43,057 nt of DNA from Thermodesulfobacteriota bacterium (lineage in GTDB: Bacteria; Desulfobacterota; JAZFTZ01): positions 1 to 43,057 of the forward strand of contig JAZFTZ010000166.1 in NCBI GenBank assembly GCA_036446955.1, written 5' to 3'. Below, piece after piece: positions 1 through 43,057 of the stretch; positions within the stretch are counted from its first letter, which is position 1; every line of letters starts with the position of its first letter. Both the position numbers and the translations under genes were made by a program. The notes below the pieces were generated by a model. That model did no database searches. It saw nothing but the letters and a program-made list of their open reading frames with translations, and was not told the origin of the DNA.

Positions 1-36
1 GAATAACCCTTTTCAAAGGGTTTTCCCCACAATAAC
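1..36. repeat. Copy A (cut by the window edge) of the dispersed palindromic intergenic repeat; core TTGTGGGGRAAACCC-TTTNCAAA-GGGTTYYCCCCAC
   Basis: Positions 1-36 read GAATAACCCTTTTCAAAGGGTTTTCCCCACAATAAC. The reverse complement, GTTATTGTGGGGAAAACCCTTTGAAAAGGGTT, matches 5266-5290 (GTTATTGTGGGGGAAACCCTTTTCA) almost base for base. It lies about 60 nt downstream of the stop of the minus-strand gene 95..1774. Confidence 0.6.
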
Positions 37-94
37 TTCTTCAACTGTTACCAATGTCTGAAAACAGGTCATTAATGCTGTGACGTCCGACCCT

Positions 95-1774
95 TCATTT
101 ACGGTCAAGCTCGCTTCTTAATTGGTCAGGGTCGGTGAACGGTCCCTGGCAGCTCTTTTCCCGGCAGACAAGCGCCTGGACTCGATCACCATCCCGCTCA
201 GAAAACTTTATCACTTTTCTGGGAAGGTAGTTATCCAGGCATGCCTGGAGCATGGGCCCAAAGCCAGCGCCCGCTCTATCTCCCTTGATCTCTATCTCCA
301 CCGGCCCCGCTATCAGGAAATGGCTCGCTTGGGCATAGCGGGCGGCAAAGATACCATAGTGATGCCATAAGGCCGCGAAGTACCCCAGAGAGGGCTCGGC
401 ATGGCGACGGTAAATATCCTTGCCGGTAATCAGGCTTAGTCGCAACAAGGCTTCAGCGGCCAAAGCATTCTCATTTATATTCCTCTGTCGCTGGCCCAGT
501 CGGGCCAATGCATCATCATCACAAGGGATATCAAAAAAGCCGCCTTGGTCGACATCCCATAAGTTGGCCAGCATCCAGGCGCAAACCTCCTCCGCCCGGT
601 CCAGATAAGTCCGGTCCGCGGTAACCTGGTAGGCTTCGAGGAACGAATAGACGAGGGCCACCTGGTCTCGCATCAGCCCGGGCAAATGCCCTCCGCCCTC
701 GTAATAATGGCAAACACCTTGCTTGGTATAACAATGGTCCCACAGGAAAGCCAGACAATTCAACGCCAGTTGGCGGTATCTTTTCTCGCCTAATACCGAC
801 CCGGCTTTGAGCAAACTGGTGGCCATAAGGCAGTTCCAGTTTGTATATACCACGGTATCAACAGCCGGGGCCGACTTGTTTGCCCTGGCATTCCGGTCTA
901 GCTGATAGTATTCTTCGTCCGCGTCCTGGCTTCCAAAGAAGACCCCTCGTTCACCGTCCAGCAAGGTTGACAACAGATAGTTCAAAATATGATACGCCTT
1001 TTCCCTGAAGCTGGTCTCGCCGGTAATCATAAAAGCGTCCAGGTACAAATTCAACAGTCCAGCATTGTCTTCCAGCATCTTCTCATAATGGGGTATGCTC
1101 CAGTCCTGGGTCACCGAATACCTAAAAAATCCACCCCCGTGCTTATCATATACCCCGCCCTCCCCCATGGCGGTTAAGCTCTTGGTTACTAGCTCAAGCA
1201 ACTGGGCTTCACCGGTCTCGCGCCAAGCGTAGAGAGCCAAACCCAGCGCATCCACCATGGGAAACTTGGGTGCGGTACCGAAACCGCCATGGGCCGAATC
1301 AAAGGACTGCTTCAGAGCGGCTACCACCAGGGAGAATGTCTCCAATCCCGGTTTTGCTTCTCCCACGGGTCTGTCTTGTTCCCGTTCAGGCTTCTGCTTG
1401 GCCAACAACCCCTCCAGCGCGTCAACGTTGTTGTGATAAAGGTCCTTTATCTTGGCTAAAACGTCTATCATCTGGCCTGGAGGAATGTATGTGCCACCGG
1501 CAATAACCTCCCCTTCCGGGGTTAAAAATACCGTTGTCGGCCAGCCCCCCTGGTTATAGCGGTCATTTATATCAGGACGGCGGTCGTTATCCACCTTCAC
1601 GGCCACAAAATCCTGGTTAACTGCTTGCACCACTTTGGGATCCCGATAGGTAGTGCGGTCCATCACATGGCACCAATGACACCAACAGGCACTGATGTCT
1701 AGCAATACAGGTTTATTCTGTTCCTTGGCCAGTTGGAATGCCTTCGTTTCCCAATCGCGCCAATCTATTTTCAT
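95..1774 (-). CDS. Thioredoxin-domain protein of the DUF255/YyaL (SSP411-like) family: N-terminal thioredoxin fold plus C-terminal (alpha/alpha)6 six-hairpin domain
   Basis: The 559-aa ORF has an N-terminus (KPVLLDISACWCHWCHVM...VKVDNDRRPDIN...GGWPTTVF) typical of YyaL-type proteins. Its start overlaps the upstream regulator stop (ATGA, 1771-1774). Confidence 0.85.
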   Translation of the reverse strand: MKIDWRDWETKAFQLAKEQNKPVLLDISACWCHWCHVMDRTTYRDPKVVQAVNQDFVAVKVDNDRRPDINDRYNQGGWPTTVFLTPEGEVIAGGTYIPPGQMIDVLAKIKDLYHNNVDALEGLLAKQKPEREQDRPVGEAKPGLETFSLVVAALKQSFDSAHGGFGTAPKFPMVDALGLALYAWRETGEAQLLELVTKSLTAMGEGGVYDKHGGGFFRYSVTQDWSIPHYEKMLEDNAGLLNLYLDAFMITGETSFREKAYHILNYLLSTLLDGERGVFFGSQDADEEYYQLDRNARANKSAPAVDTVVYTNWNCLMATSLLKAGSVLGEKRYRQLALNCLAFLWDHCYTKQGVCHYYEGGGHLPGLMRDQVALVYSFLEAYQVTADRTYLDRAEEVCAWMLANLWDVDQGGFFDIPCDDDALARLGQRQRNINENALAAEALLRLSLITGKDIYRRHAEPSLGYFAALWHHYGIFAARYAQASHFLIAGPVEIEIKGDRAGAGFGPMLQACLDNYLPRKVIKFSERDGDRVQALVCREKSCQGPFTDPDQLRSELDRK

Positions 1775-2403
1775 AGGCCACTCACCTGGTAAACGCAGGC
1801 CCTATCCCCTCGAGAGAGGGAGGATAGCCTTTCGACCTCGGTTCCCAACAGTCTAGCCCAGAGCTTTTCTTCCAGGCAACAGAACTGGTCATACCTCCGG
1901 GCCACGGCCAGGAAAGGACAGTTGCGGAGTCTTAGGATAGCTGGGCCATCTTTTCTCCGTACCCAGTGGGCCATATGCCCTTGCTCGTTAAGAAGCTCGG
2001 TAAGCCGGGCCAGCTTCTCAGCCGGGCTATCACCATATACCCGCGCTCGCCAGTTAAGAAAAAGACCATCTGCCCGCCTCTGAAATAGCTGGTAAAGCTT
2101 TTGCCCACCTTCCCAACTTCCAATCAGATCAAGGATCTCCAGCAGAAGCCTATCATAACCTCGGGGAAAGGTCTCCTCCCCCTTGGTTGTCAAGCTGTAG
2201 ATAAAGCTGGGCCGGCCTAGCGGTAACCGTTTTAATTCTAGCTTGGCCAACCCCTCGCCCTCCAGCTTGGTCAAATGCCTGCGGGCCGCCGCGGGCGTGA
2301 GCTTCAATAGTTCAGATAATTCGGCCGCGTTGAGGCCCTGACTGCTTGCTTTAAGCAGCTCCAGGATGCTTTGCCTGGTGGTTGTTTTTTTGCTCCCCTC
2401 CAT
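1771..2403 (-). CDS. Winged-helix (ArsR/SufR-like) transcriptional regulator with a C-terminal Cys-rich sensor region
   Basis: The N-terminal HTH (RQSILELLKASSQGLNAAELSELLKLTPAAARRHLTKLEGEGL) is followed by C-terminal Cys residues (NCPF...FCCLE...ACVY), resembling SufR-type Fe-S sensing regulators. The ORF track starts at a TTG (2442) with no RBS, so I prefer the ATG at 2403 (MEGSKK...). The start remains uncertain. Confidence 0.7.
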   Translation of the reverse strand: MEGSKKTTTRQSILELLKASSQGLNAAELSELLKLTPAAARRHLTKLEGEGLAKLELKRLPLGRPSFIYSLTTKGEETFPRGYDRLLLEILDLIGSWEGGQKLYQLFQRRADGLFLNWRARVYGDSPAEKLARLTELLNEQGHMAHWVRRKDGPAILRLRNCPFLAVARRYDQFCCLEEKLWARLLGTEVERLSSLSRGDRACVYQVSGL

Positions 2404-2453
2404 TTTCTTACTATCCCAGCTTTTAGATACTTTATCAAGCAAAAAGTATTTTT

Positions 2454-2470
2454 AATTGTGCTTGACAATT
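2454..2470. promoter_or_regulatory. Inverted repeat AATTGT-N5-ACAATT overlapping the -35 box; candidate operator for the divergent regulator
   Basis: AATTGTGCTTGACAATT was read directly. It lies in the divergent intergenic region between the regulator and the rubrerythrin-like gene. Confidence 0.3.
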
Positions 2471-2490
2471 GGCGGGTGGGCTGTTACATA
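2462..2490 (+). promoter_or_regulatory. Sigma70-type promoter TTGACA-17 nt-TACATA(AT)
   Basis: TTGACA is at 2462-2467 and TACATA at 2485-2490, with a 17-nt spacer. A GAGGAGG RBS lies 5-6 nt before the ATG at 2525. Confidence 0.6.
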
Positions 2491-2524
2491 ATTAAAAAAG
2501 TAATATTCTTCTGAGGAGGCAGAG

Positions 2525-3022
2525 ATGTCGGTAGATGAAACCCTTAAAGACCTAATTATCACCGCCATGGGCGCGGAAAAGTACTCTCTGGAATTCTACC
2601 TGAAGGCGGCGCAAATTGCCCGCAACGACCGTGCCAGGAGGATGTTTGAAAACCTAGCTGTTGATGAACTTCATCATTTCATTATCATAATCGACCGCTT
2701 TTCCAGACGGATGCTCGCTGAGATAAGCAAGTCTCTGGGCAAAAAAGGGGTTGATTTCGTGGAGAATACTCCCCGAGCCAGCACCTTAGCTCGAAAGGCC
2801 CGCAACGAACTGGATGTCCTCAAACTGGGGCTAGAAAGGGAAAAGATGGCTATTCAGTTTTACCAGAATGGAATGGCCAAAGTGGATGATACGGGGCTGA
2901 AAGAGGTTTTCACGGAACTGTTAGAGTTTGAGCAAGGCCACCTCAAGATCCTGGACGCGGAGTTCTGTCATCTTTCCGGGGTTCCCCACGAGGCTGAGGT
3001 TCATACCTATGTGCGCGAGTAA
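2525..3022 (+). CDS. Ferritin-like diiron protein, rubrerythrin family (no rubredoxin domain)
   Basis: The 165-aa ORF has two E...ExxH half-sites (EKYSLEFY...DELHH and LEREK...EFEQGH), a strong RBS and an upstream promoter. Confidence 0.75.
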   Translation: MSVDETLKDLIITAMGAEKYSLEFYLKAAQIARNDRARRMFENLAVDELHHFIIIIDRFSRRMLAEISKSLGKKGVDFVENTPRASTLARKARNELDVLKLGLEREKMAIQFYQNGMAKVDDTGLKEVFTELLEFEQGHLKILDAEFCHLSGVPHEAEVHTYVRE

Positions 3023-3027
3023 CTGCT

Positions 3028-3077
3028 TGACCCTGCTGTGGTGGCCTCGGGCGGATGACATCCCGCCGGCGGGGTCA
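3028..3077. terminator. Nested GC-rich hairpin between convergent genes (no U-tract)
   Basis: The outer stem is TGACCC (3028-3033) paired with GGGTCA (3072-3077). The inner stem is GGCGGAT/ATC(C)CGCC at about 3050-3067. It sits between the stops of the + gene (3022) and the - gene (3144). Confidence 0.3.
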
Positions 3078-3143
3078 TGGTCAAAGTGGTTCCTCTAAAA
3101 GGCCTTTTATCTCTCCAGGGTAAACTGCCCGAGCCGAACCGTT

Positions 3144-3695
3144 TCAGCTCTCGGAGGGTTCGGCGGTTAACTCGGGGTTGAGCCCTCTTTTGCTGATGCT
3201 TACTTCGAGGATGCCGTTTCTAAAGCTCCAGCTCAGGATTTGCCCTTTGGAGGTGTTGGGAAGTCTAACCCGCTTGATATAATTATGTTGTGGTCCAAGG
3301 GCTGATATAAAAAGCTTATCGCCTTTGATCTGGATTTCCGTCTTATTTACATCCGCGCCTGGGACCTCGGCCATCACCACCAGGACATCTCCTTCATCGG
3401 CCAAATCTATTAAAGGCTCTCTATGTTTGAGCATCATGTGCCCATCCTGGCCCTCGGTGATATTCCCAAAGGTCTCCATTTTTAGCCTCGAACCCCTACT
3501 CCCATCAGATCTCATAGTAAATCCATAGACAGCCCGCACACCAAAGATGGGCTGAGGCTGGATTTCTTTCTCTGCAGATAAAGGGGCATGTTCATTCTTT
3601 AGCATGTGGGAGATGAGGTCCATGAAGTTTCCTAATCCGCGAAAAAAAGGAGCCAAGCCAGAGTAAAAATGGACATAAGTTTTGTCCCGGTTCAT
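3144..3695 (-). CDS. Hsp20/alpha-crystallin family small heat-shock protein with a roughly 90-aa N-terminal extension
   Basis: The C-terminal alpha-crystallin domain reads EPLIDLADEGDVLVVMAEVPGADVNKTEIQIKGDKLFISA...RVRLP...SFRNGILEVSI. An AAAGGGG RBS lies about 7 nt upstream of the ATG. Confidence 0.75.
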   Translation of the reverse strand: MNRDKTYVHFYSGLAPFFRGLGNFMDLISHMLKNEHAPLSAEKEIQPQPIFGVRAVYGFTMRSDGSRGSRLKMETFGNITEGQDGHMMLKHREPLIDLADEGDVLVVMAEVPGADVNKTEIQIKGDKLFISALGPQHNYIKRVRLPNTSKGQILSWSFRNGILEVSISKRGLNPELTAEPSES

Positions 3696-3808
3696 TTTTT
3701 CCCCTTTTAACAGGCAAGTTTAGTCAGGTTGCTTCCAAACCCAACTAATCGATGACAAGCTGAGCCGACGTCATCCATGCACTACTTAATTCTTTAACCC
3801 CCTCTCTG

Positions 3809-3823
3809 GCATTTTCTGTGCCA
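3809..3823 (-). promoter_or_regulatory. Sigma54 (-24/-12) promoter, TGGCAC-N5-ATGC, upstream of hsp20
   Basis: The minus strand reads C-TGGCAC-AGAAA-ATGC-C with exact GG-N10-GC spacing. It lies about 115 nt upstream of the hsp20 ATG (3695). Confidence 0.6.
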
Positions 3824-4071
3824 GAATCAAGGGTAATCAGAAATGGCAGGGGAGGTACAGATGGATATTCTCTTGAGGGCACTAAATTCAGCAATGATAA
3901 GGGGAAGGTAAGCCCTGCCGGCTTCAAGTTCGGTCAAAAAGGGCACCGGGAAGAAAAAGGCCTGGATGGAGCCAGCAAAATTTTGAAATCCAGAATAACC
4001 AAATTGATGCAAACCCAGCCCGGGGCCCTTGGTTTGAACCGATTTTGATCAGGCTTATAGATCTCAGCGAA

Positions 4072-4476
4072 TCAGGGAAGAATCTCTATGGATAGCAGGT
4101 CGCCATCCTTAACTCCCAAGGTCTGTTTGATGCTCACCGGAGCTACGATCTCCATCTTTTCCACTGGGTAGTCTGCCACATGGGGAAGGATAAGCGCGCC
4201 GGGTACCTTTCCTTCGACCAAGACCCTGAAGCATTTGGCGGTGCAGAAATCCTTCTCTTGAGGAGTAATCTCTATGCCCGCCATCTCCCGCAAAGATTTC
4301 AAATGAGCTAGCGATTCGTCATCGTCGGCCCGGAGGTTCAACGTTCCCGGGAAAGGGTCAATAGCTAACTTTTCCTGGAATTGACGCTTTACCCAATCTA
4401 TCTGGACAAAACCGCCCGCTTCACCCAAATCGGTATAAATAACCCCCTTCACTATCATAACCAACTCCTCAGTCAA
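4072..4476 (-). CDS. ribK: CTP-dependent riboflavin kinase, archaeal type (DUF120/RibK family)
   Basis: The 134-aa ORF aligns by eye to the MJ0056 family: GV..DLGEAGGF, LAIDPFPGTLNLR, GALILP...EKMEIVAPVSIKQTLGVKDGDLLSI. Its ATG overlaps the upstream HAD gene stop by 8 nt. Confidence 0.85.
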   Translation of the reverse strand: MTEELVMIVKGVIYTDLGEAGGFVQIDWVKRQFQEKLAIDPFPGTLNLRADDDESLAHLKSLREMAGIEITPQEKDFCTAKCFRVLVEGKVPGALILPHVADYPVEKMEIVAPVSIKQTLGVKDGDLLSIEILP

Positions 4477-5146
4477 GCAACTCTATCACCTCGGCCAACT
4501 CTCCTACATCGTTAACCACCATATCAGGCCCCAGATCAGCCAGTATTTCTCGTTTGCTGGTGCCGGTAAGCACGCCCACAGTGAACGTTCCAGCCGCCTT
4601 GCCCGCCATGACGTCCACCGGGGAGTCACCTACATAAACTGCCTCAGCCGGCTGGCATCCGAGTTGCCTTAAGCATTCCAAAATACCATCCGGAGCCGGC
4701 TTTTTCACCGGCACCTCTCTATGGGTTATTATCACGTCTATATACTCACTCAGGCCATGCCGTTTCAGAAAACCAACACTGAACGTTCCCCAGGAAGCGG
4801 TTACAATCCCGACGGGAAATCCGCGCGATTTTAAATTTTTTAGTACGCCAAGGCTACCATCTATAAGCTTCAATTGCCGGCCGAAGACCTGCTGGACCAC
4901 CTCTTTATCGATCTTCCGGCACTCCTCTATTATCTGCTCCCTATCATCCCGGTCGTGGGGGACCAGACTCTCCCAGGGGTTTTTAATATATTGCATCACC
5001 TTCAGCACTTCCTCTCGCTCAGGTAAAGCAAGACCAAGCCGTCCAAAAACCGTGTTTACGATCCCCAAATAGGCGTCAATCGAATCTATAAGGGTGCCAT
5101 CAAGGTCAAAAAGCACCGCCTTAACTTTTATCTTTTCCCTCGCCAT
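4469..5146 (-). CDS. HAD-superfamily phosphatase (phosphoglycolate phosphatase-like subfamily IA)
   Basis: Motif I is VLFDLDGTLIDS, motif II GIVTAS, motif III K...GDSPVDVMAGKAAG. The ORF was trimmed from 5239 to the ATG at 5146 (MAREKIKVKAVLFDLDG), which has GGAGAG about 10 nt upstream. Confidence 0.85.
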   Translation of the reverse strand: MAREKIKVKAVLFDLDGTLIDSIDAYLGIVNTVFGRLGLALPEREEVLKVMQYIKNPWESLVPHDRDDREQIIEECRKIDKEVVQQVFGRQLKLIDGSLGVLKNLKSRGFPVGIVTASWGTFSVGFLKRHGLSEYIDVIITHREVPVKKPAPDGILECLRQLGCQPAEAVYVGDSPVDVMAGKAAGTFTVGVLTGTSKREILADLGPDMVVNDVGELAEVIELLD

Positions 5147-5265
5147 TTCCTGCTCTCTCCAATATCGGTTAGCAAAGGCCAGCTTGTTCAAAATATCACA
5201 TCGCCGGATCGACAAGCAATGAAAAAATATCCCTGCCAACCTCCCCGGGGGATGGGGTCAAGGTT

Positions 5266-5303
5266 GTTATTGTGGGGGAAACCCTTTTCAAAGGGGTCCC
5301 CAC
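5266..5303. repeat. Copy B (full) of the palindromic intergenic repeat
   Basis: The sequence is GTTATTGTGGGGGAAACCCTTTTCAAAGGGGTCCCCAC. The arms GTGGGGGAAACCCTTT and AAAGGGGTCCCCAC are near-perfect complements. It ends 21 nt upstream of a -35 box. Confidence 0.7.
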
Positions 5304-5324
5304 GCAAAGGGGGTAATTTTGCGG

Positions 5325-5353
5325 TTGACACCATCGTTCAGGGCGACTATAAG
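5325..5353 (+). promoter_or_regulatory. Sigma70-type promoter TTGACA-17 nt-TATAAG
   Basis: TTGACA is at 5325-5330 and TATAAG at 5348-5353. This would give a leader of about 170 nt before the SBP ATG at 5529. Confidence 0.55.
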
Positions 5354-5528
5354 GGTATAGAGGTTGGGCACAAGTTTTCGATTGGGCCCGCAGTCGGTCA
5401 GATCCTGGCCAAACTTATTCGCCAGACGTTAAACAAGCAATTTTCACCGGGGAATTGGCGGGTGGGCAAGTTGGTATCTGGCTAGTTTATCTAGTTCAAG
5501 CATTTTTTGGGTAAAAGGAGGAGCCAAG

Positions 5529-6494
5529 ATGAAAAAAGGAGTTATTTTCCCCCAGTTGGCAATAGCGGCAGTCGCCTTCCTCATTTTCTCCTTAAGCGCA
5601 ATCCCTGCCATGGGACAGCAGAAGATAATCTTTTCCACCCCGATAAGGACCGCGGTTCACGCGGACCTTCCCAGTGCCGCGGCTGAGCAGCAGGGGTTCT
5701 GGAAACAGATGGGCCTCAATGTACAGTGGATACCCTTCGGATCGGGGCGGGCCCAATCGGATGCGCTGGCCGCGGGCGCGTCGAATGCCGGCATGACTCT
5801 TTCTACATCAGGCATAAGAGGGTCGGCGACCGGGATACCGATAATGATCGTGGCAGATGTAAAGCTTAGGAACGATTTCTTCGTCTGGGTGCCGGTAAAG
5901 AGCCGAATAAGAAAACCCCGCGACCTGAAAGGGACAAAGATAGGCGTGCCCCGACTGGGTTCGGCGGCCCATGCTTACGGCACCGCATTGGGCAAAAAAC
6001 TAGGTCTGGGAAAGGAGATGCGAATAGTGGGAACCGGTGGCGTACGGGCTGCCGTGGCCGGGCTCAGGAAAGGGGCTATTGACGGGGTGCTGCTTACCCA
6101 GTTTATCATGTTTCGCCTGAAGCATACGGGCGTGGTGAGAGACTTGGTATCCTTGCGGGATTACCTGCCCAAACAGTGGATGGACAACGTCATAGTCGCC
6201 CGCAAGGACTTTGCCGCCCAAAGGCCCAGTGATCTTAAGAAGTTGCTCAAAGGCTACAAACTGGCCACCAAGTTTGTCATGAAAAACCCCGACTGGGCGG
6301 TCAACAGGATGAAGACCAACCTGAGGTATACCGAGAGTGCAGCTCGAGCCATCTTTCCCCTATTGCGCTGGGGAGATGATTGGAAGACTGACCCTAAGGC
6401 GCTAAAAAACGTCAGAGACTTCTTGGTGGAGTACGGAATACTCAGAAAGAGCCCCAAGCTGGAAACCCTATACAGCAACGAATTCGTGAGCTAG
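5529..6494 (+). CDS. ABC-transporter periplasmic substrate-binding protein, NMT1/THI5-like (NitT/TauT family)
   Basis: A signal peptide (MKKGVIFPQLAIAAVAFLIFSLSAIPAMG) and a strong AAGGAGG RBS are present. The family call comes from overall sequence character. No permease or ATPase gene is adjacent. Confidence 0.75.
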   Translation: MKKGVIFPQLAIAAVAFLIFSLSAIPAMGQQKIIFSTPIRTAVHADLPSAAAEQQGFWKQMGLNVQWIPFGSGRAQSDALAAGASNAGMTLSTSGIRGSATGIPIMIVADVKLRNDFFVWVPVKSRIRKPRDLKGTKIGVPRLGSAAHAYGTALGKKLGLGKEMRIVGTGGVRAAVAGLRKGAIDGVLLTQFIMFRLKHTGVVRDLVSLRDYLPKQWMDNVIVARKDFAAQRPSDLKKLLKGYKLATKFVMKNPDWAVNRMKTNLRYTESAARAIFPLLRWGDDWKTDPKALKNVRDFLVEYGILRKSPKLETLYSNEFVS

Positions 6495-6500
6495 TCTGGC

Positions 6501-6560
6501 CCAGGGGGACGGGCCCACGGCCCCGCCCCCCTGGAAAGACTCTGGGTTCTCCCCCACAAC
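6501..6560. repeat. Composite repeat: GC-hairpin module plus half of the palindromic core; terminator-like position after the SBP gene
   Basis: The hairpin CCAGGGGG-AC-GGGCC-CAC-GGCCC-CG-CCCCCTGG spans 6501-6534. It is followed by GAAAGACTCTGGGTTCTCCCCCACAAC. The same modules recur at 13023-13058, 20883-20934 and 25541-25581. Confidence 0.6.
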
Positions 6561-6571
6561 TTTTATCTTAG

Positions 6572-7108
6572 ATGAAAAGCAACCTCCTTTTGACCGGCTT
6601 GCCCGGGGTGGGGAAAACTACCGTTATTCAGAGGGCAGCTTCCCGGTTTGAGCCCCGGTTTTTGGCCGGTTTCTATACCCTGGAGATAAGGACGGATGCC
6701 GGGCGTCAGGGGTTTGCCATAAGGACATTTGATGGGGATGAAGCCATACTTGCGCACCGAGATTCCAAAACCGGGCCGGCTGTCGGCCGTTACCGGGTGG
6801 ACCTGGCTGCCATAGAAAAGGTGATTGTACCTTCTCTTCGACCTAAGGGCCGGGACACAAAGCTGATTATCATTGACGAGATAGGGAAGATGGAGTGTTT
6901 ATCTCCGGCCTTTTGCCAGGCGGTCCTGGCTGCGCTGGATGGGACTTTGGACGTTTTGGGTACTATCCCTCGCCACACCGGGGGCTTTATTCAGCAGGTC
7001 AAAGACAGGAAGGACGTACTTATCTTCGAAGTGACCCGCTCCAACCGCGGCCTTTTGCCAGAGAATATACTAGCCACCCTAACTGGAGGTTTTATCTCCC
7101 CGGACTAG
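6572..7108 (+). CDS. Nucleoside-triphosphatase of the THEP1/NTPCR family (PF03266-like)
   Basis: Walker A is LLLTGLPGVGKTT and Walker B is LIIIDEIGKMEC. The size (178 aa) and layout match Aquifex THEP1 and archaeal NTPases. Confidence 0.85.
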   Translation: MKSNLLLTGLPGVGKTTVIQRAASRFEPRFLAGFYTLEIRTDAGRQGFAIRTFDGDEAILAHRDSKTGPAVGRYRVDLAAIEKVIVPSLRPKGRDTKLIIIDEIGKMECLSPAFCQAVLAALDGTLDVLGTIPRHTGGFIQQVKDRKDVLIFEVTRSNRGLLPENILATLTGGFISPD

Positions 7109-7306
7109 TCCCTCCAGCTTGTCCAGGGCATCAGCCAGTCGCTTGCGCATGGTATCGGTGGTGCCCCGTAAGGAATCGGTGGCCCCCTTTATGGCGTTCA
7201 TCTCCCTTTTCAGGTCGTCCAGCGCGCCGGTCTTACGCAAGGCCATAAAGGCCAGGGCCAGGGCGATAAGCGCCAGGACAAGGGCGATTATTGCTATAGC
7301 CAGCAT
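7079..7306 (-). CDS. Small membrane-anchored coiled-coil protein (hypothetical)
   Basis: The 75-aa ORF has an N-terminal TM helix (MLAIAIIALVLALIALALAFMAL) followed by a charged helical tail. A strong AAGGAGA RBS lies about 5 nt upstream. Its 3' end overlaps the convergent THEP1 gene by 30 nt. Confidence 0.6.
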   Translation of the reverse strand: MLAIAIIALVLALIALALAFMALRKTGALDDLKREMNAIKGATDSLRGTTDTMRKRLADALDKLEGLVRGDKTSS

Positions 7307-7359
7307 GGTTATCTCCTTCTTATAAAAGTTTGGCCAATTGCCTCGGTATGGGTGGCTCG

Positions 7360-8037
7360 CTATGATTTCTGTTTGTTCTTCAGATAGTCTACCATCCTGT
7401 ATTGAACAAACTCCTCCACGCCTTTCCAGCGCAGGTACGGATTCCTCTGCTTCTCCCGGCCTAATGTAGATACGGGCATATCCCCGTAGTCATGGCCGGA
7501 GAGGATTTGGGTATCATCAGGCAGGGCCATCAATTTTTTATACAGGCTATTGTACAGCGCGTGCGGATCTCCTCCGCTCAGATCGCAGCGGCCAGACCCG
7601 TTGACGAAAAGGGTATCTCCGGTAAACAGTTTGTCCTGGACAAGGTAACACAGTCCACCGGGAGTATGGCCCGGGGTATGAATGGCCTTGATCACCAGCC
7701 CGCCGATAGGTATCTGATCGCCATCTTCCACCGGGCGGAGGGCTGGCTGCTCTACCCCGCTTAGCGCGGCCAGGGCCCGCTCCTTCTCCAGCGGGTGAAC
7801 ATACACCTGGGAACCCGTTTCCCTTACCAGCTCAGCCAGGCCCGCGGTATGGTCCCCATGGGTATGGGTCAAAAGGGCCAACACTATCCGGCGGCCATCA
7901 GCACTGGCCTGGGAAAGGACTTTTTCCACCTCAAAACCGGGGTCTATCACCGCCGTATCCACGCCCTCCTCCGGACCCAACAGGTAGGTAAAATTCGGCT
8001 CCGAACCGAGCCTTAACTGCCTAAGGTACATATCCAA
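7360..8037 (-). CDS. MBL-fold metallo-hydrolase (glyoxalase II / hydroxyacylglutathione hydrolase-like)
   Basis: The THTHGDH motif is present, followed by downstream HTPGHTPG and a D..H ligand pattern. The ORF is 225 aa. Confidence 0.85.
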   Translation of the reverse strand: MDMYLRQLRLGSEPNFTYLLGPEEGVDTAVIDPGFEVEKVLSQASADGRRIVLALLTHTHGDHTAGLAELVRETGSQVYVHPLEKERALAALSGVEQPALRPVEDGDQIPIGGLVIKAIHTPGHTPGGLCYLVQDKLFTGDTLFVNGSGRCDLSGGDPHALYNSLYKKLMALPDDTQILSGHDYGDMPVSTLGREKQRNPYLRWKGVEEFVQYRMVDYLKNKQKS

Positions 8038-8113
8038 CTCCCACTTTTAGCCCGAGCGTATTTATCCTGTATAATATATCTATCAAATATTCGAGGTAAA
8101 AGGGTCAATAATC

Positions 8114-8142
8114 TTGACAAAAACGGAAAACCTGGTTTTTAT
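8114..8142 (+). promoter_or_regulatory. Possible sigma70 promoter (TTGACA-17 nt-TTTTAT)
   Basis: A consensus -35 lies at 8114-8119, but the -10 is weak. It is upstream of the gene starting at 8169. Confidence 0.3.
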
Positions 8143-8168
8143 TAGATTACCCTTTATCGGAGTGAAAA

Positions 8169-9413
8169 TTGGCCAAGATCTATATGTATCAGGTAAGCCA
8201 GCTAAAGCGTGTTCCCAGGGTGGATGATGTGGAAGAAAAAATCCTGGAGGAATTGGACGCGCTTAACCTTAAACGCCGGCTGCGCAAGGAGGCCAGCGTA
8301 GCCATTACCGGGAGCAGCCGGGGTATGCTTGCCGGGCCAACAATATTTAGAACAGTGGCCACCAGGCTTAAAGAGCTGTCAGCTAGGCCATTTATAGTCC
8401 CGGCCATGGGAAGTCACGGAGGGGCCAGCGCCAAGGGCCAGATTCAGGTATTGGCCTCCTTAGGCATAACCTCCAACTCTATGGGTGTGCCGATTAAAGC
8501 CAGCATGGAAACCGTTAAAACCGGCACCACCCGTTCCGGATGTCCGGTATACATAGATAAACATGCGGCCGGCGCGGACTGGGTGGTGGTGATCAACCGC
8601 ATAAAGCCGCATACCAATTTTCATGCTCCGGTGGAGAGCGGCCTGCTTAAAATGATGGCCGTTGGGCTGGGCAAGGCTGATGGTGCCCGGGTGATTCATC
8701 AGATCGCGGCCCGGCGCGGTTATTACCAGACAATATTGGAAGTAGCCAACGAGGTGATGAAGAAATGCCGGGTATTATTTGGCTTGGCCACGGTGGAGAA
8801 TCTTTATCATGAAGTAGCCATCCTAAAGGCTCTTCCGGCCGAAAAAATAGCCAGCCAAGAAAAGAAGCTGCTCAACCGGGCGAGGGAGTTGATGGGACGA
8901 ATTCCCTTCAAGGATATTGACCTGCTTATAGTGGATGAAATGGGAAAGAATATCAGCGGTGCCGGAATGGACACCAATGTCATTGGCCGGTGGCCAGCCA
9001 AAGCTCATATTGCACCGAAGATAAAGAGGATCTATGTCCGGGACTTAACCCCCGAGTCCCGTGGCAACGCGCTGGGAGTGGGTAACGCCGACCTTATCAG
9101 CAGAATATTGCATAAAAAGATAAACCTGCCGGCCACGGCTATTAATGCCCTGAGTGCCGGTGTGCCCGAGCAAGCTCGGTTACCCCTGGCTATTGAAAAC
9201 GACCGGGGAGCCGTCGAGGTGGCGCTTGCCACTCTGGGACTGGAGGCGGATAAAGCCAGGATTGTCTGGATAAAGAACACCTCGGAGCTGGCTAACTTTA
9301 AGATATCCAGCCAGCTGGTTAAGGAAGCTAAACGGCTCCCAGGTCTTGAAGTTAACACAAATGCCCAGGGGCTAACCTTTGATGAAAAGGGCATATTGGT
9401 TGACCTGCCTTAA
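8169..9413 (+). CDS. LarA-like N-terminal domain (DUF2088-type) protein; function uncertain
   Basis: The 414-aa ORF starts at TTG with GGAG 7 nt upstream. The motif block FIVPAMGSHGGASAKGQ...NRIKPHTNFHAPVESGLLKMMAVGLGK resembles proteins annotated as lactate racemase domain-containing. The CDS itself is solid, but the family call is made from memory only. Confidence 0.55.
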   Translation: MAKIYMYQVSQLKRVPRVDDVEEKILEELDALNLKRRLRKEASVAITGSSRGMLAGPTIFRTVATRLKELSARPFIVPAMGSHGGASAKGQIQVLASLGITSNSMGVPIKASMETVKTGTTRSGCPVYIDKHAAGADWVVVINRIKPHTNFHAPVESGLLKMMAVGLGKADGARVIHQIAARRGYYQTILEVANEVMKKCRVLFGLATVENLYHEVAILKALPAEKIASQEKKLLNRARELMGRIPFKDIDLLIVDEMGKNISGAGMDTNVIGRWPAKAHIAPKIKRIYVRDLTPESRGNALGVGNADLISRILHKKINLPATAINALSAGVPEQARLPLAIENDRGAVEVALATLGLEADKARIVWIKNTSELANFKISSQLVKEAKRLPGLEVNTNAQGLTFDEKGILVDLP

Positions 9414-9427
9414 TTTGAGGAGAAAAT

Positions 9428-11425
9428 ATGTCCAACCTTGGAGTAGATACTGGCGGAACCTTCACCGACTTTGTATTTTTAGATGATGGAAGGCTAACCT
9501 GTTTCAAGATTCTGTCCTCTCCGGCCAATCCTGCTGACGCGGTGATATCGGGATGCAAGGATATAACCGACACCGTGAAAGGACTTGGCCTGGTTCATGG
9601 CACCACCGTGGCCACCAATGCCTTGCTGGAAGGCAAGCACGAGAAGACCGCGCTCATAACCACCAAAGGATTCGAGGACATCCTCGAGATAGGCAGGCAA
9701 AACCGTCCCCAGCTTTATAATCTGGCCGTAGAAAAGCCCCGGGCTTTGATACCGGCCCGGCGACGTTTCGGGATCTCAGAGAGGGTGACCGTTAGCGGCG
9801 AGGTTCTGGAAGAGGTTGACCGAAAGGAGTTAGCTAGGCTCCTTGACCAGGTGAAGAAGGAAAAGGTATCCGCGTTGGCAATCTGTTTGCTTTCCTCCTT
9901 CGCCAACCCCAGTAACGAGCAAATAGTGGAGGAAGCCGCCCGGCAGTTATCCATTCCCGTCTGTGCCTCGTACAAGGCGCTGCGGGAATTTCGCGAGTAT
10001 GAGAGGCTGACCACTACGGTAATCAATGCCGCGCTTATGCCCGTCATGGACGGATACCTCACCAAGTTGGAGGGAGCCCTGCAGGGCTCCCTGCTGAGGA
10101 TAATGCAATCCAACGGAGGCAGTGTCAGCACCCGAGGGGCACGCCTCTATCCCGTTCGCACCATCCTCTCCGGCCCAGCCGGAGGAGTATTAGGGGCTAC
10201 GGAGGTGGCCGCAGCCGCGGGGTTTAAAGATATAATCTCCTTCGATATGGGCGGCACCTCTACCGACGTCAGCCTGGTAAAAGGCAATATACAAACGGTT
10301 ACTGAGACCCGCGTGGCTAACCTTCCTGTAAAAGTACCGGTTATTGATATTCACAGCGTGGGCGCTGGAGGTGGTTCCCTGGCCTTTGTCGACCCCGGCG
10401 GTGCTCTACAAGTGGGGCCGCAAAGCGCTGGCGCTGACCCTGGCCCCATCTGTTACGGAAAAGGCAAGGGGGTGACGGTAACTGATGCCAACCTCTATCT
10501 GGGGCGCATCGACCCTGATTATTTCCTGGGCGGCAACATGCCTCTGTATAAGGAAAGGGTCGGCCGCTATTTAGCCAAGCTGGCCCGAGAACTCAAACTA
10601 CCGCCAGAGGAAGCTGCCCAGGGTGTTATCCGGGTAGCCAACGCCACCATGGAACGGGCGCTGAGGGTCATCACGGTAGAGCGGGGGCATGATCCGCGGG
10701 ATTTCACCTTGGTTAGTTTTGGCGGCGCGGGCGGGTTGCATGCCTGCGCCCTAGCCAGACGCCTTTCCATACCCCGGATACTTATTCCCCGGAATCCTGG
10801 AACCCTGTCAGCCCAGGGTATGATGCGCTCGGACGTCTTTCACGAGTACGCCCAGTCAGTGTTGCTCAAGCTAAAGGATGTAGGCAAGAAGACCCTTCCC
10901 AACTTGTTCGCGCCCCTGATCAAAAGGGCCACTGCTAATCTGGCCCGGACGGGGTTTACGCCTTCCAAGATAAGATTCTTACCCTCGGTGGATATGCGCT
11001 ACGAGGGGCAATCTTACGAGCTTAATCTGCCCTTAAATCTTAAGAACCTGATGCTAGCGGCCAGGAGTTTCCACAGCCTCCACCAGAAGGTCTACGGATA
11101 CGCCCACCCGGGAAGGAAGTGTGAGATAGTTACCCTCAGGCTCAGGGCGGTAGGCAAGACAAAAAAGCCGCGAATTGATCCCTGGCAACCGTCCCGTTCT
11201 AAATCCACCAGACCCGCTGCCAGGACCGGCTCCATCTATTATCGAGGCAAGAGCTGGCCGACGCCCGTTTACGAGCGGGACAGCTTGTTGCCGGGCAAGT
11301 CGTGGACAGGCCCAATGCTGATAGTTGAGTATTCAGCCACCCATTTTATCCCCCCTCGCTTTCGACTGAATGTGGATGAATGGGGGAATCTGGTTATATC
11401 CACGCCTGAGCAGAAAGGCAGTTAA
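9428..11425 (+). CDS. hyuA: Hydantoinase/oxoprolinase family, A (ATP-binding) subunit
   Basis: The N-terminus reads LGVDTGGTFTDFV, with the later blocks FDMGGTSTDVS and VSFGGAGGLHA. The ORF is 665 aa with a GAGGAG RBS. Confidence 0.9.
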   Translation: MSNLGVDTGGTFTDFVFLDDGRLTCFKILSSPANPADAVISGCKDITDTVKGLGLVHGTTVATNALLEGKHEKTALITTKGFEDILEIGRQNRPQLYNLAVEKPRALIPARRRFGISERVTVSGEVLEEVDRKELARLLDQVKKEKVSALAICLLSSFANPSNEQIVEEAARQLSIPVCASYKALREFREYERLTTTVINAALMPVMDGYLTKLEGALQGSLLRIMQSNGGSVSTRGARLYPVRTILSGPAGGVLGATEVAAAAGFKDIISFDMGGTSTDVSLVKGNIQTVTETRVANLPVKVPVIDIHSVGAGGGSLAFVDPGGALQVGPQSAGADPGPICYGKGKGVTVTDANLYLGRIDPDYFLGGNMPLYKERVGRYLAKLARELKLPPEEAAQGVIRVANATMERALRVITVERGHDPRDFTLVSFGGAGGLHACALARRLSIPRILIPRNPGTLSAQGMMRSDVFHEYAQSVLLKLKDVGKKTLPNLFAPLIKRATANLARTGFTPSKIRFLPSVDMRYEGQSYELNLPLNLKNLMLAARSFHSLHQKVYGYAHPGRKCEIVTLRLRAVGKTKKPRIDPWQPSRSKSTRPAARTGSIYYRGKSWPTPVYERDSLLPGKSWTGPMLIVEYSATHFIPPRFRLNVDEWGNLVISTPEQKGS

Positions 11426-11426
11426 T

Positions 11427-13007
11427 ATGCGAGCGAAGTTTGACCCAGTAAGGCTGGAGGTGTTCAAAAACCTTTTCACCTCAGTGGCAGAGGAGATGGG
11501 GGTAGCCCTTAGAAGGAGCAGCTTTTCTCCCAACATAAAGGAGAGGCTGGACTTCTCCTGTGCCATCTTCAATTCTCAGGGCGAGATGGTGGCCCAGGCA
11601 GCCCACATCCCGGTCCATTTAGGCTCCATGCCCCTATCGGTGCAAACAGCCATAAAGGAGGTTTCCACGGAAGAGGGGGACGTGGTGCTGACCAATGACC
11701 CTTTTCGGGGCGGTAACCATCTCCCCGACCTGACCCTGGTGGCCCCGCTCTATGTCGAGGGTGGCAGCAAACCGCTGTTTTACATAGCCAACCGGGCCCA
11801 CCATGCCGATGTGGGCGGAATCACACCCGGTTCAATGCCTCTTTCCCAGGAGATCTTCGAGGAGGGGATAGTAATTCCGCCGGTGAAGATAGTGAGAAAG
11901 GGGAGGCTACAAAAAGAGATCTTAGAAGTTCTGTTGGCTAATGTGCGCACTCCAAATGAGAGGGAAGGAGACCTTACCGCTCAGCTGGCGGCCATAAAGA
12001 TGGGGCAGCGAAGGTTGCCGGAGATAGTGGCCCGCTATGGCGAGCAGCAAGTAACCCAATACGCTGATTTCCTCCTCTCCTATGGAGAGAGGATGGTGGG
12101 TCATTGCCTGAAGGCAATACCCAACGGCTCTTACTACTTTGAGGACTTCCTGGACGATGATGGCATTGGCGGGCCACCGGTAAAAATAGCTGTGAATATA
12201 GAGATCAAAGGCTCTCGGGCGGTAGTAGATTTCTCCAACAGTGCCCCCCAGGTCAAGGGAAACATGAACGCGGTCTACTCCATAGTCAACTCCGCGGTCT
12301 TCTATGTCTTTCGGTCCCTGGCAGGAATCGGTGTGCCAGAGAACGGGGGCTGCATGCGCCCGATTCGAATAGTGGCGCCGGAGGGAAGTGTGGTGAACGC
12401 CCGCGCCCCGGCCGCGGTGGCGGGGGGAAATGTCGAGGTCTCCCAGCGCATGGTAGATGTACTCCTGGGCGCGCTGGCTCAAGCCCGGCCCGATCTGGTT
12501 CCCGCGGCCAGCTCAGGCTCAATGAATAATCTGACCATCGGGGGATGGGACCCAAGGAGGAACCGGCCTTTTGCCTATTACGAAACCGTCGCCGGCGGCA
12601 TGGGGGCACGGCCCTTTGCTGACGGCCTGGACGCGGTTCATACCCACATGACCAATACCCTGAATACTCCGGTGGAAGCGCTGGAATATGATTACCCGCT
12701 GATGGTGAAAAGGTACTGCCTTCGGCCGGGCTCAGGCGGGAAAGGCAAATTTTCCGGAGGAAAAGGAATCATCAGGGAGATTCTCGCGCTGACCGACGTG
12801 CAAGTAACCATCTTATCTGAGCGAAGGAAGTTTCGACCTTATGGACTTGCGGGAGGTGAGCCGGGTAAACCAGGAAAGAACTACCTGATAACCACCTCCG
12901 GACAAGAAAAGCTGCTCCCCTCCAAGGTCTGCCTGCGTATCAAGAAGGGAGAAATAATAGGCATGGCTACCCCAGGAGGAGGAGGGCACGGTAAACCGGG
13001 TCGGTAA
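11427..13007 (+). CDS. hyuB: Hydantoinase/oxoprolinase family, B subunit
   Basis: The start was trimmed to ATG 11427, one nt after the hyuA TAA. The N-terminus DPVRLEVFKNLFTSVAEEMG is typical of HyuB. Confidence 0.9.
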   Translation: MRAKFDPVRLEVFKNLFTSVAEEMGVALRRSSFSPNIKERLDFSCAIFNSQGEMVAQAAHIPVHLGSMPLSVQTAIKEVSTEEGDVVLTNDPFRGGNHLPDLTLVAPLYVEGGSKPLFYIANRAHHADVGGITPGSMPLSQEIFEEGIVIPPVKIVRKGRLQKEILEVLLANVRTPNEREGDLTAQLAAIKMGQRRLPEIVARYGEQQVTQYADFLLSYGERMVGHCLKAIPNGSYYFEDFLDDDGIGGPPVKIAVNIEIKGSRAVVDFSNSAPQVKGNMNAVYSIVNSAVFYVFRSLAGIGVPENGGCMRPIRIVAPEGSVVNARAPAAVAGGNVEVSQRMVDVLLGALAQARPDLVPAASSGSMNNLTIGGWDPRRNRPFAYYETVAGGMGARPFADGLDAVHTHMTNTLNTPVEALEYDYPLMVKRYCLRPGSGGKGKFSGGKGIIREILALTDVQVTILSERRKFRPYGLAGGEPGKPGKNYLITTSGQEKLLPSKVCLRIKKGEIIGMATPGGGGHGKPGR

Positions 13008-13022
13008 CAACCGTGAGCCTTC

Positions 13023-13058
13023 CCAGGGGCCTACGGCCCCCCTGGAAAAACTCGGGGA
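13023..13058. repeat. GC-hairpin module plus partial core; bidirectional terminator-like element between convergent hyuB and OFOR-beta
   Basis: The hairpin is CCAGGGGCC-TAC-GGCCCC(CC)TGG, followed by AAAAACTCGGGGAGA. The reverse complement, GAGTTTTTCCAGGGGGGCCGTAGGCCCCTGGG, aligns with the reverse complement of 6501-6545. Confidence 0.55.
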
Positions 13059-13061
13059 GAT

Positions 13062-13940
13062 TTAGCCGGAATTCATCCCGGCTTTTTTCAAGAGCAACTC
13101 CCATTCCCAATCCACCTGCTGCTGGATATCTCTCATCTCCTGTTCACTGAGGTGGCTGTATCTGCCCTGCAACTTCAGATATTCCTCCACTGGCAGCCCT
13201 TTGGGAACCCGGTTGATAGTATAGTTCCAGCCCGCTTCCACTTCGTAAAGGGGAAAGATTTTGGTGTCTACCGCCAGCCGGGCCAGCTTAACCGTGAGAT
13301 GGTCCGAGCTCTTCCAGCCGGGCGGGCAGGGGGCGAGGATATGGATGAACTTGCTGCCCCTGATGGACATGGCCTTTTTGATTTTCCTTATCAGGTCATC
13401 AGGGAAACCCACCGAGGCGTTAGCCGCGTACGGGATGCGGTGGGCGGCCAATATCTCCATCATGTCCTTCTTGGGCATATCCTTGCCGTAAGGGGTGGTT
13501 CCGGTCCAGGCCTTCCAAGGGGTGGCCGAACTTTTCTGGATACCGGTATTCATATAGCCTTCATTGTCATAGCAGACATAGATGAAATCTTCATTTCTAT
13601 CCACCGCGCCGGATAGGGCCTGAAAGCCGATGTCATAAGTGCCGCCATCCCCGGCCCAGCCGACTACGGTGGTCTCATAGTCGCCTTTCGCCTCCAGGCC
13701 GTGTTTTAGCCCAGAGGCCACCGCCGCCGCGGTGGCAAAGGCGGTATGGAATACCGGCACCTTCATGCAGGTAGTGGGATAGGGCCCGGTGATGACCACC
13801 GCGCAGCAGGCCGGCATCACCAGCATCACCTTGGTGCCCAGGGCCTTCAAGGCAAAGCGCAACGCCAGGGCCGCGCCGCAGCCGGGACAAGCCGGATGGC
13901 CGGAATAAATCAAGTCTGTCTCAGGAAGCTGGAATTTCAT
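13062..13940 (-). CDS. 2-oxoacid:ferredoxin oxidoreductase, beta (TPP-binding) subunit (POR/VOR type)
   Basis: The motifs GHPACPGCGAALALR, GDGGTYDIG and CYDNEGYMNTG are present. An AAGGTGA RBS precedes the ORF. Confidence 0.9.
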   Translation of the reverse strand: MKFQLPETDLIYSGHPACPGCGAALALRFALKALGTKVMLVMPACCAVVITGPYPTTCMKVPVFHTAFATAAAVASGLKHGLEAKGDYETTVVGWAGDGGTYDIGFQALSGAVDRNEDFIYVCYDNEGYMNTGIQKSSATPWKAWTGTTPYGKDMPKKDMMEILAAHRIPYAANASVGFPDDLIRKIKKAMSIRGSKFIHILAPCPPGWKSSDHLTVKLARLAVDTKIFPLYEVEAGWNYTINRVPKGLPVEEYLKLQGRYSHLSEQEMRDIQQQVDWEWELLLKKAGMNSG

Positions 13941-13944
13941 CTGA

Positions 13945-15090
13945 TCACCTTACCCAGATATAATCTTCTTTTGGCTGTGTATGTTTTTCCATGTATTCTA
14001 CCACCTCTTCAAGCAGGGCCGGGCTTACATCGCAGCCGCCCACCCCCGCCAGAAAGCCAAATACCGGGGCATGTCCAACCACATTGGCCAAAGCGGCTTT
14101 AACTTCCTGGCAAAATATCCCGCCGTGACCAAGAGATACGTTCCTATCCAGTACGGCTATCTTGCTTGCACCCGAGAGTGCCTGGCGGATTCGCTCCCCG
14201 GGGAAGGGACGGAAAAGTCTTATCTTAACCAAGCCCACCGACTTGCCCTTCCCTCTCAACTCATCCACTACATCCCGGGCGGTACCGGCTATAGTGCCTG
14301 AGGTAACCAGCACCATTTGGGCATCATGGCACTGGTACTCTTCCACCAATCCATAACCTCTGTTAAAGATTTCTTTAAACTCTCGGTCTGCCTTCTCAAC
14401 AACTCCTTTTACCGTCTCCATGTCGCGCTGCATCTTATACCTGAATTCTCGGTACTGCTCCTGAGTGGTGGTCGATCCAATTGTTCTGGGGTCATTGACG
14501 TCAAGCCTGTATTGGCCGGAGTAAGGAGGAAGATACCTATCCACTTGTTGCGGATCAGGCATCTCCACCGGCTCGGTGGTATGAGAGATGAGGAAAGCCT
14601 CGATAACCACCATGACCGGAAGCAACACCTCTTCCGCTACCCGGTAAGCCTGAATGAGATTATCCAGGGCCTCCTGGTTGTTCTCGCTGTAAATCTGTAC
14701 CCAGCCGGTATCTCGTTGAGAAAGGCTGTCGGTCTGATCACTCCAAAAGCTCCAAGGCGCGGCAATAGACCGATTCACATTAACCATGACAATGGGCAAC
14801 CGGTCGCCGGCGGCGAAATGGAGCAGTTCGTGCATCATCGCCAATCCCTGCGACGCGGTGGCGGTAAACACCCGGGCACCAGCCAGGGACGCGCCCATGC
14901 AAGCCGCCATGGCGGACTGTTCCGATTCCACCCTGATCATCCGAGCGTTCAACTCCCCGGAGATGGTCAAATCAGAGAGCTTCTCGTAGATAGGCGTCTG
15001 CGGTGTTATCGGGTAGGCGGCTATCACCTCTACCTTGACCAGCTTTACCCCGTAGGCGACCGCATGGTCTCCGGTCAGTAGCATGTTCAT
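13945..15090 (-). CDS. 2-oxoacid:ferredoxin oxidoreductase, alpha subunit
   Basis: The start was trimmed to ATG 15090 (MNMLLTGDHAVAYG...AAYPITPQT), which forms an ATGA overlap with the upstream gene stop (15087-15090). Confidence 0.9.
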   Translation of the reverse strand: MNMLLTGDHAVAYGVKLVKVEVIAAYPITPQTPIYEKLSDLTISGELNARMIRVESEQSAMAACMGASLAGARVFTATASQGLAMMHELLHFAAGDRLPIVMVNVNRSIAAPWSFWSDQTDSLSQRDTGWVQIYSENNQEALDNLIQAYRVAEEVLLPVMVVIEAFLISHTTEPVEMPDPQQVDRYLPPYSGQYRLDVNDPRTIGSTTTQEQYREFRYKMQRDMETVKGVVEKADREFKEIFNRGYGLVEEYQCHDAQMVLVTSGTIAGTARDVVDELRGKGKSVGLVKIRLFRPFPGERIRQALSGASKIAVLDRNVSLGHGGIFCQEVKAALANVVGHAPVFGFLAGVGGCDVSPALLEEVVEYMEKHTQPKEDYIWVR

Positions 15091-16826
15091 GGCTGTTCCT
15101 CGATAGTGGTGACTACCCGGCGAGGACACTCCTGCGCGCAGAGGGCGCAACCCTTACAATAGTCGTAATTTATCTGATAGCCCAATACTGATCCGTCCCT
15201 GGTAATTGCCATATCCGGGCAAAAGATCAGGCAGTTATCGCATTTGGTGCAGTGGCCGCAATTGAAGCAGCGGGCTCCCTCTTTCAGCGCGTCTTCGGCG
15301 CCAAAGCCGAGGTTGACCTCGGCGAAGGAAGCCAGCCGCTTTTTCGAGCCGGCCTTTTTGGGATCCAGTCGATCTTGGTTTTCGAAATAGTCCAGGTTTA
15401 TATCCGCGAAGGTCACCACCTTGCTTAAGTCCGATGGCTCCTCCCCGTTGATGTACAAGGCAAAGGACATGCTTCCTTTCCGCCCCACTCCTATTTGGGA
15501 AATTTCCTCGGCGCCCTTGCCAGCCAGATTTCGATCGATTGCCAGAGCCGCCTTCTTGCCCGAAGCGATAGCAGCTACCACGGTGCCTTTTGCTTCCGTC
15601 ACATCTCCACCGGCGTACACACCCGCCAGGCTGGTCTGGCCCCATTCGTCCACCAGTATACCCCTGGGGCCGGTCTTGACTTCTTCAGGCAGGATTCCCA
15701 GCTCCGGTCGTTGGCCGACAGCGGTAATGAGCAGGTCGGCGGGAATGGAAAAGCCACTGCCTGGCCTCTTTTCCAGTCGAGGCTGACCATCCGGGCCAAA
15801 GCCGGTAAGTTGACCTTCCACAAACTCCACCGCCCTGGTTGCCCCGCTGCGAGTGGTGATCTTGACTGGGGCTGCTCCGCACACCAGCTTCAAACCCTCT
15901 TGCTCAGCCTCGGCCACTGCCTCAGCCACCGCGGGCATTTCTTCCCTTGTTTCCAGGGACACAATAGTTACCTGTAGATAGCCCTGCCGAAGGGCACACC
16001 GGCCCGCGTCAACGGCTACATCGCCACCGCCGATAACCAGAGCCGCCTTACCCAAGGGCCGAAACCGACGCTCGTTAACCTGCCTTAGAAAATCGATGCC
16101 GCTAATAACGCCGGCGGCGTCTTCGTTGGCCAGATTCAGCCGCCGGCTTTCAGCAAAACCCGGAGCTAAGAAGACCGCGGCATAGCCGTGAAGCTCTTCC
16201 CAGCGAAGCTCCGCCCCCAGTCGCTTTCTGAGCTTTATCTGGACACCGGTGTTCAATATGCCCCGAATTTCGCGGTCGAGGGCCTCTTTAGGAAGTCTAT
16301 ATTGAGGTATGCCGGTACGTAATACACCGCCAAGCTGCCTGGTAGCCTCATAAAGAGTGACCCTGTACCCCAATCGGCTGAGGAAATAGGCACAACTCAG
16401 ACCGGCCGGACCGGAGCCGACCACCGCCACCCGGCTCTCTTTCCTTGCTGCAGAGGAAACCGGGGGCGCTGATTCCCATCCCTGGTCGGCCAGAAAGCGC
16501 TCCATCTCTTTTATGGCCAGCGGTGCATCGAACTCCTTTCGGTTACATGCCTCTTCACAAGGATGGGGGCAGACCCGGCCACATACCCCGGCCAAAGGAT
16601 TTTCATCCCGGATTATTTGAGCCGCCTCGGCAAACCTACCCTGGGAGGCGTGCTCCAAGGCCAGCGCCATGTCCACCCCGGCAGGACACGCCTCCCGGCA
16701 TGGTGCTGCCTTGGGCAAATAAACCGGACGCAGCTGGCGCCATCTTCCGGTTTTGAAGCGCAAGGTAGTAGCGAAGGTTATGGCCGAGGGAGAGTCATCC
16801 ACCGACCAGAAGTTAGATATCACCAT
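15087..16826 (-). CDS. Fusion protein: GltD/NfnB-like NAD(P)H-dependent FAD/Fe-S oxidoreductase (N-terminal, about 440 aa) plus PorD-like 2x[4Fe-4S] ferredoxin (C-terminal, about 80 aa)
   Basis: The N-terminal Cys clusters (CREACP, CGRVCPHPCEEAC) and dinucleotide folds (VVGSGPAGLSCA and VIGGGDVAVDA) are typical of the glutamate synthase small-chain family. The C-terminus carries CTKCDNCLIFCP and CKGCALCAQECP. The ORF sits between the gamma and alpha subunit genes with overlaps at both ends. Confidence 0.85.
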   Translation of the reverse strand: MVISNFWSVDDSPSAITFATTLRFKTGRWRQLRPVYLPKAAPCREACPAGVDMALALEHASQGRFAEAAQIIRDENPLAGVCGRVCPHPCEEACNRKEFDAPLAIKEMERFLADQGWESAPPVSSAARKESRVAVVGSGPAGLSCAYFLSRLGYRVTLYEATRQLGGVLRTGIPQYRLPKEALDREIRGILNTGVQIKLRKRLGAELRWEELHGYAAVFLAPGFAESRRLNLANEDAAGVISGIDFLRQVNERRFRPLGKAALVIGGGDVAVDAGRCALRQGYLQVTIVSLETREEMPAVAEAVAEAEQEGLKLVCGAAPVKITTRSGATRAVEFVEGQLTGFGPDGQPRLEKRPGSGFSIPADLLITAVGQRPELGILPEEVKTGPRGILVDEWGQTSLAGVYAGGDVTEAKGTVVAAIASGKKAALAIDRNLAGKGAEEISQIGVGRKGSMSFALYINGEEPSDLSKVVTFADINLDYFENQDRLDPKKAGSKKRLASFAEVNLGFGAEDALKEGARCFNCGHCTKCDNCLIFCPDMAITRDGSVLGYQINYDYCKGCALCAQECPRRVVTTIEEQP

Positions 16827-17364
16827 TAAGGCTATTCACCTCCTGATAAGCCGCGCGGGCAGCTTGTTCATTTGCCTTAACATTGCTAGGAACTGTCTCT
16901 CTTATCACTCGGATAATGGTATCCAACTCGACCGCTTGCGATATCCGGGCGTAGCCCCCCAGGATGGCGGTATTCACCAGCACGCCCAGATTATAGCGGG
17001 TGGCTATCTGACTGGCATCTACTGTGTAGAGTCGGCACGAGTCACCAAGCTTAAGGCCGGCGGGAAACTCATCGCAGTTTATCAAAAGACAGCCCTTCGC
17101 TTTCAGCCCCTGGGTGACTGGTGCCTCATTTAGCAGGGATGCATCAAGGCAGATGACGTGGTCAGGGGAAGTTATCTCGCACCTTCGCCGGATGCGGCTT
17201 TGGTCGACCCGGACAAATCCCACCACCGGCATGCCTCTCCTCTCTCCACCGAAAGAGGAGAAACATTGGGGATATTTTCCCTCTAAAAAAAAGGCCGAGG
17301 CCAACATCTGGGAAGCGTAAACAGCCCCCTGACCTCCCCTGCCGTGAATTCTGATTTCCACCAC
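16813..17364 (-). CDS. 2-oxoacid:ferredoxin oxidoreductase, gamma subunit
   Basis: The N-terminus IRIHGRGGQGAVYASQMLA...FGGERRG is typical. The start is GTG, and the 3' end overlaps the next gene by 14 nt. Confidence 0.9.
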   Translation of the reverse strand: MVEIRIHGRGGQGAVYASQMLASAFFLEGKYPQCFSSFGGERRGMPVVGFVRVDQSRIRRRCEITSPDHVICLDASLLNEAPVTQGLKAKGCLLINCDEFPAGLKLGDSCRLYTVDASQIATRYNLGVLVNTAILGGYARISQAVELDTIIRVIRETVPSNVKANEQAARAAYQEVNSLNGDI

Positions 17365-17411
17365 CGCTAGTCAACTCCGCCTCAGCTGCGATTCAACATT
17401 CGCATGTTTTC

Positions 17412-17429
17412 CTCTGGCACCCGCCAGAG
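17412..17429 (-). promoter_or_regulatory. SECIS-like hairpin (7-bp stem CUCUGGC/GCCAGAG, GGGU loop) starting 11 nt 3' of an in-frame UGA
   Basis: The minus strand reads UGA AGC GUC UAG CA CUCUGGC GGGU GCCAGAG GAAAA. Spacing and G/U-containing apical loop fit the minimal E. coli fdhF SECIS geometry. It could alternatively, or additionally, act as an operon terminator hairpin, although it has no U-tract. Confidence 0.6.
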
Positions 17430-17431
17430 TG

Positions 17432-17659
17432 CTAGACGCTTCAACTGCCACCGAAGCCGATAGTGACCTTACCACCTTCGATTATAGTTGGCACCTCCCT
17501 CCTGCCGGTGCGCTTAATCATCGCCTCGCGATTTTCTTTATTATATAGCACATCCAGTTCGGTATATTTCAACCCTCTTTTTTGGAAGTCATCCTTGGCG
17601 GCATGGCAGTAAGGACAATCAGGTCTGGTATAAACCAGCATCTTCTCAGCCATTCTCAT
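17432..17659 (-). CDS. Glutaredoxin-like protein (CPYC), probably a selenoprotein ending ...GFGGS-U-S-V-stop (TGA at 17441-17443 recoded)
   Basis: The ORF track ends at TGA 17441-17443. The next in-frame codons are AGC GTC TAG (17440-17432), with a SECIS-like hairpin immediately downstream. The N-terminal region reads YTRPDCPYCHAAKDDF. The ATG forms an ATGA overlap with the GNAT stop. If there is no recoding, the CDS is 17441..17659. Confidence 0.65.
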
Positions 17660-18105
17660 CTCCTTTCCCTTCCCAGCCTTCGTTCCAGGATAATATACTC
17701 GCTCCGGTGAAAACCGCTGGACATGAAGTAGCTGACCAAATCACCGGCATTCCAGTCCACCATGATCCGCACTGTATCCACACCAGCTTCAACAAAACGC
17801 TGGCAAAGGGACTCCACCAGTTCTCTTCCCACCCCTTTTCTGTGGTAGCTGGGGTCAACGCCGACAATCTCCAGCCAGCCGGTTAAAGGGACACCGAACT
17901 CCCAACCTCGAATCTCACCCAGGATGAAACCAGCCAACTGGCCGTTAACCTCGGCCACCAGACAGGCAGACCCACCTCGTCTCAAGTAGCCAATGGCCTT
18001 TTCCTGCCAGTAGTCAGAGTTATTCTTACCCGTGATCTTACGGTCAATGGCAAGGATCCCGGGAATATCTGACTCGGTCAAATCTCGGATGAAAATCTTC
18101 GCCAC
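17656..18105 (-). CDS. GNAT-family N-acetyltransferase
   Basis: The acetyl-CoA binding block VGVDPSYHRKGVGRELV is present. The ORF is 149 aa with a GTG start 6 nt after the upstream stop. Confidence 0.85.
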   Translation of the reverse strand: MAKIFIRDLTESDIPGILAIDRKITGKNNSDYWQEKAIGYLRRGGSACLVAEVNGQLAGFILGEIRGWEFGVPLTGWLEIVGVDPSYHRKGVGRELVESLCQRFVEAGVDTVRIMVDWNAGDLVSYFMSSGFHRSEYIILERRLGRERR

Positions 18106-18111
18106 GATAAC

Positions 18112-19410
18112 CTAATACTGTCTGGCCTGACCGGGCCTCAAATAGTTGGCAAAAAAAACTGCACCCAGCTTCTTAAATAAATGGCGATTGAAATTTCTCT
18201 TTATTATATCCTTGAAACTGGCCTGACCGGAGACCGAGTCGAAAAGGGAATCATAAAGCACCGGATCGATCTTGCCCAACTCCACCAGCCTATCAAATAG
18301 GCCGTTCTTGCTGGCCCAGCGGCAAAAAAGGCGCACCCCGACGCCGAAATAGTAATCGTCTAATAGCTCCTTGCAATCCCGGGCATATTGGGCGAGATCT
18401 TCCTCAGCCAATCCCCTCCTCACCATAATTCGGGCGGCTCGAATTCCAGTGAGCAGAGCGATGTTAACCCCTTTGCCCTTGAAAGGCCGCATCCAACCGG
18501 TGGCATCTCCGACCAATACGAACCTATCGCCGTAAGGATTTTTGGCTGGCGCGATAGGAAATTTTCCCTCGAAGTAATGTAAACTGTCCCGGTCAAAAGG
18601 GGGAAGATGAGCCCGAACCTGAGGCAGCTCCAGGAATTTATCCATATCTAGAGAGGTAACCTCTCTGCCAGCTATATTTATAATCAGGTGATCCCCCTTG
18701 GGCGTTATAGCTCCAAACTCCACCCGAGAAACGGAATCAGGCATCAGAAAGGCATATATGATGTTGCCCAGTTTTTGCTCAATAAAGACCTTATCAGCAT
18801 GAAATTTGGTGATAAAGGTTCTCAAATACTTACTGGGCCGTCTGTAGCCGACTGAATTCTTGGTGGCCCTCTCAAAGGCAGAGAGCATGGCCTCGTCCAG
18901 GCCAAAGGCCCCCACCACGGCCGCGGCGCGCAGATAGCCGCTATCGCTGTATATCCTGACTTCATCAGACCGGTCCGATCTCACAAACTCAATATCAGAG
19001 ACCCGGCTGCGCACTACCTCCACTCCCATTGCCTGGGCCTGTTCCAGAAGGAAAGCATCAAACAGCAGGCGACGCACAGTAAAGGTCGGGCCGGAGGTGT
19101 TTTTCCCCACCAGCAGTACCTCATTGTTCTTGGAATGGAGCCGATAGGCGTAAATCTCTCTTTTAACCAGCCCGGTTGGCAGGGATAGACCCAATTCTGA
19201 TTCCAGGATGTCAGTAAGAGGCGGGGAGAGAACTCCCACGCACTGGTTATAATGGACCTTAAAGTCTTTGCTCTCGAACAGGGTAACCTTGAGAGCAAGC
19301 CCGGTTCGGCGGGCTTCCCGTATCAGCGTTATCGCGCAGGCGGAGCCGGCTGGACCACCACCCACGATAGCTACCGTGCTGCCGTTTTCAAGTCTTAACG
19401 GTTTGTCCAT
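18112..19410 (-). CDS. FAD-dependent oxidoreductase, geranylgeranyl-reductase-like (paralogue 2)
   Basis: The start was trimmed to ATG 19410 (MDKPLRLENGSTVAIVGGGPAGSACA), overlapping the upstream gene stop by 16 nt. A later GD motif (VLVGDATGW) is present. Confidence 0.8.
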   Translation of the reverse strand: MDKPLRLENGSTVAIVGGGPAGSACAITLIREARRTGLALKVTLFESKDFKVHYNQCVGVLSPPLTDILESELGLSLPTGLVKREIYAYRLHSKNNEVLLVGKNTSGPTFTVRRLLFDAFLLEQAQAMGVEVVRSRVSDIEFVRSDRSDEVRIYSDSGYLRAAAVVGAFGLDEAMLSAFERATKNSVGYRRPSKYLRTFITKFHADKVFIEQKLGNIIYAFLMPDSVSRVEFGAITPKGDHLIINIAGREVTSLDMDKFLELPQVRAHLPPFDRDSLHYFEGKFPIAPAKNPYGDRFVLVGDATGWMRPFKGKGVNIALLTGIRAARIMVRRGLAEEDLAQYARDCKELLDDYYFGVGVRLFCRWASKNGLFDRLVELGKIDPVLYDSLFDSVSGQASFKDIIKRNFNRHLFKKLGAVFFANYLRPGQARQY

Positions 19411-20756
19411 CCCTGTCGCCAAGCCAATGATAAGGAAGAGCGCAAAACCTCGACTAGCAAGCTTGCATTCAGTCCCTTGACGAAGATGCGTCGGTAGGGG
19501 ACGTTGCCGGTAAACATGTGCCACAGTATGGTGGATAGTATCTTGTTATCGTCTTCCTCATCCGCCTGTTCCCGCTGAGCCACATCCAGGCATATCCGGC
19601 AAAGGACGTCACTGGAGGAGAACAAGCGGTAAAGGAAAAACATCAGTTTCCCGATATGATTATCCCGGGCAAATAGACGCCGGCAGGGGAGATAATAATG
19701 ATTATAGAAATCTTTCCCAGATATGCCGTTGGCTAACGCGGCCTGAGCTGCCAGCCCAGCGGTGATGAAGGCTGACTCTATTCCGTTTTTTAAATAGCGA
19801 CAAAAACCAGCATCACCTATTATCACCATCCGGTCAGCATAAGCCCACCGGGCGTGACCTATGGGAACCTGGGGATGGCAATGGCATAAGGATTCCCAGG
19901 GAGTGGGAAGGTATTCCCGCACCAAAGGCGAGGCCATCTCATGCTGTAAATCCTTTATCCGGACGTGAGGGCCAATGCCGGTGACGGTAAGGTAATTGCC
20001 TTTGGGTGTTATGGCCAGGAAGTGCAGACCAGACTTGACGGTGGAGAAAATGTGGATCATATCCTTGAGTTTGTCGCGGATAAACTCCCGGTCCGCCTCC
20101 AGCTCGGTCTGGCAAGTGTGCCAGGTTTGGGGAGGCCAATACCCCGGGAAAAACCTTCTCAGAATACCGCTATTAACGCCAAAAGCACCCACCACCAGGT
20201 CCATCTCCTCCCTGGTGTTATTGAACTTAATTACCGGCTTTTCTCGCCCGCTGGAGGGAAACTCCACCGCATCAACTCGCTGCTGGATGACCTTTGCCCC
20301 GGATAAAGCCGCGCAATTGAGGAGATGCTGGTCGAAACTGAAGGTCTCTCCCCTAGCCCGGTGGCCTCTGGGCCCGCCGCCCCGGAAAACCGTGTATATT
20401 TTTTCCTCCAAAACAGGGCTGAGAAATACCACCCGGTCCGCACCGTGGAAGGAATAGCCCACTACCTCTTGACGTACTACTTGGGGAGGAAGGGGCAGAC
20501 CCATTTCTTCCAAATGGGTTACCAGGCCAGACCCAATAGCGCCGGCGCACATGTTGCAGCCGCGCGGTCCTACCTCGTCAAAATCCCTCCGGTCATATAT
20601 GGTTATCTCTAATTCCAGGTTGAGTTTTTGAGCCAGACGGGAGGCGACCAAGGCAAAGAAACTACCCGCCGGCCCACCTCCCAGCACACCGATACGAGAT
20701 CCTTTTCCCAAGACAAGCGGGGATGCCACTGAAACCCCCGAGGGTAAGAGATTCAT
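19395..20756 (-). CDS. FAD-dependent oxidoreductase, geranylgeranyl-reductase-like (paralogue 1)
   Basis: The motifs IGVLGGGPAGSFFA, GCNMCAGAIGSG (at the position of the GGR PCGG motif) and VIIGDAGFC are present. The ORF is 453 aa. Confidence 0.8.
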   Translation of the reverse strand: MNLLPSGVSVASPLVLGKGSRIGVLGGGPAGSFFALVASRLAQKLNLELEITIYDRRDFDEVGPRGCNMCAGAIGSGLVTHLEEMGLPLPPQVVRQEVVGYSFHGADRVVFLSPVLEEKIYTVFRGGGPRGHRARGETFSFDQHLLNCAALSGAKVIQQRVDAVEFPSSGREKPVIKFNNTREEMDLVVGAFGVNSGILRRFFPGYWPPQTWHTCQTELEADREFIRDKLKDMIHIFSTVKSGLHFLAITPKGNYLTVTGIGPHVRIKDLQHEMASPLVREYLPTPWESLCHCHPQVPIGHARWAYADRMVIIGDAGFCRYLKNGIESAFITAGLAAQAALANGISGKDFYNHYYLPCRRLFARDNHIGKLMFFLYRLFSSSDVLCRICLDVAQREQADEEDDNKILSTILWHMFTGNVPYRRIFVKGLNASLLVEVLRSSLSLAWRQGWTNR

Positions 20757-20763
20757 TATCTCT

Positions 20764-20793
20764 TGTATATCATTATTGCCTAGCCGCCGTCAA
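20764..20793 (-). promoter_or_regulatory. Possible sigma70 promoter TTGACG-18 nt-TATACA; the -10 ends 7 nt before the ATG (very short or no leader)
   Basis: The minus strand reads TTGACG (20793-20788)...TATACA (20769-20764) AGAGATA ATG (20756). This is speculative. Confidence 0.3.
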
Positions 20794-20882
20794 CGGTCTC
20801 GCCCGGATGATGCATGTTGTTATGAAACATAGGTTACACCTCCAGGGGAAGGGACAGGGGCTATTTGAAGGAGGAGACGTTT

Positions 20883-20934
20883 CCAGAGGGACGGGGCCGC
20901 GGCCCCCCCAGAGAAGGTTTCCTCCACAAAAAGG
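20883..20934. repeat. Repeat copy (GC-hairpin module plus half core), in inverted orientation relative to the copy at 24068-24120
   Basis: The sequence is CCAGAGGGACGGGGCCGCGGCCCCCCCAGAGAAGGTTTCCTCCACAAAAAGG. The reverse complement of 20906-20922 is GGAAACCTTCTCTGGGG, an exact 17-mer also present at 24073-24089. Confidence 0.65.
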
Positions 20935-21176
20935 CTAGGCCGGCGCGGCCCTAACGACCACCTTGACGTTAGGACCCCTAAATCGACGCCAGACACTAAA
21001 AAAATAAGAATCCCAACCATGGAAAGAGTGGAAGATACTGTTTTCCCAGGAAAAGAGGGTCTTCTTCTCCTTTTAGCCTCTCTTATGGCATTTAGCGCCG
21101 TTAACCTGCCCCCCAAGAATCGGCCCAGTTTGTATGTTAGGATTCAGCCATAATACTTGATGAAAGAATTATTAGA

Positions 21177-21376
21177 ATGAGCAGGAAAGTATTAAACCCG
21201 AGCAGATCATTGGGAAGTTGCGTGAGGCTGAGGTGCTGTTGGGTCAGAGCCATACGGTGGGGCAGGTGAGCCGTAAGCTTGGCATAACCGAGCAGACCTA
21301 CTATCGCTGGCGTAAGGAATATGGGGGGATGCGGGTTGAGCAGGCCAAGCGGCTCAAGGAGGCAGAGAAGGAGAAT
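21177..21376 (+). pseudogene. IS3-family transposase orfA relic (frameshifted N-terminus, truncated after about 65 codons)
   Basis: The ATG at 21177 gives MSRKV.., and a 1-nt frameshift near 21190-21196 leads into KPEQIIGKLREAEVLLGQSHTVGQVSRKLGITEQTYYRWRKEYGGMRVEQAKRLKEAEKEN. This is the classic IS3 OrfA HTH plus the start of the leucine zipper. Similarity stops abruptly at 21376. No orfB and no recognisable inverted repeats are present. Confidence 0.75.
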
Positions 21377-21582
21377 TTTTTTAGAACAGCTCTATCGCCC
21401 CAGCCGTACACCCCTTCCTCCTGCATTGCATCGGTATGATAAGTCCCTGAAGATTAGCTATTATCTCTCGGAAAGGAGCGGGAGACCAACTTGGAAGAAG
21501 AGATCCATAAGCCGGCGGTCAAAAGAGGAACCAGTCGAAGAGCTGTTGTTCAAGACTGGCCAGCCTAGTCAGCCCCTCCTGA

Positions 21583-23973
21583 TTAGCGATTAGGGGAAAT
21601 ACCTGGGGACTTCCTGCCCAGACCCTTGGAGAGCAGATAAGGAGTTACTGGTAGGCTCTTTACTCTAAAACCGGTGGCGTCGTAGATGGCATTGGCCACC
21701 GCTGCCAGCATACCGGCCACCGTCCCCTCTCCCGCCTCCTTGGCGCCGAAAGGACCCTTGGGATCCAGGCTGTGTACCAAATCTATCTCCATGGCCGGGG
21801 TATCGCTGGAAGTAGGCAGGTGATACTCCAGGAAGGAAGGATTATATACCGTGCCGTGCTCCAAGGTTACCAGTTCGCTTAAAACCTGGCCCAATCCCAT
21901 AGAGATGCAGCCTTCGATCTGCCCCTCGACTATCTGGACATTTAAGGGGAAACCGCAGTCGTGAACGGTAACCACCTTCAATACCTTGACCTGAGCGGTC
22001 TCCAGGTCGACCTCCACCTCGGCCACCTGGGCGGCAAAGCCGTAGGCCTCGGTCCAGCGGCCTTTAATCTTGGCCAGGCTGGGGTAATAGTCGGCTTCAG
22101 CTACCGGTTTTTGAGACCCTTTGCCGACGATAGAATCGCCTCCTCGCCTTTGAATGCTGGCGGCGATAACTTGGGCATAGGAAACCGCCTTTTCCGGAGC
22201 CCCGGCCACGAACACCCGCTTATCAGCCAGCTTGAGGTCAGCCGGGTTGGCCTCCAGGAGCTGGGCGGCCGCCTTGATGAGCTGATCCCTGGCGTCCGCG
22301 GCCGCCGCGGCTACCGCCTTACCGCTGACCATGGCGCCACCACTGAGAAATGAGCCCAGGTCAATGGGACACAGCTCAGTGTCCCCGGAGACCAGCCTTA
22401 TCTCCTCCAGTTTAAGCCCCAGCACCTGCGCGGCAACCTGGGCCAGAGTAGTGTCACAGCCCTGACCCATCTCGGTAGCTCCGGTAAACAGGGTGGCAGT
22501 GCCATCGTCATGCATCTTTACTATTGCTGCTGAGGCAAAGGGGTAATAGGCCGCGCCACTGAACATCGAGCAGGTGGAGATACCCAACCCTGTCCGCTTG
22601 CTGCCCTGGGACTTGGGCATTTTCCTTTTTCCTTTAAAGTTGGAGATGGCCACTGCTCTCTCTATACATTCCTTGAGTCCGCAACTGTGTAAAGTGTCTC
22701 CGGTGCCGTAAAGTACATCCCCCTTCTCTCTGGCGTTTTTGAGCATAAGATCGGCAGGGTCTAAACCAAGCTCGTCCGCGATCATACAGAGCTGGGAATC
22801 GACGGCAAACCGGATCTGGGGCGCGCCATGGCCTCGTTGAGGGCCCTTTACCGGGTTGTTGGTATAGACCGCCAATCCTTGATAGCGGATGTTGGCAACC
22901 CGGTACACCGGGATGTGGAAGGTATAGCCCAGGAAAATGACTACCGGCCCACTGCCCCGATAAGCGCCGTTATCCACTACAAAGGCGATATCCTGAGCCA
23001 GGATCGCGCCGTCCTTGGCCACTCCAGTGGTTATATCTATCATGACCGGATGGCGATGCCGGGTGGTGGCGAACACCTCCTCCCGAGAAAGCTCAATCCG
23101 CACCGGCTTACCCGCCTGGCGGGCCAGCAGCCCGGCCAGAATCTCATAAGGGAATAGATCGATCTTACCGCCAAAAGCACCGCCCACGTAGGTCTTAACT
23201 ATCCTCACCTTACCCAAAGATAACCCCAACACCTTGGCCAAGATGAACCGTTTGTAGAATATCCCCATGCTGGACAGGTGAATGGTCAACTTGCCGGAGA
23301 GGTCAAAGGAGGCCACGGCCACATGCGGTTCCAGCGCGCAGTGGGCGGTAGCCGGGGTCTCGAACCTGTCCTGGCGAACGTGGTGAGACTGATTAAGGCC
23401 TTTTTCAACATCACCGAAGGACACCGAGGTGCGGGCACTAATATTATCCCCTCGCCGTACCGGCTCAAACTCGCCTCGGCCACTTGCCCCCCACTCCTCC
23501 CAGACCGTCTTTCCCCTATAGTCCAGCTCGTGGACTAAAGGCGCATCAGGAAGCAGAGCCTTTTCCGGATGAAAAACCGCGGGCAAGGGCTCCAGGTCCA
23601 CGCGAATAAGACTTAACGCCTCCTCGGCCGTAGCCTCATCCACCGCGGCCACCGCGGCCAGTTCATCCCCGATGTACCTGGCCTTGGTCACTGCCAGCGG
23701 GTTCTGGTCGGCCGGATACCTAGGCGTATCCACGAACGCGTAACGGATATGGGCCACGTCCTTTCCAGTTAAGACGGCCTTGACTCCAGGCAACCGGCGG
23801 GCGCGGTTGACATCCACATGCAAAACCCGGGCATGGGGATGACTCGAGCGCAGAATCTTTCCCCAGAGCATCCCGGGAAGATAAATGTCCGCGCTGAACT
23901 TCCCCTCTCCACTGGCTTTTTCTCCCGCATCCAGCCGGGGCAGGGGTTTACCCACCACTTTGAACTTTTCCAT
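21583..23973 (-). CDS. Xanthine dehydrogenase/aldehyde oxidase family molybdopterin-binding large subunit (stand-alone)
   Basis: The start was trimmed to ATG 23973 (MEKFKVVGKPLPRLDAGEKASGEGKF.., an a/b-hammerhead start) with GGAGG 7 nt upstream. The 796-aa ORF has family blocks throughout (GGAFGGK, the RGHGAPQ region, and a C-terminal GAKEAGEG). The 48-codon ORF-track extension runs through an intergenic repeat. Confidence 0.9.
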   Translation of the reverse strand: MEKFKVVGKPLPRLDAGEKASGEGKFSADIYLPGMLWGKILRSSHPHARVLHVDVNRARRLPGVKAVLTGKDVAHIRYAFVDTPRYPADQNPLAVTKARYIGDELAAVAAVDEATAEEALSLIRVDLEPLPAVFHPEKALLPDAPLVHELDYRGKTVWEEWGASGRGEFEPVRRGDNISARTSVSFGDVEKGLNQSHHVRQDRFETPATAHCALEPHVAVASFDLSGKLTIHLSSMGIFYKRFILAKVLGLSLGKVRIVKTYVGGAFGGKIDLFPYEILAGLLARQAGKPVRIELSREEVFATTRHRHPVMIDITTGVAKDGAILAQDIAFVVDNGAYRGSGPVVIFLGYTFHIPVYRVANIRYQGLAVYTNNPVKGPQRGHGAPQIRFAVDSQLCMIADELGLDPADLMLKNAREKGDVLYGTGDTLHSCGLKECIERAVAISNFKGKRKMPKSQGSKRTGLGISTCSMFSGAAYYPFASAAIVKMHDDGTATLFTGATEMGQGCDTTLAQVAAQVLGLKLEEIRLVSGDTELCPIDLGSFLSGGAMVSGKAVAAAAADARDQLIKAAAQLLEANPADLKLADKRVFVAGAPEKAVSYAQVIAASIQRRGGDSIVGKGSQKPVAEADYYPSLAKIKGRWTEAYGFAAQVAEVEVDLETAQVKVLKVVTVHDCGFPLNVQIVEGQIEGCISMGLGQVLSELVTLEHGTVYNPSFLEYHLPTSSDTPAMEIDLVHSLDPKGPFGAKEAGEGTVAGMLAAVANAIYDATGFRVKSLPVTPYLLSKGLGRKSPGISPNR

Positions 23974-24067
23974 CGCCAACCTCCATACCTCGAAAGCCAA
24001 TGTTAACAAGTTTTCCCCGGGCAAGACAATATAAAGGTTGATCTTGGCCACCGGTCGATAGCCAATT

Positions 24068-24120
24068 GCGGGGGAAACCTTCTCTGGGGAAAACCCTTTA
24101 CAAAGGGTTCTTCCCACAGA
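24068..24120. repeat. Copy C (full palindrome plus upstream partial duplication) of the intergenic repeat
   Basis: The sequence is GCGGGGGAAACCTTCTCTGGGGAAAACCCTTTACAAAGGGTTCTTCCCACAGA. The palindrome arms are GGGGAAAACCCTTT and AAAGGGTTCTTCCC. It ends 6 nt before a -35 box. Confidence 0.7.
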
Positions 24121-24125
24121 CGACC

Positions 24126-24154
24126 TTGACCGGGGTTGGTCTAAATTTTATAAT
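24126..24154 (+). promoter_or_regulatory. Sigma70-type promoter TTGACC-17 nt-TATAAT
   Basis: TTGACC is at 24126-24131 and TATAAT at 24149-24154. It lies about 45 nt upstream of the GTG at 24202. Confidence 0.65.
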
Positions 24155-24201
24155 CGAGGTGCAAAGATCGGGGGAGAGACTTCGTCCAAGAGGGAGACCG
24201 G

Positions 24202-25005
24202 GTGAATAACAAAGCTGTCAGCAGACCATTGATTATTCTTTTGCTCCTTCTGGCCCTGGCTGGCGGATGCCTTGGTCCAGGGCTTGGCCCGGCGTTGAAC
24301 GTTTTCAGTGTGGAGCAAGAGATCAAGATGGGGCGAAGGTTCTCCCGGGAGATAAGCAAGAAGGCCAAGCTGGCAAACGACCCGTTTGTGTCCAGGTACA
24401 TTACCGATCTGGGCAGGAGATTGGTGCCACCGGAGGCGGCCCGAATCTATCCCTTTACTTTTTCGGTTATCAAGAATAAGCAGGTCAATGCTTTTGCCGT
24501 TCCTGGCGGACCGGTATACGTGCACAGCGGACTTATAAAGAAAGCCAGTTCTGAGGCTGAGCTGGCCTCGGTGATAGCCCACGAGATAGGACATGTAGTA
24601 AACAGACACGGCGGTCAGCAGATGACGGCCCAGGTCGGATACTCTTTCCTGGCTTCACTTCTGTTGGGACAGAACCCGGCTGGCTGGCAGGCGCTGACGG
24701 CCAAGCTGCTGGGCACTTCCGGGCTGCTGGCCTACAGCCGCTCTCACGAGAATCAGGCGGACATATTTGCTGTGCGGAGCCTATACCGTTCTGGGCACGA
24801 TGTCTATGCCATGATCACCTTCTTCCAAAAACTCAAGGCACTGGAAAAAAGCCAGCCCAATGCCATTGCCAAGTTCTTCTCCAGCCATCCAGCCACCTCG
24901 GAGCGCTTGGCCCGGATAAAGGCGGTTATTTCCTCTTATCCTCGCCAGACAAATCCCATCACGACCAGCGGCGCATTTCTCCGGGTACAGGCGGCGCTAA
25001 ATTAA
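24202..25005 (+). CDS. M48-family Zn metallopeptidase, lipoprotein (LoiP/BepA-like)
   Basis: A lipobox signal (LLLLLALAGGC) and the HEIGHV zinc motif are present. The start is GTG with a GGGAGA RBS. Confidence 0.85.
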   Translation: MNNKAVSRPLIILLLLLALAGGCLGPGLGPALNVFSVEQEIKMGRRFSREISKKAKLANDPFVSRYITDLGRRLVPPEAARIYPFTFSVIKNKQVNAFAVPGGPVYVHSGLIKKASSEAELASVIAHEIGHVVNRHGGQQMTAQVGYSFLASLLLGQNPAGWQALTAKLLGTSGLLAYSRSHENQADIFAVRSLYRSGHDVYAMITFFQKLKALEKSQPNAIAKFFSSHPATSERLARIKAVISSYPRQTNPITTSGAFLRVQAALN

Positions 25006-25028
25006 TTTTTTTTAGGTAAAGATTTTTC

Positions 25029-25057
25029 TTGACAAGATTTGAGCATATGGCTATATT
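25029..25057 (+). promoter_or_regulatory. dcw-cluster promoter (Pmra-like), TTGACA-17 nt-TATATT
   Basis: TTGACA is at 25029-25034 and TATATT at 25052-25057. Confidence 0.7.
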
Positions 25058-25065
25058 TGCCCTAC

Positions 25066-25090
25066 GTGGTAAAAAGTGGGAGATTGTGGA
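25066..25090 (+). promoter_or_regulatory. Three direct GTGGN boxes with 10-bp phasing (MraZ operator-like)
   Basis: The boxes are GTGGT (25066), GTGGG (25076) and GTGGA (25086), each separated by 5 nt. They lie between the -10 box and the mraZ ATG (25097). Confidence 0.6.
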
Positions 25091-25096
25091 GGTCAG

Positions 25097-25537
25097 ATGT
25101 TTAGAGGCCGCTTCCTCCATACCATCGACGAAAAAGGCCGGATAATGGTCCCAGCCAAGTTCCGGGAGGAACTCCGCACCCGGTACGATGAATGTCTAAT
25201 CGTAACAAACTTCGACGGCTGCCTAGTAGCCTATCCCCGGGAAGAATGGCACAAGCTGGAAGAAAAGCTTATGCAGAAATCGATGGTCAAGCGGGAGGTA
25301 AAGGCCTTCGTTCGTTTCTTCGTTTCTGGAGCCACTGAGTGTTCCCTGGACGACCAGGGAAGAGTTTTGATTCCTCCCCCCCTGAGGGAGTACGCGGAAC
25401 TGGAGCGGGAGTTGGTGTTGGCCGGCATGCTGAATAAGATCGAGATCTGGAACAAGCAGAAGTGGGACCACGAGATCAGTACCTCTGGACAGAATATCGA
25501 CCAACTGACTGAAGCGCTGGCGGACCTGGGCATCTAA
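25097..25537 (+). CDS. mraZ: Transcriptional regulator MraZ
   Basis: The start was trimmed to ATG 25097 (MFRGRFLHTIDEKGRIMVPAKFR), the canonical MraZ N-terminus. A second DDQGRVLIP repeat is present. Confidence 0.95.
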   Translation: MFRGRFLHTIDEKGRIMVPAKFREELRTRYDECLIVTNFDGCLVAYPREEWHKLEEKLMQKSMVKREVKAFVRFFVSGATECSLDDQGRVLIPPPLREYAELERELVLAGMLNKIEIWNKQKWDHEISTSGQNIDQLTEALADLGI

Positions 25538-25540
25538 AGT

Positions 25541-25598
25541 TTTCCAGGGCGGGAGGGGGAAAGGGAGCCGGCCCCTTTCCCTTACAGTTTTTTTATTT
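25541..25598 (+). terminator. Hairpin plus T-run between mraZ and rsmH (attenuator or terminator candidate; related to the GC-hairpin repeat module)
   Basis: The sequence begins TTTCCAGGGCGGGAGG, followed by the stem GGGAAAGGG (25557-25565) / CCCTTTCCC (25573-25581), then TTACAG and TTTTTTTATTT. Confidence 0.45.
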
Positions 25599-25637
25599 CA
25601 AGACGATAACGGCTTTATATAAAAAGGCGGGCTGCTC

Positions 25638-26576
25638 ATGGTTAGCCAGCACCGATCCGTGATGGCCAAGGAGGTAATAGACCTCCTGAGGCCGGCTGAG
25701 GGTATGGTATTTGTTGACGCCACTTTGGGTGCGGGCGGCCATGCCGATTTGATCTTGGAGCGGGTCGGGGCCAAAGGCCGTTTAATCGGCATTGATTGGG
25801 ATGAGGAGGCCTTGGCCGTGGCCCAAGAAAGGTTGAAAGGGTTTGGAGACTCGGTCAGCCTGGTTCGAGAAAACTTTATCAACCTGGCCACGGTCCTGGA
25901 TAAACAGGGAGTAGGTCTGGTGGATGGCTTGCTTTTCGACTTGGGGGTTTCCTCTTTGCAACTGGAAAGCTCTGACCGGGGTTTCAGTTTCAAGAACGAG
26001 GGCCAGTTGGATATGCGCATGGACCGGCGCCGCCCTCGCAGCGCGGCTCATTTGGTCAACCGGGCCAGCTTAAGAGAGCTGGAACGCCTGATCCGGGAAT
26101 TTGGGGAGGAGCGTTGGGCCAGGCGAATAGCTCAGGCCATTTGCAGACGCCGGGAGGAATCGGAGATAAGAACCACCCAAGACCTGGCCCAAACGGTGGT
26201 CTCGGCCATACCGGCGGCCTTCCGCCACGGTCCGATTCACGCAGCCACTCGTACCTTTCAGGCCCTTCGCATGGTAGTTAATGAGGAGCTGGAAAATTTG
26301 AGAAGAGGCATCCGAGCCGGGGTAAACGTTCTCAAGCCGGGTGGGAGAATGGTGGTGATTTCCTTTCACTCTTTGGAGGACGGATTAGTGAAACGGGAGA
26401 TGGGAGTCCTGAAAAAAGGTTGTATCTGTCCCCCCCGGCAGGCCCTCTGCACCTGCGGCAGGGTGCAGACCATCAGTCCCCTTACTCGCAAGCCAATGGT
26501 TCCTTCCCCTGAAGAGGTGAATAGTAATCCCCGAAGCCGGAGCGCCAAACTTAGGGCGGCGGAGAGAATAAGCTGA
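25638..26576 (+). CDS. rsmH: 16S rRNA (cytosine1402-N4)-methyltransferase
   Basis: The N-terminus HRSVMAKEVIDLL, the block DATLGAGGHA, and the gene's position in the dcw cluster support the call. Confidence 0.95.
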   Translation: MVSQHRSVMAKEVIDLLRPAEGMVFVDATLGAGGHADLILERVGAKGRLIGIDWDEEALAVAQERLKGFGDSVSLVRENFINLATVLDKQGVGLVDGLLFDLGVSSLQLESSDRGFSFKNEGQLDMRMDRRRPRSAAHLVNRASLRELERLIREFGEERWARRIAQAICRRREESEIRTTQDLAQTVVSAIPAAFRHGPIHAATRTFQALRMVVNEELENLRRGIRAGVNVLKPGGRMVVISFHSLEDGLVKREMGVLKKGCICPPRQALCTCGRVQTISPLTRKPMVPSPEEVNSNPRSRSAKLRAAERIS

Positions 26577-26589
26577 AGGAGGATGACTG

Positions 26590-26988
26590 ATGCGGAGTGT
26601 GGTTATAAGAACTATTGATCATGCGGAACTGGTTGGAGAGGAAAGCCTGCTTTCCCGCCTGAATTTAAAGAATTTAGATTTTGCCTTGGTCGCGCTATTG
26701 ATCTTTTTATTGGCAACCTCGGCCTTTGTCTTTCATGTATGGTCCCGGCTGTACGTCTTCCGTACGGGGTACGAGATCTATCAGCAGGAGAAAAGCAAGC
26801 AAGAATTGCTGGAGGAAAATCGAATACTGACTATGGAGGTGGCCAGCCTCAAATCGCCAGCCAGGCTAGAAAAGATCGCTCGACGAGAGTTGGGTTTGAG
26901 GTCGCCGCGACCAGAACAAGTGGTTATGATTCATCCCCGGGAACCAGCTCTGACTCTGACTAGTGCGCAATTGTCACTTCCGGAGTAG
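26590..26988 (+). CDS. ftsL: Cell division protein FtsL
   Basis: The 132-aa ORF has a single TM helix followed by a coiled coil. A GAAGGAGGA RBS and its position between rsmH and ftsI support the call. Confidence 0.85.
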   Translation: MRSVVIRTIDHAELVGEESLLSRLNLKNLDFALVALLIFLLATSAFVFHVWSRLYVFRTGYEIYQQEKSKQELLEENRILTMEVASLKSPARLEKIARRELGLRSPRPEQVVMIHPREPALTLTSAQLSLPE

Positions 26989-26992
26989 CTCG

Positions 26993-28987
26993 ATGACCTG
27001 CCGGTCTGAAAGAAGAGGGCGGGGGCGGTCTCTCTTCCTCGTCGCCATGCTTCTGGCTTTCCTGGCTGCCGTTATCGGACGGGGAGTCCAGCTCCAGTTG
27101 CTTGAGGGGAAAAGGTTCTACGGAGCCGCCCAGAAGCAACGAAAACGATCTATCCCGCTTGTTTCCAATCGAGGAAACATATATTCCAGAAATTTAAAAG
27201 AATTAGCCCTGACCTTACAAGTCGATTCCCTTTACGCCATCCCCAATGAGTTGGAGGACCGAAAGGCGGCGGCAAAAACCCTTGCCCGACTGGTCTCCGT
27301 GGATCAAGAGCTAATCGCGAAAAGGCTCTCCAATGGCAAATCCTTCGTGTGGATAAAGAGATGGGTGACCAGGGAAAAAGCTCAACAGGTGAGAGATAAG
27401 TTTGCTCGGGGAATCGACTTTGCAAAGGAGGGAAGAAGGTTCTACCCCTTAGGCTCGTTGGCCGGCCAGGTCTTGGGGTTTGCCGGTCTGGACGGAGAGG
27501 GATTGGAAGGGCTGGAACTGGCTTACCATCGGATTATCCGGGGCAGGCCGGGAAGCTTGCTCGCCGAGCGGGATGCCAGGGGCCGGTTCATGCTTCCGGG
27601 TGGCACTAAAGTGACCGGCAGGATTAAAGGCCATAGCCTGATCCTTACCCTGGATAAAAATATCCAATATATAGCCGAGAAGGAACTTAAGCGAGGGGTG
27701 ATTGCTGCTCAGGCAAAGCGGGGCAATGTTATCGTGTTGGAGCCGGCCAGCGGCGAAATCCTGGCTATGGCTAACTGGCCGCCCTTCGACCCGAACTACT
27801 TCTGGAAGTACCGAGCCTCCCAATGGAGAAACCTGGCAATCACCGATATGTTTGAACCGGGGTCGACCATGAAAATCTTCACTGTGGCCGCGGCCCTGGA
27901 AGAAAAGGTATTAAAACCGACTGACTTGATATATACTGAGCAAGGAGTTTTTCGGATAGGGAGAAGAGTCATCCATGACGTTCATCCTTATGGCTGGCTT
28001 TCCTTGGAAGATGTGATCAAGGTTTCAAGCAATATCGGTGCGGCCAAGGTTGGTCTGAGATTGGGTCGACGGCGTCTGTACCGGTACTTGAAAAACTTCG
28101 GCTTTTTTGCCCCCAGCCGCGTTGACTTGAGGGGAGAAGAGGGGGGGTTGCATCAGCCGTTGAAACGTTGGTCCAACATAACCATAGCCAATATCTCCTT
28201 CGGCCAAGGGATCGCATTAACCCCGTTGCAGTTGGCCGTCGGCTACGCGGCTTTGGCCAATGGCGGCTTCCTAATGAAGCCGTACTTGGTAAAGAAGGTG
28301 GTGGATGATAAGGGCCGGCTGGTCAACGAGAACCGGCCTCAGGTTGTTCGCAAGGTGATCAGTACGAATACGTCCAAGCTGGTAAGGCGTATGCTTATGC
28401 GCGTTATCGGCCCTGAGGGAACAGGCCGCCGGGCCAAGGTCGATGGATATGCGGTGGCCGGCAAGACCGGCACCGCGCAAAAGCCTTCCCGCCGCTCCCG
28501 GGGATACGCGCCCGGTAAGTATGTGGCTTCATTCGTGGGCTGGGCACCAGCCGAGAACCCGCAGATTCTCATTCTGGTAGTGATAGATGAACCCCGCGGG
28601 GTCAAATACGGAGGGGTGCTAGCCGCGCCGGTTTTCAAGGAGATAGCTTCTCAGACCCTGGCCTATCTGAGGGTAAGCCCGGATAGGCTTAATGAGATCA
28701 TAGTAGAGACGGAAGCCAAAGACCAACTAACGGTATCGAGGTATGTTCCCGACCTATCCCTGTTCTCCAACCAGGACAAGGAGCTTATCACTATGCCCGA
28801 TTTCCGGGGCCTGACCCTGCGCCAGATATTGGAATTGGCTTCCCACAAGGGGATTCAGATCAAGACCCGGGGCAGCGGAATTGCCGTCTGGCAAAAACCG
28901 ACGGGAGGAAGCCTGATAAGACTGGAGCGGGTTGGCCTGGTTAAGCTTTCGGCCGCATCCCGGGTCACACTGAGGCAGAAGAATTGA
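26993..28987 (+). CDS. ftsI: Peptidoglycan D,D-transpeptidase FtsI (class B PBP) with a C-terminal PASTA-like domain
   Basis: The start was trimmed to ATG 26993. The SxxK (STMK), SSN and KTGT motifs are present. The C-terminal 66 aa resemble a PASTA domain. Confidence 0.9.
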   Translation: MTCRSERRGRGRSLFLVAMLLAFLAAVIGRGVQLQLLEGKRFYGAAQKQRKRSIPLVSNRGNIYSRNLKELALTLQVDSLYAIPNELEDRKAAAKTLARLVSVDQELIAKRLSNGKSFVWIKRWVTREKAQQVRDKFARGIDFAKEGRRFYPLGSLAGQVLGFAGLDGEGLEGLELAYHRIIRGRPGSLLAERDARGRFMLPGGTKVTGRIKGHSLILTLDKNIQYIAEKELKRGVIAAQAKRGNVIVLEPASGEILAMANWPPFDPNYFWKYRASQWRNLAITDMFEPGSTMKIFTVAAALEEKVLKPTDLIYTEQGVFRIGRRVIHDVHPYGWLSLEDVIKVSSNIGAAKVGLRLGRRRLYRYLKNFGFFAPSRVDLRGEEGGLHQPLKRWSNITIANISFGQGIALTPLQLAVGYAALANGGFLMKPYLVKKVVDDKGRLVNENRPQVVRKVISTNTSKLVRRMLMRVIGPEGTGRRAKVDGYAVAGKTGTAQKPSRRSRGYAPGKYVASFVGWAPAENPQILILVVIDEPRGVKYGGVLAAPVFKEIASQTLAYLRVSPDRLNEIIVETEAKDQLTVSRYVPDLSLFSNQDKELITMPDFRGLTLRQILELASHKGIQIKTRGSGIAVWQKPTGGSLIRLERVGLVKLSAASRVTLRQKN

Positions 28988-30504
28988 TCCTTGCTGAGCT
29001 GACAAAAGACCTGCAAATACAGAGATTCAGCGGCGGGTTCGACCTGGAGATAGAGAGGATTTGTTATGACTCTCGTCAAGCCTCGCCCAACTGCCTGTTT
29101 GTGGCCGTGCCCGGCGCCAAAACCGACGGCCACCGATATATTGCTCAGGCGGTGAGCAAAGGGGCCCGGGCAGTGGTTGTGCAGGAAGGAGGAGAAGGCC
29201 TGGTTTCCTCCCTGGAATGCACCTGGATAGTGGTGGCTGATAGTCGCCGGGCGTTGGCTGAGTTGGCCGGTAACTTCTATGGCTCTCCTTCGTTGAAAAT
29301 GGGCTTAATCGGCGTTACCGGCACCAATGGCAAGACCACGCTGACTTATCTGCTAGAATCTATCCTAACGGCCTGGGGAGCCAACGTGGGTGTAATTGGA
29401 ACGGTCGACTACCGCTACCGAGGACGCAGTTCTCCCGCTGGCTTAACGACCCCGGAGTCACCCGAGCTTCAAGCGTTGTTTTCTCAAATGCTGGCCGAAA
29501 AGGTAGACTGGGTGGCCATGGAGGTCTCCTCCCATGCCCTGGAGATGAACCGGGTGGCGGGCTGCCATTTCGATGGCGCTGTCTTTACCTCCTTTTCCCA
29601 GGACCACCTGGATCTGCATCAGACCATGGATCACTATTTCCAGGCCAAGCTCAGGCTGTTCACCGACTTCCTTGCCCAAAGCAAAAAGGGAGAAAAGAGG
29701 TTTGCCGTAATTAATAACGACGACCCCCGGGGCAAGGAGATAGCCAGGCTTTGTCCCTGCTCGGTTTTAACCTATGGTCTCGGGCCAGGCAGCACCATCA
29801 GCATGGAGAGTTTCCAGCTCCGGCCGAGAGGGATTGAAGCGCGCCTGCGGACGCCAGCGGGGTGGCTGTCGTTGAGGTCTTCCCTGGAGGGTGAATTCAA
29901 TCTTTACAACCTGATGGCGGCCGCCGGGGTAGGCCTAGGCTTGGGGATCCCCATTGCGACCATTTGCCAGGGTCTCGAGATGGTGAAGACGGTACCGGGG
30001 AGGATGGAGAGGGTTGAATGTGGCCAGGACTTCACCGTAATAGTGGACTACGGCCACACCAGCGACTCGCTTGAGCGTTCGTTGAAGTATGTCAGGGAGA
30101 TTTGTGAGAAGAGGTTAATCGTCGTATTCGGGTGCGGGGGGGACAGAGACCGCACCAAGCGGCCGCTGATGGGCGAAGTGGCCGCCCGCCTGGCCGATGT
30201 TGCCTTGGTGACGTCGGATAACCCCAGATTCGAGGAGCCGGAGGCTATAATCTCGGATATTCTCTCAGGCATGGGGGCCATGAAGCGACTCCGCCAAGCT
30301 CCTTTTACAGATAAAGGCTACATGGTAGTGCTCGACCGCAAACAGGCAATTAAGCTAGCGGTCGAGTCGGCGAAACCGGGAGATATGGTACTATTAGCTG
30401 GGAAGGGACATGAGAACTACCAGATCATCGGCAATGACAAGTTACAACTGGATGACCGGGGGGAGGCCAGTAGCGCCCTTAGGGCAAGACTGGCTGGAAC
30501 CTAA
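28984..30504 (+). CDS. murE: UDP-N-acetylmuramoyl-L-alanyl-D-glutamate--2,6-diaminopimelate ligase
   Basis: The motifs GVTGTNGKTT and DNPR (TSDNPRFEEP), the latter indicating the meso-DAP type, are present. The TTG start overlaps the ftsI stop. Confidence 0.95.
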   Translation: MILAELTKDLQIQRFSGGFDLEIERICYDSRQASPNCLFVAVPGAKTDGHRYIAQAVSKGARAVVVQEGGEGLVSSLECTWIVVADSRRALAELAGNFYGSPSLKMGLIGVTGTNGKTTLTYLLESILTAWGANVGVIGTVDYRYRGRSSPAGLTTPESPELQALFSQMLAEKVDWVAMEVSSHALEMNRVAGCHFDGAVFTSFSQDHLDLHQTMDHYFQAKLRLFTDFLAQSKKGEKRFAVINNDDPRGKEIARLCPCSVLTYGLGPGSTISMESFQLRPRGIEARLRTPAGWLSLRSSLEGEFNLYNLMAAAGVGLGLGIPIATICQGLEMVKTVPGRMERVECGQDFTVIVDYGHTSDSLERSLKYVREICEKRLIVVFGCGGDRDRTKRPLMGEVAARLADVALVTSDNPRFEEPEAIISDILSGMGAMKRLRQAPFTDKGYMVVLDRKQAIKLAVESAKPGDMVLLAGKGHENYQIIGNDKLQLDDRGEASSALRARLAGT

Positions 30505-31921
30505 GTCGTTAACACTGGGAGAGGTACTGAGCGCGGTTGACGGTCGGCTTCTCATCGGCAATGTCAAGAACAAGGCCAGGGGGGTATCGGTCAACTCCCG
30601 AGACCTGAGGCCAGGGGAGCTATTCGTGGCCCTTGCTGGACCCAGATTCGATGGCCACGATTTTGTCATCCGGGCGTTCAGAAAGGGAGCTTGCGGGGCA
30701 ATGGTGGACGAAAAGAAGCTCGCTCAACTGAGCCTGGAAAACGGCCGGACCAAGGCGATAATCGCGGTGCCGGATACACTGACGGCATTGGGAAATATGG
30801 CTGCCTACCTGCGGCGCAAGTTCCCTTTGCCTCTGGTGGCAGTGACCGGGAGCAACGGGAAGAGCACCACCAAGGAGATGATCGCCGCCATCTTTTCCGT
30901 GTCCAGGCCTACCCTGAAAAATCCTGGCAACTATAACAACCTGGTGGGCCTTCCCCTTACTTTATTCAGGATAAACAATGTTCACCAACTGGCGGTGGTG
31001 GAATTGGGAATGAACCAGCCGGGAGAGATTAAAAGACTATCGGAAATTTGCCAGCCCGATGTTGCCGTAATAACCAATATCGGCCCGGTCCATTTGGAGA
31101 AGCTTAAAACCTTGGATGGGGTGGCTGAGGCCAAAAAAGAGATCCTGGTCGGCCTGAAGGAGTCGGGTATTGTTGTCTATAACATCAATGACGACTATTG
31201 CCGACAATTCTTTGCCCACTGTCCTTACCAAACGGTCACCTTTGGTCTGGACAACCCCAAGGCCGATATAAGTGGGAAGGTATTTCATCAGGGTGGCCCG
31301 CGCGGGCTATCCGCCATCCTCGATTTGGGCGATGATGTCATTCCGGTGAAACTGAATTCCTGCGGATACCATAACCTGGAGAATGCCTTGGCCGCGGCAG
31401 CCGCGGCCAAGTCCCTGGGCGCGGACACAGCCGACATCCAGGCCGGGTTGGAGGAATTTAAGCCGCTGGAGAGAAGAAGCCAGTTCCGTCGTCTCAGGGG
31501 AGGGATAGAGATCCTGGACGACAGCTACAATGCCAACCCTCGCTCGATGGAGATGACCTTCAGACTCCTCCAGGACATAAGTGGTGGCCGGAGGAAGCTA
31601 GCCCTGTTGGCCGACATGTGTGAACTGGGGGATTACGCCGAGGGCGCTCACCGCCAGCTGGGAAAGCAGGTAGCCCAGTCTGGCTTTGACCGGCTGGTCT
31701 ATTTAGGCGCGTTCGGGGAAATAGTGGCTGAGGCGGCCATGAAAGAGGGAATGCCTGACAAGGCGATCTTTTTATGCTCTGACCATGATCAGGCCTGCCA
31801 GCTATTAACGCAACTATTGGAAGAAGGAGACCTGCTCTTGGTGAAAGCTTCTCGAGCTATGGCGCTGGAGAGAGTGGTTGATGCCCTGGTGGGGATGCTG
31901 GGCGCGGTGGTAACCAATTGA
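30452..31921 (+). CDS. murF: UDP-N-acetylmuramoyl-tripeptide--D-alanyl-D-alanine ligase
   Basis: The motif AVTGSNGKSTTKEM is present. The start is uncertain: homology begins near LTLGEVLSAVDG (about 30510), but no ATG, GTG or TTG lies there. The nearest ATGs are 30452 and 30434, inside murE, or a rare CTG at 30491. Confidence 0.85.
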   Translation: MTGGRPVAPLGQDWLEPKSLTLGEVLSAVDGRLLIGNVKNKARGVSVNSRDLRPGELFVALAGPRFDGHDFVIRAFRKGACGAMVDEKKLAQLSLENGRTKAIIAVPDTLTALGNMAAYLRRKFPLPLVAVTGSNGKSTTKEMIAAIFSVSRPTLKNPGNYNNLVGLPLTLFRINNVHQLAVVELGMNQPGEIKRLSEICQPDVAVITNIGPVHLEKLKTLDGVAEAKKEILVGLKESGIVVYNINDDYCRQFFAHCPYQTVTFGLDNPKADISGKVFHQGGPRGLSAILDLGDDVIPVKLNSCGYHNLENALAAAAAAKSLGADTADIQAGLEEFKPLERRSQFRRLRGGIEILDDSYNANPRSMEMTFRLLQDISGGRRKLALLADMCELGDYAEGAHRQLGKQVAQSGFDRLVYLGAFGEIVAEAAMKEGMPDKAIFLCSDHDQACQLLTQLLEEGDLLLVKASRAMALERVVDALVGMLGAVVTN

Positions 31922-31944
31922 TCTGAGCTTAAGGAGCAGCAAGG

Positions 31945-33021
31945 ATGTTTTACCACTTTCTCTATCCCCTACATGTAGTTTGGGGGCCATTAAATGTATT
32001 TAGATACCTAACTTTCAGGATGGTCATGGCCACTTTGACCGCGTTGTTGATCAGTCTTATCATCGGCCCCTGGATGATAAATAAGCTCTCTCAGTTAAAG
32101 GCCAACCAGCCTATAAGAAAGGATGGCCCCCAAAGCCACCTGGCCAAGGAAGGCACCCCCACTATGGGTGGGCTGCTTATTCTCTTTGCCATAACCATTT
32201 CCACCCTGCTCTGGACCGACCTGAGAAACCAGTATGTGTGGCTAGTGCTGCTGGTCACCCTGGGATTTGGGATCACCGGTTTCGTAGATGATTACAAGAA
32301 ACTGACCGGAAGGAACTCCAAAGGCATAGGAGGAAAACTCAAGCTCCTGGTTCAAGTCGGGCTGGCCCTGGCCGCGGGCACCATATTGTACTTGCACCTC
32401 GATTTCGATACCACGTTATCTTTCCCCTTTATAAAGCAATTTTCGCCCGCTCTCGGCCTCCTCTACCTACCCTTCGTCACCTTGGTCATCGTGGGGGCTT
32501 CCAACGCGGTTAACCTGACTGACGGCCTGGACGGCCTGGCCATAGGACCGGTTATTATAGCTTCCGGCACCTACTTACTATTTGCATACCTGGTCGGCCA
32601 CGTTAAGATAGCCGCGTATCTTCAGATTCCTTATGTGGCTGGCGCGGGTGAGCTATCCATCTTTGGCGGCGCGATAGTCGGATCAAGCCTGGGATTCCTC
32701 TGGTTCAACGCCTATCCAGCCCAGGTCTTCATGGGGGATGTGGGCTCCCTCAGCCTGGGCGCAGCCCTGGGCCTGGTGGCGGTGGTTAGCAAACATGAAA
32801 TCCTGCTGGTGTTGGTGGGAGGTGTCTTCGTTGTCGAGGCTTTATCGGTGATATTCCAAGTCGCCTCCTTCAAGATCAGAGGCCAGCGCATATTCAAGAT
32901 GGCCCCTATCCACCATCACTACGAGTTAAAAGGGTGGGCGGAACCGAAGATCATAGTCAGGTTTTGGATAATCTCTCTTGTCCTGGCTTTGCTGGCGTTT
33001 AGTACGTTGAAATTGAGATAG
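31945..33021 (+). CDS. mraY: Phospho-N-acetylmuramoyl-pentapeptide transferase
   Basis: The multi-TM ORF has the motifs [13 protein letters not shown] and HHHYE. Confidence 0.95.
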
Positions 33022-33025
33022 GGAT

Positions 33026-34360
33026 ATGGACGTTGGCGGCAAAAGGGTTGCAGTACTGGGGTTGGCTCGCACCGGAGTGGCCGCGGCCCTGTTTTTGGCC
33101 CGGCAGGGGGCGCGGGTCACTGCCAGCGACCTGAAAATGCGAGAATCGCTGGAGATGGACCTCGGCCAGTTGGAAAAAGAAGGGGTGCGGCTGGTTCTGG
33201 GAGGCCATCCGGAACGGATATTTGTCAACAGCCAACTGGTTATACAAAGCCCGGGGGTACCCTCCGACCTGGCCGTTTTAAAGAAGGCCGAGGCGGCTGG
33301 CGCAGAGGTGATAAGCGAGCTGGAGCTCGCTTATCGATATCTCAGTATTCCGCTGATCGCGGTGACCGGCACCAATGGGAAAAGCACTACCACTACGCTT
33401 TTGGGCCAGATGTTTGCCAACGCGGGGAAAAAAGCCTTTGTGGGAGGCAATCTGGGCACCCCTTTGATACAGGCGGTGGATGAGCCTTCCATGGAGTATG
33501 CCATCGCTGAGGTGAGCAGCTTTCAGCTAGAGAGAATCCGGCGGTTTCGTCCCCGGATAAGCCTGTTTCTTAACCTCTCCGCCGATCACCTGGACCGGCA
33601 CGCAAATTACCAAGATTATGTCCAGGCCAAGGCGAGGATATTCATGAATCAGCGCGGCGAGGATACGGCTGTGGTTAATGGTGATGACCCTGAGGTCATG
33701 CGTATCTTCCCCCGGGGCAGAATGAAGAGCATCACTTTCGGCCGAGATAAGGGAGCGGTATCACTTAAGCAGGAAGGGATAATCGCCCGGGTGGGAAAAG
33801 AGGAACGGTTCTACCCCTTACGGGCACCCGGACTTCGGGGTGCCCACAACCAAGAAAATGCCATGGCCGCGGTGGCTGCCGCCGAGCTTTGTAAGCTGGA
33901 GCCGGAAGCCATCGCCCGAGCGCTAGGTGAGTTTCCCGGACTTCCCCATCGCCTGGAGTTTGTGAGAGAATTCGGCGGTGTCTCCTATTTCAACGATAGC
34001 AAAGCCACCAATGTAGGTGCGGTGAAGAGATCTCTTTCCAGCTTCTCAAATCCGGTGGTGCTGATAGCAGGAGGAAGGGACAAGGGTTGCGATTACCGGC
34101 CGCTGCTGCCCGAAGTGGAGAGGAGGGTGCGGGTGGTGGTCCTTCTCGGGGAAGCTAAAGAGAGGATGAAGAGGGACCTGGGAGCTTCGATTAAAACGGA
34201 ATTGGCGGATGATCTGAAGCAAGCCGTTTTGAAAGCCAAGGTCTGGGCAAAGAGGGGAGATGTGGTGTTGCTTTCGCCGGCCTGCTCTAGCTTTGATATG
34301 TTCGCCAACTTCGAGGAAAGAGGGGAAAGTTTCAAGGATCTGGTAAGCAGGCTTCATTGA
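33026..34360 (+). CDS. murD: UDP-N-acetylmuramoylalanine--D-glutamate ligase
   Basis: The motif AVTGTNGKSTTT and the gene's position in the cluster support the call. Confidence 0.95.
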   Translation: MDVGGKRVAVLGLARTGVAAALFLARQGARVTASDLKMRESLEMDLGQLEKEGVRLVLGGHPERIFVNSQLVIQSPGVPSDLAVLKKAEAAGAEVISELELAYRYLSIPLIAVTGTNGKSTTTTLLGQMFANAGKKAFVGGNLGTPLIQAVDEPSMEYAIAEVSSFQLERIRRFRPRISLFLNLSADHLDRHANYQDYVQAKARIFMNQRGEDTAVVNGDDPEVMRIFPRGRMKSITFGRDKGAVSLKQEGIIARVGKEERFYPLRAPGLRGAHNQENAMAAVAAAELCKLEPEAIARALGEFPGLPHRLEFVREFGGVSYFNDSKATNVGAVKRSLSSFSNPVVLIAGGRDKGCDYRPLLPEVERRVRVVVLLGEAKERMKRDLGASIKTELADDLKQAVLKAKVWAKRGDVVLLSPACSSFDMFANFEERGESFKDLVSRLH

Positions 34361-34361
34361 A

Positions 34362-35474
34362 ATGGTTATTGAAAGTAGAAGAAGAAGCGACCGCATCTTG
34401 CTGATTATCACCCTAACCCTGGTAGCTTTAGGGGTGGCCATGGTCTACTCGGCCAGCTCCATCGTGGCTCAGGATAAATTCGGCGATGGATATTTTTTCC
34501 TCAAGCGCCAGTCCCTCTATGCCAGCCTGGGTCTGATCCTTATGCTGCTAGTGGCCCGGCTGAGATACCTGTGGTGGAAAAGATTGGCCTTGCCGCTAGT
34601 GATTGTTAGCTTGTTGTTGTTAGCTATGGTCCTGGTGCCCGGCCTGGGAGTGGAAGTGTCCGGTGCCCGCCGTTGGTTGAAGTTCGCCGGGTTTGGCCTT
34701 CAGCCCAGTGAGTTGGCTAAGCTTGCTCTGGTCGTATACCTGGCCCGACTTTTGGTCAAAAAGGGAGACCAGATTAAGGGTTTCATCTGGGGTTATCTTC
34801 CCATCCTTCTCTTCGGCGGGACGTTCGCCGGCTTGATCTTGCTTGAACCCGACTTCGGCAGCGCGGCGATGGTAATCTTGCTTGCCTTTGTCATGCTTTT
34901 TGTCGGCGGAGCAAGATTGACTCACCTGGCCATGACCGGGCTTATGGCGCTGCCGGCGACCTATTTAATCATCCAAACCGCCCCGTACCGCATGGAACGG
35001 ATAATGGCTTATCTCGATCCTTGGAAGGACCCTCAGGGGGTGGGATTCCAGATGGTTCAATCTTACTTGGCCTTCGGCTCGGGCGGGATCACCGGCTTGG
35101 GTCTGGGCAACGGCCGCCAGAAATTGTTTTATCTGCCCGAGGCCCATACCGATTTCATATTTTCGGTCATCGGCGAGGAGTTGGGTCTGATCGGTGTTAT
35201 AGCCGTGGTAGCCGCCTTTGCCGTAATAATTATTCGGGGACTCAGGATAGCCTGGAATAGCTCGGATGCCTTTGGTTATTACCTGGCCCTGGGACTTACC
35301 TCTCTTATCGGGTTTCAAGCGGTTATCAACATGGCGGTGGTGACAGGTATTTTGCCCACCAAGGGGCTTACTTTGCCCTTCATCAGCTTCGGCGGCACCT
35401 CCCTGATATTAAACATGGTCTCAGTGGGAATCTTACTTAGCATCTCCAGCAGGAGGAGGCTGGGCCAGAGATGA
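34362..35474 (+). CDS. ftsW: Peptidoglycan glycosyltransferase FtsW (SEDS family)
   Basis: The ORF is a multi-TM SEDS protein sitting between murD and murG. Confidence 0.93.
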   Translation: MVIESRRRSDRILLIITLTLVALGVAMVYSASSIVAQDKFGDGYFFLKRQSLYASLGLILMLLVARLRYLWWKRLALPLVIVSLLLLAMVLVPGLGVEVSGARRWLKFAGFGLQPSELAKLALVVYLARLLVKKGDQIKGFIWGYLPILLFGGTFAGLILLEPDFGSAAMVILLAFVMLFVGGARLTHLAMTGLMALPATYLIIQTAPYRMERIMAYLDPWKDPQGVGFQMVQSYLAFGSGGITGLGLGNGRQKLFYLPEAHTDFIFSVIGEELGLIGVIAVVAAFAVIIIRGLRIAWNSSDAFGYYLALGLTSLIGFQAVINMAVVTGILPTKGLTLPFISFGGTSLILNMVSVGILLSISSRRRLGQR

Positions 35475-36547
35475 AGGTAATCTTAGCCGGCGGCGGAACC
35501 GGCGGTCATATCTTTCCGGGGATTGCCTTGGCCCTGGAATTTAAGCGGCGAGACCCGGACTGCCAGTTGCTTTTCGTGGGCACAACAAAGGGCCTGGAGA
35601 ACAAGATCCTGCCTAAATATGGCTTTCCTTTTGCCGCCATCAGGGCCCGGGGGTTGATCAGGACCGGTTGGGCCGGCAAACTCAGAGCGCTCGGTCTTTT
35701 GCCCGCTTCTCTGCTAGACGCGCTCACGATCGTTAGGAGCTTTAAGCCCCAACTGGTTATCGGTCTGGGGGGGTATGCCTCCGGGCCGGTGGTGGGCGCG
35801 GCTTTCCTGTCGGGAATCAAGACCACTATCCTGGAACAAAACGTCGTCCCCGGTCTAACTAATAAGCTACTGTCGCGGTTGACCCGAACGGTCTTTATCT
35901 CTTTCCCGGAAAGCTCTCAAGCCTTTCCCAAGGGCCGGGCGGTTTTTACCGGTAACCCCATCCGCGCGGAGATAGCTAATCTGTCCCAAAGCCAGAAGAA
36001 CGGCGGCGAATTCAACCTGCTCGTACTGGGCGGGTCTCGAGGGGCAACCAGCTTGAATAAAGCGTTAACCGAGGCGCTTGACCACTTGGCCCCGCAACGG
36101 GACAAGTTCCGGATAATCCACCAAACAGGGTGGCAGGAGGCGGAAAGCATCGATCAGAGCTATCGGCAAAAGGGTTTTCAGGCCATGGTGGTCCCTTTCA
36201 TCGATGATATGAGCCAGGCTTACAGTCGGGCGGATCTGGTCGTTACCCGGGCCGGGGCCACCACCATTGCCGAGATCTCTTCCGCGGGCATACCTGCCTT
36301 GCTGGTTCCCTATCCTTATGCCGCCCAGGACCACCAGAGACGTAACGCCAAAAGCCTGGTCGAAAAGGGCGCCGCGGTAATGATAGAGCCCAGCCAACTT
36401 GGCGGGGAAACCCTGGCTCAGAATGTGTTGGAACTGATGAACGACCGATCCAGGCTTGCCAGTATGTCAGCTAAGATGCGCGCGTTTTCGCGACCGGATG
36501 CTGCCCGGCAAATCGTGGATATTTGCTGTCGGATGGTAGAGGCATAA
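35471..36547 (+). CDS. murG: UDP-N-acetylglucosamine--N-acetylmuramyl-(pentapeptide) pyrophosphoryl-undecaprenol GlcNAc transferase
   Basis: The N-terminus reads GGGTGGHIFPGIA. The start forms an ATGA overlap with the ftsW stop. Confidence 0.95.
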   Translation: MKVILAGGGTGGHIFPGIALALEFKRRDPDCQLLFVGTTKGLENKILPKYGFPFAAIRARGLIRTGWAGKLRALGLLPASLLDALTIVRSFKPQLVIGLGGYASGPVVGAAFLSGIKTTILEQNVVPGLTNKLLSRLTRTVFISFPESSQAFPKGRAVFTGNPIRAEIANLSQSQKNGGEFNLLVLGGSRGATSLNKALTEALDHLAPQRDKFRIIHQTGWQEAESIDQSYRQKGFQAMVVPFIDDMSQAYSRADLVVTRAGATTIAEISSAGIPALLVPYPYAAQDHQRRNAKSLVEKGAAVMIEPSQLGGETLAQNVLELMNDRSRLASMSAKMRAFSRPDAARQIVDICCRMVEA

Positions 36548-37920
36548 TGTACAGACGAGTAAAAAAGTTGCACTTTGTGGGTATCGGCGGCATAGGGATG
36601 AGCGGTATCGCCGAGGTCTTGCTTAACCTGGGCTATAAAGTGTCCGGCTCCGATTTGAAGGAGACCGGGGTGACCAGACGATTGGCCCAGCTGGGCGCAC
36701 AGGTCTATTACGGCCATCATTCCGATAACCTGGGTCAGGCTCAGGCGGTGGTCTACTCAACCGCCGTCAAGCCCGATAACCCTGAACTGGTGGCCGCCAG
36801 AGAAAGGTTGATACCCGTTGTCAGCCGGGGGGAGATGCTGGCTGAGCTCATGCGGATGAAGTTCGGTATCGCCGTGGCCGGAAGTCATGGCAAAACCACC
36901 ACCACTTCGTTGATCACTTCCATCTTGGCCTATGGAGGCCTTGACCCGACCGCGGTCATCGGCGGCCGGGTCAAGGCGTTGGCAAGCAATGCTAAGCTGG
37001 GGCAAAGTGAGTACCTGGTCTGCGAAGCGGATGAGAGTGATGGCTCCTTCTTGCGGCTCTCCCCCCGGATTGTGGTAGTAACCAATGTAAATGCCGAGCA
37101 CCTGGACCATTATAAGGATATGTCACGGCTGCAGGCCACCTTCCGGCAGTTCCTGGACCTTATACCTTTTTACGGGCTGGCCGCCCTGTGCTGGGATAAC
37201 CCCGGCGTCCGGGAAATAGCCAAGGGGTATTCCCGGCGCTACACCACCTATGGACTGTCCGGGGATGCCCGACTGCGAGCCGAGAATGTGCAACCGGATG
37301 GCTTTCAAGTTAACTTTCTCGCCCTGCTTGACGGCCGGGAGTTGGGTCGGATAAGGCTGCCGTTGCCCGGTCTACATAATGTGCTGAACTGTCTGGCCGC
37401 GCTGGCCGTGGCCCTGGAATTGGAGATTCCCTTCCCCATCGTAAGCGAGGCGATGGAGAGATTCGCTGGCGTTGAACGCCGTTTCCAGGTTAAGGGGAAA
37501 CGGGACGGAATAACAATAGTGGACGATTACGGCCATCATCCCGAAGAGATCAAGGCAACGTTAAGCGCCGCCCGAAGCTGCCATTCGGGACGATTGGTCG
37601 TCTTGTTTCAACCTCATCGCTTCAGTCGGCTTCAGGCCCTTTTCCCCGAGTTTCTGGATGCCTTTAAAGAGGCCGATCTGCTTATGATCACTGATGTCTA
37701 TCCGGCCGGCGAGCAACCTATAGCGGAGGTAAACTCGGCTAAGCTTTATGGAGAAATCAAGAAAAAGGGACACCCAGAGGTCAGTTACCACCCCAATAAC
37801 GCCGAATTGCTGGAAGCGGCTTGGCGCGTCCTGCGACCGCAGGACATGGTCATGACCCTGGGCGCGGGAGACATCGGGAGAGTGGCCGATCAACTGGCCG
37901 GCAGGTTGGGGGCTAGGTGA
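36547..37920 (+). CDS. murC: UDP-N-acetylmuramate--L-alanine ligase
   Basis: The start was trimmed to ATG 36547 (TAATG overlap with murG). The motifs HFVGIGGIGMSG and GSHGKTTTT are present. Confidence 0.95.
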   Translation: MYRRVKKLHFVGIGGIGMSGIAEVLLNLGYKVSGSDLKETGVTRRLAQLGAQVYYGHHSDNLGQAQAVVYSTAVKPDNPELVAARERLIPVVSRGEMLAELMRMKFGIAVAGSHGKTTTTSLITSILAYGGLDPTAVIGGRVKALASNAKLGQSEYLVCEADESDGSFLRLSPRIVVVTNVNAEHLDHYKDMSRLQATFRQFLDLIPFYGLAALCWDNPGVREIAKGYSRRYTTYGLSGDARLRAENVQPDGFQVNFLALLDGRELGRIRLPLPGLHNVLNCLAALAVALELEIPFPIVSEAMERFAGVERRFQVKGKRDGITIVDDYGHHPEEIKATLSAARSCHSGRLVVLFQPHRFSRLQALFPEFLDAFKEADLLMITDVYPAGEQPIAEVNSAKLYGEIKKKGHPEVSYHPNNAELLEAAWRVLRPQDMVMTLGAGDIGRVADQLAGRLGAR

Positions 37921-38846
37921 CTGATCAGCAAAAGCAGGAACTCAAGAAGCTGGTACACGGGTTGGTCATCTTCGATGCCCCTATGCGAGAGCGTACCACG
38001 CTGAGGATTGGCGGACCTGCTGAGGCCTTGGCACTGCCTTCCAGCTCAGCCGGCCTTTCCGAGTTGGTAGGATATCTCTCTGCTGAGGAGATCCCCTACC
38101 TGATCCTAGGAAAGGGAAGCAACCTTCTGGTTAAGGATGGCGGTATAAAGGGCGTGGTTGTCGACCTTTCCACCGCTTTTAGTAGGGTCTGGCTGGTGGA
38201 GGAAAACGGAGCTGATGCACTAATCGAGGCCCAGGCCGGCGCACAAAACTTAAAATTAAATAAGCTCACCATGGAGAAAGGTTTGGCCGGCCTGGAGTTT
38301 CTCTGTGGTATTCCGGGAAGCGTTGGTGGATCTCTGGTCATGAATGCGGGCACAAGGGAGGGTGAAATGATGGACGCGGTTGACTCTCTTACCATGATGG
38401 ACAGGACGGGCCAAGTCAAGACACTCCCGGTTGAGGATCTTCATTTTTCCTATCGTCACCTGCAGTTACCCCCAGGCACGATTGTCTTGGCCGGCCGATT
38501 TAAAGTCTGCCGAACCGACCGGGAACATCTTCAGGAGAAGATGACTCGTATCTTGGAACACAGAAGGAATAGTCATCCCCTGGATATGGCCAGTGCCGGT
38601 TGTGTGTTCAGGAACCCCGAGGGCCAGGCCGCGGGCAAGATCATTGAGGTTCTGGGCCTGAAGGGTGCCATGATAGGGGGCGCTCAGGTCTCCACCATGC
38701 ACGCCAACTTCATAGTGAACCTGGGCAACGCGACCTCCTCGGATTTTCTCGAATTGATCGATACCGTAAGGGAGAAGGTCTATCAGGAAACCGGCATTGA
38801 GCTAGCTATGGAGCTCATGGTAGTGGGAGAGGATGCCAGCTGTTGA
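37917..38846 (+). CDS. murB: UDP-N-acetylenolpyruvoylglucosamine reductase
   Basis: A FAD-binding PCMH-type N-terminus is present. The GTG start overlaps the murC stop. Confidence 0.93.
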   Translation: MTDQQKQELKKLVHGLVIFDAPMRERTTLRIGGPAEALALPSSSAGLSELVGYLSAEEIPYLILGKGSNLLVKDGGIKGVVVDLSTAFSRVWLVEENGADALIEAQAGAQNLKLNKLTMEKGLAGLEFLCGIPGSVGGSLVMNAGTREGEMMDAVDSLTMMDRTGQVKTLPVEDLHFSYRHLQLPPGTIVLAGRFKVCRTDREHLQEKMTRILEHRRNSHPLDMASAGCVFRNPEGQAAGKIIEVLGLKGAMIGGAQVSTMHANFIVNLGNATSSDFLELIDTVREKVYQETGIELAMELMVVGEDASC

Positions 38847-39786
38847 ACTAGCTGCCCAGTTTAAAGGAAAGAAGATCGCCGTCCTAATGGGGGGAACTTC
38901 CCGAGAACGTGAGATATCGCTCAAAAGCGGGCAGGCCTGCCTTACGGCCCTTCAAGCCAAGGGCTACCGGGCTTTGCCGGTGGACGCTAAAGAGAACCTT
39001 CCTGAGGTGCTAAAGGCCCTGGCCGTGGAGGTTGCTTTCGTCGCCTTGCACGGTCGCCGGGGAGAGGATGGCACTGTTCAAGGGTTGCTGGAGGTGATGG
39101 GCATACCCTACACCGGCTCCGGGGTTCTGTCCAGCGCCCTGGCACTGGACAAGGTGCAGGCCAAGCGGGTAATGGAGGCTGAGATGATACCCACGCCGGA
39201 TCACCGGCTGATTCATTATCCCGAGGGTCTGTCCTCCCCTCTCGCTGACCCCGATTTTCTCATCCCGCCTTTGATGGTCAAGCCAGTCCGAGAGGGCTCC
39301 ACTTTGGGAGCCAGCCAGGTTGACAAGGAAGAGGATTTGCTGCCCGCCATCGAGTTGGCCTATAGCCATGACCGAACCCTTTTGGTGGAGAGGTTTATTC
39401 CCGGCCAGGAGATAGCCGCCGGAATTATCGACGGAGAAGCCCTGCCTTTGATCGAGATATGCCCCGGCCACGGGCACTACGATTATGCCGCCAAATATAC
39501 TGCCGGGTCAACCGACTATCTGGTCCCGGCCCGGCTTAACGAAAAGCTGGCCAGTGTTTGCCAGGAACTGGCATTAAAGCTGTACCAGGCCTTGGACTGT
39601 CGAGGACAGGCCAGAGTTGATTTAATAGTGGACTCAGGGGGGCAGCCTTATTTCTTGGAGCTCAATACCATACCAGGGATGACCGAGACCAGCTTGCTGC
39701 CCAAAGCGGCCGCGGCCGCGGGAATCAGCTTTAACGACCTGGTGGAGAGAATCTTGCTCGGGGCTAGTCTCAAGACCGACATCTGA
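38833..39786 (+). CDS. ddl: D-alanine--D-alanine ligase
   Basis: The ORF has an ATP-grasp layout with HGRRGEDGTVQGLLE and a C-terminal ELNTIPGMT block. Confidence 0.95.
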   Translation: MPAVELAAQFKGKKIAVLMGGTSREREISLKSGQACLTALQAKGYRALPVDAKENLPEVLKALAVEVAFVALHGRRGEDGTVQGLLEVMGIPYTGSGVLSSALALDKVQAKRVMEAEMIPTPDHRLIHYPEGLSSPLADPDFLIPPLMVKPVREGSTLGASQVDKEEDLLPAIELAYSHDRTLLVERFIPGQEIAAGIIDGEALPLIEICPGHGHYDYAAKYTAGSTDYLVPARLNEKLASVCQELALKLYQALDCRGQARVDLIVDSGGQPYFLELNTIPGMTETSLLPKAAAAAGISFNDLVERILLGASLKTDI

Positions 39787-39798
39787 CCAGGGGGTAAA

Positions 39799-40569
39799 GT
39801 GCCGGCAGCAACCAACCAAAGGGCGGCAAACAAGAGAACAAAGAAGACCGGTCACCCAACCAAAAAAATTGTCCGTCGGTGTGCTATTCCTCTTCTGGGT
39901 CTGGCGGTGGCCTTATCTTTTTTCTTCTTCTCTGACCGCCTCAGGGACGCCGCCCATTTCGAAGTCAACGAAATACTGGTGGAGGGCACCTCCAGAGTAT
40001 CTCGGGCGGAGATTTTAAACGCAACCGGGGTCAAGCTGGGCGACGACCTGCTGAAGATAAATCCCCGAGAACTGGAAGGGCGCATTGCCGGTAACCTGTG
40101 GATTGGCGACGTGTTCGTGAGGGTAGTGTTCCCGGATCGATTGGTGATATCGGTTAAAGAGAGAAAGGTGGTCGCGGTGGCGAAAATGGACAGGCTGTTC
40201 TACCTCGACCGGCAGGGAACCATTCTCAAGGAGGTGGAAAAGGGGGAGAGCCTTGACTACCCGATCATAACCGGACTGGATGGCAAGAGCCTCCGGACTC
40301 AACAGATAACGGATGCGCTGGAGTTTCTAAGAGAGTCTGCTAACTTCCCCTTCCCGGCCCGGCAGAACATATCCGAGCTACACGTGAGTAAGGTCCATGG
40401 CATTACTCTCTTCACTATGAATAAAGGAATGGAGATAAGGGTTGGTAAGGGGCAGTACCGGGGAAAGCTCTGGCGATTGAATAAGGTGCGTGAGCTTAGG
40501 CCGCCCCAGTGGAAGACGGCCCGCTATATAGACTTGTCTTTCCCCGAACAAGTAGTTCTTGGACGCTAG
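39799..40569 (+). CDS. ftsQ: Cell division protein FtsQ
   Basis: The ORF has a basic N-terminus, one TM helix and a POTRA-like domain. The start is GTG, and the gene lies before ftsA. Confidence 0.9.
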   Translation: MPAATNQRAANKRTKKTGHPTKKIVRRCAIPLLGLAVALSFFFFSDRLRDAAHFEVNEILVEGTSRVSRAEILNATGVKLGDDLLKINPRELEGRIAGNLWIGDVFVRVVFPDRLVISVKERKVVAVAKMDRLFYLDRQGTILKEVEKGESLDYPIITGLDGKSLRTQQITDALEFLRESANFPFPARQNISELHVSKVHGITLFTMNKGMEIRVGKGQYRGKLWRLNKVRELRPPQWKTARYIDLSFPEQVVLGR

Positions 40570-40574
40570 CCGCG

Positions 40575-41795
40575 ATGGCCAAAGGAAAAAATAGATTTGT
40601 CGGACTGGATGTGGGCACCACCAAGGTTTGTGCCATTATCTGCCAGATGGACCGAGACGGGGTAGACGTTGTGGGGATTGGCTTGCATCCCTGTCAGGGC
40701 ATGCGAGAGGGAACGGTGATAAACATAGAGGGCACCGCTAGATCGATAAAGAAGGCGGTCGAGGATGCCGAGATTATGGCTGGCCACCAGGTCTCCTCGG
40801 TCTACGCCGGCATATCTGGCGGCCATATAAGAAGCTTCAACAGCCACGGAGCTATCGGTATTAAACATAAAGAAATCCTGGCTAAAGACATCTCCAAAGT
40901 AATGGAAACGGCTAAGGCAGTGGCCATCAGCCAAGACCGGGAGGTGTTGCACATCCTTAACCAGGAGTTCATTGTCGATGGCCAGCGGGCCATCAGAGAG
41001 CCATTGGGGATGAGCGGTAGGCGATTGGAGGCTAAGATTCACATCGTTACCGCGGGAACCTGTGCCGCCCAGAACGTGGTCAGGTGTGTAAACAAAGCCG
41101 GCCTGGAGGTCAAGGAGATCGTGCTTCAGTCCCTGGCAGCCAGCCAAGCTGTCCTCGGTGTCGCGGAGATGGACCTGGGTGTGGGGCTGATAGACATCGG
41201 TGGGGGCACAACCGATCTGGCCGTTTTCCACCGGGGCAGCCTGGTGCACACCGCCGTCTTACCCCTGGGCGGTAACCACATAACGTCAGATATAGCCATC
41301 GGACTGAGAACATCAGCCGAGGAAGCCGAACGAATAAAGAAGAGATTTGGCTGCGCCTTGGCCGGCTTGTCTGACATGAGCAATATTATCGAACTGGTTA
41401 CCCTGGGAGAGCGTGCCACTAAGACCATCTCCCAGAAGCTGTTGGCCGAGATCATCGAGGCCAGAGCCGAGGAGATATTGGAACTGGCTCACCAGGAGAT
41501 AGTCGGCGCCGGGCTCGAGGAGAAGATGACCGCCGGGCTGGTGCTGACCGGTGGCTCAGCCCAGCTGGATGGAATGACTGAACTGGCAGAGATGGTATTT
41601 GGCCTGCGCGCTCGGGTGGGAATCCCAGGTGGCGTGGGTGGACTGGTGAGTGAAGTCCTCACTCCGGTATATGCCACCGGGGTCGGCTTGGTCCTCTATG
41701 GATATGACCAGGAGGCTTACGCTGAGAACGAAGAAAATGGTTCCTGGCTTAAAGGCCTGAGTAGGAGATTAAGATACTGGCTGACTGACTTCTAG
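40575..41795 (+). CDS. ftsA: Cell division protein FtsA
   Basis: The start was trimmed to ATG 40575 (MAKGKNRFVGLDVGTTKV). A C-terminal amphipathic helix (WLKGLSRRLRYWLTDF) is present. Confidence 0.95.
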   Translation: MAKGKNRFVGLDVGTTKVCAIICQMDRDGVDVVGIGLHPCQGMREGTVINIEGTARSIKKAVEDAEIMAGHQVSSVYAGISGGHIRSFNSHGAIGIKHKEILAKDISKVMETAKAVAISQDREVLHILNQEFIVDGQRAIREPLGMSGRRLEAKIHIVTAGTCAAQNVVRCVNKAGLEVKEIVLQSLAASQAVLGVAEMDLGVGLIDIGGGTTDLAVFHRGSLVHTAVLPLGGNHITSDIAIGLRTSAEEAERIKKRFGCALAGLSDMSNIIELVTLGERATKTISQKLLAEIIEARAEEILELAHQEIVGAGLEEKMTAGLVLTGGSAQLDGMTELAEMVFGLRARVGIPGGVGGLVSEVLTPVYATGVGLVLYGYDQEAYAENEENGSWLKGLSRRLRYWLTDF

Positions 41796-41813
41796 ACTTG
41801 TCGAGGAGGTATT

Positions 41814-42932
41814 ATGAAGCTGATGTTCGAAGAATGGACCGGCGAACGGGCTAAGATGAAAGTAATCGGGGTCGGTGGTGGTGGTGGTAACGCGGTTAAT
41901 ACCATGATAGCCGCGGGCCTCCAAGGGATAGACTTTATCGTGGCCAATACTGATGGCCAAGCTCTTCGCTCCTCAATGGCCCCGATAAAGGTGCAAATGG
42001 GTCTTGAGATCACCAAGGGTCTGGGCGCGGGTGCCTGTCCGGAGACCGGCCGGAACGCGGCCGCCGAAGCCAAGGAACAGATTCGAGAGGTGCTAACTGG
42101 CGCTGATATGGTCTTCATCACTGCCGGCCTGGGAGGGGGCACTGGCACCGGAGGGGCCCCTATTATAGCCCAGGTGGCCCGAGATACTGGCGCCTTGACC
42201 ATAGCGGTGATAACCAAACCTTTCGCCTTCGAGGGCCGAAAAAGACAAAAACAGGCCGAGGCGGGATTGGCCGCACTGAGAAAGAGCGTGGATACCATCG
42301 TTACCGTACCCAACGAGAGGCTCCTCTCCTGCACTGACAGGTGCATACCTATCCTGGATGCCTTTAAGCTCGCTGACCAAATCCTGCTGCAAGGGGTGAA
42401 AGGGATTGTCGACCTGATCACTCAACCGGGCCTGATTAACCTCGATTTCGCCGACGTTAGGACGGTCATGACCGATATGGGACTTGCCCTGCTGGGGACC
42501 GGCTCGGCCAAGGGAGAGGACCGGGCTATTCAAGCCTCCCGGGCAGCAATTGCCTGTCCATTGTTGGAGGATGTAACTTTGCAAGGGGCTAAAGGAGTGT
42601 TGATAAACATCTCCGGCTCCTCTAATCTCACCCTCCACGAGGTGTCGGCCGCGGCCTCTCTGGTGCACGATCAAGCCCACCAGGAGGCTAACATCATCTT
42701 CGGCGCGGTCATTGACGAAACTCTGGCCGATGAGGTCAGAGTTACCGTAATAGCCACCGGCTTCGGCGCCCCGGCGGAACCAGCGGTAACCAAGGAACCC
42801 GTCCCCTCCCGGCAGCCGGACCTGGACGTCCCCGCTTTCCTGAGAAAGGAGAGGCTGCTGGAAAGGCCGCGGGCACAAGCGGAAGAAACGTCTTATCGTC
42901 TGCCCACCTTGTTAAGAAAAGCGGTTGACTAG
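41814..42932 (+). CDS. ftsZ: Cell division GTPase FtsZ
   Basis: The motifs GVGGGGGNAVN and GGGTGTG are present. The C-terminal peptide DVPAFLRK is followed by an extra tail, and a GAGGAGG RBS precedes the gene. Confidence 0.97.
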   Translation: MKLMFEEWTGERAKMKVIGVGGGGGNAVNTMIAAGLQGIDFIVANTDGQALRSSMAPIKVQMGLEITKGLGAGACPETGRNAAAEAKEQIREVLTGADMVFITAGLGGGTGTGGAPIIAQVARDTGALTIAVITKPFAFEGRKRQKQAEAGLAALRKSVDTIVTVPNERLLSCTDRCIPILDAFKLADQILLQGVKGIVDLITQPGLINLDFADVRTVMTDMGLALLGTGSAKGEDRAIQASRAAIACPLLEDVTLQGAKGVLINISGSSNLTLHEVSAAASLVHDQAHQEANIIFGAVIDETLADEVRVTVIATGFGAPAEPAVTKEPVPSRQPDLDVPAFLRKERLLERPRAQAEETSYRLPTLLRKAVD

Positions 42933-42976
42933 GCAAAAAGCCTTATCCTATGATAACTTTTAAAGAGGCAGAGTTA

Positions 42977-43005
42977 ACCGGGCTTTTTTGCCTGAAAAAC
43001 CCGGT
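42977..43005 (+). terminator. Hairpin after ftsZ (ACCGGG-C-TTTTT / AAAAA-CCCGGT, 6-nt loop) followed by a T-rich stretch
   Basis: The hairpin was read directly. It lies 45 nt after the ftsZ stop at the end of the dcw cluster. Confidence 0.5.
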
Positions 43006-43057
43006 GTATCTTCTTTGGGCAGGGTTATAATAACCCGATGAACCAGGACCAAGTCCT

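What the first reader, a model, noticed from the sequence alone, without database searches (positions are those of the whole stretch)
17412..17659. Glutaredoxin-like gene probably reads its UGA as selenocysteine (C-terminal U-x-x-stop), with a SECIS-like hairpin exactly 11 nt downstream
Seen in the sequence: the CPYC glutaredoxin-like ORF (minus strand) ends ...GFGGS at TGA (17443-17441). Reading on in frame gives TGA AGC GTC TAG, that is Sec-Ser-Val-stop (TAG at 17434-17432). Eleven nt after the UGA starts a perfect 7-bp stem, CUCUGGC/GCCAGAG, closed by a GGGU tetraloop (17429-17412).

Established knowledge: the minimal E. coli fdhF SECIS is an upper stem-loop with G/U in the apical loop, placed 11 nt 3' of the UGA. 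Bacterial SECIS models require a G-containing apical loop roughly 16-37 nt from the UGA.

From memory, and not verifiable here: RefSeq uses the family name 'Uxx-star family glutaredoxin-like (seleno)protein', which describes this C-terminal architecture. Standard ORF calling, including the supplied track, truncates the protein and loses the putative redox-active Sec.
Basis: partly seen in the sequence, partly recalled or inferred. Interest (0 to 1): 0.8.

Follow-up and report, generated by a model that had tools for sequence, protein, structure and literature searches.

The report
Glutaredoxin-like selenoprotein gene, already catalogued
This small glutaredoxin-like gene almost certainly reads its apparent TGA stop as selenocysteine, adding three residues (Sec-Ser-Val), but it belongs to the curated "Uxx-star" selenoprotein family and GenBank already names this very gene that way.

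Summary
On the minus strand the gene reads ...GFGGS-TGA-AGC-GTC-TAG. A perfect 7-bp hairpin with a GGGU loop (17429-17412) starts 11 nt after the TGA.

- With Sec written as Cys, the protein matches NCBIfam NF041212 "Uxx-star family glutaredoxin-like (seleno)protein" end to end (95.3 bits, cutoff 66).
- In 38 homologous loci plus the window, the codon is TGA every time. Codon +2 is Val in 35 of 39, spread over three synonymous codons. Codon +3 is always a stop, of any of the three kinds.
- 37 of 39 carry a SECIS-like hairpin in the same place, against 14% after control stops.
- Close relatives keep the stem through compensatory changes.
- Cys-for-Sec homologues exist (...GTCGV-stop).
- No U-tract follows the hairpin, and TGA is an ordinary stop elsewhere in the window.

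This exact product is GenBank MEE8449150.1, already named Uxx-star but deposited truncated at 70 aa, from a Thermodesulfobacteriota MAG.

Not testable here: whether the rest of the genome holds selA/B/C/D (none lies in the window).

Two local peculiarities: the N-terminal motif is CPYC, not the family's usual UxxT, and a GNAT/2-oxoacid oxidoreductase operon is conserved around the gene.

Low novelty.

The parts
17432..17653 (-). Full recoded CDS of the Uxx-star glutaredoxin-like selenoprotein: 73 codons (MAEKML...GFGGS-U-S-V) plus the TAG stop. The alternative upstream ATG is at 17659.
   Evidence: Sequence. NCBIfam NF041212 scores 95.3 bits over profile 2-70/70 and Pfam Glutaredoxin 58.8 bits. 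Public call of 70 aa from ATG 17653.
17441..17443 (-). In-frame UGA, read as selenocysteine (residue 71).
   Evidence: TGA in 39 of 39 compared family sequences, while the stop three codons later uses TAG, TAA or TGA freely. Cys sits at this position in P0091, P0135, P0154 and L018.
17432..17440 (-). Ser and Val codons (AGC GTC) and the true stop TAG (17434-17432).
   Evidence: Codon +2 is Val in 35 of 39 through GTG, GTC and GTT. Codon +1 is Gly, Ser, Ala or Glu through 12 codons. Codon +3 is always a stop.
17412..17429 (-). SECIS-like hairpin CUCUGGC-GGGU-GCCAGAG. It lies entirely 3' of the true stop codon, and its loop starts 18 nt after the UGA.
   Evidence: dG is -11.3 kcal/mol and all published bSECIS constraints are met. 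Homologous hairpins occur in 37 of 39 family members against 14% of controls. Compensatory pairs in close relatives. No U-tract.
17606..17617 (-). CPYC redox motif (Cys13 to Cys16) at the N-terminus of helix 1.
   Evidence: Invariant in the 8 close relatives. Helix 14-26 in the AF2 model. Most distant family members have U-x-x-T here.
17656..18105 (-). Context: GNAT acetyltransferase gene. Its TGA stop (17658-17656) lies 2 nt upstream of the selenoprotein start at 17653 and overlaps the alternative ATG at 17659. The pairing is conserved in all close relatives.
13062..17364 (-). Context: downstream 2-oxoacid:acceptor oxidoreductase genes, in order PorC-like gamma, a 579-aa GltD-like NAD(P)-binding/PorD-ferredoxin fusion, PorA-like alpha and PorB-like beta. 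They are syntenic with the selenoprotein gene in close relatives only.

Best explanation
The gene at 17653-17432 (minus strand) encodes a 73-residue glutaredoxin-fold selenoprotein of the Uxx-star family.

Decoding (inferred). When the ribosome reaches UGA at codon 71, the hairpin 11 nt downstream acts as a bacterial SECIS. It would recruit SelB-GTP-Sec-tRNA(Sec), so that Sec is inserted. Ser and Val follow, and UAG terminates. Only two codons follow the Sec codon, so the SECIS lies wholly in the 3' untranslated region, just ahead of the porC-like gene.

Protein (partly shown, partly inferred). It has a beta-alpha-beta-alpha-beta-beta thioredoxin/glutaredoxin core with CPYC at helix 1. It lacks the C-terminal helix of classical glutaredoxins. 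It ends in a flexible Gly-rich tail, GFGGS-U-S-V.

Mechanism (inferred). The tail follows strand 4 at the place of the GG-x-DD turn of classical glutaredoxins, which in those enzymes is part of the glutathione site beside the active-site Cys. The Sec would therefore swing onto Cys13 and form or resolve a selenenylsulfide. That would make it a mobile second redox centre, analogous to the GCUG tail of mammalian thioredoxin reductase.

Shown here: the sequence anatomy, family membership, comparative conservation of UGA-x-V-stop plus hairpin, and Cys/Sec pairs.

Inferred: actual Sec insertion in this organism, SelB binding, the redox role of the tail, and any link to the neighbouring GNAT and 2-oxoacid oxidoreductase genes.
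For: 1. Family membership. NF041212 Uxx_star scores 95.3 bits against a cutoff of 66, full length only with the extension. The truncated form still scores 88.3. Pfam Glutaredoxin scores 58.8 bits.
2. Thirty-four of 35 homologous loci from GTDB species genomes show G[FYH]GG[TS]-TGA-x-x-stop. Four distinct close relatives at 69-86% identity do too.
3. Codon statistics. TGA in 39 of 39. Codon +2 is Val in 35, Ile in 3 and Tyr in 1, with Val spread over GTG 14, GTC 12 and GTT 9. Codon +3 is a stop in 39 of 39, using TAG 20, TAA 13 and TGA 6. This is amino-acid-level selection downstream of the UGA.
4. A SECIS-like hairpin (stem at least 5 bp, loop of 3-6 nt with G in its first two positions, loop starting 14-25 nt after the codon) occurs in 37 of 39 family members. 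It follows 52 of 361 control stops, and 24 of 187 control TGA stops. Loops in the window's lineage are GGGU, GGGC, GGA, GGUC and GGUC.
5. Alignment of the window with 3 close relatives gives a 6-bp consensus stem. Two of its pairs change on both sides (U-A to C-G, G-C to A-U) and the others are kept or change G-C to G-U.
6. The published bSECIS constraints are all met. This is the only strong hit among the window's 17 TGA-terminated genes.
7. Cys homologues: P0091 GFPGTCGV-stop, P0135 GRYCAV-stop, P0154, L018.
8. No U-run follows the hairpin, and no terminator is called on that strand.
9. TGA is the commonest ordinary stop in the window (17 of 38), so there is no codon reassignment.
10. GenBank names this product [quoted passage not shown]. 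A 2026 review lists that phylum among the most selenoprotein-rich bacteria.
11. The AF2 model of residues 1-70 has a Grx-type core, no C-terminal helix, and residues 66-70 as low-confidence coil. The closest solved relative is E. coli Grx3.
Against: - No selA, selB, selD or tRNA-Sec lies in the 43-kb window or in the few kb of extra flank that could be fetched. Sec-decoding capacity of this genome is therefore unproven.
- No Rfam family matches the hairpin.
- The hairpin alone is only about a 1-in-20 event, and the local fold is not significant against shuffles (z = -0.99 and -1.35).
- The review's table places the UXX-star families after its "Predicted with high confidence" heading, not among the first-listed proteins. 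I found no labelling or mass-spectrometry evidence.
- The redox-tail mechanism is inference. The review suggests metal binding as an alternative role.
- The model could not include the Sec tail, and no distance from the tail to CPYC was measured.
Confidence: 0.87

Rival explanations
1. The TGA is a genuine stop in this organism and the product is the 70-aa glutaredoxin-like protein as deposited. The hairpin then serves as an mRNA-stabilising, processing or attenuating structure between the Grx-like gene and porC. Alternatively it is an inherited but now unused SECIS in a lineage that lost Sec decoding.
For: No Sec machinery was seen in the window. The hairpin sits in an intergenic gap of 67 nt (17431-17365) ahead of porC. 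The wider predicted fold pairs the stop region with the porC ribosome-binding region, but not significantly. The deposited GenBank product is 70 aa.
Against: - TGA is fixed in 39 of 39 sequences, whereas the next stop varies among TAG, TAA and TGA. Val at +2 is conserved through three synonymous codons. The stop always falls exactly at +3.
- Within the window's own lineage (69-94% identical proteins) the two codons and the hairpin are kept, with compensatory changes. That argues for current selection, not a relic.
- No U-tract follows the hairpin.
- Cys homologues extend through the same three residues.
Confidence: 0.07
2. Sec is inserted as proposed, but the C-terminal Sec, together with the CPYC cysteines, acts as a ligand for a metal or metalloid (for example Hg, As, Cu, or a selenium or sulfur carrier role). 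It would not be a mobile redox centre.
For: [quoted passage not shown] Three soft ligands (Cys13, Cys16, Sec71) on one small domain could chelate a thiophilic metal. Most family members pair an N-terminal U-x-x-T with the C-terminal U, which gives two selenols and no resolving Cys.
Against: No metal-resistance or transport genes flank the gene in the window or its relatives. The conserved neighbours are a GNAT, two flavoproteins and a 2-oxoacid oxidoreductase, which fits redox chemistry better. The core is a bona fide CPYC glutaredoxin fold.
Confidence: 0.2

Closest known systems
NCBIfam NF041212 "Uxx-star family glutaredoxin-like (seleno)protein", with sub-models NF041114 (family 1), NF041211 (family 2) and NF047338 (family 3). 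A 2026 review (PMC13188914) lists the UXX-star families as predicted selenoproteins and cites Zhang & Gladyshev 2008 and Haft & Tolstoy 2025.
   Same: - Glutaredoxin-like domain of about 70 aa.
- GFGG[ST]-U-x-x-stop C-terminus.
- SECIS hairpin immediately after the stop.
- HMM score above the curated cutoff.
- GenBank already applies this name to this gene.
   Different: The window protein has a classical CPYC at the N-terminal motif and one Sec. Of the 34 distant Uxx-star homologues compared, 31 have U-x-x-T there (two Sec), two have CPYT and one has CPYC. It only just reaches the family-1 cutoff (74 against 72), and the review gives UxxT with two Sec for family 1. Its GNAT/OFOR operon context is not shared with the distant members.
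E. coli fdhF-type bacterial SECIS and the general bSECIS consensus (Zhang & Gladyshev model, as summarised in PMC13188914)
   Same: A short G+C-rich stem-loop starting 11 nt after the UGA. The apical loop is small and begins with G followed by G or U (GGGU here, GGUC in relatives L041 and L042). The loop starts 18 nt from the UGA and dG is -11.3 kcal/mol. That fdhF has 11-nt spacing and a GGUC loop is from established knowledge and was not tested here.
   Different: The element lies entirely in the 3' UTR, after the true stop, whereas the review places bacterial SECIS elements within coding regions. No bulged U is evident. SelB binding is untested.
C-terminal Sec tail of mammalian thioredoxin reductase (-Gly-Cys-Sec-Gly-stop), and the engineered "Sel-tag" expressed in E. 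coli with an fdhF SECIS placed after the stop codon (established knowledge, not tested here)
   Same: Sec lies near the C-terminus on a flexible Gly-rich tail. The engineered case shows a bacterial SECIS can work from just beyond the stop codon, which is the geometry found naturally here.
   Different: The protein is unrelated (a small Grx fold, not a flavoprotein). Sec is third from the end, and no adjacent Cys sits in the tail. The partner would be the CPYC of the same domain.
Clostridial Sec-containing glutaredoxin (U-x-x-C active site; Kim et al. 2011, cited in PMC13188914)
   Same: A glutaredoxin-fold bacterial selenoprotein.
   Different: There Sec replaces the first Cys of the CxxC motif and the SECIS is inside the coding region. 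Here CxxC is intact and Sec is in a C-terminal extension. The C-terminal helix of classical Grx is absent.

Membership tests
NCBIfam NF041212 Uxx-star family glutaredoxin-like (seleno)protein | Whole-protein HMM score at or above the curated cutoff (66 bits) | tested here: met
   95.3 bits, E = 1.9e-27, profile 2-70/70 with U written as C. 88.3 bits for the truncated form.
NCBIfam NF041212 Uxx-star family glutaredoxin-like (seleno)protein | C-terminal Sec (or Cys) followed by exactly two residues and a stop ("Uxx-star") | tested here: met
   TGA AGC GTC TAG at 17443-17432. The same architecture occurs in 38 other loci.
NCBIfam NF041212 Uxx-star family glutaredoxin-like (seleno)protein | Glutaredoxin/thioredoxin fold with an N-terminal redox motif | tested here: met
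   PF00462 scores 58.8 bits. The AF2 model is beta-alpha-beta-alpha-beta-beta with CPYC at the helix 1 N-terminus. The best solved match is E. coli Grx3 1FOV.
NCBIfam NF041114 UXX-star selenoprotein family 1 (equivalog) | HMM score at or above the cutoff of 72 bits | tested here: inconclusive
   74.0 bits with U written as C, only 2 bits above the cutoff. 66.2 bits when truncated.
NCBIfam NF041114 UXX-star selenoprotein family 1 (equivalog) | N-terminal UxxT motif and two Sec residues (as tabulated in review PMC13188914) | tested here: not met
   The window has CPYC (17617-17606) and a single in-frame TGA.
Bacterial SECIS element (bSECIS consensus model) | Apical loop of 3-9 nt and upper stem of 4-16 bp | tested here: met
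   4-nt loop and 7-bp perfect stem.
Bacterial SECIS element (bSECIS consensus model) | G in the first two loop positions, usually followed by G or U | tested here: met
   Loop GGGU. Relatives have GGGC, GGA and GGUC.
Bacterial SECIS element (bSECIS consensus model) | [quoted passage not shown] | tested here: met
   18 nt and -11.3 kcal/mol.
Bacterial SECIS element (bSECIS consensus model) | Binds SelB and is required for UGA read-through | not testable with these tools
   Needs a binding or reporter assay.
Genuine selenoprotein gene (standard comparative criteria) | Homologues with Cys aligned to the UGA (Sec/Cys pair) | tested here: met
   P0091 ...VGFPGTCGV, P0135 ...GYKGRYCAV, P0154 ...GFQGIYCSLS, L018 ...GYRGIGCTFY.
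Genuine selenoprotein gene (standard comparative criteria) | Conservation at the amino-acid level downstream of the UGA | tested here: met
   Val at +2 in 35 of 39 through three codons. The stop falls exactly at +3 in 39 of 39.
Genuine selenoprotein gene (standard comparative criteria) | Host genome encodes selA, selB, selC (tRNA-Sec) and selD | not testable with these tools
   None lies in the window or in the fetched flanks. The rest of MAG GCA_044232495.1 could not be searched. The phylum is known as selenoprotein-rich.
Classical glutaredoxin (Grx3 TIGR02181; YruB-type TIGR02196) | Score above the curated cutoff, and a C-terminal helix after the GG motif | tested here: not met
   TIGR02196 scores 68.3 against 88.55. 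TIGR02181 scores 53.5 against 90. The protein ends in a coil right after strand 4.
Rho-independent terminator | G+C-rich hairpin followed directly by a U-tract | tested here: not met
   The hairpin is followed by GAAAACAUGCG. No terminator-like site is called on the minus strand here.

The most novel reading that the evidence does not exclude
The CPYC/one-Sec subgroup found here and in its close relatives may be a functionally distinct offshoot of the Uxx-star family. It would be a dedicated selenol-tailed redox partner for the operon it is embedded in: two geranylgeranyl-reductase-like flavoproteins, a GNAT that abuts it, and an NAD(P)H-linked 2-oxoacid oxidoreductase. For example, it could reactivate or regulate the oxidoreductase. 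Its 3'-UTR SECIS might also influence translation of the downstream porC, whose ribosome-binding region is predicted to pair with the Sec-tail codons.
Probability: 0.12. Interest if true: 0.5.

Novelty: already known. Interest (0 to 1): 0.22.

Why it matters
For annotation, the deposited protein (MEE8449150.1, 70 aa) lacks its probable catalytic residue. The correct product is 73 aa and ends in U-S-V.

For biology, the case is a clean natural example of a bacterial SECIS working from beyond the stop codon. That is the geometry exploited artificially in the "Sel-tag".

The comparative data assembled here give a compact, quantitative case for the family:
- 39 of 39 TGA
- Val at +2 through three synonymous codons
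- free choice of the final stop codon
- hairpins in 37 of 39

None of this changes what is already curated. The family's biochemical role remains untested, and that is where any real interest lies.

Tried and rejected
- **Rfam.** The scan at gathering threshold (whole window) and the permissive scan on 17360-17480 gave no SECIS or other relevant match. The bSECIS test was therefore done with the published constraints in a script.
- **RNAalifold on distant tails.** Run on a MAFFT alignment of 23 distant tails, it found no consensus structure. The hairpins vary in offset and loop length, so a sequence aligner puts them out of register. That result is not evidence against structure. I used per-sequence hairpin detection with a control set instead, and an alignment of close relatives.
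- **Hairpin-only alignment.** I prepared one for pair counting but did not use it. Selecting hairpins first would make the count circular.
- **Exact-product look-up.** The 72-aa product from ATG 17659 was not on record. The 70-aa product from ATG 17653 was.
- **Modelling the tail.** Only residues 1-70 were modelled, so the position of the tail relative to CPYC was not measured.
- **Second selenoprotein in the window.** A scan for ORFs interrupted by TGA and a check of the extensions of all 17 TGA-terminated genes found nothing convincing.
- **Looking for sel genes beyond the window.** Look-ups of edge genes gave no sel genes, and only short contigs of the same MAG were reachable.
- **Literature.** Haft & Tolstoy 2025 is not held. 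No paper mentions the assembly accessions.
- **Terminator reading.** Rejected for lack of a U-tract.
- **UGA reassignment.** Rejected because TGA ends 17 of 38 genes in the window.
Full report
**1. The observation**

On the minus strand the ORF reads ...GGC TTC GGT GGC AGT TGA (17443-17441) AGC GTC TAG (17434-17432). Two bases (CA) follow, then CTCTGGC-GGGT-GCCAGAG (17429-17412).
- the G-F-G-G-S end
- the Sec-Ser-Val-stop continuation
- the 11-nt spacer
- the perfect 7-bp stem
- the GGGU loop

The CPYC motif lies at 17617-17606.

One correction concerns the start. The first ATG (17659) directly abuts the GGAG at 17663-17660 and overlaps the stop of the upstream GNAT gene. The second ATG (17653) sits 6 nt after the GGAG. 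It is also the start used in public gene calls: the 70-aa product is on record and the 72-aa product is not.

**2. Is it more than chance?**

The hairpin alone is only moderately unusual.
- A hairpin of at least 7 bp in the defined position, with G early in the loop, follows 4.7% of control stop codons.
- The local fold does not stand out against shuffles (z = -0.99 for 66 nt; z = -1.35 for 89 nt).
- The hairpin meets every published constraint of the bacterial SECIS consensus. These are a loop of 3-9 nt, a stem of 4-16 bp, G in the first two loop positions followed by G or U, 16-37 nt from the UGA, and MFE at or below -7.5 kcal/mol. Here the values are a 4-nt GGGU loop, 7 bp, 18 nt and -11.3 kcal/mol.
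- Only 4.7% of the 1224 TGA triplets in the window pass my implementation of these constraints.
- Among the 17 genes of the window that end in TGA, this is the only one with a strong hit.

**3. Family membership**

With Sec written as Cys, the protein matches NCBIfam NF041212 "Uxx-star family glutaredoxin-like (seleno)protein" at 95.3 bits against a curated cutoff of 66. The match runs to the last profile position (2-70 of 70) only when the three extra residues are included. The truncated form scores 88.3 bits over profile 2-66. Pfam gives Glutaredoxin PF00462 at 58.8 bits. The classical glutaredoxin models (YruB-type, Grx3, NrdH) all fall below their cutoffs.

The sub-model NF041114 (family 1) is reached by only 2 bits (74 against 72). 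A 2026 review gives UxxT with two Sec as the motif of family 1, whereas the window has CPYC and one Sec. I therefore file the gene under the umbrella family only.

**4. Comparative evidence for recoding**

A scan of one genome per GTDB species returned 35 loci encoding relatives at 32-49% identity.
- Thirty-four show G[FYH]GG[TS]-TGA-x-x-stop.
- The thirty-fifth (L018, Dehalococcoidia) has Cys at that position...GYRGIGCTFY-stop.

Closer relatives (69-94% identical, P0001-P0007) were traced to their contigs. All keep TGA-x-Val-stop.

Over the 39 sequences (the window, the 34 distant homologues and four distinct close relatives), one search gives:
- The recoded codon is TGA in 39 of 39.
- Codon +1 is Gly 25, Ser 5, Ala 5 and Glu 4, through 12 different codons.
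- Codon +2 is Val in 35 (GTG 14, GTC 12, GTT 9), Ile in 3 and Tyr in 1.
- Codon +3 is a stop in 39 of 39, using TAG 20, TAA 13 and TGA 6.

This is what a translated Sec codon followed by two selected residues should look like. The first "stop" is fixed, the two residues after it are conserved at the amino-acid level with synonymous drift, and the final stop is chosen freely. A terminal stop followed by untranslated sequence would not give this pattern.

An exhaustive profile-free search of 1.84 billion representative proteins found many 69-72-aa relatives ending ...GFGG[TSG], which are probably truncated calls. It also found true Cys forms: P0091 ...VGFPGTCGV, P0135 ...GYKGRYCAV and P0154 ...GFQGIYCSLS. 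The standard Sec/Cys-pair criterion is therefore met.

**5. The hairpin across the family**

I used one fixed definition: a stem of at least 5 bp, a loop of 3-6 nt with G in its first two positions, and a loop starting 14-25 nt after the codon.
- 37 of 39 family sequences have such a hairpin.
- It follows 52 of 361 stops (14%) of other long ORFs in the same loci, and 24 of 187 (13%) of their TGA stops.
- With a stem of at least 7 bp the figures are 28 of 39 against 4.7%.

Stem sequences differ completely between lineages, while position and loop type stay the same (GTT, GTC, GGC, GGT, GGA, GGGT, GGTC).

In the alignment of the window with three close relatives, the consensus structure is a 6-bp stem.
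- Two pairs change on both sides and stay paired (U-A to C-G; G-C to A-U).
- The remaining pairs are unchanged or show G-C to G-U changes.

The hairpin is followed by GAAAACAUGCG and not by a U-run. The terminator scan calls nothing on that strand here. TGA is the commonest ordinary stop in the window (17 of 38 genes), so genome-wide reassignment of UGA is excluded.

**6. What could not be shown**

The window contains no tRNA gene. None of the annotated ORFs is SelA, SelB or SelD. No second selenoprotein gene was found. Attempts to look beyond the window reached only a few extra kb of the same MAG and found no sel genes.

An exact-sequence look-up shows that this product is GenBank MEE8449150.1, [quoted passage not shown]. 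Its contig is 43,057 bp, which is the length of the window. A 2026 review names Thermodesulfobacteriota among the bacteria richest in selenoproteins. That is circumstantial support only.

The review's table places the UXX-star families after its "Predicted with high confidence" heading rather than among the first-listed proteins. I found no labelling or mass-spectrometry evidence for any member.

**7. How it most likely works**

Decoding is inferred from the anatomy and from established knowledge of bacterial Sec insertion. SelB carrying Sec-tRNA(Sec) would bind the hairpin while the UGA is in the A site. Sec is inserted, Ser and Val follow, and UAG terminates. Only two codons follow the UGA, so the SECIS lies entirely in the 3' UTR. 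The review describes bacterial SECIS elements as residing within coding regions. From established knowledge, the engineered "Sel-tag" constructs of thioredoxin reductase expressed in E. coli show that a bacterial SECIS placed just after the stop codon is functional. The Uxx-star genes are the natural counterpart.

For the protein, the AF2 model of residues 1-70 (mean pLDDT 79) gives:
- strand 5-9
- helix 14-26, with CPYC at 13-16
- strand 30-34
- helix 39-49
- strands 56-59 and 62-65
- a low-confidence coil at 66-70, with no C-terminal helix

The closest solved relative is E. coli glutaredoxin 3 (1FOV/3GRX, E = 5e-11). In its sequence, recalled from memory and not returned by a tool here, strand 4 is followed by the GG-x-DD turn. 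That turn forms part of the glutathione site next to the active-site Cys.

The GFGGS-U-S-V tail occupies that place. I therefore infer that Sec71 can reach Cys13 and act as a mobile selenol. It would form and resolve a selenenylsulfide, much as the GCUG tail does in mammalian thioredoxin reductase.

Family-wide, 31 of 34 distant members have U-x-x-T at the N-terminal motif, with no resolving Cys. That fits the idea that the C-terminal Sec is the partner of the N-terminal chalcogen. A metal-ligand role, as suggested in the review, is not excluded.

**8. Local peculiarities**

The window protein and its seven close relatives have CPYC and a single Sec. CPYC is invariant across the eight sequences. 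Among the distant homologues only L008 shares CPYC.

The gene order is also conserved in the close relatives L036-L042:
1. two paralogous geranylgeranyl-reductase-like flavoproteins
2. GNAT
3. the Uxx-star gene
4. PorC-like gamma subunit
5. a 579-aa GltD-like/PorD fusion
6. PorA-like alpha subunit
7. PorB-like beta subunit

This order is absent around the 35 distant homologues. This is the only aspect that may go beyond what is curated. I could not read Haft & Tolstoy 2025 to check.

**9. Verdict**

It is not new. The family is curated in NCBIfam and listed in the recent review, and GenBank already gives this very gene the family name, although it deposits the product truncated at the UGA.

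Confidence that the UGA is decoded as Sec in the living organism is about 0.87. The residual doubt comes from the unseen Sec machinery and the lack of experimental evidence for any family member.

Noticed in passing
L003-L035 (for example L003 3001-3207), compared with window 17606-17617: 31 of the 34 distant Uxx-star homologues carry a second in-frame TGA at the N-terminal redox motif (U-P-Y-T and variants), so they are two-Sec proteins. Two have CPYT, and only L008 (Ignavibacteria) shares the window's CPYC.
   Followed up: partly
window 13062-20756 (minus strand); L036, L038-L042: A conserved operon occurs only in the window's lineage. Its order is two paralogous geranylgeranyl-reductase-like flavoproteins (about 31% identical to each other), a GNAT acetyltransferase, the Uxx-star gene, PorC-like gamma, a GltD-like/PorD fusion, PorA-like alpha and PorB-like beta. 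The GNAT stop lies 2 nt upstream of the selenoprotein start, or overlaps it in relative L041.
   Followed up: partly
window 15087-16826 (-): This 579-aa protein fuses a glutamate-synthase-small-subunit-like NAD(P)-binding flavoprotein with a C-terminal PorD-type 2x[4Fe-4S] ferredoxin, inside an OFOR operon. The layout recalls NADH-dependent phenylglyoxylate dehydrogenase. Its best NCBIfam hit, NF009410, scores 500 bits, just under the cutoff of 516.
   Followed up: no
window 21218-21439 (+): A short IS3-type transposase remnant (HTH_Tnp_1 ORF of 66-73 aa) sits between the Mo-hydroxylase gene and the flavoprotein genes. In relative L039 the region upstream of the flavoproteins is different (cytochrome c7, two-component and sigma-54 regulators). 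This looks like a rearrangement point.
   Followed up: no
window 21583-24117 (-): A xanthine-dehydrogenase-family molybdopterin large subunit, closest to 4-hydroxybenzoyl-CoA reductase alpha (650 bits, below the cutoff of 995). No adjacent FAD or 2Fe-2S subunit genes were recognised. The ORF as listed has an N-terminal extension of about 48 aa over the public call (796 aa).
   Followed up: no
window 17358-17446 (-): The MFE fold encloses the SECIS hairpin in a longer stem. That stem pairs the Val/stop codons (GCGUCUAGC) with the GCUGAGGCG segment that holds the likely porC ribosome-binding site. The fold is not significant against shuffles (z = -1.35) and is not obviously conserved in L041 or L042.
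   Followed up: partly
window 3144-3695 (-) and 4072-4476 (-): Two archaeal-type genes in a bacterial MAG. The first is an Hsp20 whose best match is the archaeal model NF041800 (below cutoff). The second is a CTP-dependent riboflavin kinase (PF01982).
   Followed up: no
P0031, P0050: Some relatives have Thr where the family has Sec or Cys (...GFGGSTQV...GFQGYTAV) while keeping the x-V-stop tail. These may be non-redox derivatives of the Uxx-star tail.
   Followed up: no
window 18112-19524 and 19395-20756 (-): The two flavoprotein ORFs overlap by 130 nt as listed mechanically. Public calls give 432 aa and 444 aa with only a short overlap, so the downstream gene probably starts later than the first GTG.
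   Followed up: no
window 25076-42932 (+): A complete division/cell-wall (dcw) cluster running from mraZ and rsmH through ftsL, a PASTA-containing PBP, the mur genes, ddl, ftsQ and ftsA to ftsZ. It is ordinary.
   Followed up: no
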